Positions 1 through 64,000 of a stretch of DNA of 64,000 bases are shown here, in pieces. Source of the stretch: Paragordius varius. Lineage: Eukaryota; Animalia; Nematomorpha. The notes under the pieces were generated by a model. That model did not search any database and was not told where the DNA came from. It saw nothing but the letters and a program-made list of their open reading frames with translations. The translations under genes and the position numbers were made by a program. The DNA is taken from NCBI GenBank assembly GCA_964247055.1, contig OZ176058.1:1116001-1180000 (forward strand). The letters run 5' to 3'. Every line of letters begins with the position of its first letter. Position 1 is the first letter of the stretch.

Positions 1-231
1 ATAAATTAAATTAAAACTAAGTAAAATTTCCACAAATCTCTAATGCAAAATTTAATCAATCCTTTCTCCAAAATTTCTTAAAACTAATCAAAATCTTCAT
101 AACTTTCAAATATAACATCAAATCTCTAAAAATCTCCAAAAAATCTCTCAATTAAACCACAAATCAAAAATTCCTAAAACTATATTAGTAAATCTTTTCC
201 AAATATATTCCGAAAATCTTAAAAATCTTAC

Positions 232-3118
232 ATCAATGATAGCCGGATCAACCATAAGTTCTGGATCAGCTGGTGGCACTTTTCTAACGGTGGACGCATT
301 TAGGGATGATTGAGGCCCGCTGGTTTCTTCACACATAAAAATATCCTTTATATCATTCCCCTTGAACGTTATACATTTGTAAGTTTTATTCATGGTTGGG
401 GGTATGGGCGTAGGAGCTGGTCTTGACTCAGTTCCAAACATTTTAACTAAACAAGCATATGATATGAATCAGGTGATTAGTGAATGAATGATAAAAAGTA
501 TATATAAGTTGATATGTCCAGTAAAATACAACACTATATTTATAAAATTAAAAACAATAAGACTCTTCCAAACATATGGTACAAGTCAGCTGATATATAT
601 GATTATGGTAAATTTAATATTTAAAACACATTTTATTATTTAGAAAACATATATGGTGAAAAGCAAAGAAAATATAAAAGGGCATTTAAATAATTTTTTC
701 ACGGTTTGGAGTATAGATGGAGGAACTGGTCTCGCCTCCGTTCTAAACATTTTAACTACACAAACATATGATAAGTATCAGGTGATTAACGAATGAATGA
801 TTAAGATTTGAAATATGTGATAAAATTTCTTATTTTATAATTATTGGGGAAATTTGATTTTTATACCTTTTATTTTTAACAAATAATTACACAAGTGCCA
901 CATAAAACGGAATCATTGTTAATGTCAAAAACAAAAATGTTTTATCAAATATATAAAATGATAAATAGATGTCGTGTTTTATATCATTTCACTTTTAATA
1001 ATTAAAACATATATTGGAATTTTCCATCGATTCTTGTAACCATATTAGCACAATTTATAAAGCAATTATTTCTACAATTAAAAAATAAGATTTGCAAAGT
1101 AAAACCAGTATACATTTTGATTCATTACGCGCATTTCTTTTTCATTCAAACGCAACATTTTTTTCAATATGAAAAAACAATTTTTAACCGCTTAAACTCC
1201 TCCATATGAAAAACTTAATTTAACCCTTTTATTCAAATTGATGTAAATAAATACCACAGACTAAATTAATATAATATTTTTAAAAAACTACTTAAGGAAA
1301 TTGTTTTAATTTAAATTTATGCTTCTCTATCATAATAAAATAATATAATGGCAATTTACGGTCATGTAAAAAAATTTATTTTATCAAAAATTTGTTTTTT
1401 TGTCGTTAATGAGTATAAAAATTTGTTAAAGAATGGAAAAAAACCAGAGCTCTATGGTATTAACAATATCATATTCATAAAACATTTGTTTTTTTTTCGT
1501 TAAATGGGGGTATAAATATTTGGTAAAAAAAACAAGAGCATTATGGTATTAACAATATCATATTTATCAAAAAGTACCATAATGCTTTCCTATTTTTCCA
1601 TTCTTTACCCAATAATGCCCCCATTTAACGAAAACAAATTTTTGATAAAATAAAGCATATATAATGTATATAAATATAGAGTTTAGTTTTTTTCCTTTTT
1701 ATTAAAGGGTAATGACTTAAATTGTATCCGGACATGTGAAGTTGAATTGGAAAAAGATTTTTAATATATAGCATAGTAAACCATTTTTCACTGAAAAACA
1801 ACATTTATTTTAAAGCAAACGCAACATTTTTTCAACCATAGGCAACACTTTTTGAGTAGATTTTGTTTAACAAATGGCTCTTGATTGAATGAAAAAAAGA
1901 AAACAATTTTTTTCTAGATAAGGCAGTCCCTCCAAATTTTAGCGTAGAAGTAGCAAACATTAACAAAAATTTTTATTATATAAGTTTGTAATTTTTTCAG
2001 TTATGATCAAAATTGTGATAATATATAATAGAATAATTGACTGAGTTTATAATTTTTACCGCAAACTTGACCTGAAATAAATATCAAAAAATATTTTTGC
2101 TTTAAACTTTTCCATTTAAAATATCCGCTGCTAAAAAACCTTAAAGGAATTTTCAATTTTCAAAAAAATATATATTGTAGAATTAATTAGTCTAAATGGC
2201 TAATTCGATAAAGATACGAGAATATTACAGTATGAGTAAGTATATATATTGCTAGAAAGTTATAAATTATTGCCAAATAGTATATCCAGCAAAGTGAATT
2301 ATTATTGGCTTATAATATGAAAAGGGAAAAAATAACTATAAGCCAATAATAATGCCCCCTTTGTTGTATTTACTATTTATCAATAATTAATAACTTTCTA
2401 GCAATGTATACTTACTCATACTGTAATATAAATTTTGGATTAATTTATATAATCGCGAATAAAAAAAAATTTACAGTTTTTAGCATATTTAACCCTAAGT
2501 TAAGGTTTTATAAACAATGATATTTTTAAATTGAAATTTAAAAATAATAATTATATTTTTTTATATTTAAAATATAAATTTTACGCCTAAAATTATTTAT
2601 TTTGGACATTTTTTGCAAATCGTCTGCGTCAAGGCAAACATGCCAAAATGTTTAACGGAAAAAAATGGTGGTCAGTTAAATTAAATTTTTTTACATAATA
2701 AATGAATAAAAAAATATTTAAATTTTAAATGAAATATAATGTTAAATAAAATATTAAATTTACAAAATTATCAGGATTATAATTATAAGATAATTAAATA
2801 TATGTGAATAACGATATTTTCATAACAAAACTTCAAATTTCATTTAACAATTTAATTATTTAACTAAAAATAATCCAAAATTGTCTAATAATTATATATA
2901 GGTTCGATAACACAGTATATATTTATTAACCTATAATTTAAATTTAAAAACTATTATAATACTATATTATTTTTTTTCATATCATTAATAAAAAATATTA
3001 TACCATTAGCCAATTTAAGCGTACAATTGTTAATATCAATCGATTCCAAAATTCCTTCATAACGAATCAACGAATTTGTAATGAGGGATAGCTTGCTACC
3101 CAAATATTGTTCAGCCAT
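232..3118 (-). CDS. LSM14: LSM14/RAP55/Trailer hitch/Scd6-family protein, N-terminal LSm domain; first two exons only, gene continues beyond the left edge
   Basis: Exon 1 is 3118-3004 (115 nt, MAEQYLGSKLSLITNSLIRYEGILESIDINNCTLKLAN, donor G|gtataa). Exon 2 is 446-232 (acceptor tttag|, 215 nt, VKMFGTESRPAPTPIPP...ITFKGNDIKDIFMCEE...DPAIID, donor |gtaaga). Phases match. The motifs YxGSKxSLI, IRYEGIL, FGTExR, FxGxDIKD and DPAI are diagnostic of the LSM14 family. Confidence 0.9.
640..755 (-). other. Diverged partial duplicate of LSM14 exon 2; possible alternative terminal or poison exon
   Basis: Acceptor tgtgtag| is intact and in the same phase. Reads VKMFRTEARPVPPSILQTVKKLFKCPFIFSLLFTIYVF*, homologous to exon 2 for about 25 codons. 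AATAAA follows the stop directly. The upstream intron sequence is also duplicated. Confidence 0.6.
2228..2423. mobile_element. Tc1/mariner-type MITE, family with CAGTATGAGTAAGTATA terminal inverted repeats
   Basis: TIRs CAGTATGAGTAAGTATA / TATACTTACTCATACTG flanked by TA. Other copies at 27798-27990, 40527-40964 and about 59137-59330. Confidence 0.8.
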
Positions 3119-4341
3119 TGAATGATTTTGTGTTTATAAAACAATTAAACACGTTTAAAGTCTAAATGGATTAAATATCAAATATATACTTTGTAAAATT
3201 GGTGAATTAGAAAATATAAACATTTAAATATTTTTTTAAGTTAAAGTTTAAATTGTTTTTGTTGACAATAATAGTAATAGGCCATATAAAATGTGAAAAT
3301 CAGCTATTTGTAAATATTATTCACTAGGTATGGGGAGATAATATACGGACAAAATGGTAATATCATAAGGACAAAAGATTCTTTTTTAAACGTTAATTTT
3401 TCTGATATAAATATTTAATTACATTTACAAATTATAGAAATTATTGCTTATACAATTATTTTCTCTAATTTTTTTTGTTATTATAAATTATTATTTCAAG
3501 TAAAGAAAAAAAATATTTATTATATTTTACATTTTTACTTTTTTTCCGTATAATTTAAATTTTAGGGACTATTTTAGTTAAAAAATACATTTTCACACTT
3601 AGGTCAAAATTACCAAAATTTTATATTATCCATTTAAAAATGGTCACGTTGCAAAAAACTGCTTTTATTTAAAAACAGGTTTCTATCAAAGGGGATGTGC
3701 TCTTTTTTTTTAATTTTGGGTGGGGTGATAAAAAATTTTTTGCCTTGCAAATTTTTCAAGTCATGGCTTGCTTTTATGTGATAAAAAAAATTTAACATTA
3801 GACGACTTAAAAGCAAGAAAACTGATTCGGAGGTGATAAAAATTACGTGATCAAGTAAAACTTTTACAAAGTGTGGTGAAGGGCACACTTGAAAGATTCT
3901 TTATTTTGGGAACTATTTATAAATGTAATTTAGGCTTTATATATAATTAAAACCTTTGTTAATGATATAATTTTTATTTGATAAATTTTGGCTATTTAAC
4001 TTATAGGTGAATATAAAAGAGGATGAATTAATATAAAAACTCTGTTAATATTTAAAAACACGGCAAATAAAAATATATTCTATATATATCAATTCTATGA
4101 ACCCGCAAAAAATTAATTCTCAAAATATTCTTAAAATTTTTAAATATTAATATTTATAATATTAAATCTTCTTTTAATAAAAGCTAAAGGTTAGTTCACT
4201 AATTTTAACTAATGTAAAGACTTAATCATAAATTTATTTCGAATGTAATTTTGATAATAATAATAATAATATGTTATATTGTATATATATTTGCTGGACT
4301 CCTAACAAAATGAGTGTTGTAAAATAATAGAAAGTGTTTGA

Positions 4342-4832
4342 CACTTGGATGCAGCACATTCTAGTCCTTAGATTCAAATTTGGGTAGATAAATACCCCAG
4401 GCCTGTTTTAAATTAAATTCTTTTAAAAATATGCAAGGAAACCATAACAATATTTTGAACTTATATAGCATTAATAAACCTAAATATATAAAAAAAATTC
4501 AAAAATACTTGATATTACTTATTTTCAGCTAAAACCGAAAGGTAAATATTTAGTTCACGTGACATGTGTGCGATGGTAAAATTAAAAAATAATACAAAAT
4601 AAACCACTTCTTCTATTTATATCAATGTTATATGTGATTTAAATAAAAAATTAGCTTAAATTTTAATTATATTAAATGAACCAGGTATTTTGCAAAAATG
4701 TTTTAAAATAAAAATGGTGTCGAAAAATTTTTTTTAGATATTTTTGCTTCGTTATATAATTTAGGATAGAAGCATAAATTTAAATTGGTACCGTTTCCTT
4801 CAGTAGTTTTTTATAAATATTAAATCAAAGTG
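4342..4832. mobile_element. Non-autonomous DNA transposon, piggyBac-like (CACTT...AAGTG, TTAA flank)
   Basis: Ends CACTTGGAT...TCAAAGTG|TTAA, with an internal GGGTAGATAAATACCCC palindrome. Homologous to 48648-49203 and to elements in the micro-exon gene introns. The superfamily call rests on the termini only. Confidence 0.55.
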
Positions 4833-5655
4833 TTAAGATAATCAATTTTAATTAGATTCCCCATTTTATATTTGAATTTCATCGCGGGGTTTAGAAATTT
4901 TTAAAGGCCCGCAGGCTAGCGGAACCTTGTTGGATATGTACCAGAGTATATTGGGGCAGATATAAGACACTATTAAAATAAAAAGCTGTTCTTAAAATTT
5001 ATAACATCAAGTGTTTGCCAGTAAAATATAATTTGAAAGCTTTTTAAAATTAATTCTGCATTTCCCAGCCATAACATCATTTATTTGTCTGTTGTAATAA
5101 AAAAATAAAAGTATGGCAATGTCTTGTCTACATGATTCCAAATATAGCGAAATTCAAAAAAGCTGAGATGTGGTAAAATGATTCATATTTTATATTAAAT
5201 TGGATTATATTTTAGGTTTATTTATCAAAAGTAATTATTTAGTGGTTTATTATTTTATTTTTTTTAAAAAAATAAATTATCAATAGCTAAAAATCAATTA
5301 ATAGAGAAATCTGGTAGAAGAAACGAATTTAGCCATCATTTGAATATTTTTTGTTACGTATGCAAATTACAATTATATTTACTTATATTTATGATATAAA
5401 TAGTATGATAATATTTGCATAGTTTATATTTTATTTGAATCATGTAAATAACTATCCGTTAGTTACTCGTATATCCTTGTATAAACCTTATGAAAATATT
5501 ATGTTTTATTTGAATCATGCAAATTAATTCCACACAAAAAAATTATATATAAAGACGGATTAATAATTAAATTAATATATATAATTTTTACTTTTTAAAT
5601 TTTATCCATCCTTTCAACTACATTGGTGGCCAATCAAATTCCCAACTAATCTATA

Positions 5656-5937
5656 CCATTTACAATTCGATTTCCCCCTTAAACAATTCAAATTCACCCT
5701 CAAATAAAATATTTTTTAAGATTAAAAATTACCTATATTTTATATATTTTTAAAAAACAAAAATTTTGTTTTAAATTAAAACAATACTGAAAAAATAATA
5801 AACTATACCATAAACATATATTTCATATTAATAATGAGTTATATTAGTTCAAAAACATATAATTGATTTTTTGGGTGAATTTGAATTGTTCAAAGGTGAA
5901 TTTGAATTGTTCTAGGGTGAATTTGAACTGTAAATGG
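5656..5937. mobile_element. MITE with CCATTTACA termini and AATTCAAATTCACCC subterminal repeats
   Basis: TA-flanked CCATTTACAATT...AACTGTAAATGG. Related copies near 9360-9625, 17280-17545, 22030-22282, 31716-31904, 42066-42290, 43964-44206, 58092-58418 and 60115-60334. Confidence 0.7.
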
Positions 5938-5940
5938 TAT

Positions 5941-8066
5941 AACATAACAGTCTGGAGGCTCCACCAAGATCCAAACTAACATGACAACGCCAACTTCCAA
6001 TCTTGCTATGCTATGCATCGGGAAATATATGATAATATAAAGTTTGGGAAATATGATGATTATATGACAAATGTTATGGAGGCGAAAGATATTCCTGTAA
6101 CAGAACAAGTCCTCAATACAACTTTGCTCGCCTCCTGTGGTGTATTGGTTATACGCAAAATAAATCAAAGAATATATCCGAAAAAAAAGGATGCATCATA
6201 GAGCGACGAGATAATGACAACAGACCTAAAGAAATTTAATCCCACAAAATCTAAATTTTCAAAGTAGAATTAAATTTTTTCGATTTGTGAGGAGCAAGGC
6301 TGAATCTTTCCCCAATTTTCAGGAAGGGTTAAGATTGCCCAAATTCAATGGAACGTATTCGTGATGCCTGTCATTGGTTCACAACAACCTAAATTGGAAA
6401 TCGATATACATTCAAAATATTCTGATGCCGAAATCAACGCGCAACCCGTGCCTCTAGAAACGATAGTGGATCTCGCACTAGCACACGAGGCAACTAGGGC
6501 TGGCCTTCATAAATTATGATAATACCAATTATAACAATCGTAATATTTTGAATCGATTACAACACACCAATAAAGATGATTAGCCCATGCGTTCACGACA
6601 GCCAGCATCAAAATCCCTAACACATTTGTGCAATCGTTGTGGGAGTATCCATGGACCAAACAAATGTTCTGCCTGGAACCGCAATTGCAATAAATGCGGA
6701 AAACCCAACCACTTCGCTAAAATGTGTAGATCAAAAAACGCTGCTAAGATTATATTCAACCGCCAGATTCATCGAAAATCAATGCCAATGTCACCATGGA
6801 CAGTAAGAATATGATAAGCAATACAGAATTAGAATTTATCTACGACAAGCGGATATCAGTGTAATCAACTTTCAGGCATGGAAGCAAGTTGGTAAGCCAA
6901 ATATCAGACCCATACCGATAGTGAAAGCCTACAATAATAGTATAGTGCCCCTACTGGTCGTAACAACAGTTACAGTGCAAATAAATCGGCAAAACTTGGG
7001 GGACGCAGAAAGTTGTTACTGAAAGAAAGGATATCAAAGTTATCTTTCATTTGTGGCTTGGATTGGATCACGAAATTCAACATCGACACTCCTAAAGAAA
7101 CTTTTAATACTGCTTCATTGTCTTACCGTAACTCAATCCAGGGCTACCACGAAAGAAAGTCCCTTCCAAGCTGCTCTTGATGCGAGTAGTCCAAACATCA
7201 TTGACCTGAATAATCACGATGAAAACAACAGCCTTTAACGCACACCGTAAGCGTCGTGAGTTATCTCCATAGACAAACGGATAATAATTAAACACAAGGG
7301 TCCTGGATGGCGAGAAGGTGAGGTCGTCAATAGAACCGATCTTCTTTCTTACAGCGTATGGGATCAGGAAAACAATAAAGATGGTCAGAAAGTGCGCGGA
7401 TCAGATAAAACACTTAGATCCACCCGCTAACTTAACTACACCGGTTACTCAAAACAATAGTAATGACAGTAGCAAGGACAATAACAGTAATAATTCATAT
7501 CTCATTAATTATTTTTACTTTATACTTTAAATTTTAGTTATATTTTAATTATATTTTTTTTACGTTTGACAAAGATTAGTAGTAGTAATCGAAAATTTAC
7601 AATATAAATTCATATAATTTAGCTATAATTGCAATATAATAATGGTATCAGTATTGATAATAATCATAATAGTATCGACAATAATAAAGATAAAATAAAT
7701 GAGAGTATTGTTTTTATAAATATTAAAGATTAATGAAATTTTACGCAGTATACCTAAGAATTTTCACCGGATGCCGGTCCGGTTCTCACAAGGGTGTAGT
7801 GATGTTACATATGCAAATTTTAATTATATATTTTGTTTGTACACCATAATTTTTTGTGAGATTTGAATTGTATTATTTTTATATTTTTTGTACTATATAA
7901 ATATCATATCCTTTGTTATTCAAAATTTTATTGTTATAATGCAAATTATGTCACTTAAAAATAGTATAATAAAAGCACAAAAAAACCGAATAAATATCTT
8001 TTCAAATTTTACGTTTTATACCTTTGTTACCTTTTAACAAATAGTAATGACAATAATATAATGATA
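5941..8066 (+). mobile_element. Degenerate, internally deleted Ty3/gypsy LTR retrotransposon (gag - protease - integrase C-terminus - 3' LTR start)
   Basis: Gag remnant ERIRDA..VIG..ETIVDLALAHE. Double zinc knuckle CNRCGSIH..C..WNRNCNKCGKPNHFAKMCRSK (about 6630-6735). Protease remnant EFIYD..ADISV. Integrase tail GPGWREGEVV..SYSV..VRKCADQIK. Short purine tract, then TGTAGTGATG at 7795. No RT/RNase H. Many stops and frameshifts. Confidence 0.85.
5953..5970 (+). promoter_or_regulatory. Primer-binding site complementary to the 3' end of tRNA-Gln
   Basis: TGGAGGCTCCACCAAGAT lies 3 nt after a ...CATAACA LTR-like end. It matches the complement of the eukaryotic tRNA-Gln 3' end (TGGAGGTTCCACCGAGAT, recalled from memory) at 16/18 positions. 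Confidence 0.7.
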
Positions 8067-8658
8067 CAGTCATGTATCCTTTATTTTATCAAAATTTTTT
8101 TTTTCATTAATTGGGTCTAAATATTTGGTGAAGAATAGTTAAAACAAGAGAGCTCTATGGTATTAAAAATATTATATTCATCAAAAAATATAAGAATTAC
8201 CATAGAGCTCTTTCTTGTTATTTTCCATTCTTTACCAAATATTTATCCTCATTTAACGAAAAAAAAATTTTTTGATAAGATACATGACTGTAATATTTGC
8301 ATAGTCTATATTTTTATTATGTAAAAAACATATTTATTAGTTTGTATATACTCATGTATCCTTTTTTTATCAAAAATTTATTTTTTTAATTAAATGGGTA
8401 TAAATATTTGGTAAAGAATGGTTTACAGTTATGTATCCTTTATTTTATCAAATTTTTTTTTCGTTAAATGGGTATAAATTTTTGTGAAAAAATAGTTAAA
8501 ACAAGATAGGTCTATGGTATAAACAATATCATATTCATCAAAAAAGTATAAGAATTACCATAGAGCTCTTTCTTGTTTTAACCATTCTTTACCAAATATT
8601 TATACCCATTTAACGAATAAATAAATAAATATTTGATAAAATAAAGAAAACGTGACTG
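8067..8658. mobile_element. Two copies of a fold-back MITE with CAGTCATGTATCC termini (8067-8290 and 8426-8658)
   Basis: Long inverted arms with TA flanks. Further copies at 13833 (truncated), 14008-14238, 40702-40932, and fragments at about 1360-1660. Confidence 0.75.
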
Positions 8659-9200
8659 TAATATTTCCATAGTCTATATTTTAATTTGAATCATGAAAAT
8701 AACATATCCATTAGTTACTCATAGTGTATACTTATATGTAATATACAAATAGGTTATTTTATTTGTTTTATTACATGAAAAATTAGTTTCACTAAAAATA
8801 GTATATATAAACCACGAAATAATAAATATCTTTCTAATTTTTACTTATTGATTATTATCATTTCACCTTATTTATATTTCGTTTTTATCTGAAATATTTT
8901 ATATAGATGGAAATAATCATAAAATTAAGCGTTATAATTAAAAAATTCTGACTTAAATACTATCTTTTAGAAGAAATGCGTCATCTACTTATTGGTCTAT
9001 TTAAGAGTTACCAATTTCATATTTTATAATTACATTAAAAATGATATATTATACGGACAAAATGTCAACATAAAGACAAATATATTTTTTGAAAAACTGC
9101 TATACTTTTTTGACATAATTTTTTAAAATATCTTATTAAATTACAGAATATGAAATAGAGATGTAAATAGGTAATACAATCCATTATATACTTTTAAAAT

Positions 9201-9231
<31 letters not shown>

Positions 9232-9679
9232 GTGTATGATTAAAAATTAAACTATGTGACTTTAGGAGAAACTAAAATATTTTTTAGGTTTAGTTTCCAT
9301 TTTGTCTCTATAAAAAAGTTTAAATTTTTACGATCAGGAAAACGAAATCTCTCTATATCAATTATAATTCAAATTTACCCTTCGCTTATAATTCTTCACC
9401 CTCGAACAATTCAAATTTACTCTAATAAATTATGTGTTTTTTAAGATAAAATTCCTATATTATTTAATATTTTAAAAATTAAAATTTTATTGTTAAATTA
9501 AAATAATACTGGAAAAATAATAAACTATACTTTTTAGAATTATTTCATATAAATGAGTTATATTATTAACCCAAAAACACATAATCATTTTTAGGGTGAA
9601 TTTAGAAAATTTCAAGGGTGATTTTATATTTGTAAATAATATAATAGTTTATTTATTATATTCATAGGCTTTTAGCCCG

Positions 9680-10907
9680 CAACTATTTACCGATCTTGTA
9701 TGTGTCGCCACCTTTGTACAAGTTAATCATTAAAGCCTTGTTCTTGCCGATCAACATTATTCACACAAATTATAGTTTAGTTTTCAAACAATGTAAATTA
9801 AATTAAAAAACTTGGAATTTAATTTGATAAAACAACCAAATGACATGTACAGATCTTTTTTTGCTATTTTTATCAGCTGATTTCGTAGATATGCGCTATC
9901 TGCCAGCAATTAATTCAATATGTTATACATGGTTTAATAAAGGTTAACTCGACAACTCCTATCCTTGTATATTCTTTCAAAAATCAGTTTTTGTTTCAAA
10001 TCTATTAATTTTTAAATTTTGAATATTAAATATAAAAATAAAGGCGAAATCTGTTATAATCTCACTAAAAATAGCATAAAATAGTTAAAAATCAACAATA
10101 TATTTATATATATATATATATTTATTTATGGTTATTTTATTAGCCTTTAAAACAGCTGATCTAATTATTATACGCCATCTGCCCAAATCAGCATGGTTGA
10201 CCTTAAATGAGGTTAGAAGGACATTTCCTATCCTCATAAATATATTTTTATTTTTACTAACTAGATTATTGGGTATTGGATAATAAATATAAAAACAAAT
10301 TATATTTATTATAATATCAAAAATCAACAAAAACACAAGTAAAAATCAATTTTTAGCATAATTTATCAGCTGATGCAGTAAATTTACGCCATCTCGACGT
10401 GCCTGTAATTTTACGCCATCTCGAAGTGCCTAAATCAGCATGGTTTACATTGTCCGATGAATTTTTGTTTAACTGGACATCTCCAATCATCATAAATCAT
10501 CTTTGGTTTTACATAACTAGATTATTGTTTTTTGAGATATATCAAATATATTATCAACAAATTATATATTTATTATCATAATATCACAACAAATCAACAA
10601 AAACAACACAAGTGAAAATCAATTATTTAGCTATATCTATCAGAGCTGATCTAGTAAATTTACGCCATCTCACCATGACTGAATCAGCATGGTTTGCATT
10701 GTTCGATGAATCCTTGTTTAACTGGACATCTCCAATCATCATATATGCATTTTTATTTTTGCATATTGGGTATTGGATAAGAAATATAATATCAACATAT
10801 AAGATTTATTATAATATCAAAAATCAATAAAAACACAAGATAAAATCAATATTTAGCTATATTTATCAGCTGATATAAAAGATATACGCCATCTCGACGT
10901 GCCTAAA
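9680..10907 (-). repeat. Tandem ~230-bp repeats of the 3' half of the TSP1 exon plus 3' UTR
   Basis: About five units downstream of the exon copy at 10908-11044. The proximal units still read ..WRCPVKQGFIEQCKPC*; the distal ones are increasingly decayed. Confidence 0.8.
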
Positions 10908-11044
10908 TCAGCATGGTTTGCATTGTTCGATGAATCCTTGTTTAACTGGACATCTCCAATCCTCATAAATGCAAGTCCTTGCGCGCCGTTGAAAACCTTC
11001 AGAACGAGAACATCCACCCCACCTGCCCCAGGGGTGATACCAGC
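10908..11044 (-). other. Third copy of the TSP1 terminal exon (intact, no upstream exons of its own)
   Basis: ctag| acceptor, 137 nt, WYHPWGRWGGCSRSEGFQRRARTCIYEDWRCPVKQGFIEQCKPC*. Differs from 18538-18674 by 4 synonymous changes and 1 D/E change. Confidence 0.8.
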
Positions 11045-11099
11045 CTAGTACACATTTTTTATTTTTTTTTATTTAAATGATTTTTTTTTTAAATTAAAC

Positions 11100-11510
11100 T
11101 TATATTAACTATAAATATAATTAATTAATATTTTTTATTTAGATAAAATAATTTGATATCTTAAATTAACCATATATATGTTAGTTAATTAATAATCTTT
11201 TTTTTAATTAGATAAAATAATTTATCTTAAATTAACCATATATATGTTAGTTGATTAATATTTTATTTTAATTGGGTTTTTGTGGACATTTGATATCTTA
11301 AACTAACCATGAATATTTTGGTTGATTAATATTTTATTTTAATTGATTCTTTTTAAAAATAAATATATTAAACTATAAATATTTTAATTTAATTGGGTTT
11401 TTTATTTAGATGGTATAATTTGATATCTTATATTAACCATATATATTTTAGTGGATTAATATTTTTTTATTAGATAAAATAATTTGATATCTTAAATAAC
11501 CATATATAAA
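11100..11510. repeat. AT-rich ~60-bp minisatellite
   Basis: About 6-7 units of TTTATTTAGATAAAATAATTTGATATCTTAAATTAACCATATATATGTTAGTTAATTAATA. The same unit occurs at about 15900-16000 and 18710-19330. Confidence 0.75.
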
Positions 11511-11599
11511 TCAATTTTTTGGTGCATTGACATTTTATTATACAATATTTTACGTGTAATTTTTTTATTATATCTTTTATATTTTAAAAAAAAATAGGG

Positions 11600-13832
11600 C
11601 GCTGTGTTCACGACACATCGAAACCCCTAACACATTCGTACAATCGTTGTGAAGAGCCATGAACTTAATAACAAATGTCCTGCCTGCCTCTATCGCAATG
11701 AATGCGAATAACCCAACCACTTCGCTAAAATGTGTAAATCAAGAAACGCTGCCAAGAGTATATTCAACCGCCAGATCCATAGAGAAGCAATGCCAATGTC
11801 ACCATTAGGGTTGTGCATTTGACTGCTTTTTCAAAAAAGTCCGGTCAGACCCGGTCAGACCATGGTCATGACCGTGGTCATGACCACTTTGTTTAAGTAA
11901 ATACAATGCGATATTGGATTATGAAATTACTTCTGAATTTTCAAATACCTAGCTTTTAATACTCGATATTTCAAATAAAATTTTTCCTGTTTCTTTTACA
12001 CTTTCTTTGATCATTGCAATATCCAATTATAAAATGTTTTTTCATTTTATTAGTTCACATATATGGAATAATTGAATATTTTATAAAAAGTTGGATTGTT
12101 TTCTTTTTCGAAATAACTGGATATGCTTAATGCATGTTTAACATTTTAAATTTTTAAATAAGAAAATTTAAATAATTATATATTTTTTTTATAATATATT
12201 AAAAAATTTACTAGTTTTCTTCCAAAAAAATTACCAGCAATTTTTCAAAAAACAGCTGAAATGACCATGGTCAAAAAATAAATAGTCACTGACCGGGTCA
12301 TGACCCGGTCACATGACTTGTTCAGCACAACCCTAGTCACCAGGGACAGTAAGAATAATGATAACATAACAGAACGGGAATTTATCTACGACGCAGGAGC
12401 CGATATCAGTGTAGTTTGAGAAAAGGAAGCAAGTTGGTATGCTAAACATTAGATTCATATAGTAAAAGCCTACAATAAAAGTATAGTACCCATACTGGGC
12501 GTAACAACAGTTACAGTGTAAATGAATGGGCAAAATTTGGGGAAGTTGTCTACTGAAAGAAAGGATATCAAAGGCACCTCTCATTCATGGCTTGGATTGG
12601 ATAACGAGATTTAACATCAACATTCCTAAGAAACTATTAATACTGCCTTATGGTCTTACCGTAACTTCCACGCTACAACGAAAGATAGTCCCTTTCAAGC
12701 TGCTCTTTAAACGAGTATTCCAAATACCATTGACCTAGATAATCACGATGAAAACAACAGCCTTAGACGCACACCATCTGCGTCGTGAATTCTCTCCATA
12801 GACTAACGGTTAATGATTTAAAAACGAACAGGGGTCCGGATGGCGAGCAGGCTAGGTCGTCTATAGAACCGGTCATTTTTCTTAGGGTGTATGGGATTAG
12901 GGAAACAATAAGATGATCAGAAAGCACGCGTATCAGATAAAACACGTAGTGTCACCCTCCAACTTAACTACACCGGTTACTCTAAACTATAGTAATGACA
13001 TTAGTATAATGACAAAAACAGTAATATTTCATATCTCATCAATTATTTTTACTTTATACTTTAGATTATAGTTATATTTTAATTATATTTTTTTACTTTT
13101 GACAAAGATTACTAGTAGTAATCGAAAATTCATCCCAATTTATATAATTTTATCTGAATTCTAATTGCAATATAATAATGGTAACAGTACAGATAATAAT
13201 CATAATAAAAGTATTGACAAAAATCTGTATATTTATAAAAATGGAAAATGCTGGCTTTGTGATCTGTTTCCGGAAAACCGGTAAACCCATTCGAATCCAA
13301 ATGTCAAAAAAATATTATTATCACTGAATGCCCCGACAATAGCTTGGCCCTTTTTTTGAATTAGGCCCCCAGTTCGGGCCCACTCGGTGTAAAACGGGTT
13401 TTTTTGATAATGATATGAAATAAATGATAATAATTTAATGAAATTAGTATTAATAATATAAATAGTAATAATGACAAAAATTAATGAAATTCCGATCAAA
13501 CGTTGTTACCGTAAGAGAATTCGTCAGAAGCCGGTGCGGTTTTACTAGGGGTGTAGTGATGTTATATATGCGAATCTTAGATATATATTTTGTTTGTACA
13601 CTATAATTTTTTGTGAGAATTGCCTTGTCTTATTTTCATATATTTTTTGTACTATGTAAATACCATATCCTGTGTTACTCAAAATTTTATTGTTATAATG
13701 CATATTATGTTCATTCAAAAATAATATATATATAAAGCACAAAAAAACCGAATAAATATCTTTTTAAATTTTACTTTTTATACCTTTGTTACCTTACCTT
13801 TTAACAATAGTAATGACAATAATATAATGATA
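11600..13832 (+). mobile_element. Second, 5'-truncated copy of the gypsy remnant, interrupted by a hAT element
   Basis: Aligns to 6585-8066. Contains the zinc knuckle remnant, EFIYDAGADISV, MIRKHAYQIKH and pol end RKRIRQKPVRF, then TGTAGTGATG at 13552. Confidence 0.85.
11806..12335. mobile_element. Non-autonomous hAT element (530 bp)
   Basis: TIRs TAGGGTTGTGC / GCACAACCCTA. 8-bp TSD GTCACCAT / GTCACCAG. Subterminal GGTCA(T)GACC motifs. The empty site is visible at about 6789 in the other gypsy copy. Confidence 0.92.
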
Positions 13833-15039
13833 CAGTCATGTATTCTTTATTTTATCAAAATTTTATATATTTTTTCGTTAAATGGGTATAAATATTTGGT
13901 AAATAATGGTTAAAACAAGAGAACTCTATGGTATTAACAATATCATTCTCACAAGGGTGTAGTGATGTTATATATGCAAATTATATATAATAATTTTAGT
14001 TATGATACAGTCATGTATCCTTTATTTTATCAAAAATTTATTTATTTTTTTGTTAAATGGTATAAATAATTGGTAAAGAATGGTTAAATCAAGATAGCTC
14101 TATGGTATCAATATCATATTCATCAAAAAGTATAAAAATTACCACAGAGCTCTTTCTAGTTTTTCCATTCTTTACCAAATATTTATACCCAATTAACGAA
14201 CAAAAATAAATTTTTATAAAATAAATGATACAGATCTGTAATATTTCCATAGTCTATATTTTTTGTTTTGTATATAACATATTTATTAGTTACTTGTATA
14301 TCCTTATATGTAATGGAAATTTTATTTGTCTTATTTGATATGAAAAATTAGTTTCACTTAAAATTAGTATATATAAACCACGAAAAAATAATAAATATCT
14401 TTCTAATTTTTACTTATTAATTATTATCATTTCAACTTTATGTTTCGTATTTATCCGAAAAAGTTTATATAGATGCAAAAAATCATACAATTAAGCGTTA
14501 TAATTTAAAATAAAAAATAATTAGAAAATAATTTCTCTAATTAGATGCTGCACAAAAATATACGTCATCTACTTATTGGAGCGTTTTCCAATTTCATATT
14601 TTATAATAAGTTTAAAAATTGAGATTTTATACGGAAAAAATGTTAAGGTAAAGACAAATATTTTTTTTTGAAAAACTGCTATACTTTTTTACATAATTTT
14701 TTAAAACTTATTAAATTAAGAATACGTAATAGAGATGTAAATAGGTTATACAATCTATTATATAATTTAATATTACTGATTAAATATTAAACCTTAATAT
14801 GGATGGTGTCTTTTGGAAAAAAATTTATTATTTAGGTTTAGTTTACATTTTTGTCTGTATAATAAAGTTTAAAATTTTACGATGCAAAAAACGAAATCTG
14901 TATATACCTTCAAAACCCTTCTCTTATAATTCAAATTCACCCTCGAACAAATCAAGTTCAACCTAAAATAAATCTTGTGTTTTTTGAGATAAAATTTCTA
15001 TATTGTTTAATATGTTAAAAGTTAAATTTTTTTTAAATG

Positions 15040-15718
15040 CAACTATTTACCGATCTTGTTTATGTCGCCATCTTTGTTTAAGTTAATCATTAAAGCCTTG
15101 TTCTCTCCGATCATCATTATTCACACAAATAATAGTTTAGTTACAATTTAAATTTAATTTCAAAATTAGAATATAATTTGAAACAACAAAATGATTTGCA
15201 TAGATCTTTTATTGATTATTTTAATCAGCTGATCGCGTAATCCGCTATCTGCCTGCAATTAATTCAGCATGTTATACATGGATTAATGAAACCTTCTTTA
15301 ACCGAAAACAATCCTCACTAGTGAAATTCTTTATAAAATGTAGTTGATATTTCATTCTTTATTTTTAAAATCCATCAATTTTTATGAATATTAAATATTA
15401 AAATACTAATATATTATAACCTTATTAAAATATATAAAAATAATATTTACGATTATTTTATTAGCCTTTCAAACAGCTGATCTAATTATTATGCGCCATC
15501 CCAAATCAGCATGGTGGACATTTTCAATGAAGTTTTGTTTAACAGGACCTTCGCATTTTTATTTTTGCATAACTAGATTATTGGGTATTGGATAAAATAT
15601 CAACAAAATATATATTTATAATAATATCAGAATTTAACAAAAACACAAGTAAAAATAATTTTTAGCTATATCTATCAGAGCTGATCCGGTAGATTTACGC
15701 CATCTCGAAGTGCCTAAA
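15040..15718 (-). repeat. Tandem partial TSP1-exon/3' UTR repeats (second array)
   Basis: About three decaying units homologous to 9680-10907. Confidence 0.7.
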
Positions 15719-15855
15719 TCAGCATGGTTTGCATTGTTCAATGAATCCTTGTTTAACTGGACATCTCCAATCATCATAAATGCAAGTCCTTGCGCGACGT
15801 TGAAAACCTTCAGATCGAGAACACCCACCCCACCTACCCCAGGGGTGATACCAAC
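15719..15855 (-). other. Second copy of the TSP1 terminal exon (intact)
   Basis: ctag| acceptor, 137 nt. Peptide is identical to 18538-18674, with 4 synonymous and 0 non-synonymous differences. Confidence 0.85.
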
Positions 15856-16189
15856 CTAGGAAACAATTTTTTTATTTTATTTTTATTAAAATGATTTTAT
15901 TTTTTGATAATTTTTTTTTTAGATAAAATAATTTGATATCTTAAATTAACCATATATATTTTAGTTAATTAATTTGTTTTTATTAAGATAAAATATTATA
16001 ATAACCTATATATTTTTTTATAAATATCCATTTTTTGGTTCATTCATATTTTCCTAAAATTTTTTTACATATATATTATTTTTTTATTTTATAATAAAAA
16101 AAAAATAATAATTAATAAAATATTATATTTTTAAATGATTTTTATATTCTAATTATAATCATTTATATATTTTAAATTAAAATTAATAC

Positions 16190-16244
16190 GATCATATATT
16201 GTTGGATCACGTCTGCATTTTCAACATGCAGTATCCCAATATTT
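16190..16244 (-). pseudogene. Duplicate of TSP1-gene exon 3 with a 4-nt deletion
   Basis: Same acceptor (atatag|) and donor (GATC|gtatt) as 19565-19507, but 55 nt instead of 59, so the frame shifts. Confidence 0.75.
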
Positions 16245-17574
16245 CTATATCTAAATCAAATTCAATATCAACTAATTTTAAACTCATCAAATATTGAAAC
16301 TCTACGGACAAAACGTAATAATATAGAAATATTTTTTTAAATTAAATGCTATATTTTTTAAAATTTGATTTCGATTGTTAAATACATGAATAAATATACA
16401 ATATACATCGCTTATTCAAACTTTGCAATTTTAACCATGAGTTATATAAAAAAATATCTTTATTTTACGTTTTGTCCATTTTAAATCTTGCGTACTTTAA
16501 TGTTATAAACACTATAATTATAAAAAAATGCACAATAAGAAATTTATTAGCTTGAAATATAATTAATACAATAGGAAAAAAATATTTTTTATTGTGTTTT
16601 TTTCCGTATTTAAAAATTTTTCATTTTCTACTTAATAATTTTTTATATGTCATCAAATAAAAGACTGTTTTAACATGTATAAATATTTTATTGTTGAGAT
16701 ATATATAAAAAATTGAAATATTTAACCTTATGCAAAAATGCAACCTCACTCTAAAACTATATATAATGGAACATAGTTTTTTATGAGATATAAATAAATT
16801 CCCTTTTTTTTCGCTTATTACAATCCGAAATAGTCTATATAGATGCAAATAATCATAAAATTAAGTCTTATAATTTTTAAATAAAAATAAATTCAAAATT
16901 TCATTTAATCTAATTAAGTTCAGAAATATACGTCATCTACTTATTGGTCTATTTAAGCGTTACCAATTTCATATTTAATAATTAGTTAAAAATGATATAT
17001 TATACGGACAAATGTCAACATAAAGACAAATATATTTTTTGAAAAACTGCTATACTTTTTTGACATAATTTTTAAAATATTTTATTAAATTACAGAATAT
17101 GAAATAGAGATGTAAATAGGTAATAAGATCCATTATATAATCTAAAATTATATATATGTAGTATTAAAAATTAAATCTTAATATGGTGTCTTTTGAAAAA
17201 AATATTTTTTAGGTTTAGTTTACATTCGTATAATAATGTGTATAAAATTTTACGATACAGAAAACGAAATCTGTATATACCAATTACAATTCAAATTAAC
17301 CCTTCTCTTATAATTCAACACCCTTGAACACTTAAATTACCCTAAAATAAATTATGTGTTGTTATTGAATATATTATTTAATATTTGAAAAATTAAAATT
17401 TTATTGTTAAATTAAAATAATACTGGAAAAATAATAAACTATGCTTAATGATCTATTCCATATAAATGATGAGTTATATTACCCCAAAACACATAATTAT
17501 TTTTAGGGTAAATTTGAAATTTTCAAGGGTAATTTAATATTTGTAAATAATGTGTAATTTTATTTATTATATTC

Positions 17575-18537
17575 ATAGGCTGTTAGCCCGCAACTATTTA
17601 CCTATCTTGTTTATGTCGCCATCTTTGTTTAATTTAATCATTAAAGCCTTGATCTCTCCGATCATCATTATTCACACAAATTATAGTTTAGTTCAAAGAT
17701 ATAAATTAAAAACTTGGAATTTAATTTGATAAAACAACAAAATGTATAGATCTATTATTGTTATTTTAATCAGATGATGTCGTAGATATGCGCTCTTTGT
17801 TTATTCAGCATGGTTTACTTTGTTCAATAAATCCTTAGTTAATCGGAAAAATCCAATCTTCATTATTGCACTTCTTTTTAAATTCAGTTGATGTTTCATT
17901 CTTTAGTTTTATATTCCAATTTTCAATTTTTAAAATAGGAATATAAAAATAAAGGCGAAATCTATGTATTAAAAATAGTATAAAACACCAAAAATCATAT
18001 TTATTTATGGTTATTTTATTAGCTTTTAAACAGCTGATCTGGTTGATATACGCCATCTAATGCCTAAATTTACATGGTTGACATTGACTGAAGCTAACAG
18101 GACATCTCCTATCCTCATAAATACATTTTTATTTTTACTTTTATTTTTACACAACTAGATTGGGTATTGGATACTATATAATATTAGGCAATTTTATTTA
18201 ATATAATATCAAAAATTAACAAAAACACAAGTAAAAATTAATTATTTAGCTATATCCAACAGCTGATCTAAGAGATTTACGCCATTTCGTCCTGCCTTAA
18301 TCAGCATGGTTTGCATTGTTCGATGAATCCTTGTTTAACTGGACATCTCCAATCATCATAAATGCATTTTTATTTTTACAAAACTACATCATTGTTTTCT
18401 GAGATATATCAAATATAATATTAACATATAAAATTTATTATAATATCACAAATCAACAAAAACACAAGTGAAAATCAATTATTTAGCTATTTCCATCAGC
18501 TGATCTTGTATATTTACGCCATCTCACCATGCCTTAA
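17575..18537 (-). repeat. Tandem partial TSP1-exon/3' UTR repeats (array of the complete gene)
   Basis: About four units. The unit at about 18260-18365 still reads CIYDDWRCPVKQGFIEQCKPC*; distal units are decayed. Confidence 0.8.
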
Positions 18538-20549
18538 TCAGCATGGTTTGCATTGTTCGATGAATCCTTGTTTAACTGGACATCTCCAATCATCATAAAT
18601 GCAAGTCCTTGCGCGACGTTGAAAACCTTCAGAACGAGAACATCCGCCCCACCTACCCCAGGGGTGATACCAACCTATGATACATTTTTTTATTTTATTT
18701 TTATTTTTTAATTGGTTTTTTGAAACTTATAACTTATATTAGCCATAATTTTATTTTAATTGTGTTTTTTTAAAAATTGATATCTTAAATTAATCATATA
18801 TTAGTTAATTAATATTCTATTAATTGGGTTTTTTGAAAAAATGATATCTTAAATTAACCATATGTATTTTATTAATTAATAATCTTTTTTCAATTAGATA
18901 AAATAATTTGATGTCTTAAATTAACCATATATATTTTAGTTGATGGATATTTTATTTTTATTTAAATTGAAAATTATAACTTATATAAACCATAAATATT
19001 TTAGTTAATTAATGGTTTTTTTATTTAGATATAATAATTTATCTAAAATTAACCATATATATGTTAGTTAATTAATAATTTATTAATTGGGTTTTTTGAA
19101 AAAATAATATCTTAAACTAACCATATATATTTTAGTTGATTAATATTTTTTATCAGGATAAAATAATTTGATAACTTAGATTAACCATAATATATAAGCT
19201 AATTAATTAATCTTTTTTTTATTTAGATAAAATAATTTGATATTTTAAATTACCATATATATATATATATATTAATAAATTAATATTTTTTTATTTAGAT
19301 AAAATAATTTTATAAACTATATATTTTTTAAAGAAATGAATTTTTTGGTGCATTTATATTTGACAATACAATATTAAACGTGTAATTATTACTCTTTTAT
19401 TTAATTGGCATAAAATCTATAAAAAATTGCTTTAAACATCATTTATGTAATATCGTTTATTAAATATTCAAAATAAAAATAATTTTTATAAAAATATAAA
19501 AAATACGATCATATATTGTTGGATCACGTCTTATGGCATTTTCAACATGAAGCCTCCCAATATTTCTATATCAAAATCAAATTCAGTATCAGCTGATCAT
19601 TAATTATTGAAACTCTACGGACAAAACTTAAAAATATAGAAAGTTTTTTAAAAGACAACTAACTATCTTTTTTAATCTTATATTTTTTATATAAATTTGA
19701 TTTTAATTGTTAAATTCATGATTAAATATATAATATACCATCTATAATTCGTATTTGCAAAATCATGAGTTATATAAAAAAACATCTCTTTATTTTACGT
19801 TTTGTCCATTTTAAATCTTGCGTACTTTAATGTTATAACCACTATAATTTTAAAATGCACAATAAGATATTATTGGCCTGAAATATAATTTTATATCCAA
19901 TAGCGAAAAAATTTTTTGAATGTGTTTATTTCCGTAATACATAATAAATGTCATCAAAAGACTTTTTTTAACAAACATGAATATTTTATTGTTGATATAT
20001 TTTATATATTTTGAATAAAAATAAATTTAATTTTTTAAAAACAGCTGTGTAACTCACCCCATTAAATGTGCGGTCGTGAAAGATGGACACCTCCATACGA
20101 CATTGTCTGTATATTGGCGTCTCTGTTGTTTCCGAATATCTTAAACACAATATCATCAAATTTATAAACTATATTTTACAATAACAATCGAAATAATACA
20201 GGAATGTAATAATGATATTTTCAAAACACATCTAAACTTTTTTAAACCTTGACTTTTCCTATATCCAACTTGACTTTCCATTTCAATCAAATATTAAAAA
20301 TTAAAGCGGTTGCTCTTTATAATTTTATTAAATACATCTATTAGCGTTTCCAGACTCCATCATAGAAGCTTTGCCATATTTCTGTGCTTTTAAATCATTT
20401 TTCATTCCAGTTTTTCGAATTCTATTGGAATAATAAAAATTATCGTTCCCTTCGTAATTTTGATTAAAATTATGGTTATAAAATCCAAATTGCACCCCAA
20501 TATTTATTGCAAATATTAGTAATATAATAATATATGAATATGGGCACAT
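18538..20549 (-). CDS. Small secreted protein with a single C-terminal thrombospondin type-1 repeat (163 aa, 4 exons)
   Basis: Exons 20549-20336 (214 nt), 20139-20058 (82), 19565-19507 (59) and 18674-18538 (137). All GT-AG and phase-compatible, 492 nt in total. N-terminus MCPYSYIIILLIFAINIGVQF looks like a signal peptide. C-terminus WYHPWGRWGGCSRSEGFQRRARTCIYDDWRCPVKQGFIEQCKPC has the WxxWxxW, CS and RxRxC pattern of a TSR. Confidence 0.85.
18710..19330. repeat. ~60-bp AT-rich minisatellite in intron 3 of the TSP1 gene
   Basis: About 10 units of the same motif as 11100-11510. Confidence 0.75.
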
Positions 20550-23277
20550 TGTTAAATTTTGAATGAGCAGATTAATATATCGAAACGGATTTTTTGAAGC
20601 TATTTATATATTAAAAATTGAAAATCATCCAAAAGAATTATGTAAGGTAAAAAATTTGTTTATAAATAATTATTTTGGTTTGAAAAATTATTATAAAATA
20701 TATTGACGTTAAAAATCAGTTTTTTCAATTAATGGTAATAATGGTTGAAATGTATTGTTAATGATATATTTAGAATGTTCGATAATATACATATATGTAT
20801 ATAATTAGTACATTTAAGTTAAAAACACCTATTTTTAAAGTTAATTTTTATAAATGTATGATTGAACTCCAAAAATCGGCTATATCTTATATAATTCTAT
20901 ATGTAAACAATACTGCGTCCTAAAATCGGGGGTATAAAAAATAATTTGATGAAATATATATATATGTATATATTGTGGTAAGAAAATGTATCAGTATTGT
21001 CATGTTGGTTTTGGTTTTCGCCCTTATGAGCCATATAAGTAATTTATTAAAACTTTTGTGGTAAGTGCTGCTCCATATCAGAAAATGCCATTTGAGCACA
21101 TGTTTGTGTTAATTTTTTTAGTAAAATCTAAATTCTTTATTCCAAAAAATATCACTAAATTATATCAACTACCTAAAAAAAGCAAAACAATATTAAAATA
21201 TTTTAATTTTTACATGTGGACTCCAAAAGTCGCAAGGCTCCTCTAAAATGGGCTATTTTATAATAAACAAAAAAATGCCTGGATTGCGCGATAAAATTTT
21301 ATATATGATAAATTTTGTTATCAAAAATATTTTTAAAAATGTATGCTTTTTACAAAAATTTATTTTTTAGCAAACTTTTGTTGAAGCGTACTTCATTCTA
21401 TTTGGCCTGATAGAAACGGTAAAAAAACGATTTTACTTATTAAAAAAAATACCTTTTCTATATAGTTTGATGATGCGGAACTATCACCGCAGATTGATTA
21501 AAATATTCATTAGTTTTTAAATTTTGTAACATTAAAATTTTAAACGAACCTTTAATTTATGATTCAGAAGCGATAGAAATGTGCAGCATTATCAAATCAT
21601 ATAGACAAATAGTTTTTTTATATCTTAAACACTTATTATATCATTTTCATATCTGGAAATAGTATGAACCAGCTTTATCAAAATTTTGCTAAAAAATAAA
21701 TTTTTATAAAAACTATGCAATTTTAAAAAATATTTTTATTCATGTCCAAATTATGCATATATTTAAATAATTTATCGCGCAATCTCGTTTTTACTTTTAT
21801 TTTAATAAAACTAGTCCATTTTAGAAGAAAAAAATTTGATTACGGAGCCCAGGTCTTAAAATTAAAATATATTAAGAAATATTGTTCAGCTTTTTATAGG
21901 TTGTTTATGATACACTTTGGTTATATTTTTTGGAATAAAGTATTTAGCTTTCATCAAAAGAATTTTATTACAAAAAATATGCTCAAATTTTGCCATTTGA
22001 TATGGAGCTCCTACCATAAAATTGAAAATATAACTTTCTAATATATCATTTGCAATTTTTCATCCTCGAACCTATCAAATACCCTGAAACAATTCGAATT
22101 CTGCTAAAAATTTATGTGTTTTCCGGCTAATATAACTCATAAATATTAGTTTATTATTTTTGAACAAAATATTATCTTTTAAAATTATTAATAGCAGATT
22201 AGTCTTATTCAACGCATAATTGATTTTAGAGTGAATTTTGGTCTGAGGTTAAATTTCATTTGGCCATTTGAAGTGTAAATGGTATATCACCCATAAGGAC
22301 CAAAACAGAATGAAATTCTTGATATTTTTTTTCAGAATTAAAATATTTATAAAAAAATTTTATACGCCGCGATTTAAACGCAATGTTATTAGCGACCTCA
22401 AATGGCCATAAAGTTAACAATCAATAATGCACACATATTAATTTATTTAATAAATTATAGAGAATTGATTGATGGGTATAATAAGTTTAATAATATATAT
22501 TTATTAATAACAAATATTTAATGTTTTCCATAATTTTTTCAAATTTATTAAATTATTTATTAATATATACATATATATATTATCAAGAGACAAACATGTG
22601 TTCGTTTTTGACTGGTACAAAAGCGAATTGCATTGGTCGGTTAAAATTAACCCTAATTATATTTATATAATTTTTTTAAAAATAACATGTTTTATTAGGA
22701 GGAAAAGGGTACTTTATGGTGAAAATAAGTTAATGGATAGCAAATTTATTCGGATGCTAACGATATCAATAGAGGCATGAATAAACTTTTCTAATTCTAC
22801 ATTTTTTTCTAAAATACAAAAATTTGAGTGTACTATAGAATGTAATAAAGTTTAGATATTTTATGATTAGCGCGTTTGTGATACCATTAGTAAGCTTTTT
22901 TTAAATAATAACATTTTATTGTTAACACACAAATTATATTAGGTTCAATAGGGTTGTACGTTTTAAGCTCGATTGAAGCGACGTTTAAACGAAAACAAGT
23001 GGACCCAAAGCACCGGGTGGGATGGATTATATCAAACCTTTTTGATTTTCCAATAAATGAGGCAGAATAAATTTAGTGTATAATAACTTTGTTATCATGA
23101 GTTTTTAGTGCGTTACTTCTTCAAATAAAGATTTTGATTTCAATTTTGTTACTTTATTCGATGCATCAGTGAATAAATATTTACACCTAAACTATCGAGC
23201 ATATAAAAATATATAGTTTTTATAAATTTATTCAAAGTTTGAGTATATATATATATATATATATATATATACTAATG

Positions 23278-25468
23278 TTATTTAAAACTTAATTTTTGAG
23301 TGACTGTTTGTACGGAATCGTGTATAGTTGAAAACATAGCTATTATCTTTTGGTTTTCTTCCATTAACCTTTGTTCTTGACTCATTAGCATATTGTTGTT
23401 GATATTATTATCTGAACCTATAGTAGTCGATACGATCCGGTCTGGCTCCAGTAATTTGCTTTTACTTATCTTATAGCTTGATGGGTTGGCACGCAAAAAT
23501 TTTGATTGTTTTTTTCTAGGTCTTTGCGATGTACTAGATCTTAACAATTCTCTTGACTCATTAACATAATTTTCTAAGGATAATTCTTGGGCAGGTGGCG
23601 GTTTTGAATCATTTAAGTCTGCAATTGCTGAAGCTGTACTACTATTGGTGGTACTACTCTGACTACCGTTCCTATTTTTGGCGTACAAGTCGGTTGATGA
23701 CGTTGAAGACACATGTTTAGTTTTTTCTGTAATCCTCACACTATTTATTTGATTGAGGGGGTTGTTTAATAAGTTGTCCTTATTCTCACTTTCTGTACAG
23801 AAGGCGAGCTTTTGTGGATCAGTAACTATGAATTCAATAGGGGTCATGTTTCCATTCGGGTCAACATTTAAAACAACTGAATGAATTTGCCTTACACTTC
23901 TTTCATCAGGATCGAGAAACTTGTCTAATGCGTGGGCAGTGGCGTTTGTTAGGAATGATGACTCAGTTTTTTTCAAAACGGACGAGCTTGATGATGATGG
24001 TAATGATTGTATTGTCGGTACAGCATTATTTATATTCGATACATTTTTTTGCCTACTTTCTGTTTTAGCACTATTATTATTCTTTATTTTTGTCCTTAAC
24101 TTATCAATAATACTTTGATTGTTTCCTCTATTATTGTTATGGGGTGGCGGTTGTGAATACGAATCGTGATTTTCTGAGTCTTCAGAAAAAATTTCCAAAT
24201 CTTGAACCAGATAATATCTCCGGTATGGCACCTCCTTCATAAACACGCAAAAGCCCAGCACAAAGGTAAGGAGAAACAGAAAGAGTACTAACAATAATAT
24301 TATGAGCCATCCTCCTAACGGAATTGGTTCACGCTTTTCATCAAATTTATTACCATTAGAACCTAAATAAATTATATATATGTATAATTAATTATATCTA
24401 CGTTTAAAAATATAACCTCTTGTCATTGATGCCAATGACTAAATCGATATTTAAAAACAACATTTATCTGGAAATGGGGTTTCTTTAATAAATTAAATGA
24501 AGAACCAATAGTCCTTATTATTTAAACTCTACCTTACCCCTGTGCTATTTTATAGCTAACTGTGTTGTGCTAACCCCGTCGGTTGGTCTAATACCTAATA
24601 TCATTTTGTGTTACCAGTAATCAGTTGACCAATATTCATGCAAAATTTTATCCAAGTTTGCACTTTAATTTCTTTTTTATGTTATACCTTTTCCGAATTT
24701 AGTGAGACTTGTCCGTTCCGGCAACGAGATTGATAATGAATGATGTATCAATGATTTTTTATACGCATATTTTTGGCTTTTATTTTGATAGGCTTGATTG
24801 AATTGCAATAATAACTCTTGTATTTGACGATCGTTATCCCTGTATACTGGGTTGGCGGTTGTTGTTTGATGGGTGTTTGCTTTAATGTTTTGTACAAGTA
24901 GTTCATTCCATAAACTTTGTATTTTCTCGGGTACTTTAGATCCGTTGTTAAAGTTATCGACCATTTTAGAAGATTGTGAATTGTTTGACTGTTTATAAAA
25001 TGTTTCTAATCCAATTGGCAAAGTGTCAGACCTGAAAGGTGCTGGAGATTGCTCAAGTATTTTTTTCACAACTCTGTTTCGTATTTGTTTGATGATATTC
25101 TTCACCGTAGAATAATTGTAGGTTTCTTGTGGTTTAACCACATACCTTTTTGGAATGGATTGAGTTGTTGCCAATGTTTTAAGAAACGTTTGATTTTTTT
25201 CCAATATATTTGTAACATAAATAGCTTTTGGTGTGGGCGCAGTATGCTCACCAACTAACTCATTTGTTAACCCATTTAGGGCATTTATCAAATGATGATT
25301 ACCGTTTGTTGTAATGTTTGTTAAATCTCTACCAAATGTTGTTTTTGTTGTATTGCGGGATTTAATAATTTCAGCCTTAGAACTTGTTTTTGTAGGAGTA
25401 GCCATCCTACATAAGCTAAAACATGCAATGACAATTAATAATGGTTTTGTTAATTGCATAGTAGTCAT
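23278..25468 (-). CDS. Orphan type-I membrane protein, copy 1 (621 aa, 2 exons)
   Basis: Exon 1 is 25468-24688 (781 nt, signal peptide plus S/T/N/K-rich ectodomain, donor AAAG|gtataa). Exon 2 is 24362-23278 (ttatttag|, phase 1), reading GSNGNKFDEKREPIPLGGWLIILLLVLFLFLLTFVLGFCVFMKEVPYRR (TM helix followed by basic residues) plus a ~315-aa low-complexity tail. This joins two ORF-track entries. The same splice sites occur in all three copies. Confidence 0.85.
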
Positions 25469-28400
25469 TTTTTTTGATAATTTTTTTAAATGCCAATATA
25501 TAGTTTTAAGTGATTGTTGACATCATAGCTTACGTCAAATTATTTTCATTTGTAAAATATGTTTTTATTATGAGAGGCGGGTGGTCTATAATAATGAGTG
25601 GGTAAAAGTCGCATTTAACTTGTAAGTCAAGCGTGGCAGGTTAGCAAGTTTACTTAAGCCAGCAAGTGTACACTTGAAGATCTGTGATAAAAAACGCTTA
25701 AGTCAAGTCTTTTGCTTATGAATGCAACAGTTTTTTGCCACCCAATTCGAATTTTATGGAAACTTTTTTAATTTTCAGCTAAAATTTATGATAAGGCACA
25801 AAAAATAAACAATAAATACAATATGCATTTATTGAAGGTTTTCAAACTCACTGGCACATATTTTATTTAATAGAGTTTTCTAAATATTGAGCCTGGTAAT
25901 AATTTTTAGATTGATGAATTCGCCCTTAAAGTTCCAATATTTTACCACACTACACATTTTGTTTGGAGTTCATTTGCAAATATATTGATTATCAACATTG
26001 CATTCGAAATAAATTTATAATGAAATAAACTCTTTATAATTTTAATGAGAAAGTAACCTTCAGCGTCTATTATTTTGTGTAAAACAAAGATTTAAATAAT
26101 TTAAACAATAATATTTAATTATTAATTTAAAATGTTTTCAATCAAATTTTTTTGCGGATTGACGGAATTGATAAATTTATATTTTTATATGCACTGTTCT
26201 TAAATATTAGCAGAGTTTTTTTAAAAATTTATCATCTTTTGAATCAACCCAATTTAAATAGGTTAATTAGCTAAATATTATCAAACAAACAGTTTATAGC
26301 ATTGACAAAGGTTTTATTTACATAAAAAACCTAAACTAAATATAGATATATAATAAAAGGGTTCCAAAATAATTATATCCCTATTTTTTTAACTGTCAAG
26401 TTTGTCCTACACCACACTTTCTAAATCTTCAGGTTATCTTGATCATATGATTTTATATCACCTTCGAAGCAAGTTTTCGTGCTTAAAAATCATATAATGT
26501 TAAATTTTTTTATCATTTAAACGAATGACCTTTAAATCTTGCAAGTCAAGTCAAAAAGTTTTTTATTCCCCAACTCTTATTATCAAACCGTAATAGATCA
26601 AATATTTTCAAGGTAGCCATGTATTACGAATCCTAAGGCTATCCTGAGAATAGTTTCAAACACAAGATATTTGGTGACCTATTTTATAAAATCTTTTACA
26701 CGGAATGGGACGTAATTGAGAGGCTAGGGGCTTGATCATTTTCAGGGCCATATTGAGGATAAAAATGCTTTACTTTAATACTTTGTTACCTTTTCGTTTT
26801 TTGTAAGCGAATGCATTTTGAGCTAGTTTTTTTCCCAAGGCAAGTTATAAAATTACTTTGTAAGATGTTTGGGTTGAAATTGTTCTCATGTATTTGAAAA
26901 AAACTCATATTTCCTAAATTTTCGTACCAAAATAGGTCGAAAGAGCACCTGATTTTAAATATACAATCGGCATTAGCTAATAAAATCTATGTTAAAAGCT
27001 TTCTACAGTTAAATATTTCCATTTATAATCATTTACATTTATTTGCCTTGGTATTAGCGTTATAAAACAATAAAAAATGGTGAAAAATTTTAAAAAAAGA
27101 ATTTTATCTATTCTGTATTAAATTTTTTTTAAGCATTCTCCTAAAAGGCTTAAGAAAATATATTTTTATTTTCAACCAATAATTAATATATTTTTTAAGA
27201 TTTTATTTTTGGTTTAGGATGTTAGATTAGAAATTAGTGAAGTGTTAAAATCAAAGAGACCTACATGTTTTCAAAAGGTTTATTAAAGCAAATTTTTAAA
27301 TTTTTATATTTTATTACTAAAAAATCCATTTATTAATTTCTATCTACAGTCTTTCTGGATCTTAACCTTCAGATCATCCATAAAATAAGTTATAAAAGAT
27401 TTTAATATCCCTTTTTTATATTAAGATATAAATGTAAACTCTTGCAATGGCTTATTGCATATCATTTAAATTTTTTGGAACAAGCTTGGGGTTATCAACG
27501 ACCCAAATCTGATTCCAAGGACAGAAATGAATGTGTTTTATCCAAATGTTTATAAACAATTTTAAAATAAAATTTAAATACCGTATTTTTTTGGCTCCTT
27601 ATTACGAAGTTTTTACCAATATAAACCTTAAATATAAACACAAAATTATTGTAAATGCCAAACTTTGAAGACACACTTTATTCGTAAATTTTCATATATC
27701 TTTTCGGTATTAAATAAAAATTAGAAAGGAGAGTTGGTCATATATGTATGGATATATAAATCAAAAATATATTTTTTTATAATTCGTGGATTTATTACAG
27801 TATGAGTAAGTATATATTGCGAGAAAGTTATTAATTATTGCCGAATAGCATATGCAGCAGCAAAGAGAATTATTATTGGCTAATAATAATAAAAAGTGAA
27901 AAAAATAAATCCAAGCCAATAATATATCTCTTTGTTGTATATGCTATTTGGCAATAATTAATAACTTTTTAGATGTATACTTACTTACTGTATGTAAAAT
28001 CGAAAAATTTTATGTTCTAGTTTACCACAACACCATTCATTGTTATGCCTTTGGAGTTAATGCTATGTCCATAGTCTTTGTAAAAAATATATTTTAATTT
28101 ATTATTAAAATTATCCAGAGTTCGAAAAGTTTTGGTAAATATATTTTGTAGATTCCTGAATTAATTCTTGTTGGTAACCACATATTTAACGAAATTTTTT
28201 TATATTACATCAAATCTCTTCTTAAATTGGAAAAAACACCTTAGATTATTTTTTACTTATGTTTCCCACAAATAAACAGTATTTATGGGTCAACTGACAA
28301 TAAAAGGATCGATTGTCAGAGGCATCCATTATATTTGTGCTCCTTGTTACATAAACCTAGAAAACAATGCTACTTTGCATAAATGTTATTTGTGTACTGG

Positions 28401-28575
28401 AATTGAGATACAAAATGAAGCCGAACATTATACATGGATATATATTGTTCAGTGTATAAATATAATTATCAATATAATTTATAAAGACGGAAAAACGATG
28501 TCAAACTATATTTCTAAAATATATATAAAAGAGGGAGAAAGAAAAGTAGTGTGAAATAGTTAGTAATCGTATATA

Positions 28576-29830
28576 TCAAGTGTTGCCTAAGTTTAAAATC
28601 ATGTTTTGAAAGCACATCAATTATTTATTAAATCGTATTCTACACATTTTGCCAATCTATCAGGTAATATATAGAGAGGCTTTGGCAAGAAAATGATTTA
28701 CGACGACCTATTTTCCCAAAGCGAACTCCTTCAAAATTGCGAAGTTCTGCTCTGCAAAGGTGTGCTCCTTTGATGCCAGGATATATAATTATATGGCGTC
28801 AGGTCTTAGCGATTTGGAACTTCACAAAGTGATTTTAGGGTGTACTAAATTGTTTTGCTCTGGGGGACACAGCATTGTCTTGTAGCAAAATTACTTTGAT
28901 TATTTCTTCTGGACCATTCCGGTTGTTTTTCTTGATTATGCATGGTCCAATTGATAATTATTTTTTGGCGATAACCTTATGTATTTATGGATTCAACGAT
29001 TAAAAATTAAAATGCTCAATACTTCTCTAATATCAAGCAGATACATAGCATAGACATATTCCAGTTTTGTTGGCCTTGGTAGTGATGTACCTTATCGCAA
29101 GGTGGCGAAAAACACCATTTTTCCGCTTTTTATTCACAAAATAAAAGCACTTTATGTCACCCGTCGCTATTTGATGCAAAAATTATTTATTTCCGTGGCA
29201 TTTAAGCGATTTTGGCAAATGACTTTTCTATTTTAGATTTGACGCAGAATAATTACCAATTTTTTTGATCTTAACCATTGCTTGTAGACATGTACTGATT
29301 GTTTTACATACAATGACTTCGCTAATAACCGTTATTTTAACTTTTATAATCTTTTAACTCTTATAATTTATATTTTCCCAGTTGTGTGGAATACCAACAC
29401 ATTCTCTTTTACAGTGTCACACCACGAACTTAAATTACATTTGGTTAAAATCAAGGAAATATCATTATGTGTTTAACAGTAAACAATAACTTTCAGCATG
29501 GTTTCCTCTGATGGAACAAAAAAATAATGCGTGCTGAAAATATTCTTGTGTAGGATAAAATTCGACATTCTTGAATATGATTGGTTAATGTTAGATGAGC
29601 AAAATGGTGTCTGGTCAAAACATTCGGTTGCATTTTTTACTGACGTGTCGGTAATATTATCCATCATAAGGTTAATCGGATCCCTAATCTTTGTATGCTT
29701 TTCCGCTGCAGAGATTTGGGAATCATAAACGTTTGCGTGTAAAATAAATGGAAAGATTAAATCATTAACATTGTAATTATTTATAAAATCAACTTCAACA
29801 CCCCTGTGAACAAAACTGTCACACTTTGAT
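28576..29830 (-). mobile_element. Decayed mariner transposon, Mos1/mauritiana-like (about 1.25 kb)
   Basis: The transposase remnant starts MSNF at 29568. Across frameshifts it reads ..EYFQHALFFC..AESY, FLHQIATGDIKCFYFVNKKRK, VILLQDNA and LASKEHTFAEQNF, parallel to Mos1 FLHRIVTGDEKWIFFVNPKRK, VIFLHDNA and FASMGHALAEQRF. Degenerate TIRs lie near 28576 and 29830. Confidence 0.88.
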
Positions 29831-30245
29831 AGTATTAGGAGGGCTACGAATCTAATAATCTGATGACGGTTAAAGTAGTGAGATCAGAAAACATGGCCGA
29901 TGCAAAAAACGCTGGAGGGACCATCTAATCAAACAGATCTAATCATTATTACAAAAAAGCTTCTGTAACCGAACAAATAGTCAAAATATATTTGAAATTA
30001 ACTGATACCCCAATAGGTACTTAAGTACGATATATATGGCCACCGGTCGCAAACGTTTTAATCTGCTTTAATGTTAAATTTTTCTCACTCATTATATACT
30101 TATTTTTAAAAGATTTGTAATTAAACTAATATTATAATTATTATAATCTAATGTATGATTTATTATTTAAGTAAATTATTTAACCTTATTATTTTTGAAT
30201 CAATTATCAAAATTTTTCCATGATAGGAATTTTAATTAATATCTT

Positions 30246-30371
30246 CACCATATGTTATAACAATTTAAAGCAGGAATGTCTATCACGCTTTGTTCGGTAT
30301 GCAAAAGTGCTCTAAAAAAATGTTAAAAAAAATAAAAAATTGAATTTCATTAACAAATTTATGATTATTTC
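30246..30371. promoter_or_regulatory. Highly conserved non-coding block about 700 bp upstream of the micro-exon gene
   Basis: Matches 55822-55946 except for one substitution and one homopolymer indel, while the flanks are clearly more diverged. Confidence 0.5.
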
Positions 30372-30914
30372 AAAGATCTATCACATCCAAAAATGGGTCT
30401 CAAAATAAAAACCAAAAATTACAAAGCTGCCCACGAAGATATTTGTGTAAGACACTCCTGATTAAAACATATCATTAATAACGTAAAATAAACTGGTTAC
30501 ATAATCAGATCAACGCAGATAAAATTCTAGTCAGGACCGGAATATAATTCTTGCATGTGCCCGCTTTTTTTATCATTTTCTCTATTTACCATTTACAGAC
30601 CCGTATAATTAATAATATTTTTTATTGCTATATTTAGGTTGACAAAATTAAAATCAGCATACTTTTTCATTTACATTTAGAGATACATTAACGTTGATAG
30701 TAAACAAACAAGGAAATAAGAAATTTAAATTCTAGATTTGACGGCTGGATAAATTATTTTAATTAACTGTACCCTAAAATAAAAATTAAACGGCGTGATG
30801 TAAAACAAACACACATGAAATTAAAATTGATAAATGAGAAGCAGTTATAACTAACATAAAAATTTCATTAAAATGAACCCTAAAATCGAAATTAACCCTT
30901 AATAAACGAAAACT

Positions 30915-31025
30915 GAACACACTGTACTACTTGATTGGTAAAAACAAATACAGGTGATACATACCTCGTTATTTTAATAAAAAAAGATATAAATACCAAA
31001 ACACTATCTATTATTCATCATTTCA
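30915..31025 (+). promoter_or_regulatory. Core promoter of micro-exon gene copy 1
   Basis: Inverted CCAAT (ATTGG, 30934), E-box CAGGTG (30951), TATAAATA (30988-30995) and an Inr-like TCATT about 30 nt further on. Nearly identical at 56766-56875. Confidence 0.65.
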
Positions 31026-31071
31026 TTTTTAATTTTTATATCATCGAAAATTCAATTCACTACATAATAAT

Positions 31072-34000
31072 ATGGAGCAATCACTTGGTGGAACTATTAA
31101 TTTACGATTTGTGACAATGGCTTGTTTTATTAGTTTGATGATTGCTGCTCTAATATTCCCAATAGAAGTGAATAGCTGTATGCATTAAACATCTTTTACT
31201 ATGATTGAATTTATCAATTTTTTTTAAATTTTTGTTAATATACAGTAAAAAATTAAAATTATACGGACAAAACGTAAAAATATAAAGACAAATATTTTTA
31301 TTTAAATACAACCACACTTTTTAAAACTTAATTTTTCTAAATATAACTTATTGTTTCAATATATAAAGTATGAAATAGAGATGTTTATTAGTAACACAAT
31401 CCATTATATAATTTGCAGTTCAAAACAATCAGATACATTAAAATGATACTATATTTAAAAAGGTAGTCTTTTAGAAAAAGATATTTGTCCTTATATTTTT
31501 ACGTTTGATTTTAAATTTAATTTAAAAACTTCTGATGATGCCATTGGGAGAACATTTGAGTTTTTAATAAAAAACCTATTTTTATTTCTTACATTATTCA
31601 CACGACGTTAATACGAATGTTATTTAACAACCCTTCGTCGTCACCCACACAAAATTATATGCTATTTGTTTATACTTTTTTAGGCCCATCGTATGGTAAG
31701 TGTAATCCAATTATCATTTACACTTCTAATTCACCCTAAAATAATTTATTTATAAGTTTTCTTAAATTTCAAATTATCTATATTTTTTATGCGAAATTTT
31801 GTTTAAAATTAAAATAATACTGAAAAAATCATAAACTAAGCTGGGGGTGAATTTGAATCGTTCAAGAGTTATTTGAATTCAAGGGTAAATTTAAATTGTA
31901 AATGATATATGTTAGATAAATATATTTTTTCTAGGTAGAGGAGGGCAACCTGGTAGGCCTGGACAGCCTGGTAGAATTTATATTTTGCAAATATTTTACA
32001 CTTTTTTTTATTGAAAATTAATTAAAATTATTTTTACTAACACTAACCCTAATAATTAGTAGAATTTACGTAAAATTTATATATATAGTAAACACGGCCT
32101 AATATTAATGTTGGTGATTGGCTTAATACAGTAGTGTATTGGTAAAAACAACAAGAAATAGTTGAAATTAATCAATTTTTCTCATCTAACAGCGTTTCTA
32201 AGGTTGATTGATTATTTAGTTTTATGGACTAAATTAGTTTCAAATATACCCTACTGTATTATACCATTTGAACAACAATAAAGTGAATTGGCTAGCTTAA
32301 ACATGCACATACTGTAGGCTCAATTATATAATCGATAAAACATATACTATAAAACAGTGCACAAATTATATAAGAATGATTCTCCTGGGGCTTTTAGACT
32401 TGAGCCTTACGAGTTAGTTAAGAAAGATATTTTATTTTTATGGCTGCTCCCTATGAAAGATCGCAAAATTGGTCCAGAATTAATATTGTGGTAAAGGTTA
32501 AGAACTTAATTTTTTCATATAAATATCTGAAGTTGAAAATCAAAACAGTAATTATATTTCAGAAAGTTAAATTTGGCTGAAATCTTTTTAATACAAAAAA
32601 ACTGAAATTATACGGATAAAACGAAAAATATAAAGACAAATATTTTATTCTAAAAGACCCATACTTTTTAAATTTAGATTATATCAACAAAGCTCATTGT
32701 TATAAAAGTGTCAAATAGAGTATATAATACTACACAATCAATTCTATATTTTACAATTGTAACTTAATAGTAGCTTATATGAGAAAAATTAAGGTTTTGA
32801 AAGTATGGGGTTGTCTTTTAGAAAAAGATATTTGTCTTTACATTTTTACGTTTTGTCCATATAATATCGATTTTTACTGTATATGGTATTTGGATTATGG
32901 TGTGAGGGTTTAAAAATACGCTAACATATCATAATTATGCTTTAAGTAAATTTGTAAAAACTCCGCTATTCACATTAAATTTGGAAACGAACGAAATTAC
33001 AGTAAAAACTAATTTTACGGACAAAACGAAACATATAAAGACAAATATAAAGACAGCCATAGTTTTTTAAAACTTATTTTATGCTATATAAATACTATTA
33101 AATTAAAATTGTAAATTATATAATTGATTCTATTACCAATGATACTATATTCCATACTATGCAATTTAAAACAATGAGTTGTATTGAAATAATTCAAGTT
33201 TACAAAAGTATCATTGTCTTTTAGAAAAAGATATTTGTTTTCGCATTTTTATGTTTTGTCCGTAATATTTCAATATTTACTGTAATTTATAATATAAATT
33301 AATTTATTATTATTAGGTGGTGGGCGAAGAATAGGAGGGCAACCTGGACGACCCGGACAGCCTGGTATATCTTAAACATTCTTTCAATCTAAAATATGGT
33401 CAACTTTTATACATGTTACAAATAACCCTTAAAACTCTTTCTGATTAACAAAGAAACTAAATCATTATATAAATACGAAAAAAAATCGTTATTTTTTAAT
33501 TTTATTTATTTTAATTCTCATTATTGCAATGTAGAAATACCATTTAACATAATATATTTTAATTTTAGGTGGATATGCCTATAGTAAGGACGCCATTTTT
33601 ATTTTACAACATTTTTGCAAAATATCGTGTTTATTTGATTCTAAGGCTGAAATTAAGTCACTTTTTATTAAAATCGGCTAATGCACACATCTCATGTTGA
33701 CTAAATTTTTACCTTTAAGTTTTACCTTAAAATAAGTAACATCAAGAATTTTTGACATTTTTATATATTTTGGTTAATTAATGTTGTAAAAGTGGAAAAT
33801 TTTGCCATAGTTTAAATTTATTACATATTTTTGATATTTTAATCTTAAAACCTGGGGTATCTAACGACCCTAATTTGAATCGAAGGACTGAAATGAATGT
33901 ATTGTATTCGAGTGTTGATTTACTTTTAAAATTTTAAATATTTTTTTATTGAATTCGTTGTTAGTATGAATATAATAAGACAAAAATAAAAAATACCAAT

Positions 34001-37000
34001 TTTTTAAGGTATTCACGGACAACCCGGAGAGCCTGGACAGCCGGGTAATTTATAACTTTTTATTTTAAAAAAACACAAGATATACATAAAAAGTAGATAA
34101 TGCCAAAAAAATTTATACTAAAATTGAAATTATACGGACAAAATATAAAAATATTAAAATAAATATTTTTTTCTACAAGACAATACTTTTTAAAACTTAT
34201 TTTTTGCTATATAAATATCATTAAATTAATATTGTAAAATATATAATTGTTTCTATTACCAATGACACTCTATTTCATACTATGCAATTTCAAACAATGA
34301 GAGTTTTATTGAAATAATTCAAGTTTACAAAAGTATGATTGTCTTTTAGAAAAAAACATTTGTCCATATATTTTTCGTTTTAATCCGTATAATTTCAATA
34401 TTTCTGTAATTTGTAGAATAGATTATAATATATTTAACTATTAGGTGGTGGGCCAAGAATAGGAGGGCAACCTGGACGGCCCGGACAGCCTGGTATATCT
34501 TAAACATTATTTCAATCTAAAATAATATGGTCAACTTTTTTTACATATGTTAAAAATAACCCTTAAAACTCTTTCTGATTAACAAAGAAACTAAATCATT
34601 ATATAAATACGAGAAAGAAATGGTTACTATTTTAATTTTATATATTTTAATCTAAAACAGCTATCTAATCATTATTCCAGTGCAATATAATTTAATGTAA
34701 TTTATTTTATTTTAGGTGGATATGTCTATGGTAAGCGTATGCAATACATTTTCTAAAGCTGTATATATATTTATTTTAACAATGTATACCTTATATTAAA
34801 ATTTAACTTATAAAAAGACAAAATTGAATTTTTTTCGAAAAAAACATTACTCGTGATCACCGGTTAATTCAATTTTTAATGGGGGTATCTAAATACCCCT
34901 AAGTTGATATTTAAAAACTACTGAAAGAACGGTTTCAATCCAAAATTATACTTCTATCCTAATAAAAATTATACTAAAAAGCCAAAATAACTTAATAAAA
35001 TTTAGTTTTAAAAAAAATTCAGTACCAAACAGCTTCGACGGCATTTTTATTTTACAACATTTTTCAAAAATATCGTGTTTATTAGATTAGGCTAAAAAGA
35101 GTTTAACTTTTGATTAAAATCACATAACATTAAGATAATCACATTATTTTTATATTTAGCTAATTCACACATCTCATGTTAGCTAAGTTTTTACCTTTGA
35201 GTTGTACTTGTAATATCGTGTGTTTTAAAAATATTTTATATATTAAAGTTAATTAATGTTATAAAAGTGCAAACTTTTACCATGGTTTTAATTTATTCCA
35301 TATTTTTGATTTTTAATCTTAAACTAAGCTGGGGTATCCAACTACCCCATTTTGAATAGAAGGACGGAAATGAATGTATTGTATCCAAGTGTTAAATAGT
35401 TTTAAAACTTTAAATATTCTTTTTAGTAATTCGTTGTTAACATGAATATAATATGACAAAAATAAAATACCATTTTTCAGGTATTCACGGACAACCCGGA
35501 GAGCCTGGACAGCCTGGTAAATCATATTTTTATTTACAAAACGCAAATACATAAAAAGTATATAATCCCAAAAAAATTTATAGATAACGGGTTAATTCGG
35601 TAAACATATTGCATAAACTCGAGGAAACCTATACGGACAAAACGTAAAAATATAAAGACAAATATTTTTTTTTCAAAAGACAATCATACTTTTTTTAAAA
35701 CTTATTTTGTGCTATATAAATACTATTAAATTGAAATTTAAGATATAAAATTGATTCTATTACCAATGACACGCTATTCCATACTATGCAATTTCAAACA
35801 ATGAGTTTTATTGAAATAATTCAAATTTACAAAAATATGATTGCTTCCTTCGATTTTTACGTTTTATCCGTAGAATTTCAATATTTACTGTAATTTGTAA
35901 TCATTATAATATTTTTGAGAACCGATTTTGTACACTCTGCAAGTAGAACGACTTAATCCCGCCTCCTAAAAAACTAATTTTATGCAAAAAATTTCAAATA
36001 AATATATTTTGTAATGTAAAATTTTATTATATTAATTATTAGGTGGTGGGCGAAGAATAGGAGGGCAACCTGGACGACCCGGACAGCCTGGTTTATGTTA
36101 AACATTATTTCAATCTAAAATATGGTCAACTCTTTTACATGTTAAAAATAACCCTTAAAACTCTTTCTGATTAGTAAAGAAACTAAATCATTATATAAAT
36201 ACGAGAAAAAAATCTTTAATATTTTAATTTTATTTATTTTAATCTAAAACAGCTAAAATCTTATCATTATTCCAGTGCAGAAATATAATTTACTGTAATT
36301 TGCTTTAATTTTAGGTGGAAATGTCTATGGTAAGCGTATTTGCAATACATTTTCCTAAGCTGTATATATATATATATATATATATATTTATTTTTAACAA
36401 ATCTAGAGCCTTATATTAAAATTAAAACTATAGGAAATCAAAATATTAATATTTTTTTCGGAAAAAACATTACTCGTGATCACACTTCGATTTTTAATGG
36501 GGTAACTAAATACCCCTAAGTTGATATATAAAAACTACTAAAAAACGGTTTCAATTTAAATTTATGCTTCTATCCTAATATAAATTATTTTAAAAAGCCG
36601 AAATAAATAAAATTGAGTTTTGAAAAAAGTACCGTACCAAACTGCTTCGACGGCATTTTTTTACAACATTTTTGCAAAATATCGTGCTTATTTGTTTGTA
36701 AGGCTAAAAAAGAGTATAGTTTTTTATTAATATGACATTTAACATTAATATAATTACATAATTTCTATATTTAACTATGTTGGCTAAATTTTTATCTTTG
36801 AGTTTTACCTCTGAATAAATATCGTGTGTTTTTTAAATTTTAATATATATCGGTTAATTAATGTTCTAAAAGTGCAAACTTTTACCATGGTTTAAATTAT
36901 TCCATATTTTTGATATTTTATGCTTAAACAAACCTGGGGTATCCAACGACCTAATTTGAATCGAAGGACTGAAATAAATGTATTGTATCCAAGATGTTAA

Positions 37001-40000
37001 ATTAGTTTTAAAATTTTAAGAAATTTTTTTATTTAATTCGTTAACATGAACATAATATGACAAAAATAAGAAACTACTATTTTTTAGGTATTCACGGACA
37101 ACCCGGAGAGCCTGGACAGCCTGGTAAATCATATCTTTTTATTTACAAAACACAAATACATAAAAAGTGTATAATCCCAAAAAAATTAATAGTAAATATT
37201 GCAATTACCGACAAAACGTAAAAATATAAAGACAATATTTTTTTCTATAAGACAATCATACTTTTTTAAACCTTATTTTAAACTATAAAAAACATTTAAT
37301 TAAAATTGTAAAATACACAATTGATTGTATTACCAATGACTCTCTATTCCATCTATGCAATTTCAAACAATGAGAGTTTTATTGAAATAATTCAAATTTA
37401 CAAAAGTATTATTGTCTTTTAGAAAAAAACATTTGTTTTTATATTTTTACGTTTTGTCCGATAATTTCAATATTTACTGTAATTTGTAATTTGAATTAAT
37501 ATATTTATTATTAGGTGGTGGACGAAGAATAGAAGGGCAACCTGGAAGGCCCGGACAGCCAGGTATATGTTAAACATTATTTTAATCTAGAAAAATATGG
37601 TCAACTTTTTTACATGTTAAAAATAACCCTCCAAAACTCTTTCTGATTATCGGAACGAAATTATTTTTTTATTTATTTTAATCCAAAACTGCTAAAGTCT
37701 AATTATTATTCCAGTGCAGAAATATCATTTAAACTAATATGTGTTAAATTTAGGAGGATATGGCTATGGTAAGCGTATTAGCAATTTATTTTTAACAATT
37801 TTAGCGCCTTATAATATAATTAAACTTATAAGAAGTTAAAATAGAAAAATTTTTTTTCGAAAAAACAATACTCGCTGTAAATAACACTTCGATTTAAATT
37901 GGGGTATCTAAATACCCCAGACAATATTTAAGTTGATATTTTTGAAAAACTACTGAAAGAAACGATTATCAATTTAGACTTCTATCCTAATATATTAAAT
38001 ATTTTGAAAAGCCAAAAAAATAAAATTTAATTTTGAAAAAAGAGCCGTACCAAACTGCTTCGACGGCATTTTTTTACAACATTTTTGAAAAATATCGTGT
38101 TAATTTGATTGTAAGGCTAAAATTATGTTTTATTTTTTAATAAATCACATTTAACATTAATAAAAATACATACTTTTTATATTTAACTATGTTGGCTAAA
38201 TTTTTACCTTTGGGTTTTACCTCCGAATAAGTAATATCGTGTGTTTTTGAAATTTTAACATTTCTTTATATTTCGGTTAATTAATGTTATAAAAGCGGAA
38301 AATTTTGCCATAGTTTAAATCTATTCCATATTTTTGATATATTTATGCTTAAACAAACTTGGGGCATTCAACGACCCTAATTTATCGAAGGACTGAAATG
38401 AATATATTCTATCCAAGTGTTAAATTAGTTTTAAAACTTTAAATATTTTTTCATGTAATTCGATGTTAGCATGAATATTATGTGACAAAAATCAAATAAA
38501 TACAATTTTTTAGGCATTCACGGACAACCTGGAGAGCCTGGACAGCCTGGTAAATATATAACTTTTTATTTATTTAAAACATAATATATATATGAAATAA
38601 TTTATATTAAAATAAAATTATACGGACTAAATGATAAAGAAATATTTTTTTTTCAAGACAACCAACTTTGTTAAATTTTTATTTTTAAATAAAACTGATT
38701 GTTTTAAATTGAAAAGTATAAAATAGAAATAAATTGGTAACACAATCAATTATGCGTTTTATGATTTAATTTAAATGATTTTTATAGGATAAATTCAAGG
38801 TTTAAAAAAGTATGGTTTTAGTAAAAATTTAGTTTCTCTTGTTTTCTATATAATAATTTTAATTTTTATTCCAAATATTTAATTTGATAGGATATGATAG
38901 TTATGGAGGATATGGTGGAAGGGGTAATTTTTTACCTACCTATTTTATTTCAATAATTTGTCAAAAATTTCAAATTTTTAACACTCTACAGCAGGGGTCG
39001 GCAACCTAGGCTTGCGAGCCTAGGTTGGCTCGCCGTGGCTTTTACAGTAAAAACTTATTTTATACGGACAAAACGTAAAAATATAAAGATAAATTTTTTT
39101 AAAGACAGTCAGTCATACTTTTTAAATCATGAATTATATCAATGTAACTTTTGTTTAAAATGACGAGTGTAGAATAGAGATATATATATGTTACTAATAC
39201 AATTAATTCTATATTTTACGATTGTAACGAAAAGGCTTACATATGAAAGATTAAGGAAAAGTATGGTGGTATTTTAGAAAAAAATATTTTTATATTTTTA
39301 CGTTTTGTCCGTATAATTCCAATTTTTACTGTATATGGCTCGCGTATAGTCATATGATACTTCATATTTTAGGTTTTTGATTTAAAAGGGGTGCAAAATT
39401 GCTTAATCATAGCCACATTTTCATTATTAAATAGCATGTAATGTTAAATTGTTCTCCATTTTATAAATATACCATTTGCCTTTCAAGATTGCCCTTAAAA
39501 CATGTTAAGTTGGTATTTATACACCTAAAGTTGGTCCTTTAAATTTTTTGTTTTGTTTTAATCTTTTATCAATCAATTCGTGTATTATTCATCTATTTTA
39601 TCATATTTAAACTTTACTTTATTTAACGCAAACTTTAAATCAATATCAATGTATTTCTTTATTAATTTTTAAAAATATTCTAATTTAAATGAGATTTTAA
39701 CAGGTAATCAAAAAATATAAGTTTTTTGGGCTATCAATAACAACTAATCATTTAGAACATTTATGATTCAATAATTTTGTTAAATTGGAAATATTAGTTT
39801 GCACAAAAAGGTGGTTTTTGAATAAAAAAATATTTTTAAGTGAATAAAAAATATATAATAAATTAAGAAATTTAGTTATAATATAATTAATGCATAAATT
39901 ATGGTTAAACTTGAAACTCAAAGGACCATGAAATGTTCGAGGACACTCTTAAAGTGCAAACGGTATTCTATGATATTGACAAATTATACGTGAGGACAAA

Positions 40001-41848
40001 ACATAAAAACATAAAGACAAATATTTTTTTCTAAAAGACAACCCCATACTTTTTAAAACCCTAATTTTTAATATAATTTATTATTTCAAACGATAAAGTA
40101 TGAGATAGAAATGTTTATTGGTAACACAATCCATTATACAATTTGCACAGTTTAAAACAATCAGATATTTTAAAATAATAATTCAAGATTTAAAGGAGTT
40201 GTCTTTTAACAAAAAAAAAATATTTGTCTATATATGTTTTTACGTTTTGTCCATAGTATAATTTCAATTTTTACTGTATATTATTTTAAATACATAACTA
40301 GTAGTTGTTTATAAAAAAATTTATGGACTAAAAGCGTTTATGATGAGTCAACCACAAAGCAATAAAAAAAGCGTAAAATGCAATTTTTATGGAGACTAAC
40401 TTTGACTTTTGAATACTAATTATTTTCACATGTCCTTTTATATATAAATCGCCAAATCATTATAGATCCTAAGCAGCCTGTTAAAACCAAATTTTTTTTG
40501 AAATATGTATCTTAATGTTGTATTTACAGTATGAGTAAGTAAATAAATATTGCTAGAAAGTTATTAATTATTGTCAAATAGTATAAGCAACATTGAAAGA
40601 GAATTATTATTGGCTAATAATAGAGTAAAAAGTGAAAAAAATAACTAAAAGCCAATAATACTGTCCCCTTTGTTGTATATGTTGCTATTTGGTAATAATT
40701 ACAGTCATGTATCCTTTAATTTATCAAAAATTTATTTTTTTCGTTAAATGGGGGTATAAATATTTGGTAAAGAATGGAAAAAACAAGAACTATGGTATTA
40801 ACAATATTTTAACCATCAAAAAGTATAAAAATTACCATAGAGCTCTTGTTTTTTTCCATTCTTTACCAAATATTTATACCCCCATTTAAAGAAAAAAATA
40901 AATTTTTGATAAAATAAAGGATAACATGACTGTAATAACTAGCAACGTATACTTACTCATACTGTATTTTAAAAGTTTTGACTTATACAACATTGGTGTA
41001 ATAAAATATAAAAATATCCAAAATGACCACATATTGTATTTTAGGTTTTTTGAATGCAAAAATTAAAAAAAAATTCTAATTGGATCATGTTTTTTCACTC
41101 CTATTAATAATTATATCATTTAATATGTATTTTTATTTTTATTAATAGGTGGCTATGGGGGTAATTTATTACAATTAAAAATTTAAATAATACTAAAACT
41201 TAACTGATAATTATTTATTAATTTTGAATTGTTATATTTCTGGATGAATTTATCATTGTATACTAAACTTGTTAGTAATTTAAATATTTATTACTATTCT
41301 ATATAGAACAACTTATAATTTTATGATTTAATCAAATATTTTATATCATACTTACTTTAATATAAAGGGAAATACGTAATAATATAAAGACAAATAATTT
41401 TTCTAAAAGACAACAATACTTTTTATATCTAGTTTTATATTAATATAAATCATTGTTTTAAATGGCAAATTCTAAATAGAGATATATAATCCTACAAAAT
41501 CACTTCTATATATTTTAAATTTATTACTAAATAACTTATATGAGAAAAATTAAGTATGGTTGTCTTTTAAAAAAAATATTTGTTTTTATATTTTTACGTT
41601 TTGTCCATAGTATAATTTCAATTTTTACTGTACCTTTGATATATATATATATATATATATTAAACTTGTTAAAACTAAATACTTGTTTTCTATAAAGAAC
41701 AACTTTTAATATTAAAATTTAAACGAATATTTTATTCTAATATTAAGGGAAAAAACGGCAAAGTGTTGATAAATCTAATGTAGGACCTAAAGGACCAGAT
41801 GCAGATATGGTGACAGGAACTATCCCGTTATCTATTGGAAGAAAATAA
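31072..41848 (+). CDS. Secreted Gly/Pro/Gln-rich repeat protein encoded by micro-exons, copy 1 (17 exons; 215 aa, or 200 aa from the second ATG at 31117)
   Basis: Exons: 31072-31177, 31935-31970, 33317-33364, 33569-33583, 34009-34044, 34445-34492, 34716-34730, 35481-35516, 36043-36090, 36315-36329, 37088-37123, 37515-37562, 37754-37768, 38514-38549, 38891-38923, 41149-41160, 41784-41848. All are AG/GT-bounded, and all internal exons are phase 1-1 multiples of 3. Product: MACFISLMIAALIFPIEVNS-CRGGQPGRPGQP-[GGGRRIGGQPGRPGQP-GGYVY-GIHGQPGEPGQP]x4 (with variants)-GYDSYGGYGGR-GGYG-GPKGPDADMVTGTIPLSIGRK*. Confidence 0.85.
34860..38420. mobile_element. piggyBac-like non-autonomous element present once per exon cassette (about 34860-35395, 36480-36995, 37884-38420; partial at 33590-33910)
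   Basis: Left end (T)AACACTTCGATT..GGGGTATCTAAATACCCC and right end GGGGTATCCAACTACCCC..CCAAGTG|TTAA. The orthologous copy is at about 62580-63110. Confidence 0.6.
40527..40964. mobile_element. CAGTATGAG-family MITE with a nested CAGTCATG fold-back MITE (40702-40932)
   Basis: Both TIR pairs are visible, and the inner element is flanked by TA. Confidence 0.85.
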
Positions 41849-44800
41849 ATTATTAGCTGGGGCGATATATATAAATTTTTCATTTTGGATTTATAACTAA
41901 TAGAATCAAATAAATAAATTTAGTATAGAATTTCTTTGCGACGATATATATATATAAATTTTTTATTTTGGGATTTTATGTAACCAAAAACATATAATCA
42001 AAAATATAAATTTAGTGTAGCATTCCTTTTCCGTTTAAATGGGTTAAAATGTTATTTATAAATACCATTTACGATTCTGATTCACTCGCAAACAATTGAG
42101 ATTCACCCTGAAATTGAATTATGTGTTTTTGGGAAGCTAATACTCATCATTATTATGAAATATCTTTATGGGAAATATATTATTTTTTCAATATTATTAT
42201 TTTTTACAAATAGAGTTAATTTTTATCTTAAAAAAACCATAATTTATTTAGGCTGAATTTGTTCATGGTTGATTTTGAATTTCTAAGATATTATATGTTA
42301 AAGTATACCGTTTCCACCATACTTTAAAATACCATAAATACCTAAATTTTGCAATACAATAATTTTTTGAGCAAATATCTATTTTTGAAAATACTTTTTT
42401 GATGTCAAAATTTTATATTTCAGTTTAATCTCAGCTGTTTGTTTGAATTATGCATTATGTCCCAATTTTAGTCTCTAAAGTCACAAAACTATATAACATA
42501 TAAGCTTTTATATCTAATTTGAGAAAAATGTTTGATAATTAATTTTAATTAAAATTACTTTTAAAACAGTATTGTATTTACAAAATTAAGGTAAACTAGG
42601 GCAAAAACGTAAAAGATAATGAAAGTTTTAAAAATATTTGTGTTTTAACTACATCAAATAAAATTTGATTACTAAAAAATCAATGTTGCTTATTACAGTA
42701 AAAATTGAATAAGGACAAAACGTAAAAATATAAAGATAATATTTTTTTTCCAAAAGACAACCATACTTCTTTTAAACTATTTTTTGCTAATTAAAATTGT
42801 AAATAAATTGATTGTATTACCAATGACTTTCTATTCCTTATTATGCAATTTCAAACAATAAGTTTGAAATAATTCAAGTTTACAAAGTATGCTTGTCTTT
42901 TAGAAAAAAATATTTGTCCTTATATTTTTACGTTTTGTCTATATAACTTAAATATATACTCTGTAAGTTGTAATGAGGTATTTTATCATTAATTTAACAA
43001 TTATAATATATTTAATAAAATAGAAATTTTTTATTTTTCTTTAAATTGGTTATATATACAGTAAAAACTTAAATTATACGGATTATTATTAAAACGTTTT
43101 ATTCCCTGTTTTACAAACTCTGAAAGAATTTATCAATAAAATAAAAAATTAAAAAAATTATTTAGCTTTATTTTCCCATGATTTCATTTTTAATAAATTT
43201 ATTATATTTGTTGTTCCAAAATGAAGGCAAAATTGCTGGATTTCGCATAACAATTTTTATTTTTTCCGTATGCACTAGACCACACGGTATCTAAAAATGG
43301 CTTCAAGGGCGGCATTATATATATGTATGGGCTTTCATTCCTAATATAGTATTAAAATTACACAAAGAAAACGGAAAAATAAAAAGAAATATTTTTTTCT
43401 ACATGACAAATTCGTATAAATCATACTATTTGATTGTGTTACCAATATCATATCTATTTTATATGTTGAAATTACCTATAATGTATTAAGTAAATTAATA
43501 TTTAAAAAGTATAGCTGTCATTGAGAAAAAGATATTTGTCTTTACATTTTTGCATTTTGTCCGTATAATTTTTTTAAGCATAAAATTATATTTTTTGTAA
43601 CCTATTCTAAAGACTACAGTACACCCCCCGACCCTCCTCAGAATCAAACTTATTTTTATTATTACACGTTTCTCCGTTTTTAGTAAAAACTGCTTATTAA
43701 GTGTTGATCGTTCGATGAACACAATCGTAAAATTCTGTTAATAAGCTAAAAAAAATAAAATTTAATTATTTTTCAATAATTTTAGAATAAAAATCTGAGT
43801 ATTATTATTTATTTAAACCGGCCTGACCGGATAATATATGCTGTTACTCGCGCTCTGGAATTAATAAATACAATCCCTAAATACATATATTAAAAATAAC
43901 TAAAATGGAATAGACTGATAATATTAATAACAACAAATATTTAATATTTTTTCTATAATATAACATTCACAATTCAAATTCACCCTTAAACAATTAAACA
44001 CCCTCGAACGATTCAAATTCAGCCTCAAATAAAATATATGTTATTTAAGCTTAAAAATTACTATAAAAAATAAAAAAAATTTAAAATAAAATAATAGTAA
44101 AAAAATAATAAACTATGCCATAAAAAATATTTTATATTATTGATGTGTTATATTAGTTTGAAAACACATAATTTTATAGGGCGAATTTGAGTTTGAACTG
44201 TAAATGTAAAATTTGGATCTCATACAATTAGTTTATATATATTCTTCATGGATATAACAGGTTTTCATTTTTGACTTGTTATTTATGAAAGCGGTAAAAA
44301 ATATACATGTATTTGTTTAATTCCATACATAATCTTATTATAAATCTTTCTAAAAGCAACATTTTATAAGAAGGAAAAGGGTAAAAACATGAAGGTGTTT
44401 AATCAATCGATTATTTCAGCAAACTTACGCGAATGTATCTAACTATGTTAATAGAGCCATGTATAAATCTTTTGTAATTCTACATTTTTAATTTGAAATA
44501 AAACTTGGGTGTACAATGGATTGTTAAAGGTTTAGATATCTTATGATTACCGCGTTTTTTGTGATACCATTTGTACCTTTTCCTTAAACGGTAACATATC
44601 ATTATTACACAAATTTTAGTTTAGGTTAATTATGAGTGTACCGTTTTAACGCGAATTGGGCTGAGGTTCAATAAAATAACCCAAAGCACCGAATGAAATG
44701 GATTATATAAAACCTTTTTGATTTGCCAATAATTGAGGCAGAATAAATTTTGTGTATAATAACTTTGATGAATATTTTTATGGTGCGTTCCTACTTCATC

Positions 44801-44943
44801 AATAAAATTATGGATTTTAATTTTGTTACTTTATTTGATGCATCAATGAATGAATATTTACACCTAAACTATGGAGCATAGCTATAGCAATATATAGTTT
44901 TTAATAAATTTATTTAAAGTTTGCGTATATATATAAGCTAATG

Positions 44944-47125
44944 TTATTTAAAACTTAATTTCTGGGTGACCGTTTGTACGGAATCGTGTATAGTTGAAAA
45001 CATAGCTATAACCTTTAGGTTTTCTTCCATTAACCTTTGTTCTTCCCTCTTTACCATATTGTTGTTGATATTATTATCTGAACCTATAGTAGTCGATACC
45101 ATTCGGTCTGGCTCCGGTAAGCTTTTACTTATCTCATAGCTTGATAGGTTGGCACGCAAAATTTTTGATTGTTTTTTTCTCGGTCTTTGCGATGTACTAG
45201 ATCTTAACAATTCCCTTGGCTCATTAATATAATTTTTTAAGGATAATTCTTGGGCAGGTGGCGGTTTTATATCATTTAAGTCTGCAATTGTTGAAGCGGT
45301 ACTGATACTGGTGGTACTACTCTGACTACCGTTACTATTTTTGGCGTACAAGTCGGCTGATGACGTTGAAGACACATGTTTAGTTTTTTCTGTATTCCTC
45401 ACACTATTTGTTTGATTGAGGGGGTTGTTTAGTAAGTGGTTGTCCTTATTCTCACTTTCTGTACAGAAAGCGAGCTTTTGTGGATCAGCAACTATAAATT
45501 CAATAGGGGTCATGTTTCTATCAGAGTCAACATTTAAAACAACTGAATGAATTTGCCTTACACTCCTTTCGTCGGGATCGAGAAACATGTCTAATGCGTG
45601 GGCGGTGGCGTTTGTTAAGGATGATGACTCAGTTTTTTTCAAAACTGAGCTTGATGATGGCAATGCTTGTATTAGCGGTACAGCATTATTTATACTCAAT
45701 ACATTTTCTTGCGTATTTTCTGCTTTAGCACTATTATTATTCTTTATTTTTGTCCTTAACTTATCAATGATACTTTGATTTCTATTATTATGGGGTGGCG
45801 GTTGTGAATATGAGTCGTGATTTTCAGAGTCCTCAGAAAATATTTCCAAATCTTGAACCAGATAATATCTCCGGTAAGGCACCTCCTTCATAAACACGCA
45901 AAAGCCCAACACAAAGGTAAGGAGAAACAGAAAGAGCACTAACAATAAAATTATGAGCCATCCTCCTAAGGGAATTGGTTCACGCTTTTCATGAAAATCA
46001 ACAGGACGAAAATCTAAACGAATATAATATATATATTATAAATGTTGTAAAAATAAAATTTTGTTTTTGCTACCAATGATAACATTGATAGTTAAAAAAA
46101 CATATAATTAGTAAATGGAGTTTCTTATTCAAATTAATTGAATAACCAGCAGTACATCATTTAAATTATAGTTTACACTTGTGCTATTTTATAGTTACTC
46201 TTGTTGTGCTAACCGCGTAGGTTGCTTTAATACCTTATATCTTTTTGTGTTACCAGTAATCAGTGTTCAATATTCTTGCAAAATTATTATTAATTTTACA
46301 CTTTTTTTATTACAAATTTATTTATGTTATACCTTTTCCTAAATTAGTAGGACTAAGACTTTGTTCCGGCAACGAAGTTGATGCCGAATGATGTATTAAT
46401 AATTTTTTATAGGCATACCTTTGGCTTTTATTTTGATAGGCTTGATTGAATTGCAATAATAACTCTTGTATTTCACGATCGTTATCCCTGTATACTGGGT
46501 TGACGGTTGTTGTTTGTTGGGTGTTTGCTTGGATAATGTTTTGTACAAGTAGTTCATTCCATAAACTTTGTATTTTCTCGTAAACTTTAGATGTGTTATT
46601 TAAGTTATTGACCATTTTAGAAGAATGTGAATTGTTTGACTGTTTATAAGATGGTTCTAATCCGATTGGCAAAGTGTCAGACCTGAAAGGTGCTGGTGAT
46701 TGCTCAAGAAGTATTTTTTTCACAACTCTGTTTCGTATTCGTTTGATGATATTCTTCTTTACCGTGGAATAGTTGTAGTTTTTATGTGGTTTAACCATGT
46801 ACTCTTTTGTATTGGAATGCCTTGCCAATATTTTAAGGAACATTTGAGTATTATCCAACTTATTTGTAACATATATAGCTTTTAGTGTGGGGGAAGTATG
46901 CTCACCAACTAACTCATTTGCTAACCCATTTAGGGCATTTATCAAATGATGATTACCGTTTGTTTTAATGTTTTTAAAATCTCTACCAAATGTTGTTTTT
47001 GTTGTATGGAGTAGGGATTTAATAATTTCAGCCTTAGAACTTGGTTTCGTAGAAGTAGCCATGCTACATAAACCAAAATATGCAATGACAATTAATAATA
47101 GTTTTGTTAATTGCATAGTAGTCAT
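44944..47125 (-). CDS. Orphan type-I membrane protein, copy 2 (620 aa, 2 exons)
   Basis: Exon 1 is 47125-46333 (793 nt, AAAG|gtataa). Exon 2 is 46013-44944 (cgtttag|, DFRPVDFHEKREPIPLGGWLII...). All indels relative to copy 1 are in-frame. Confidence 0.85.
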
Positions 47126-48647
47126 TTTTTTGATAGTTTTTTATTAATGCAATATAAATTAAGTGATTGTTGACATCATGACAAACGCAAGTTCTTTTGA
47201 ATTTGTAAAAGGCATTTATTATGAGCGGGTCGTCTATAATAATGACTGGATAAAAGTCGAACTTGACTTGTAAGTCATGTGTGGCAACTTGAGCAAGTTT
47301 ACCAGTAAATGTACACTTGAAGATCAGTGAAAACACTTAAGTCAAGTCTTTTGCTTATGAATGTAACATTTTTTTGCCATTCGAATTTCACGGTAATTAT
47401 TCTGATCATTTTCAAATTTATGAAATAAGGAATTAAAAGATAAATAATCAATTCAATATGCATTTATTGAAGTAACTTAAACTAGGTGACACGTATCTTA
47501 TTAATATTTTAGATATTAAATATTGAGCTCGTAACTAAAATTTTTAAGTTGATATGAACCCATTCGCCCTAAAAACAATCTATATTATTTTACCACACTA
47601 CTCATTTTGTATAGAGTCCCTTCGCAAATTTAATGGGAAGATGTTAATAGATTATCAACATTCTTATTTGATTATCGAAGTTACATTTTTGAGCTAATGA
47701 TGAAATAAACTCTTTACATGTTTCAATGGTGAAGTAACCTTTATTTATTATTTCATGTAAAACGATTCAAATTTAAAACATGATTATTATTTAATTATTA
47801 ATTTTGGATATTTTCCAGAATCAAATTTTTTGGGGGAATACGGAATTGATATTTACTATATTTTTATATGCATTGTTCTTAAATATTAGCAGAGTTTTCT
47901 AAAATATTCTCTTTTCTATCCTCCCAATTCGAATAGGATTCTGCCAATATCTACCAAATAAACAATTTATATCATTAACAAAGTTTTAATTGCATAAAAA
48001 GCCTAAATTACATACATAAATAGTTTCCAAAATATTTTTCTCCATATTTTTAAATCTGTCAAGCGTGCCCTACACCACACTTAAAAATCTTCATGTTTTA
48101 CTTGATAATATGATTTTTTTAACCTCCGAATCAAGTTTTCTTGCCTAACTTAAATTCTTAATTGTTAATTTTTCTCACATTAAAGCAAGCCATAACTTGG
48201 AAATCTTGCAGGCCAAGTCAAATAAAGTATTTTATTCCCCAACTATTATTATAACACCGTATTAGATCAAATATTTTCAATGTATACATGTATTACAAAG
48301 GATCCCTACGTTTTCCGGAGAATAGTTCCAAAGACAATTTCAGAGATCTATTTTATTTAAAACCTATCACACGGAATGGGAAATAAATGAAAGGATAGAG
48401 GGCTTGAGCATAAAGACATGACAATGAATGAGAAAAAAATGCTTTATTTTAACACTTCTTTACCTTTTCATTTTTTGTAAGAGATTGCATTTTGAGCTAG
48501 TTTTTTTCCCGGGGCTTAAAGCAATAATATTTTGTAAGATGTTCTCATGTATTTGAAAATTGTTTTGTTCGTACTAAAACATGTTTAATACAATTTTGAT
48601 TTATAAATATCAAAATTGACCGGTAAAGCTGAGAGCGTTCTACATCT

Positions 48648-49203
48648 AACACTTGGATACCACACATTCATGTCCTTTTATAGTTAAATACCCAAGAATG
48701 TTTAAAATTAAATACTTTCAAAAAAATGAAAGTAATCGAATCCATGACAAAAGTTTGCAGTTATATAACATTAATAAACTGAAATATAAAAAAATTATTA
48801 AAAAAACTAGATATTACTTATTTTAATGACCCAAAGGTAAAAATTTAGTCAACGTGACATGTGCAATGGTAAAATTGAAAAATAATACAAAATAAACCGC
48901 TTTTTCTATTTCTATCAATGTTAGATGTAATTTAAATAAAAAATTGGCTTAAATTTTGCCCTAAAATTAAATGGAAACGATGTTTTGCAAGAACTTTGTA
49001 TAATAAAAATGGCGTGGAAATAATTTGACATGGAACTTTTTTAAAAACAAAATTTCATTTAGATATTTTGGCATATTTATATAATCTTTATTAGGATAGA
49101 AGCATAGATTTAAATTGGGACCGTTTCCCTTAGTAGTTTTTTAAATATCATAACTCAAATTTAGTCTGGGGTATTTAGATACCCCAATTTGAATCGGAGT
49201 GTT
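48648..49203. mobile_element. piggyBac-like non-autonomous element (same family and orientation as 4342-4832)
   Basis: AACACTTGGATAC...GAATCGGAGTGTTTAA. The internal sequence matches the reverse complement of the intronic elements at 34860-38420. Confidence 0.6.
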
Positions 49204-49353
49204 TAACATGCTACTAAAAGCACAAAGCAAATTATTTTTCCAATAATTAAATATGTTTTAGATTTTTGAACTTTTCATCTAAAGTATTATATCCCCAAGA
49301 AGATAGTTTAACACTACGATTCGGTATCTAAATACCCCAGACTAAAGTTGAGT

Positions 49354-49492
49354 TAGGAATGATGGCTCAGTTTTTTTCAAAACTGAGCTTGATGATGATG
49401 GTAATGCTTGTATTGGCGTTACAGCATTATTTATATTCGCCACATTTTCTTGCATATTTTCTGTTTTAGCTCTATTATTATTCTTTATTTTT
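49354..49492 (-). pseudogene. Stranded fragment of membrane-protein copy 3 exon 2
   Basis: Homologous to about 23950-24090. Separated from the rest of the exon by the insertion at 49493-50738, and fused on its left to a truncated transposon end (49309-49355). Confidence 0.8.
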
Positions 49493-50738
49493 GGGTGGAG
49501 TGAATAAAAAAAAGGAAACACTCTTTCCTTAGCTTTTTTAAGAGATTCCTTAATTTGGAGTGAATAAAAAGCTAAGGAAACCCTAAAAAAATTAATATTA
49601 GATTTTTAAGGAAACACTTGTTTTCAAGTGAATAAAAAAATTTATTAAAGGAAACCCTGCATATTTTTTAGGATGCTAAATACCATCCTTAAATATTTAT
49701 AAATTTTATAACAATCGATAGTAGAGGATCAAACAAGGCAATTAGAGCTAATATGGTTTTGATATTAGATTCGATAAGTTTAAATTTCAATTTTCAAAGC
49801 TATTTTTATATATTTTAGATTTTTCTAGTATATTTGGAATACAGTGTAGAAAATAAATGTTTGCTCAACGATCTTAGATAAAAAACAAAAAAACATATAA
49901 AATATGCATGAAAATCAATTATGTATGAAACAAATTCTACGATTTAATAATCAACCAATAAACTTTATGACAAAATACTTTTCCCTGATTTCGATTAAAG
50001 AAGAGGAAGTCCTGATGCGACAAAAATAAAAATTTTTTAAGATTTGCCGCAGATCCCGGGAATCAAATTTCTATTAAGCTAGTTTTTGGGGTAAACATTT
50101 TAACAAATCTCATTTCTTATTGTATGCAAGCCTCAAAAAATTTAAGTCAATCAGTTTCTTATTGATTCTTGTCAAATGAAATTTCTATAAAAACTTTTAT
50201 TTTATCATAAAAAATGTATAAATAAACTTTAATCTATTTATTATTTAATATCATAAAATTTAGATTGTCATAATAATTCGAAAATTCTTCCGATTCTGTG
50301 CGATCTTAAGAATTTAGGAAAATTTCCTCCGATTTCGTGCGATCTTTTATGACAACGTTTCTCTATTATTTAAATCATATTTTTTTGATTGAAGTTTTCA
50401 TATCTATCGCTATATCTGATCTATCACATAATAATTCTTTGTTTGTGTCAACAAATCATTTTGTAGATTTTTATAAGCTTCTTTTTTTGAATTACAATAT
50501 ATGGTACCATAGATTTGTTTAAAACTATGGGATATCTAAATTATTAAATATTAAGTTACTTGCAAGAAGAAGTATCAATTTTTCTTTAGGTACATTTCTA
50601 TCGGTTTTAGGCATGGTTTAAGGAAGCTCGAGAGTTAATCAGATGTGTTTTTTATATGAATTATAAGGAAACCCTTTCTTTGAAAAAGTGAGCATAGGAA
50701 ACACTTAAAGGGTTTCCTTTTTTTTATTCATTCCACCC
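49493..50738. mobile_element. 1.25-kb non-autonomous TIR element, possibly PIF/Harbinger-like
   Basis: TIRs GGGTGGAGTGAATAAAAAAAAGGAAAC / GTTTCCTTTTTTTTATTCATTCCACCC. Comparison with the empty site in copies 1 and 2 implies a 3-bp TTT duplication. Subterminal GTGAATAAAAA..GGAAAC repeats are present. Confidence 0.75.
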
Positions 50739-50745
50739 TTTGTCT

Positions 50746-52130
50746 TTAACTTATCGATGATAATACTTTGATTGTTTCCTCTATTATTGTTATGGGGTGG
50801 CGGTTGTGAATACGAGTCGTGATTTTCTGAGTCTTCGGAAAAATTTTCAAATCTTGAACCAGATAATATCTCCGATATGGCACCTCCTTCATAAACACGC
50901 AAAAGCCCAGCACAAAGGTAAGGAGAAACAGAAAGAGTACTAACAATAAAATTATGAGCCATCCACCTAAAGGAATAGGTTCACGCTTTTCATAAAAATC
51001 ACCTGGATTAAAACCTAAATGAATATATGTATATATATATATATATTAAAAATGTTAAAAATATAACTTCTAGCCTTTGCTACCAATGACTACATCGATA
51101 GTTAAAAACAACATGGAAATGGGTTTTCTTAAACAAATAAAATGAAGAACCAGTAGTTCTTATCATTTAAAATCTATCTTACCCTTGTGCTATTTTAACC
51201 ATACTCTGGTTGGGCTAGCCCCGTCAATAGCTCTAATACCTTGTATTTTTTGTGTTAACAGTAATCAGTTGAACAATATTTTCGCAAAATTATAATTACT
51301 TTTAAAACTTTAATTCCTTTTTACAAATTTATTTTTGTTTTACCTTCTCCGAAATTAGCGGGACTTGGACTCCGTTCCGGCAACGAGGTTGATACTGAAT
51401 GATGTATCAATGATTTTTTATACGCATACTTTTCACTTTTATTTTGATAGGCTTGATTGAATTGCAATAATAACTCTTGTATTTCACGATCGTTATCCCG
51501 GTATACTGGGTTGGCGGTTGTTGTTTGATGGGTGTTTGCTTTAATGTTTTGTACAAGTAGTTCATTCCATAAACTTTGTATTTTCTCGTATTCTTTAGAT
51601 CCGTTATGAATGTTATCGACCATTTTAAAAGATTTTGAATCGTTTGACTGTTTATAGGATGGATCTAATCCGATTGGCAAAGTGTCAGACCTGAAAGGTG
51701 CTGGAGATTGCTCAAATATTTTTTTCAAAACTTTGTTTCGTATTTGTTTGATGATATTCTTTACCGTTGAATAATTGCAGTTTTTATGTGGTTTAACCAT
51801 GTACCCTTTTGTATTGGATTGAGTTGTTACCAATGTTTTAAGGAACGTTTGATTATTATCCAATATATTTGTAACATAGATAGCTTTTGGTGTGGGGGAA
51901 GTATGCTCACCAACTAACTCATTTGCTAACCCTTTTAGGGCATTTATCAAACGATGATGATTACCGTTTGTCGTAATGTTTGTAAAATCTCTACCAAGTG
52001 TTGTTTTTGTTGAATTGCGTAGGGATTTAATTTCAGTCTTAGAACTTGTTTTTGTAGGTGTAGCCATGCTACATAAATCAAAACATGCAATGACAATTAA
52101 TAATAGTTTTGTTAATTGCATAGTAGTCAT
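50746..52130 (-). CDS. Membrane protein copy 3: intact signal, ectodomain and TM helix, truncated cytoplasmic tail (about 351 aa); may be a pseudogene
   Basis: Exon 1 is 52130-51344 (787 nt, GAAG|gtaaaa, no stops). Exon 2 starts at 51014 (atttag|GFNPGDFYEKREPIPLGGW...). A 1-nt deletion in an A-run near 50840 gives a stop at 50746, and the transposon insertion at 50738 removes the rest regardless. Confidence 0.6.
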
Positions 52131-52419
52131 TTTTTGATAGTTTTTTAAATGGCAATAAATAAGTGATTGTTGACATCCTCCTAAACGTCAAGTTATTTTT
52201 TAATTTGTGAAAGACATTTTTATTATGAGAGGCGGGTGGTCTATAATAATGAGTGGGAAGTCGTACTTGACTTGTAAGTGAAGTGTGGCAAGTTGAGCAA
52301 CTTTACTTAAGCCAGGAAGTGTACACATGAATATCGGTGATTAAAAAAACCTAGGTCAAGTATTTTGCTGGTGAATGTAACATTTTTTGCCACACAATTC
52401 AAATTATTCAATTTGTAGT

Positions 52420-53674
52420 ACGCCTTTTACACATTTCGCCAATCTCACAAATAATATAAAAAAGCCATGGCAAGAAATTGATTTGCGACGAACCATTTTC
52501 CTAGGCTATTTTCTAACTTCTTGAAAATTTCGAAGTTTTGCTCTGCAAGGGTGTGCCCCTTTGATGCGAAGATGCAATAATTATATGGCGTCAGGTCATG
52601 AGAGTTTATGAGATAAAATTTCCCGAGGTGATTTAAGATGTACTAAATGGGTTTGCTCTGGGGGACACAGCATTGTCTTGTAGCATAATTACTTCGCAAT
52701 ATCTTCTGGACCATTCCGGTTGTTTGAGATAAATGCATGTTTTAAGTTGATAATATTTTTTTGGCAATAACCTTATGTATTAATGGATTCAACATCAAAA
52801 GTTAAAATGCACAATACCACTCTGGTATCAAGCAGATACATAGCATAAACATATTCCACGTGATTTGGCCTCCATACGGATGTACCTGTTGGCAAGGTAG
52901 TGGAAAACACCATTTTTCCGCTTTTAATTCTTAAAATAACACTTTACGTCACCCGCCACTATTTGATTTAAAAAATTTTTATTTCCGTGGCATTGAAGCG
53001 ATTGTTACAAATGAAATATTTTTTTTTAATTTTAGATTTGACGTATAATATTACCAATTTTTTTGATATTACCCATTGCTTGTACACATGTACTGATTGT
53101 TTTACATACAATGACTTAGATAATAACCGTTATTTTAACTTTTATAATCTATTAACTCTTATAATTTATATTTTCCCAGTTGTGTGTGGAATACCAACGC
53201 ATTCCCTTTTACAGTGTCACACCACGAACTTTATAATTACATTTGCACGTTAAATTTAAGGAAACATAGCTTATTATAAGTTTTTAACAGTAAATAATAA
53301 CTTTCAGCACGGTTTTCTTCTGATGGAACAAAAAAGCAATGCGTGCTGAAAATATTCTTGTGTAGGATAAAATTCGACATTACTGAATGATAAAAATAGC
53401 ACGTTAGTTTTTGGCGGACTTGAAAATGATTGTTTAATGACAAATGAACAAAATGGTGTCTGGTCAAAATATTTGGTTGCATTTTTTACTGACATGTCGG
53501 TAATATTATCCATCATAAGGTTGATCGGATCTCTAATCTTTGCATGCTTTGAAGCTGCAGAGATTTGGGAATCATAAACGTTTGCGTGTAAAATAATTGG
53601 AAAGATTAAATCAAAAACATTGTAATTATTTATCAAATCAAATTCAACACGCACTTTAACAAAATACACTTTGA
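52420..53674 (-). mobile_element. Second copy of the decayed mariner
   Basis: Collinear with 28620-29830. MSNF start at 53380. The 3' TIR is lost at the junction with the copy-3 promoter region. Confidence 0.85.
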
Positions 53675-53999
53675 TCGACGAAAGCTAAAAAATCGAATTT
53701 TGATGACAATTAAAGTAGTGAGATCAGACGATGCGAAAAATGTTGGATGGACAATCTAATGAACCTAAATATAATTACAAGTTTGACTTCTGCATTTAAC
53801 CGAACAAATAGCCAATAAATAGTAAAAATTAAATAAGGACAAAACGTAAAAATAGGACAAATTTTTTTAAAATAACAACCATCCTTTTTCATACCCTAAT
53901 TTATCCTATTAAAAACTTATAATAACGATCGTAAAATATGTAATTGATTGTATTACCAAAATACACCTTTATATGGAATTTAAAACAATGTGTTATATT

Positions 54000-55467
54000 T
54001 AAGGTGACCAGATTTTTTGAAGGAAAAAGCGGGACAAATCTGAGAAGGGGGGGTCATTGAGGGTACAACCAAAAATTTTTATACAAAAAATTTATTGTAA
54101 TTATTTATTTTTAACACAAATACATTATAAATATAAAAAAATTTGTACCTCACAGGTTGTTTGTACCTTATTCAATAAATTTACATGTGCATGAACAAAG
54201 TGATTGTAATATTCTAGAAAAAAATAATAAGACGAAATCATCACAAAGTGCGCTGTGTGATGCAAGAAGCGGCACAAAAAATATTTTTAACAATTTAGCG
54301 AATAATCTTAATCAAAACATTATTGGCAGATACACAACGCTATTCAAACATCTACTGATTTGTTACCCCTGGATGTGGAAAATATAATGTTAAAATGCTT
54401 GGATATTGTAGAACTGTTGGTAAGCTCTTTTGCCAGCGATTGAAATATTTATAAAAATGTGATCTCCTATAATCTTATCACAGGACAAAGGTCAATATTC
54501 CAAGTCAAAAAAGGTTTAATTTTGTTTCATGGTGATTTGATCAATCAGAGTATAGGGATAAGAAATTAATTTTCAGCAAATTTTTTGTATTTCAGAAAAT
54601 GCATGTGGCGAAAGGACAACAATGGCTTCAGCCTTTGTACAGGCACATGTAAATTTTTTATGGAATAACGTGCGAATAACCTGTGAGGTACAGTCCATAG
54701 ATCTAGAGGAATGATTGTGATTAACGGCGTGAAAAGATAACACGCCCTCAGCTAGTGCCAAATTCTTTTCTTCCTCTCCAAAAGCGGTTTATCAAAAAAA
54801 ATCTCTTATTTTGTAAGATGATGCCGCCATATCTAAACATTTTTTATGTTTCTGTGTTTCCATATGCTTTGTAATATCATGCAAGCCGCCATGTGCTAGG
54901 GTGAATTCCCCTCGCATATAAGACATTTAACAGATGATTGTTCTTCGTTTTTTTGATGAAAGGAAAATCTTTCATTAATTCATTGAATTAACAACCTCTT
55001 TTTGTGCTCATATTTATAAACTACTATTAGTATTAAATATTATATTACCTTAATTTTCTGGAATAAACGTGTAAGGTACCGATTTGTGGTATCAATTTGT
55101 CTTTTAAGCTACCGATTTGTGGTATTAATTTAACTTTTTAATAATGTTGGCAAGTAATAAAACTAAGATATTAGTATAATAAATATTATAGTACCTTAAT
55201 TTTCGGAATAAACGTGTAAGGTACTGATTTGTGGTATCTTGTCGTTTAAGCTACCGATTTGTGGTATTAACTTGTAATTTAAAATTTATATGGATTTTAA
55301 AAATATTTTATGATAAAAAATTTAAACGGATAAAAAAATTTATTTGTATTAAAAATTTTTTTATATAATCGTGAAAAAGCGGGACATTTTAAAAACGTAG
55401 CGGGACGCGGGACAAAGTGTCCAAAAGCGGGACTGTCCCGCCAAAAACGGGACGTCTGGTCACCTTA
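54000..55467 (-). mobile_element. Internally deleted hAT transposon with transposase remnants, nested in a CAGTAAAAATT MITE (about 53820-55567)
   Basis: TIRs TAAGGTGACCAGA / TCTGGTCACCTTA and a perfect 8-bp TSD GTTATATT. CGGGAC subterminal repeats. The minus-strand remnant reads CLIC..FTLAHGGLHDITKHMETQKH and LAEGVLSFHAVNHNHS..SMDCTS..F.C..TKAEAI. Confidence 0.92.
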
Positions 55468-55821
55468 GTTATATTCAAAAAAGATTTAAAAAGTATGGTT
55501 TTATTTTAGAAAAAAATAATTATCTTTATATTTTTACCTTTTGTCCGTATAATTTCAATTTTTACTGTATATTTAAAAATAACTAACATCTTACCCCAAT
55601 AGGTACTTTAATTTTAATATATATGGCCACCGGTCGGAAACGTTTTAACCTGCTTCAATATATAATTATCTTTTTCCTCTTATTTTATTTGTAATTAAAA
55701 CTAATATTATAATTATTATAAACTAGTGTGTGATTTTACTATATTTTTAAAAGATTTATTCACACTTATTATTTTTCAATCGATTTTATCGAAATTATTT
55801 CCATGATGGGACAATTAATAA

Positions 55822-55946
55822 CACCATATGTTATAACAATTTAAAGCAGGAATGTCTATCACGCTTTGTTCGGTATGCAAAAGTGCTCTAAAAAAATGTT
55901 AAAAAAATAAAAAATTGGATTTCATTAACAAATTTATGATTATTTT
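55822..55946. promoter_or_regulatory. Paralogous conserved non-coding block
   Basis: Near-identical to 30246-30371. Confidence 0.5.
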
Positions 55947-56765
55947 ATAGATATATCACATCCAAAAATTCTCAAAATAAAAACCAAAAATTACAAAGCA
56001 GCCCACGATGATATTTGTGTAAGACACCCCTGATATTAAAACATATCATTTACAAAATAAAATAAACTGGTTACATAATCAGATCAAGGCAGATAAAATT
56101 CTAGTCAGGACCGGAAAATACTCTTTTGATATACCTGCTTTTTTATCGTTTTCCCTATTTACCATTTTAAGACCCATATAATTAATACTACTTACTGTTA
56201 TATTTAGGCTAACATATTTACAGCAAAAATTGGAATACTTAAAATATAAAGTCAAATATTTTTTTCAAAAAAACAACGATACTTTTTTAATCTTGTTTTT
56301 TTTTCAATATCAATCAAATATAACTCATTGTTTTAAAAAAAGCATCATAGTCAAATCCAAATTGGTAACATAATCAATTATAAATTTTACGATTGTAATT
56401 AAATGATTTTTATAGGTAAATTATTTAAAAAAGTATGGTTGTCTTTAAAAATATTTGTGTCCGTATAATTTCAATTTTTACTTTAATTAAATTTTTATTG
56501 CTATATTTAGGTTGACAAAATCAAAGGCAGAACGTTTTTTTCATTTACCCTTAGAGATATATTAACGGTGAAAACAATTTTAGATTTAGCGGCTGCCTAG
56601 AACCAGTATTTTAATTAACTGTACCCTAAGATAAAAAAATTTAACTGTGTGATGTAAAACAAACATACACTGAACGAGTGATATTTAAATTCATAAGGCA
56701 AAACATAATAATTTCATTAAAATGTACGCTAAATTCGAAATTAACCCTTAATAAACAAACACGGA

Positions 56766-56875
56766 ACACACTGTACTACTTGATTGGTAAAATCAAATAC
56801 AGGTGATACATACCTCGTTATTTTTATATAAAAAAAGATATAAATACCAAAATACTATCTACCATTCATCATTTT
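56766..56875 (+). promoter_or_regulatory. Core promoter of micro-exon gene copy 2
   Basis: ATTGG, CAGGTG, TATAAATA (56839-56846) and Inr-like TCATT arranged as in copy 1. Confidence 0.65.
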
Positions 56876-56922
56876 ATTTTTAATTTTTATATCATCTAAA
56901 ATTCAATTCACCACATAATAAT

Positions 56923-59900
56923 ATGGAGCAATCACATGATGGAACTATTAATTTACGATTTGTGACAATGACTTGCTTAATTAGTTTAATGATTGCTCTT
57001 CTAATATTCCCAGTAGGAGTGAATAGCTGTATGCTTTAAACATTTTTTACTCTGATTGATTTTATCAAAATTTTTTTAAATTTCTGTTAAGATACAGTAC
57101 AATATTAAAATTATGCGGACAATACGTGAAAATATAAAGACAAATATTTTTTGTTAAAGTTAACAATACTTTTGAAACTTAATTTTTCTAAATATAACTT
57201 ATTGTTTCAAACTATGAAGTATGATATAGAGATGTTTATTAGTAACACAATCCATTATTTAATTTGCAGTTCAAAATAATCAGATATATTAAAATAATCC
57301 AATATTTAAAAAGCATGGTAGTTTTTTAAAAAAATATTTGTCTTTATATTTTTACCTTTTGTCCGTATAATTTCGAATTTTACTGTAAAAACAATGGACT
57401 CGGTCCCGTAAAATTTGAAATCGAAGCCAAAACTATAATTAACACCAAGATTATATTCATTTGAATATTTATTTGGCAATAAACCAATTTGATTTTTATA
57501 TCTAAAAAGATAAAAGAGTACAGTATATACAATGTCGAAATAAAGTATAAAATACTTTTTTTTTACTACTAAATAAGTTAATTTGAGTCATATAATATTG
57601 GGCAAAAATCGAACTATTTTATAATTTGGAAACGAATATTTCACGCGATTTCTTGTCTGTAAGGGGCGTATCAGTCTGAAAAAAATATGTCAATATTTAT
57701 TTAGCCAAGTAAAAATGGTAAATTTTTGGCATAATTTGTTATAGGAAAAACACAAGCCGCAATTTTGCGAAAAATAAATGCAAAATTATTATTGATAAAA
57801 TTTTTTGAAACGCAAAGCTTTCATAAACGAGTAAACATCGAAGGGTTTAAGACATGTCTAAATATTGTCCCAATTTTGCGGTTTAATAACTGTAAAACAA
57901 ACGGAAAGCCAGAAAAGGCAAAATGAATTTGTTAGATAACAATTCGACACAAAACTGTGAAAACACCTTAAAATAATCGTTTCAAAAAAATTTTTTCCAC
58001 ATCCTTTAACTGAATCTTTTTATCAATGGGAACGGGATCGACGAATGAGTTTCAGCATAAAGCAATCAACATTTTTTTGGCACTAAATTTACTATTTACA
58101 GTTCAAATTCACCCTTTAACAATTATATTCATCCTAAAACAATTCAAATTAACCCTTAAACAATTCAAATTCCCCCTAAAATTATGTGTTTTTGAACTAA
58201 TTTAACTAACTCATTATTAATCTGCAATTTATCTTTATGGCATAGTTTATTATTTTTTTAGTATTATTTTAATTTTAAATAAAATTGCATTTTTTAAAAC
58301 ATATAAAAAAATTAACTAATTTTTAATCTAAAAAAAACACTCAATTTATTATACGGTAAATTTGAATTGTTCTAGGGTTATTTTGAATTGTTTAAGGGTG
58401 ATTCTGAACTGTAAATGGTGTATATAAACTATTGGTGAGTTAGTAAGATGTCTGAAAGTCGATTGACAATATTAAAAAGTGTAATTGATGATTTCCTTTC
58501 AAAATTATATAGTTTTTTTACTGCAAGTGTAAAAATATATGGATACCCTAGTATGGGTGTTTGAGTGTGTCAAATTATGGATTGTAATTTTTGTTAAGGC
58601 TAATATAAGTAGAACACAAAAAATGTTATTCTAAAATAGTTTAATGAAATATATACAGTAAAAATGGAAATTATACAGACAGGTGAAAATATAACGAGAA
58701 ATATTTTTCTCAATAAGACAACCATACTTTTTTAATTCTTGATTAATTTTAAATATATCTGATTGTTTTAAACTAAAAAGTATAATATAGAAATGTAAAT
58801 TGGTAACACAATCAATTAGGTATTTTACGATTGTAATAAAAATTAAGGTTTAAAAAAGTAAGAGTTTGTCTTTTGAAAAAAAATTTGACTTTATATTTTA
58901 TATTTTGTCCGTATAATTTCAATTTTTACTGTATAATATTTAGACGGCAGCCATGGGGGACGCGGTGGTTATGGCGGAGGTGGAGGTAAATATAATTTCT
59001 TTCTTAAACATGGGGAGAGTCAGTTAACATTAGGAAGCTAATTTTATCTTTAAATGTTAATTATTTTTTTGGTTTTGAAAACAAGTTTTATAAAAATCTA
59101 CATATAAAGTTTATTAACTTGTTTTAAGATTAGATACAGTAGTAAGTATACATTGCTAGAAAGTTATTAATTATTCCCACATAGCATACTCAGCAGCAAA
59201 GAGCATTATTATCGGCTATTAATAGTAAAAAGTGAAAAAAATAGCTATAAGTCAATAATACTGCCCTTTGTGGTATATGTTATTTAGCAATAATTAATAA
59301 ATAACTTTCTACCAATATATACTTATAGCTTTAAAATTATTAGATAATATGCAAAATAAATAATATTTTTTATTTATATAATGTGTGTAATGATTAAATT
59401 TTATCAAAAAATAAAATATTTCCAATTCCGTGAGTTTTTATCGTGAGAGGCACGTTAAATGACTCTATGGAATATTAGATCAAACAATCACTATAAAAAC
59501 TTAACTCCTTAATATACCGTTTGCACTTCAAGGGTGGCCTTGAACATTTCAAGTTTATCCTTGAACACTTCAATTTAAAAATTTTAAGGGCCAACTTGAA
59601 GTGTTCATGGACTTACTTTAATTCAAGGACCAACTTGAAATGTCGGATTAAATATTCAGGGGGACACTCTTGAAGTGCAAATGACATATATTTCTAAAGA
59701 TGTATATATATGGCGTCTTTTCTATAAAAAAATTTAATAAACATAAAAGAATTTCATATTATATCTAAAATTACATTTGTTTTAGGTGGTGGGGGAGGCG
59801 TAGGTGGACAACCTGGTCAACCTGGTAAGGCAAAATTATAATATTTTGTTTGATTTAAATCACAATTACGATTTTTTAATTAAACATTTAATTTAATTTA

Positions 59901-60072
59901 TTCTTTGTTTTAAGTTTAATTTTTTAACAACTCATGATGATGCCATTGGGAGAAAGAACGTTTGAGTTTTTAATAAATAATTTATTTTTATTTCTTACAT
60001 TATTCACACGACGTTAATACGAATGTTATTTAACAACCCTTCGTCGTCACCCACACAAAATTATAATATTTG

Positions 60073-60110
<38 letters not shown>

Positions 60111-60506
60111 TATCATTTACAGTTCTAATTCACCCTCGAACAATTCAAATTCTCCCTAAAATAATTTATATGTTTTTAAAGATTAAAAATTATCTATATT
60201 TTTTATAATTTTAAAAAATGCGAAATTTCGTTTAAAATTAAAATATTACTGAAAAAATTATAAACTAAGCGGGGGGTGAATTTGAATCCTTCAAGAGTTA
60301 TTTGAATTCAAGTGTGAATTTGAATTGTAAATGGTATATGATAGATAAATATATTTTTTTCTAGGTAGAAGAGGGCAACCTGGTAGGCCTGGACAGCCTG
60401 GTAGAATTTATATTTTGCAAATATTTTTACACTTTTTTTCATTGAAAATTAATTAAAATTATTTTTATCATCACTAACCCTAATAATTAGTATATAATTT
60501 ACGTAA

Positions 60507-60566
<60 letters not shown>

Positions 60567-63500
60567 GACATATTTATGCTGCCCCCCTAATGTTATTTTT
60601 GATTAATTGGTGCAATACAGTAGTGTATGGGTAAAAACAATAAGAAGTTGAAATTAAACAATTTTTCCTATCTTACAGCGTTACTAAGGTTGATTGATTA
60701 TTTAGTTTTATGGACAAAATTAGTTTCAAATATACGCAACTGTATTATACCATTTGAACAACAATAAAGTTGATTCGCCAGTCTAAGTGCATACTGTAGG
60801 CTCTAAATATAAAATGGATAAAACGGAAATGAATAGTGCACAAATAATTTATAACTCTTCTGGTGCTTTTAGACTTGAGTTTAAGGAGTCAATTAGGAAA
60901 GATATTTTCTTTTTTTATGGCTACTCTGTATGAAAAATGGCAAAATCGGCCCAGAATTAATATTGTGGTGAAGGAAAAGAACCTCATTTTTTCCATCTTA
61001 TAAATATCTGAAGTAAAAGCCGAGTTATATATTAGAAACTTTTAATTTGGCAGGTGAAAGTCTTTTTAATACAGTAAAATCTGAAATTATACGTATATAA
61101 CGAAAAATAACAAATATTTTTTTCTAAAAGACAATCATACTTTTAAATAAGATTTATATCAATGAAACTCATTGTTTTAAACGGCAAAGTGTGAAATATA
61201 TATAATACTACATCAATTTTATATTTTACAATTGTAATTTAATAACATAGATGAAAAAAATTTAAGTTTACAAAAGATGATTGTCTTTTAGAAAAAAATA
61301 TTTTTCCTTATATTTTTACGTTTTGTCCGCATAATTTTAATTTTTACTGTGCATCGCTAGTTTTAAAACACAAAAGAACTAGCTGAGATTACGAGTTAAA
61401 ATTTTAATGCTTGATAAATAATTAATTAAATCAATACAATTTAAATTTGGCAAAATTTTGTTTAAGTGTATTACAGTAAAAATTAAAATTTTACGGACAA
61501 AACGTAAAATTATGAGACAAAGATTTTTTTTAAAAGACCACCATACTTTTTTTATCTTAATATCTAAAAATGTAACTCATTGTTTAAAAATGTAAATAAT
61601 AAATCAGCGAGGTAACACAATCAATTATGTATACATTAATAAATGATTATAAGAAAAATTCAAGTTTAAAAAAGTATGGTTGTTTTTTGTTAATATATTC
61701 TTACGTTTTGTCTGTATAGTATCGATTTTTACTGTATATGGTATCTGAATTATGGTGTGAGGGTTTAAAAACACGCTAACATATCATAATTATACTTTAA
61801 GTAAATTTGTAAAAACTCCGCTATTCACATTAAATTTGGAGACAAATGAAATTACAGTAGAAACTGAAATTTACGGACTAAACGTTAAAATATAGAAAAT
61901 ATTTTTTTCTAAAAGACAACCATAGTTTTTTAACCTTAATTTATACTATAAAAAACATTTAATTAAAATTAATTCATAATTGATTCTGTTATCAACTACT
62001 GTATATTGCATTTTAAAACAATGAGTTTTATTGAAATAATTCAAGTTTACAAAAGTATGATTGTCTTTTAGAAAAAATTATTTGCCCTTATATTTTTACG
62101 TTTTATCTGTATAATTTAAATATTTACTGTAATTTGTAATATGAATTAATTTATTATTATTAGGTGGTGGGCGAAAAATAGGAGGGCAACCTGGACGGCC
62201 CGGACAGCCTGGTATATGTTAAACATTATTTCAATCTAAAATAATATGGTCAACTTTTTTACATATGTTAAAAATAACCCTTAAAACTCTTTCTGATTAG
62301 CAAAGAAACTAAATCATTATATAAATACGAAAAATAAATCGTTAATATTTTAATTTTATTTATTTTAATCTAAAACAGCTAAAGTCTAATCATTATTCCA
62401 GTGCAGAAATATCATTTAATGTAATTTATTTTAATTTTAGGTGGAAATGTCTATGGTAAGAGTGTAAATTGCGATACATTTTCCAAAGCTGTATATATAT
62501 ATATATATAAATATATATTTATTTATTTTTAACAAGGTTTACCTATATATAAATTAAAACATCCTGACTGTCACCGGCGACCTCTTCGATTTAAATTGGG
62601 GTATCTAAATACCCCTAAGTTTATATTTTTAAAAACTACTAAAAAACGGTTTCGATTTAAAATTATGCTTCTATCCTAATAAAAATTATACTAAAAAGCC
62701 AAAATATTTAAATAAAATTTAGTTTTGAAAAAAAAGGTTCCGTACCAAACTGCTTCGACGGTATTTTTATTTTACAACATTATTGAAAAATATCGTGTTT
62801 ATTTGATTCTAAGGCTAAAATTAAGTTAACTTTTTATTAAAATCACATTTAACATTAATATAAACACATAATTTTTATATTTAACTATGTTGGCTAAATT
62901 TTTACCTTTGATTTTTACCTTAAAATATGTAATATCGTGTGTTTTAAAGTTTGTTTATATTTGGGTTAATTAATATTATAAAAGTGCAAACTTTTGCCAT
63001 GGTTTTAATTTATTCCATATTTTTGATATATTTAATCTTAAACTAACCCTGGGGTATCCAACTACCACAATTTGAATTGAAGGACTGAAATAAATGTATT
63101 GTATCCAAGTGGTTAATTAGTTTTAAAGCTTTAAATATTTTTTTAATGCAATTCGTTGTTAACATGAATATTATATGCCAAAAATAAGAAAATACTATTC
63201 TTTTAGGTATTCACGGACAACCCGGAAAGCCTGAGCCTGGTAAATCTAACTTTTTATTTTTAAAAACAATATTATATACATAAAAAGTATATAATCCCAA
63301 AATAATTTATAAATTGAAATTCTACGGATAAACTGTAAAAACATTAAAATAAATAATTTTTTTACAAGACAATATCATATTTATGAAATATTATTTTTTA
63401 AATAAAACTGATTGTTTTAAACTGAAAAGTATAACATAGAGATGAAATTGTGGTAACACAATCAATTATGCGTTTTATGATTGAATTCAATGATATTTAT

Positions 63501-63648
63501 AGGCTAAATTAAGGTTTGAAAAAGTATGGTTATCTTTTTATAAAAATTTCTTTTAGTTTTTTTTTGAATTTTCTATTATAATTTCAATTTTTACAGTAAA
63601 TATTTAATTTAATAGGATATGATAGTTATGGAGGATATGGTGGAAGGG
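56923..63648 (+). CDS. Micro-exon Gly/Pro/Gln-rich secreted protein, copy 2 (partial; 3' exons beyond the window)
   Basis: Exons: 56923-57028, 58944-58985, 59786-59824, 60365-60400, 62164-62211, 62441-62455, 63207-63239, 63616-63648, all internal ones phase 1-1. Product from the second ATG (56968): MTCLISLMIALLIFPVGVNS-YGSHGGRGGYGGGG-GGGGGVGGQPGQP-GRRGQPGRPGQP-GGGRKIGGQPGRPGQP-GGNVY-GIHGQPGKPEP-GYDSYGGYGGR-... Confidence 0.85.
59517..59684. mobile_element. Short TIR element (TA-CCGTTTGCACTTCAAG ... CTTGAAGTGCAAATG)
   Basis: Inverted termini with internal CTTGAAC repeats. A related right end lies at about 39900-39964. Confidence 0.6.
60514..60563. repeat. (TA)25 microsatellite
   Basis: Direct reading. 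Shorter runs occur at about 9200, 23246, 36362 and 41641. Confidence 0.95.
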
Positions 63649-64000
63649 GTAATTTTATACCTACCTATTTTATTTCAATAATTTTTCAAGAATTCTATTC
63701 GGTTGGAAAATTTTAACACACAACAGTAGGGGTCGGCAACCTAAATATAATTTTAAAAAAAATTTATCGTGATTAAAATTTTTTTCAATACAAAACAACC
63801 ATTTACCTTTTGTTTTTGAACAGCTCAGGAATTTCTCTTGATTCAATAGTGTTTTTATATGGCTCGCTTATAGTCATGAAGAAAATGATATCTCTCATAT
63901 TTTTCGTTTTTTTTTGATTAAAAAAGAGTGCAAAAATTAATCTTCTCATTATTATTATGTAAAGCATGTAATGTTAAGAATATTTTTATATTTTATTCAT

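Follow-up and report, generated by a model that had tools for sequence, protein, structure and literature searches.

A micro-exon gene in Paragordius varius with a predicted secreted, Gly/Pro/Tyr-rich repeat product

The forward strand of the window, the 64,000-nt stretch of Paragordius varius DNA analysed here, carries at 31072–41848 a gene (gene A) of 18 exons, the 16 internal ones being only 12–48 nt long. Joined, the exons give a stop-free frame of 660 nt for a protein of 219 amino acids, spread over 10.8 kb. We regard gene A as an intact coding gene under selection whose product would be a secreted, cross-linkable matrix protein of elastomer- or collagen-like character, and give this reading a probability of roughly 0.55. 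Micro-exons account for 489 of the 660 coding nucleotides (74%). An earlier note on this DNA had placed about 650 coding nucleotides here, outside the ORF track, and this was borne out: the region has no ORF of at least 110 aa. The exons that the note described are present at their positions, but its count of 17 exons with 15 internal micro-exons had to be corrected to 18 and 16.

Exon 1 (31072–31177, 106 nt) has in-frame ATGs at 31072 and 31117, contains a signal-peptide-like segment and ends in phase 1 before GTATGC. A TATAAATA box is located at 30988–30995 on the same strand, 77 nt 5' of the first ATG, and is kept in a paralogue downstream (about 56838–56848); of the TATA/Inr promoter proposed earlier, the box stands, and the Inr was assessed by eye only. 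Exon 2 (31684–31695, 12 nt) has AG/GTAAGT borders and is missing from the paralogue, where a (TA)n run occupies the matching place. Exon 3 (31935–31970, 36 nt) encodes the first GQPGRPGQP block and agrees at 35 of 36 nt with the paralogue exon at 60365–60400. A cassette of three exons (48, 15 and 36 nt) is then present four times. With its introns, cassette 1 spans 33317–34444 (exons 33317–33364, 33569–33583 and 34009–34044), cassette 2 spans 34445–36042 (34445–34492, 34716–34730 and 35481–35516), cassette 3 spans 36043–37514 (36043–36090, 36315–36329 and 37088–37123), and cassette 4 spans 37515–38890 (37515–37562, 37754–37768 and 38514–38549). Exon 16 (38891–38923, 33 nt), encoding the Tyr/Gly-rich YDSYGGYGGR, is identical to the paralogue exon at 63616–63648, and exon 17 (41149–41160, 12 nt) encodes GGYG. 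The terminal exon (41784–41848, 65 coding nt) supplies a unique 20-residue tail ending in GRK, with TAA at 41846–41848 and AATAAA at 41844–41849, so the stop and polyadenylation-type motif claimed earlier are both there. All exons lie on the forward strand.

Every one of the 16 internal exons is preceded by AG and followed by GT, has a length divisible by 3 and splits its border codons after the first base (phase 1-1), in agreement with the earlier description. The introns measure 191–2225 nt. Their donors follow the consensus G/GTAAGT, with G at −1 in 15 of 17 and A at +3 in 16 of 17, and pyrimidine-rich tracts precede the acceptors. In this AT-rich genome, GC content is 59% in the internal exons versus 22% in the introns, and the same exon filter found no further exons in the long introns. 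A minus-strand reading of the exons was rejected; the AG/GT candidates on that strand are scattered and form no consistent chain. As a test of chance, GC-rich phase-1-1 AG/GT islands of at least 30 nt were compared with 300 first-order Markov simulations. The region has nine such islands; the simulated mean is 0.04 and the maximum 1.

Among the four cassettes, the exons are 89–97% identical and the aligned introns 78–88%, the latter with hundreds of gapped columns; the 30-nt exon flanks, compared without gaps, are merely 60–66% identical. Codon-level comparison gives pS 0.164 and pN 0.031 for the 48-nt exons and pS 0.125 and pN 0 for the 36-nt exons. Both are under purifying selection. The 15-nt GGY exons (pS 0, pN 0.143) vary solely at the amino acid level, and these linkers are thus not tightly fixed. 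A sequencing run from a related organism covers the gene A exons within 30950–34500, where G>T at 34043 is the sole change listed for the exons and leaves the amino acid unaltered; terminal-exon words occur at 0.69 in a related organism's run, versus 0.19 for 6 kb of mostly intronic sequence. Conservation of this coding type supports the view that the exons are genuine coding exons.

Three RNA-type runs with the same species label gave no RNA contigs on the 5' 3.5 kb (30950–34500), which is no proof of absence, and contained no terminal-exon words. No protein like the 38-aa read-through of exon 1 was found among 1.84 billion representatives, nor does this read-through occur in the called-gene records. 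The missing RNA contigs and the unmatched exon-1 product are what would be seen if the pattern were a silent relic or had arisen by chance rather than being a working gene. We consider this extremely unlikely, as the frame is open across all 18 exons of gene A and all eight exons of the paralogue within the window, synonymous change exceeds non-synonymous change in the large exons, the exons form conserved islands amid decayed introns, and the nine islands far exceed the 0.04 expected by chance. Pfam has no family for the 34-residue cassette unit (E up to 10), the terminal-exon peptide or the exon-1 peptide, and the remark that the family could not be recognised therefore holds for the pieces searched. 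The orphan ORFs neighbouring gene A are not on record, and the 263-aa ORF among its neighbours has no homologue in the search. The repeat strings of the product had no match in the literature searched, in which the terms "micro-exon" and "Nematomorpha" co-occur only in a flatworm phylogenomics study and descriptions of the micro-exon design concern blood flukes and relatives of aphids.

The paralogue (paralogue B, 56923–64000, forward strand) is intact, starts 25.8 kb downstream of the start of gene A and runs past the end of the window. Its eight exons in the window (56923–57028, 58944–58985, 59786–59824, 60365–60400, 62164–62211, 62441–62455, 63207–63239 and 63616–63648) all have AG/GT borders, phase 1-1 and an open frame. 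The promoter-proximal segments of the two genes (30609–31506 and 56483–57359) are 84% identical, and both ATGs of exon 1 are kept. Divergence between the genes is about 6% in the exons and about 20% in the surrounding DNA. Gene A has four cassettes and paralogue B only one, and their 5' modules are unlike; the module change observed is evolutionary, between paralogues, and not at the transcript level. The dN/dS between the two genes is about 1, driven by the signal-peptide exon, which has eight non-synonymous and two synonymous changes; this weighs against the reading preferred here, as do the variable GGY linkers and the missing RNA contigs.

Such a fast-evolving signal-peptide exon would suit a host-interface protein like those of the schistosome micro-exon genes (MEGs), with the micro-exons of gene A left out in numerous combinations so as to yield a variable secreted repertoire; combinatorial diversification by exon skipping was put forward in the earlier note. 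The layout of a signal-peptide exon and a conventional last exon is shared with the MEGs, and since all 16 internal exons are symmetric, any subset could be skipped in frame. However, uniform phase is equally expected of a constitutively spliced gene for a Gly-rich protein built from duplicated cassettes whose splits fall within Gly codons, a construction also seen in elastin and the collagens. The large exons are under purifying rather than diversifying selection, skipping among near-identical repeats would alter length more than sequence, and the three RNA-type runs searched gave no transcript. We think a repertoire of this kind unlikely. The composition fits a structural matrix protein better than a host-interface role.

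The N-terminus of the predicted protein is signal-peptide-like, as had been proposed, with a hydrophobic core (peak KD 2.85); ahead of Cys-36, Val occupies position −3 and Ser position −1, so that the predicted cleavage site fits the −3/−1 rule. The mature part of 184 residues contains 37% Gly, 17% Pro, 10% Gln, 6.5% Tyr and 1% Lys, is of low complexity and basic (calculated pI about 10), and has a single Cys, which is missing from paralogue B. Its GQPG(R/E)PGQPG blocks alternate with GGY-type linkers, which bears out the modular repeat protein of the earlier note. The G-X-Y blocks comprise four or five triplets, the longest five, with interruptions every 12–15 residues, and all Pro of the repeats occupy the Y position, which is the position hydroxylated in collagens. 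These blocks with Pro at Y, together with exon splits within Gly codons, a trait of many non-fibrillar collagen genes, could be taken to indicate that the product is a genuine collagen of short chain length, such as a cuticle collagen, with triple helices. Yet runs of at most five triplets are interrupted, the 34-residue unit has no match to Pfam Collagen even at E up to 10, the one mature Cys leaves no flanking Cys clusters of the kind in nematode cuticle collagens, and a trimerisation domain is not apparent. A true collagen is therefore, in our judgement, very improbable.

A dibasic RR follows GGG in three of the four cassettes, with PR in cassette 2 and RK in paralogue B, and the protein ends in IGRK-stop. 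The product could in principle be a polyprotein precursor, in which convertases cut at the dibasic sites heading the cassettes, the C-terminal Gly-Arg-Lys serves for amidation and several Gly/Pro/Tyr-rich peptides are released. The peptides could be antimicrobial or signalling molecules, and we presume a likeness to the Gly/Tyr-rich NLP/CNC peptides of nematodes. The small size of the product, its signal-peptide-like N-terminus and its C-terminus fit such a precursor, and dibasic character is retained in the paralogue. Set against this, cassette 2 has PR in place of RR, the pieces set free would be low-complexity stretches of 18–60 residues, and the dibasic pair may merely belong to a basic structural repeat. 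Both the precursor and a peptide role of either type seem doubtful to us.

We return to the matrix protein as the preferred reading. With the signal peptide removed, the basic 184-residue chain would be secreted to the extracellular matrix, as cuticle, egg or attachment material. Its short G-X-Pro blocks (GQPGRPGQP, GQPGEPGQP), alternating with Gly-Gly-Tyr linkers and followed by a Tyr/Gly-rich stretch near the C-terminus, are predicted to form Pro/Gly turns and hence a flexible, elastomer- or collagen-like chain in which the tyrosines may be the cross-linking points. Matrix and cross-link functions are suggested here by composition. Gene size changes through the gain or loss of entire exon cassettes, and owing to the uniform exon phase each duplication or loss stays in frame; in-frame exon skipping would likewise be permitted. 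The micro-exon gene appears to have arisen here by cassette duplication within transposon-filled introns.

ORF finding does not see genes built in this way, and gene predictors easily overlook them. As the design evades gene finding and the exon-1 product is in no public collection searched, an entire class of secreted proteins may be missing from the proteomes of this animal. A further independent micro-exon lineage would inform how such genes arise, and the product would be a candidate component of the animal's extracellular matrix and, for a modular elastomer rich in Gly, Pro and Tyr, a design taken from nature. It is conceivable, though unlikely, that micro-exon genes arose independently and in large numbers in this lineage and that the gene A family is an invertebrate counterpart of elastin, a secreted elastomer cross-linked through Tyr, with length and stiffness set by the number of three-exon cassettes and perhaps by stage-specific cassette skipping.

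The schistosome MEGs have a longer signal-peptide first exon, many symmetric micro-exons of lengths divisible by 3, long introns and a conventional last exon; they are hard for automatic annotation and are described as specific to the Schistosomatidae (10.1101/2023.06.21.545858). Gene A resembles them in its 106-nt signal-peptide-like exon 1, its symmetric micro-exons, its 65-nt last exon and its invisibility to ORF finding. It belongs to another phylum, however, its large exons are under purifying selection, and its product is a Gly/Pro/Tyr-rich tandem repeat, whereas MEGs encode short divergent peptides. Given the restriction of MEGs to the Schistosomatidae, the likeness would be one of design and not of descent. 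The bicycle genes of aphids also have many micro-exons, nearly all of which begin at the second codon position, and their products are secreted (PMC9168663). Gene A shares their intron phase and many micro-exons, but comes from a different lineage, and paired CYC motifs are the defining feature of bicycle proteins, whereas the mature gene A product has one Cys.

The G-X-Y blocks with Pro at Y and the splits in Gly codons recall collagens, those of the nematode cuticle in particular, from which gene A differs by its blocks of only four or five triplets and by the lack of Cys clusters. Resilin and other cross-linked cuticle and eggshell proteins are Gly/Tyr-rich, and Tyr flanked by Gly is a candidate dityrosine site in such proteins. 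The gene A product has similar Gly/Pro/Tyr/Arg-rich repeats with Gly-flanked Tyr; as its mature part consists of the repeats and the 20-residue tail, a chitin-binding R&R domain would find no space in it.

In tropoelastin, each exon border has 1:1 phase, small exons encode alternating chain-forming and cross-linking modules, and the gene, which differs in exon number among relatives, yields a matrix protein that is secreted, of low complexity and rich in Gly and Pro (10.1101/2024.12.03.626628). Gene A has no sequence relationship to tropoelastin, and its exons are much smaller (12–48 nt). The candidate cross-link residue is Tyr in gene A versus Lys in the KA/KP motifs of tropoelastin, and the blocks are of the polar G-Q-P, G-R-P and G-E-P types rather than the hydrophobic VPGVG type. 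What the two have in common is the uniform 1:1 phase, the alternation of module exons and a Gly/Pro-rich product, predicted to be secreted in the case of gene A; an all-1:1-phase gene in which elastic exons alternate with cross-linking ones is a known elastomer design (10.1101/2024.12.03.626628).

The window is strongly AT-rich (GC 21–34% in 2-kb steps), and the region of the micro-exon gene (gene A) appears as a series of small GC-rich islands on the plus strand between 31072 and 41848. Read individually and then joined by script, these islands give 18 exons. The first (31072–31177) has an ATG at 31072 and another, in the same frame, at 31117, and is followed by sixteen internal exons of, in order, 12, 36, 48, 15, 36, 48, 15, 36, 48, 15, 36, 48, 15, 36, 33 and 12 nt. 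The last exon (41784–41848) ends in TAA, and an AATAAA overlaps the stop. All sixteen internal exons are preceded by AG, followed by GT and a multiple of three in length; all are phase 1-1 (the first two exon bases are codon positions 2 and 3), with the split codon encoding glycine in every case except exon 2. The joined exons form a 660-nt open frame with no stop. The donors match G/GTAAGT (exon/intron), and pyrimidine-rich tracts precede the acceptors. GC content is 59% in the internal exons and 22% in the introns (10.1 kb). Phase-1-1, AG/GT-bounded, GC-rich islands of at least 30 nt number nine in the region, against a mean of 0.04 and a maximum of 1 in 300 Markov simulations. As the region holds no ORF of at least 110 aa, the gene was missed by the ORF listing, in agreement with an earlier note on this DNA made from the sequence alone. 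The exon borders, phase and lengths described there are recovered here, but the count of 17 exons becomes 18.

Exons 4–15 fall into four successive copies of one cassette, which comprises exons of 48, 15 and 36 nt and recurs every 1.1–1.6 kb. When the four copies are aligned with MAFFT, identity is 89–97% in exon columns and 78–88% in aligned intron columns (200–580 gapped columns per pair); the 30-nt flanks of the exons, compared ungapped, are just 60–66% identical. The 48-nt exons (pS 0.164, pN 0.031) and the 36-nt exons (pS 0.125, pN 0) change far more at silent sites, which thus drift at roughly the pace of the introns while the encoded residues are conserved. In the 15-nt exons the pattern is reversed (pS 0, pN 0.143), and the residues that vary are those lying between Gly and Tyr. 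The earlier note proposed that micro-exon skipping can yield combinatorial diversity. The exon phases would permit in-frame skipping, but near-identical repeats under purifying selection speak against a diversity generator, and we regard this part of its interpretation as unsupported and improbable; the analysis does bear out a gene with a modular product of secreted type.

A segmental duplication within the window carries a paralogue, which starts at 56923 on the plus strand. It shares the TATA box, the two ATGs and the layout of the first exon with gene A. The window takes in its first eight exons, all of them bounded by AG/GT and in phase 1-1, with the frame open, and ends before the paralogue does. 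Shared exons differ by about 6% and the surrounding DNA by about 20%. The paralogue has one cassette and gene A four; the 12-nt exon 2 of gene A (31684–31695) is replaced by a (TA)n microsatellite (~60078–60108), and two extra Gly-rich exons (58944–58985 and 59786–59824) lie in a stretch without a gene A counterpart. What has changed between the two copies in evolution is the number of modules. The paralogue exon at 63207–63239 is 33 nt rather than 36 nt, an in-frame 3-nt loss that turns GEPGQP into GKPEP.

Contigs of run B, a DNA-like run from a related organism, span the exons of gene A, and the one exon difference listed (34043 G>T) is synonymous. In this run, 0.69 of the terminal-exon words are present, compared with 0.19 for a mostly intronic 6 kb. 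We take this as further, weaker support for a gene. Sampled words of the terminal exon were absent from the RNA-type runs X7–X11, which carry the same species label, and no contigs of X7, X8 or X9 aligned to 30950–34500 at 85% likeness, which is not proof of absence. These data are contigs from modest runs of unspecified stage, in which a matrix gene may well not be expressed. The case for a real gene rests on sequence evolution. Judged from the cassettes, the paralogue and run B together, gene A is probably a functional coding gene (probability roughly 0.85), and the earlier observation at 31072–41848 is confirmed; a dead relic or a chance pattern is very improbable.

The introns consist largely of copies of a ~290-bp palindromic element and of a second high-copy repeat, and these copies are ready substrates for unequal crossing-over. 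The palindromic element is MITE-like; copies in both orientations are present in most of the long introns in gene A and the paralogue, and in gene A they lie at 31236–31523, 32592–32884, 32997–33306, 34104–34412, 35630–35901, 37181–37498, 38615–38868, 39040–39340, 39981–40286 and 41356–41636. One copy sits directly upstream of the first exon in each cassette, and word depth in run B climbs to ~19,700 in one bin that covers a copy. The second repeat (word depth 4,800–8,100 in run B) occupies, in every cassette, the intron that separates the 15-nt exon from the 36-nt exon (33589–33925 in cassette 1) and is also found at 48644–49203 on the minus strand. The 2.2-kb intron contains nested inverted repeats (~40526–40968), with a palindromic element inside another, and a related piece is present in the paralogue (59130–59380). 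An orphan two-ORF gene adjoining gene A on the minus strand was duplicated together with it; gene and copies lie at 22663–26869, 44338–48543 (81% identical) and 50739–52405 (partial, 86.5% identical). A search of the protein collection with its 263-aa ORF returned no homologue.

The predicted product begins with a charged start, a hydrophobic core (Kyte–Doolittle peak 2.85) and a proline; with Val at −3 and Ser at −1 of the predicted cleavage site, before residue 36, this fits a putative cleaved signal peptide by the −3/−1 rule. The mature part (184 residues, pI ~10) is 37% Gly, 17% Pro, 10% Gln, 8% Arg and 6.5% Tyr. At the protein level every cassette reads GG(R/P)RI(G/E)GQPGRPGQP, GG(Y/N)xY and G/S-IHGQPGEPGQP in turn; a Tyr/Gly-rich stretch and a unique 20-residue end, finishing in GRK, form the tail. 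This GRK, and the RR with which three gene A cassettes open (RK in the paralogue), would suit a convertase-processed, amidated peptide precursor. The remaining cassette carries PR at this place, and we consider the reading, which has no other support, doubtful. The repeat prolines all occupy the Y position of G-X-Y triplets, and the runs end after 4–5 triplets; the product has neither the long G-X-Y runs of collagens nor the Cys clusters of nematode cuticle collagens, and a true collagen is less likely still. With E values up to 10 allowed, a Pfam search with one 34-residue unit gave no family, not even Collagen, and the first-exon and last-exon peptides likewise had no Pfam match. The 38-residue first-exon product, searched by itself, matched none of 1.84 billion representatives, and no called gene on record corresponds to it; the repeat strings occur in none of the papers searched. 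The product is most likely a putative secreted matrix protein. Pro-Gly turns would give a flexible, collagen-like or elastomer-like chain, and the Gly-flanked tyrosines, located in the separate 15-nt exons and the C-terminal stretch, are candidate cross-linking points. Dityrosine cross-links are established in nematode cuticle and resilin.

The nearest documented design is that of tropoelastin, in which the phase is 1:1 at every border and, from one small exon to the next, chain-forming modules alternate with cross-linking ones, a layout that allows cassette-like exon removal and is accompanied by extensive alternative splicing (10.1101/2024.12.03.626628). The Lys cross-link domains of tropoelastin are missing in gene A. 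A signal-peptide exon, many symmetric micro-exons and long introns are shared with the schistosome micro-exon genes (10.1101/2023.06.21.545858). The micro-exons of aphid bicycle genes likewise nearly all begin at codon position 2 (PMC9168663), but the bicycle CYC motifs are missing in gene A. We read the likeness to all three systems as one of design and claim no descent.

Follow-up and report, generated by a model that had tools for sequence, protein, structure and literature searches.

The 64,000-nucleotide stretch of Paragordius varius DNA analysed here (the window) contains, on its forward strand, a gene that can be read directly from the sequence as a predicted model spanning 31072-41848 (copy 1), and its product would be a glycine/proline-rich, putatively secreted protein encoded by micro-exons. 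The predicted first exon (31072-31177) provides a start codon followed by a hydrophobic stretch and ends in a phase-1 donor, while the predicted last exon starts at 41784 and reaches a stop codon at 41846-41848. The predicted internal exons of 48, 15, 36 and 33 nt, together with neighbouring 36- and 33-nt exons, are very short, have lengths that are multiples of three, are all of phase 1-1 and are bordered by AG and GT, as expected for a micro-exon gene (MEG). Two paralogues accompany this gene, copy 2 within the window and copy 3 outside it, the latter comprising three cassettes with the same hybrid junction MITE as copy 1 and a second half that is collinear with copy 2 (82.5% over 2.9 kb). 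Scanning positions 31000-42000 against Rfam returned nothing in the conserved intron 1, and the sole match in that interval, to a plant miRNA family at 40738-40894, was sub-threshold (41.7 bits versus a gathering score of 95).

Copy 1 holds four tandem units of 1.1-1.6 kb, each with three phase-1 mini-exons and with five MITEs between and around them, whereas copy 2 has only one such cassette between two MITEs. Both pattern searches and alignment confirmed this layout, which the sequence-only reading had described. The cassette composition of 48+15+33 nt given there holds for copy 2 (96 nt; 62164-63239, predicted exons 62164-62211, 62441-62455 and 63207-63239), but in copy 1 exon 3 is 3 nt longer, and the cassette is 48+15+36 nt, that is 99 nt or 33 aa. 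On the forward strand of copy 1, cassette 1 spans 33317-34044 (predicted exons 33317-33364, 33569-33583 and 34009-34044) and lacks from its intron 2 about 296 nt that are found in every other cassette. It is followed by cassette 2 at 34445-35516 (predicted exons 34445-34492, 34716-34730 and 35481-35516), cassette 3 at 36043-37123 (36043-36090, 36315-36329 and 37088-37123) and the most diverged unit, cassette 4, at 37515-38549 (37515-37562, 37754-37768 and 38514-38549).

A single cassette exon codes for only 4-15 whole residues. The cassette exons are symmetric in phase 1, their final base is G and their first bases are G plus one more, representing a split glycine codon, and therefore each unit would lengthen the protein by exactly 33 residues and place a glycine at almost all exon joints. 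The proposed frame-preserving steps of 33 residues are thus retained, but not their attribution to the MITEs, because any intronic breakpoint would preserve the frame between symmetric phase-1 exons. Across the eight cassettes of copies 1-3, which differ pairwise by 11-19%, exons are 94.1% identical compared with 85.1% for introns, which argues that the cassette copies are maintained by selection and lends indirect support to transcription and splicing of the predicted micro-exons.

The consensus of the MITE family, derived from 39 copies, starts with TA followed by CAGT and ends with ACTG followed by TA, in line with a TA target-site duplication, and two of the elements discussed below (M1 and A2) have TA on both sides. 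The elements are about 285-299 bp long, contain no ORF and possess long terminal inverted repeats (TIRs). A first look at the 110-Mb genome yielded at least 2,600 candidate copies, and the 94 kb examined around the locus contain 39 copies, accounting for approximately 12% of the sequence. Judged by the TA duplication, the CAGT ends, the long TIRs and the copy number, this is a Tc1/mariner-type (Stowaway-like) family.

The outermost MITEs of copy 1 occupy the contexts that we call parental, as had been stated before. The upstream parental element, M1 (type A; 33000-33282, forward), has a unique spacer on its left that is 93.9% identical to the spacer before A2 (61855-62129, forward), the upstream parental MITE of copy 2. 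The downstream parental element, M5 (type B; ~38611-38871, reverse), has a body inverted relative to A and is the counterpart of B2 in copy 2 (63310-63596, reverse, likewise with an inverted body), the two bodies being 93.7% identical. The predicted exon that directly follows M5 (38891-38923, forward) marks the downstream parental context and is found after B2 as well. Between the cassettes lie three junction MITEs on the forward strand, namely M2 (34116-34406), M3 (35581-35890) and the best preserved one, M4 (37190-37479), whose single-stranded DNA is predicted to form a hairpin (-58.9 kcal/mol, z -10.6) with about 85 bp paired in its stem. The presence of internal MITEs was correctly recognised in the sequence-only reading, but M3 begins at 35581 and not at 35626, where a recognisable TIR roughly resumes after 43 unrelated nt that replace the outer left TIR; in addition, its right TIR has a 19-nt deletion.

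In each internal MITE, the left flank and the whole left TIR belong to the downstream type (B), whereas everything from the body through the right TIR to the right flank belongs to the upstream type (A). Alignment with flanks places before them an exon-3 tail and flank otherwise found only before downstream MITEs, and the diagnostic sites read B and then A, which agrees with the earlier proposal that these elements are mosaics of the two parental types. All four complete junction MITEs (M2, M3, M4 and the junction between cassettes a and b of copy 3) carry B-type states from the flank up to family position ~72 and A-type ones beginning at ~99, and the breakpoints thus map inside the MITEs, to the left TIR at family positions ~73-99, as the mosaic model demands. 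A truncated junction MITE after copy-3 cassette b is B-type throughout its extent, to position ~66. Accordingly, homology of the junction MITEs (J) to M1 begins inside the left TIR, and homology to M5 and B2 ends inside it. J and A bodies, compared in the same orientation, are 83-92% identical for most pairs, with values of 72-80% when M3 and the copy-3 junction are compared with the A elements of copies 2 and 3, and the right-TIR signature and right flank of A are common to all J and A elements.

B bodies, on the other hand, align with A and J bodies only as the reverse complement (scores of 38-75 versus 4-15). A and B lie in opposite orientation, and their direct homology is limited to the left TIRs, approximately 85-95 nt. 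Viewed as a case of non-allelic homologous recombination (NAHR), the locus has repeats at both ends of an unduplicated segment in copy 2 (A2 and B2), the ancestral status of copy 2 aside, and hybrid repeats joined in register at M2, M3, M4 and the copy-3 junction, while the repeats are not direct over their full length, A and B being inverted; the event would either have acted as NAHR across ~90 nt or have been a one-ended or template-switch process. In a tree of 39 family members, B2 and M5 form a pair of their own (98/92) apart from the clade of J elements and M1 (99/96), which suggests that B arose by an independent insertion and is not a flipped J; the same supported pair ruled out a junction MITE whose body had been inverted via its own TIRs as the source of B. 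The body of M1 clusters with those of M2 and M3 and apart from A2 and the A element of copy 3, which occupy the equivalent position in their paralogues, indicating that the MITEs have been homogenised and that the assignment of an A-type body partly rests on a converted reference. An initial tree restricted to A and J bodies does not establish their monophyly, as the three copies assumed to be its outgroup nest inside the J/M1 clade in the larger tree.

The array is not an assembly artefact, since its units differ by 11-19% and exact contigs of single-copy depth (~215x and ~50x in two samples) lie on several units and boundaries. The public reads were examined as short assembled contigs only, and apparent joints among them were rejected as copy-number alleles, with sides of 20-45 nt (most <35) located in genome-wide repeats and depths unlike those of single-copy sequence. 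The locus was found in no RNA run.

The history of the cassettes themselves is mosaic. An ML tree of all eight supports none of its five inner branches and amounts to a star, and informative sites and sliding windows demonstrated that the nearest neighbour of a cassette shifts along the unit and often resides in another paralogue. The copy-2 cassette is not an outgroup: it is 85.7-87.9% identical to six of the seven other cassettes and 82.7% identical to the divergent cassette 4, compared with 88.6% identity between cassettes 2 and 3 of copy 1. Considering the pairwise differences of 11-19% together with this mosaic, star-like tree, the amplification of the cassettes appears to be old. The view that copy 2 represents the ancestral state was not sustained, given the star tree, the mosaic neighbours in other paralogues and the three cassettes of copy 3. 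We likewise rejected the cassette phylogeny as proof of an amplification specific to copy 1, in view of the unsupported ML tree, the mosaic sites and a four-taxon test on the upstream context that split 9:8:2. An apparent 98% tract shared by the copy-2 cassette and cassette b of copy 3 had pointed to a recent conversion, a claim that was dropped after BLAST at >=93% and >=95% identity found no long tract; all cassettes are conserved in the region concerned, which comprises exon 1 and intron 1.

Further rearrangements at the locus have left three more junctions in MITE TIRs, of which two coincide with the inner edge of a TIR or lie within ~15-20 nt of it. The upstream MITE of copy 1 (32594-32879, reverse) is a chimera that fused, by deletion, the counterparts of two MITEs still separate in copy 2 (61070-61350 and 61471-61737), and its diagnostic sites change from the first type to the second within the last ~25 nt of the right TIR. 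In copy 3, a chimera has its joint at the inner TIR edge, and at another junction a TIR is fused to non-MITE DNA with 2 nt of microhomology, the break lying ~15-20 nt short of the inner edge.

Taken together, we consider it probable that a founding exchange between the left TIR of B and the body of A, followed by unit-to-unit amplification, best explains the locus. Two copies of one Tc1/mariner-type MITE family would have inserted independently and in opposite orientations, A in the intron before a cassette of three micro-exons and B in the intron after it. A homology-directed ectopic exchange would then have linked the A body to the left TIR of B, either as an unequal exchange between sisters or homologues or as a one-ended break-induced or template-switch repair, and would have produced the tandem duplication A-cassette-J-cassette-B, in which J consists of the B flank and left TIR fused to the A body and right TIR. 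Later gains, losses and gene conversion may have proceeded via the homology of whole units (1.1-1.6 kb), with J as a passenger, up to the four units of copy 1. Of the unequal crossing-over between flanking MITEs put forward in the sequence-only reading, a breakpoint in the left TIRs stands, whereas the inverted orientation leaves only ~85-95 nt usable for an exchange. Several observations weigh against the favoured explanation: the parental TIRs are now only ~70-75% alike, 85-95 nt is short for classical crossing-over, and the switch occurs at the innermost limit of the shared sequence, a position that a uniform crossover model would give in only about 1 of 10 cases. With the switch at this limit, a reciprocal crossover fits no better than one-ended or template-switch repair.

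The earlier suggestion that MITEs drive every change in copy number was not upheld: in all junction MITEs, including that of copy 3, the change of type falls into one and the same interval at the inner edge of the TIR, for which one founding exchange is enough. That several or all steps (from one to two, two to three and three to four units, and in copy 3) were separate exchanges between B-type and A-type TIRs seems rather unlikely to us, although the left TIR of M2 has two or three extra derived B states in common with B2 and the copy-3 B-like MITE that are missing from M3, M4 and the junction of copy 3, a possible sign of a second exchange or of conversion. A short conversion tract can account for these states, and after the first duplication, exchange over 1.1-1.6 kb of unit homology should dominate over that across a TIR of ~90 nt; nevertheless, a mechanism that always resolved at the inner edge, as the three other independent TIR junctions might imply, could repeat identical switch intervals. 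More plausible, though still less so than a founding duplication, is a reversed polarity, in which a multi-cassette array predates all three paralogues and the single cassette of copy 2 results from secondary collapse by unequal exchange. The unsupported cassette tree, in which copy 2 is no outgroup, the changing nearest neighbours and the three cassettes and shared junction MITE of copy 3 would all suit this possibility; however, J derives from A and B by construction, so that an A-cassette-B state must once have existed, and its retention, as still seen in copy 2 and in the collinear part of copy 3, is more parsimonious than an exact regain.

We regard it as very improbable that the MITEs are bystanders of a homology-independent tandem duplication, by end joining or replication slippage, whose ends both fell in MITEs by chance. 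The family covers ~12% of the 94 kb examined, and one junction in copy 3 joins a TIR to non-MITE DNA with 2 nt of microhomology, but the junction elements are joined in register, no more than ~27 nt away from equivalent positions and in the one orientation that the homology allows, for which we estimate roughly (0.12 x 0.12 x 0.5 x 27/285) a chance below ~1 in 1000 with random breakpoints, even at the local MITE density. Alternative transposition using the ends of two MITEs, in the manner of Ac/Ds or P-element hybrid insertion, can yield tandem duplications whose junction carries an element, and the CAGT/TA ends of the family look intact. Transposase, however, cuts at element ends, yet the left end of B and the right end of A are still on their original flanks and the new joint lies inside the element, at the border of TIR and body; by this junction anatomy, a transposase-driven origin is close to refuted and hardly credible. 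A doubtful further reading is that long-TIR MITEs of this genome are structure-prone fragile sites, at which hairpin-loop breaks or stalled forks would be repaired from the TIR of another MITE, always leaving the joint at or near the inner edge. Such a reading would fit three joints, namely the B/A junction and the copy-3 chimera at the inner TIR edge and the joint of TIR and unrelated DNA ~15-20 nt short of it. If true, pairs of MITEs, even inverted ones, would be a general and recurrent engine of cassette gain, loss and shuffling in micro-exon genes, which would account for the MITE-filled introns around such genes.

The locus shows no new mechanism, exon duplication mediated by repeats being textbook knowledge. 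Its value lies in recording, at single-base resolution, how a putatively secreted low-complexity protein changed its number of repeats, with both parental transposons, the hybrid elements at the junctions and a paralogue without amplification preserved next to each other, a rarity among old events. Furthermore, it indicates that oppositely oriented MITEs can still make a tandem duplication through their terminal repeats. In human genes, non-allelic recombination between Alu elements causes intragenic exon duplications and deletions and leaves a hybrid repeat at the duplication junction. As in those cases, the homology at our locus comes from interspersed repeats in flanking introns, a hybrid repeat marks the joint and the frame is kept when phases match. 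In contrast to Alu-Alu events, the repeats here are ~285-bp derivatives of DNA transposons in opposite orientation, of which only the TIR (~85-95 nt) pairs directly, the hybrid changes type right where the homology ends, and the event is ancient, fixed and subsequently amplified to four units. Collagen and other Gly-X-Y repeat genes amplify exons by intronic unequal crossing-over, and similarly the glycine-rich repeat number changes here by whole exons whose borders preserve the glycine periodicity. However, classical collagen exons are 54-bp phase-0 units, whereas the exons described here are of phase 1 with a split glycine codon, and the Gly-X-Pro runs of the cassette protein comprise three triplets only, interrupted by Gly/Tyr exons.

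Two further systems also connect mobile elements with duplication. In Drosophila, the MITE-like DNAREP1/DINE-1 elements are located at breakpoints of young duplicated genes and were interpreted as mediating recombination (PMC2211543). Here, too, an abundant, degenerate, non-autonomous DNA element family occurs at both duplication breakpoints, although the Drosophila cases are dispersed duplications of whole or chimeric genes and ours is an intragenic tandem amplification of an exon cassette with a mapped in-register hybrid element. In schistosomes, transposable elements are enriched in MEG loci (PMC4350168; PMC10526429), and one exon duplication in MEG-3 is reported to be tied to a transposable element insertion (PMC4350168, citing DeMarco et al. 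2010; PMC10526429). The predicted gene resembles schistosome MEGs in its many very short symmetric exons with lengths in multiples of three, its long introns and its product, MEG proteins being secreted and this one putatively so; the likeness is one of architecture, with no sequence kinship expected. Beyond the mere proximity of a transposable element, the junction anatomy at our locus shows how the duplication arose, adding a non-flatworm example of a putative micro-exon gene that grows by whole cassettes.

The predicted gene of very short exons forming copy 1 (31072-41848, + strand, from sequence reading) opens with an exon (31072-31177, +) in which a start codon and a hydrophobic stretch are followed by a phase-1 donor, and its last exon begins at 41784 and ends in a stop codon at 41846-41848 (+); the host genome comprises 110 Mb with a G+C content of roughly 25%. 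An old segmental duplication, joining 22.6-39.0 kb and 44.3-63.7 kb of the window at 78-87% identity, produced copies 1 and 2, and a genome search identified three further cassettes of mini-exons on the minus strand ~55-60 kb downstream (C9:1235709-1241058, on the contig of the window; loci L013 and L014), giving four, one and three cassettes for copies 1, 2 and 3, respectively. As the sequence-only reading had described, and essentially where it placed them, four copy-1 cassettes are separated by five MITEs (M1, 33000-33282; M2, 34116-34406; M3, 35581-35890; M4, 37190-37479; M5, ~38611-38871), and the copy-2 cassette is present once, bracketed by A2 (61855-62129) and B2 (63310-63596). A 36-nt exon further upstream (31935-31970) encodes RGGQPGRPGQP, a shortened form of cassette exon 1, indicating that earlier rounds of exon duplication had already built the gene.

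The internal copy-1 MITEs proved to be mosaics of two parental types, the upstream type A (M1, A2) and the downstream type B (M5, B2). Aligned with their flanks, M2, M3 and M4 are preceded by an exon-3 tail and flank found elsewhere only before M5 and B2, and are followed by the flank that also follows M1 and A2. Using as diagnostic sites the positions that separate three A-type from three B-type elements, all four complete junction elements, including the one between copy-3 cassettes a and b (L014:3607-3885, -), which has the same structure, are B-type from the flank to family position ~72, the B markers including the altered end TAGTAAAT, TATACGG for TTTACGG and AATCATAC for ACCATAG, and A-type from ~99 onwards. 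The junction element is therefore the left terminal inverted repeat (TIR) of B joined to the body and right TIR of A, with the switch inside the MITE, at the inner TIR edge. The proposed unequal crossing-over between flanking MITEs thus holds for the position of the breakpoint but needs revision as to the partners: the B2 and M5 bodies align with those of A and of the junction elements in reverse-complement orientation only (scores 38-75 vs 4-15), and a tree built from all 39 copies places B2 and M5 in a pair of their own (98/92), separate from the clade of junction elements and M1 (99/96), so that A and B are independent insertions in opposite orientation and direct homology is confined to their left TIRs. 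In M3, 43 unrelated nt occupy the place of the outer left TIR (35581-35628).

Because the switch interval is identical in M2, M3, M4 and the copy-3 junction MITE, a single founding exchange suffices, and because units of 1.1-1.6 kb far exceed the 90-nt TIR in homology, later gains and losses need no MITEs. We consider it fairly probable that one exchange between the TIRs of B and A would have created the junction type, and that whole units would then have exchanged with each other, MITEs not being required. Recurrent TIR exchange behind several or all copy-number steps appears unlikely given the common switch interval, even though M2 alone carries two or three further derived states that also occur in B2 and in the copy-3 B-like element, suggestive of either another exchange or a conversion tract. 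The idea that MITEs act as recombination handles for repeat number is supported for the founding junction; later steps are explicable by unit-to-unit exchange.

Regarding age and polarity, the eight cassettes are 81-89% identical pairwise, none of the inner branches of their maximum-likelihood tree is supported, both informative sites and sliding windows show a mosaic pattern with the nearest cassette frequently from another paralogue, and a four-taxon test of the upstream context gave a 9:8:2 split. This divergence and mosaicism indicate that the amplification dates from about the time of the gene duplications and that sequence was exchanged among copies afterwards. Since the junction type derives logically from A and B, an A-cassette-B arrangement must have existed at some time; that the single cassette of copy 2 is a secondary collapse rather than this state retained is conceivable, in our view with less than an even chance.

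In copy 1, the four tandem units have periods of 1116, 1465, 1609 and 1421 nt and three exons each of 48, 15 and 36 nt, with exon 3 measuring 33 nt in copy 2. All cassette introns are in phase 1, and the exons end in G (A in one) and start with G followed by T, A or C, so that nearly every joint splits a glycine codon. The copy-1 cassette peptides read, exon by exon, G-GGRRIGGQPGRPGQP, G-GYAY and G-IHGQPGEPGQP, 33 residues in total. The 33-aa steps without a frame break are hence correct as an observation, but the frame is kept by exon symmetry, and a breakpoint anywhere in the introns would also keep it. The cassettes are real and distinct, with pairwise differences of 11-19% and exact contigs that cover several units and their boundaries at single-copy depth in two samples (low depth in two other labels). 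Across the three copies, exons are more alike than alignable intron (94.1% vs 85.1%), which indicates that selection maintains the cassettes. Intron 1 (33365-33568, 34493-34715, 36091-36314, 37563-37753, 62212-62440) is conserved about as well as exons across the eight cassettes, with 91-96% identity in 40-column windows compared to 69-90% in most of intron 2; an Rfam scan of 31000-42000 gave no match in it, and it could contain a signal for splicing of the 15-nt exon or be under some other constraint. Unit 3 carries ~120 extra nt between M3 and exon 1 (35893-36012) that are absent from every other unit.

Three additional joints lie in TIRs. The single upstream MITE of copy 1 (32594-32879) corresponds to a pair in copies 2 and 3, with ~120 bp between its members (61070-61350 and 61471-61737 in copy 2); it is a chimera of both counterparts, switching in the last ~25 nt of the right TIR, and thus the product of a MITE-MITE deletion. 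The MITE before copy-3 cassette a (L014:5072-5361, -) combines flank, left TIR and body of the upstream element with a junction-type right TIR and flank, its partners being mutually inverted and the switch again at the inner TIR edge. Behind cassette b, a lone left TIR, cut at about position 66 (L014:2360-2361; C9:1238360/1238361, -), is joined to unrelated DNA via a 2-nt microhomology, namely to non-MITE upstream context matching copy-2 position 60696. Past this joint copy 3 is collinear with copy 2 (82.5% over 2.9 kb: two upstream MITEs, spacer, A-type MITE, cassette c) and appears to combine an array-bearing part with a copy-2-like one. Cassette b has lost exon 2 by a 13-nt deletion (~L014:3240-3350, -), and the residual 48+36 nt would remain in frame. 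At the B position after cassette c (L013:8095-9722, -), a B-type left TIR is fused to the body of another subfamily, followed by ~1.2 kb of unmatched DNA and a true-B right end beside the downstream exon.

The two joints between inverted partners sit exactly at the inner TIR edge, as one-ended repair or template switching that retains the invading end's TIR in full would produce; a reciprocal crossover would place a joint there only about once in ten events. Taken together, the three additional joints support a more modest claim, namely that rearrangements at this locus occur preferentially in MITE TIRs, in a sample that is targeted, as TIR-located joints were searched for specifically; at least one indel at the locus, the loss of 296 nt from intron 2 of cassette 1, falls outside the TIR type.

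The MITE consensus (39 copies, 94 kb examined) is ~299 bp long with the ends 5' TA|CAGT and 3' ACTG|TA, and M4, folded as single-stranded DNA, forms a hairpin whose stem measures ~85 bp (-58.9 kcal/mol, z -10.6). At least 2,600 candidates occur genome-wide, usually with 78-80% identity to any one copy. Members of the family are concentrated in introns of the micro-exon gene cluster, with 18 copies in 31241-64000 (33 kb) vs none detected in the first 31 kb (1-31000), in part because the paralogues inherited shared insertions. A second repeat of ~520 bp with thousands of genomic candidates is a passenger in intron 2 of every cassette (33589-33880, 34878-35397, 36482-36938, 37883-38425, 62584-63111; also 4331-4829 and 48644-49203); its left part was lost from cassette 1 with the 296-nt deletion, which was not MITE-mediated. 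A match at 40738-40894 to MIR6027, a plant miRNA precursor family, lies below the Rfam threshold (41.7 bits vs a gathering score of 95) and is probably merely another hairpin-forming repeat.

Together, the fourfold cassette is confirmed and its interpretation by MITE exchange is partly supported. For human Alu elements, it is classical that repeats mediate exon duplication and leave a hybrid repeat at the junction, and the cassette array is an unusually legible example of this known type. In Drosophila, MITE-like DNAREP1 elements lie at duplication breakpoints (PMC2211543), and schistosome micro-exon genes are rich in transposable elements, with one MEG-3 exon duplication tied to such an element (PMC4350168). 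Compared to these cases, the array in P. varius has one uncommon feature, namely that the partners are inverted and the terminal repeats alone were used.
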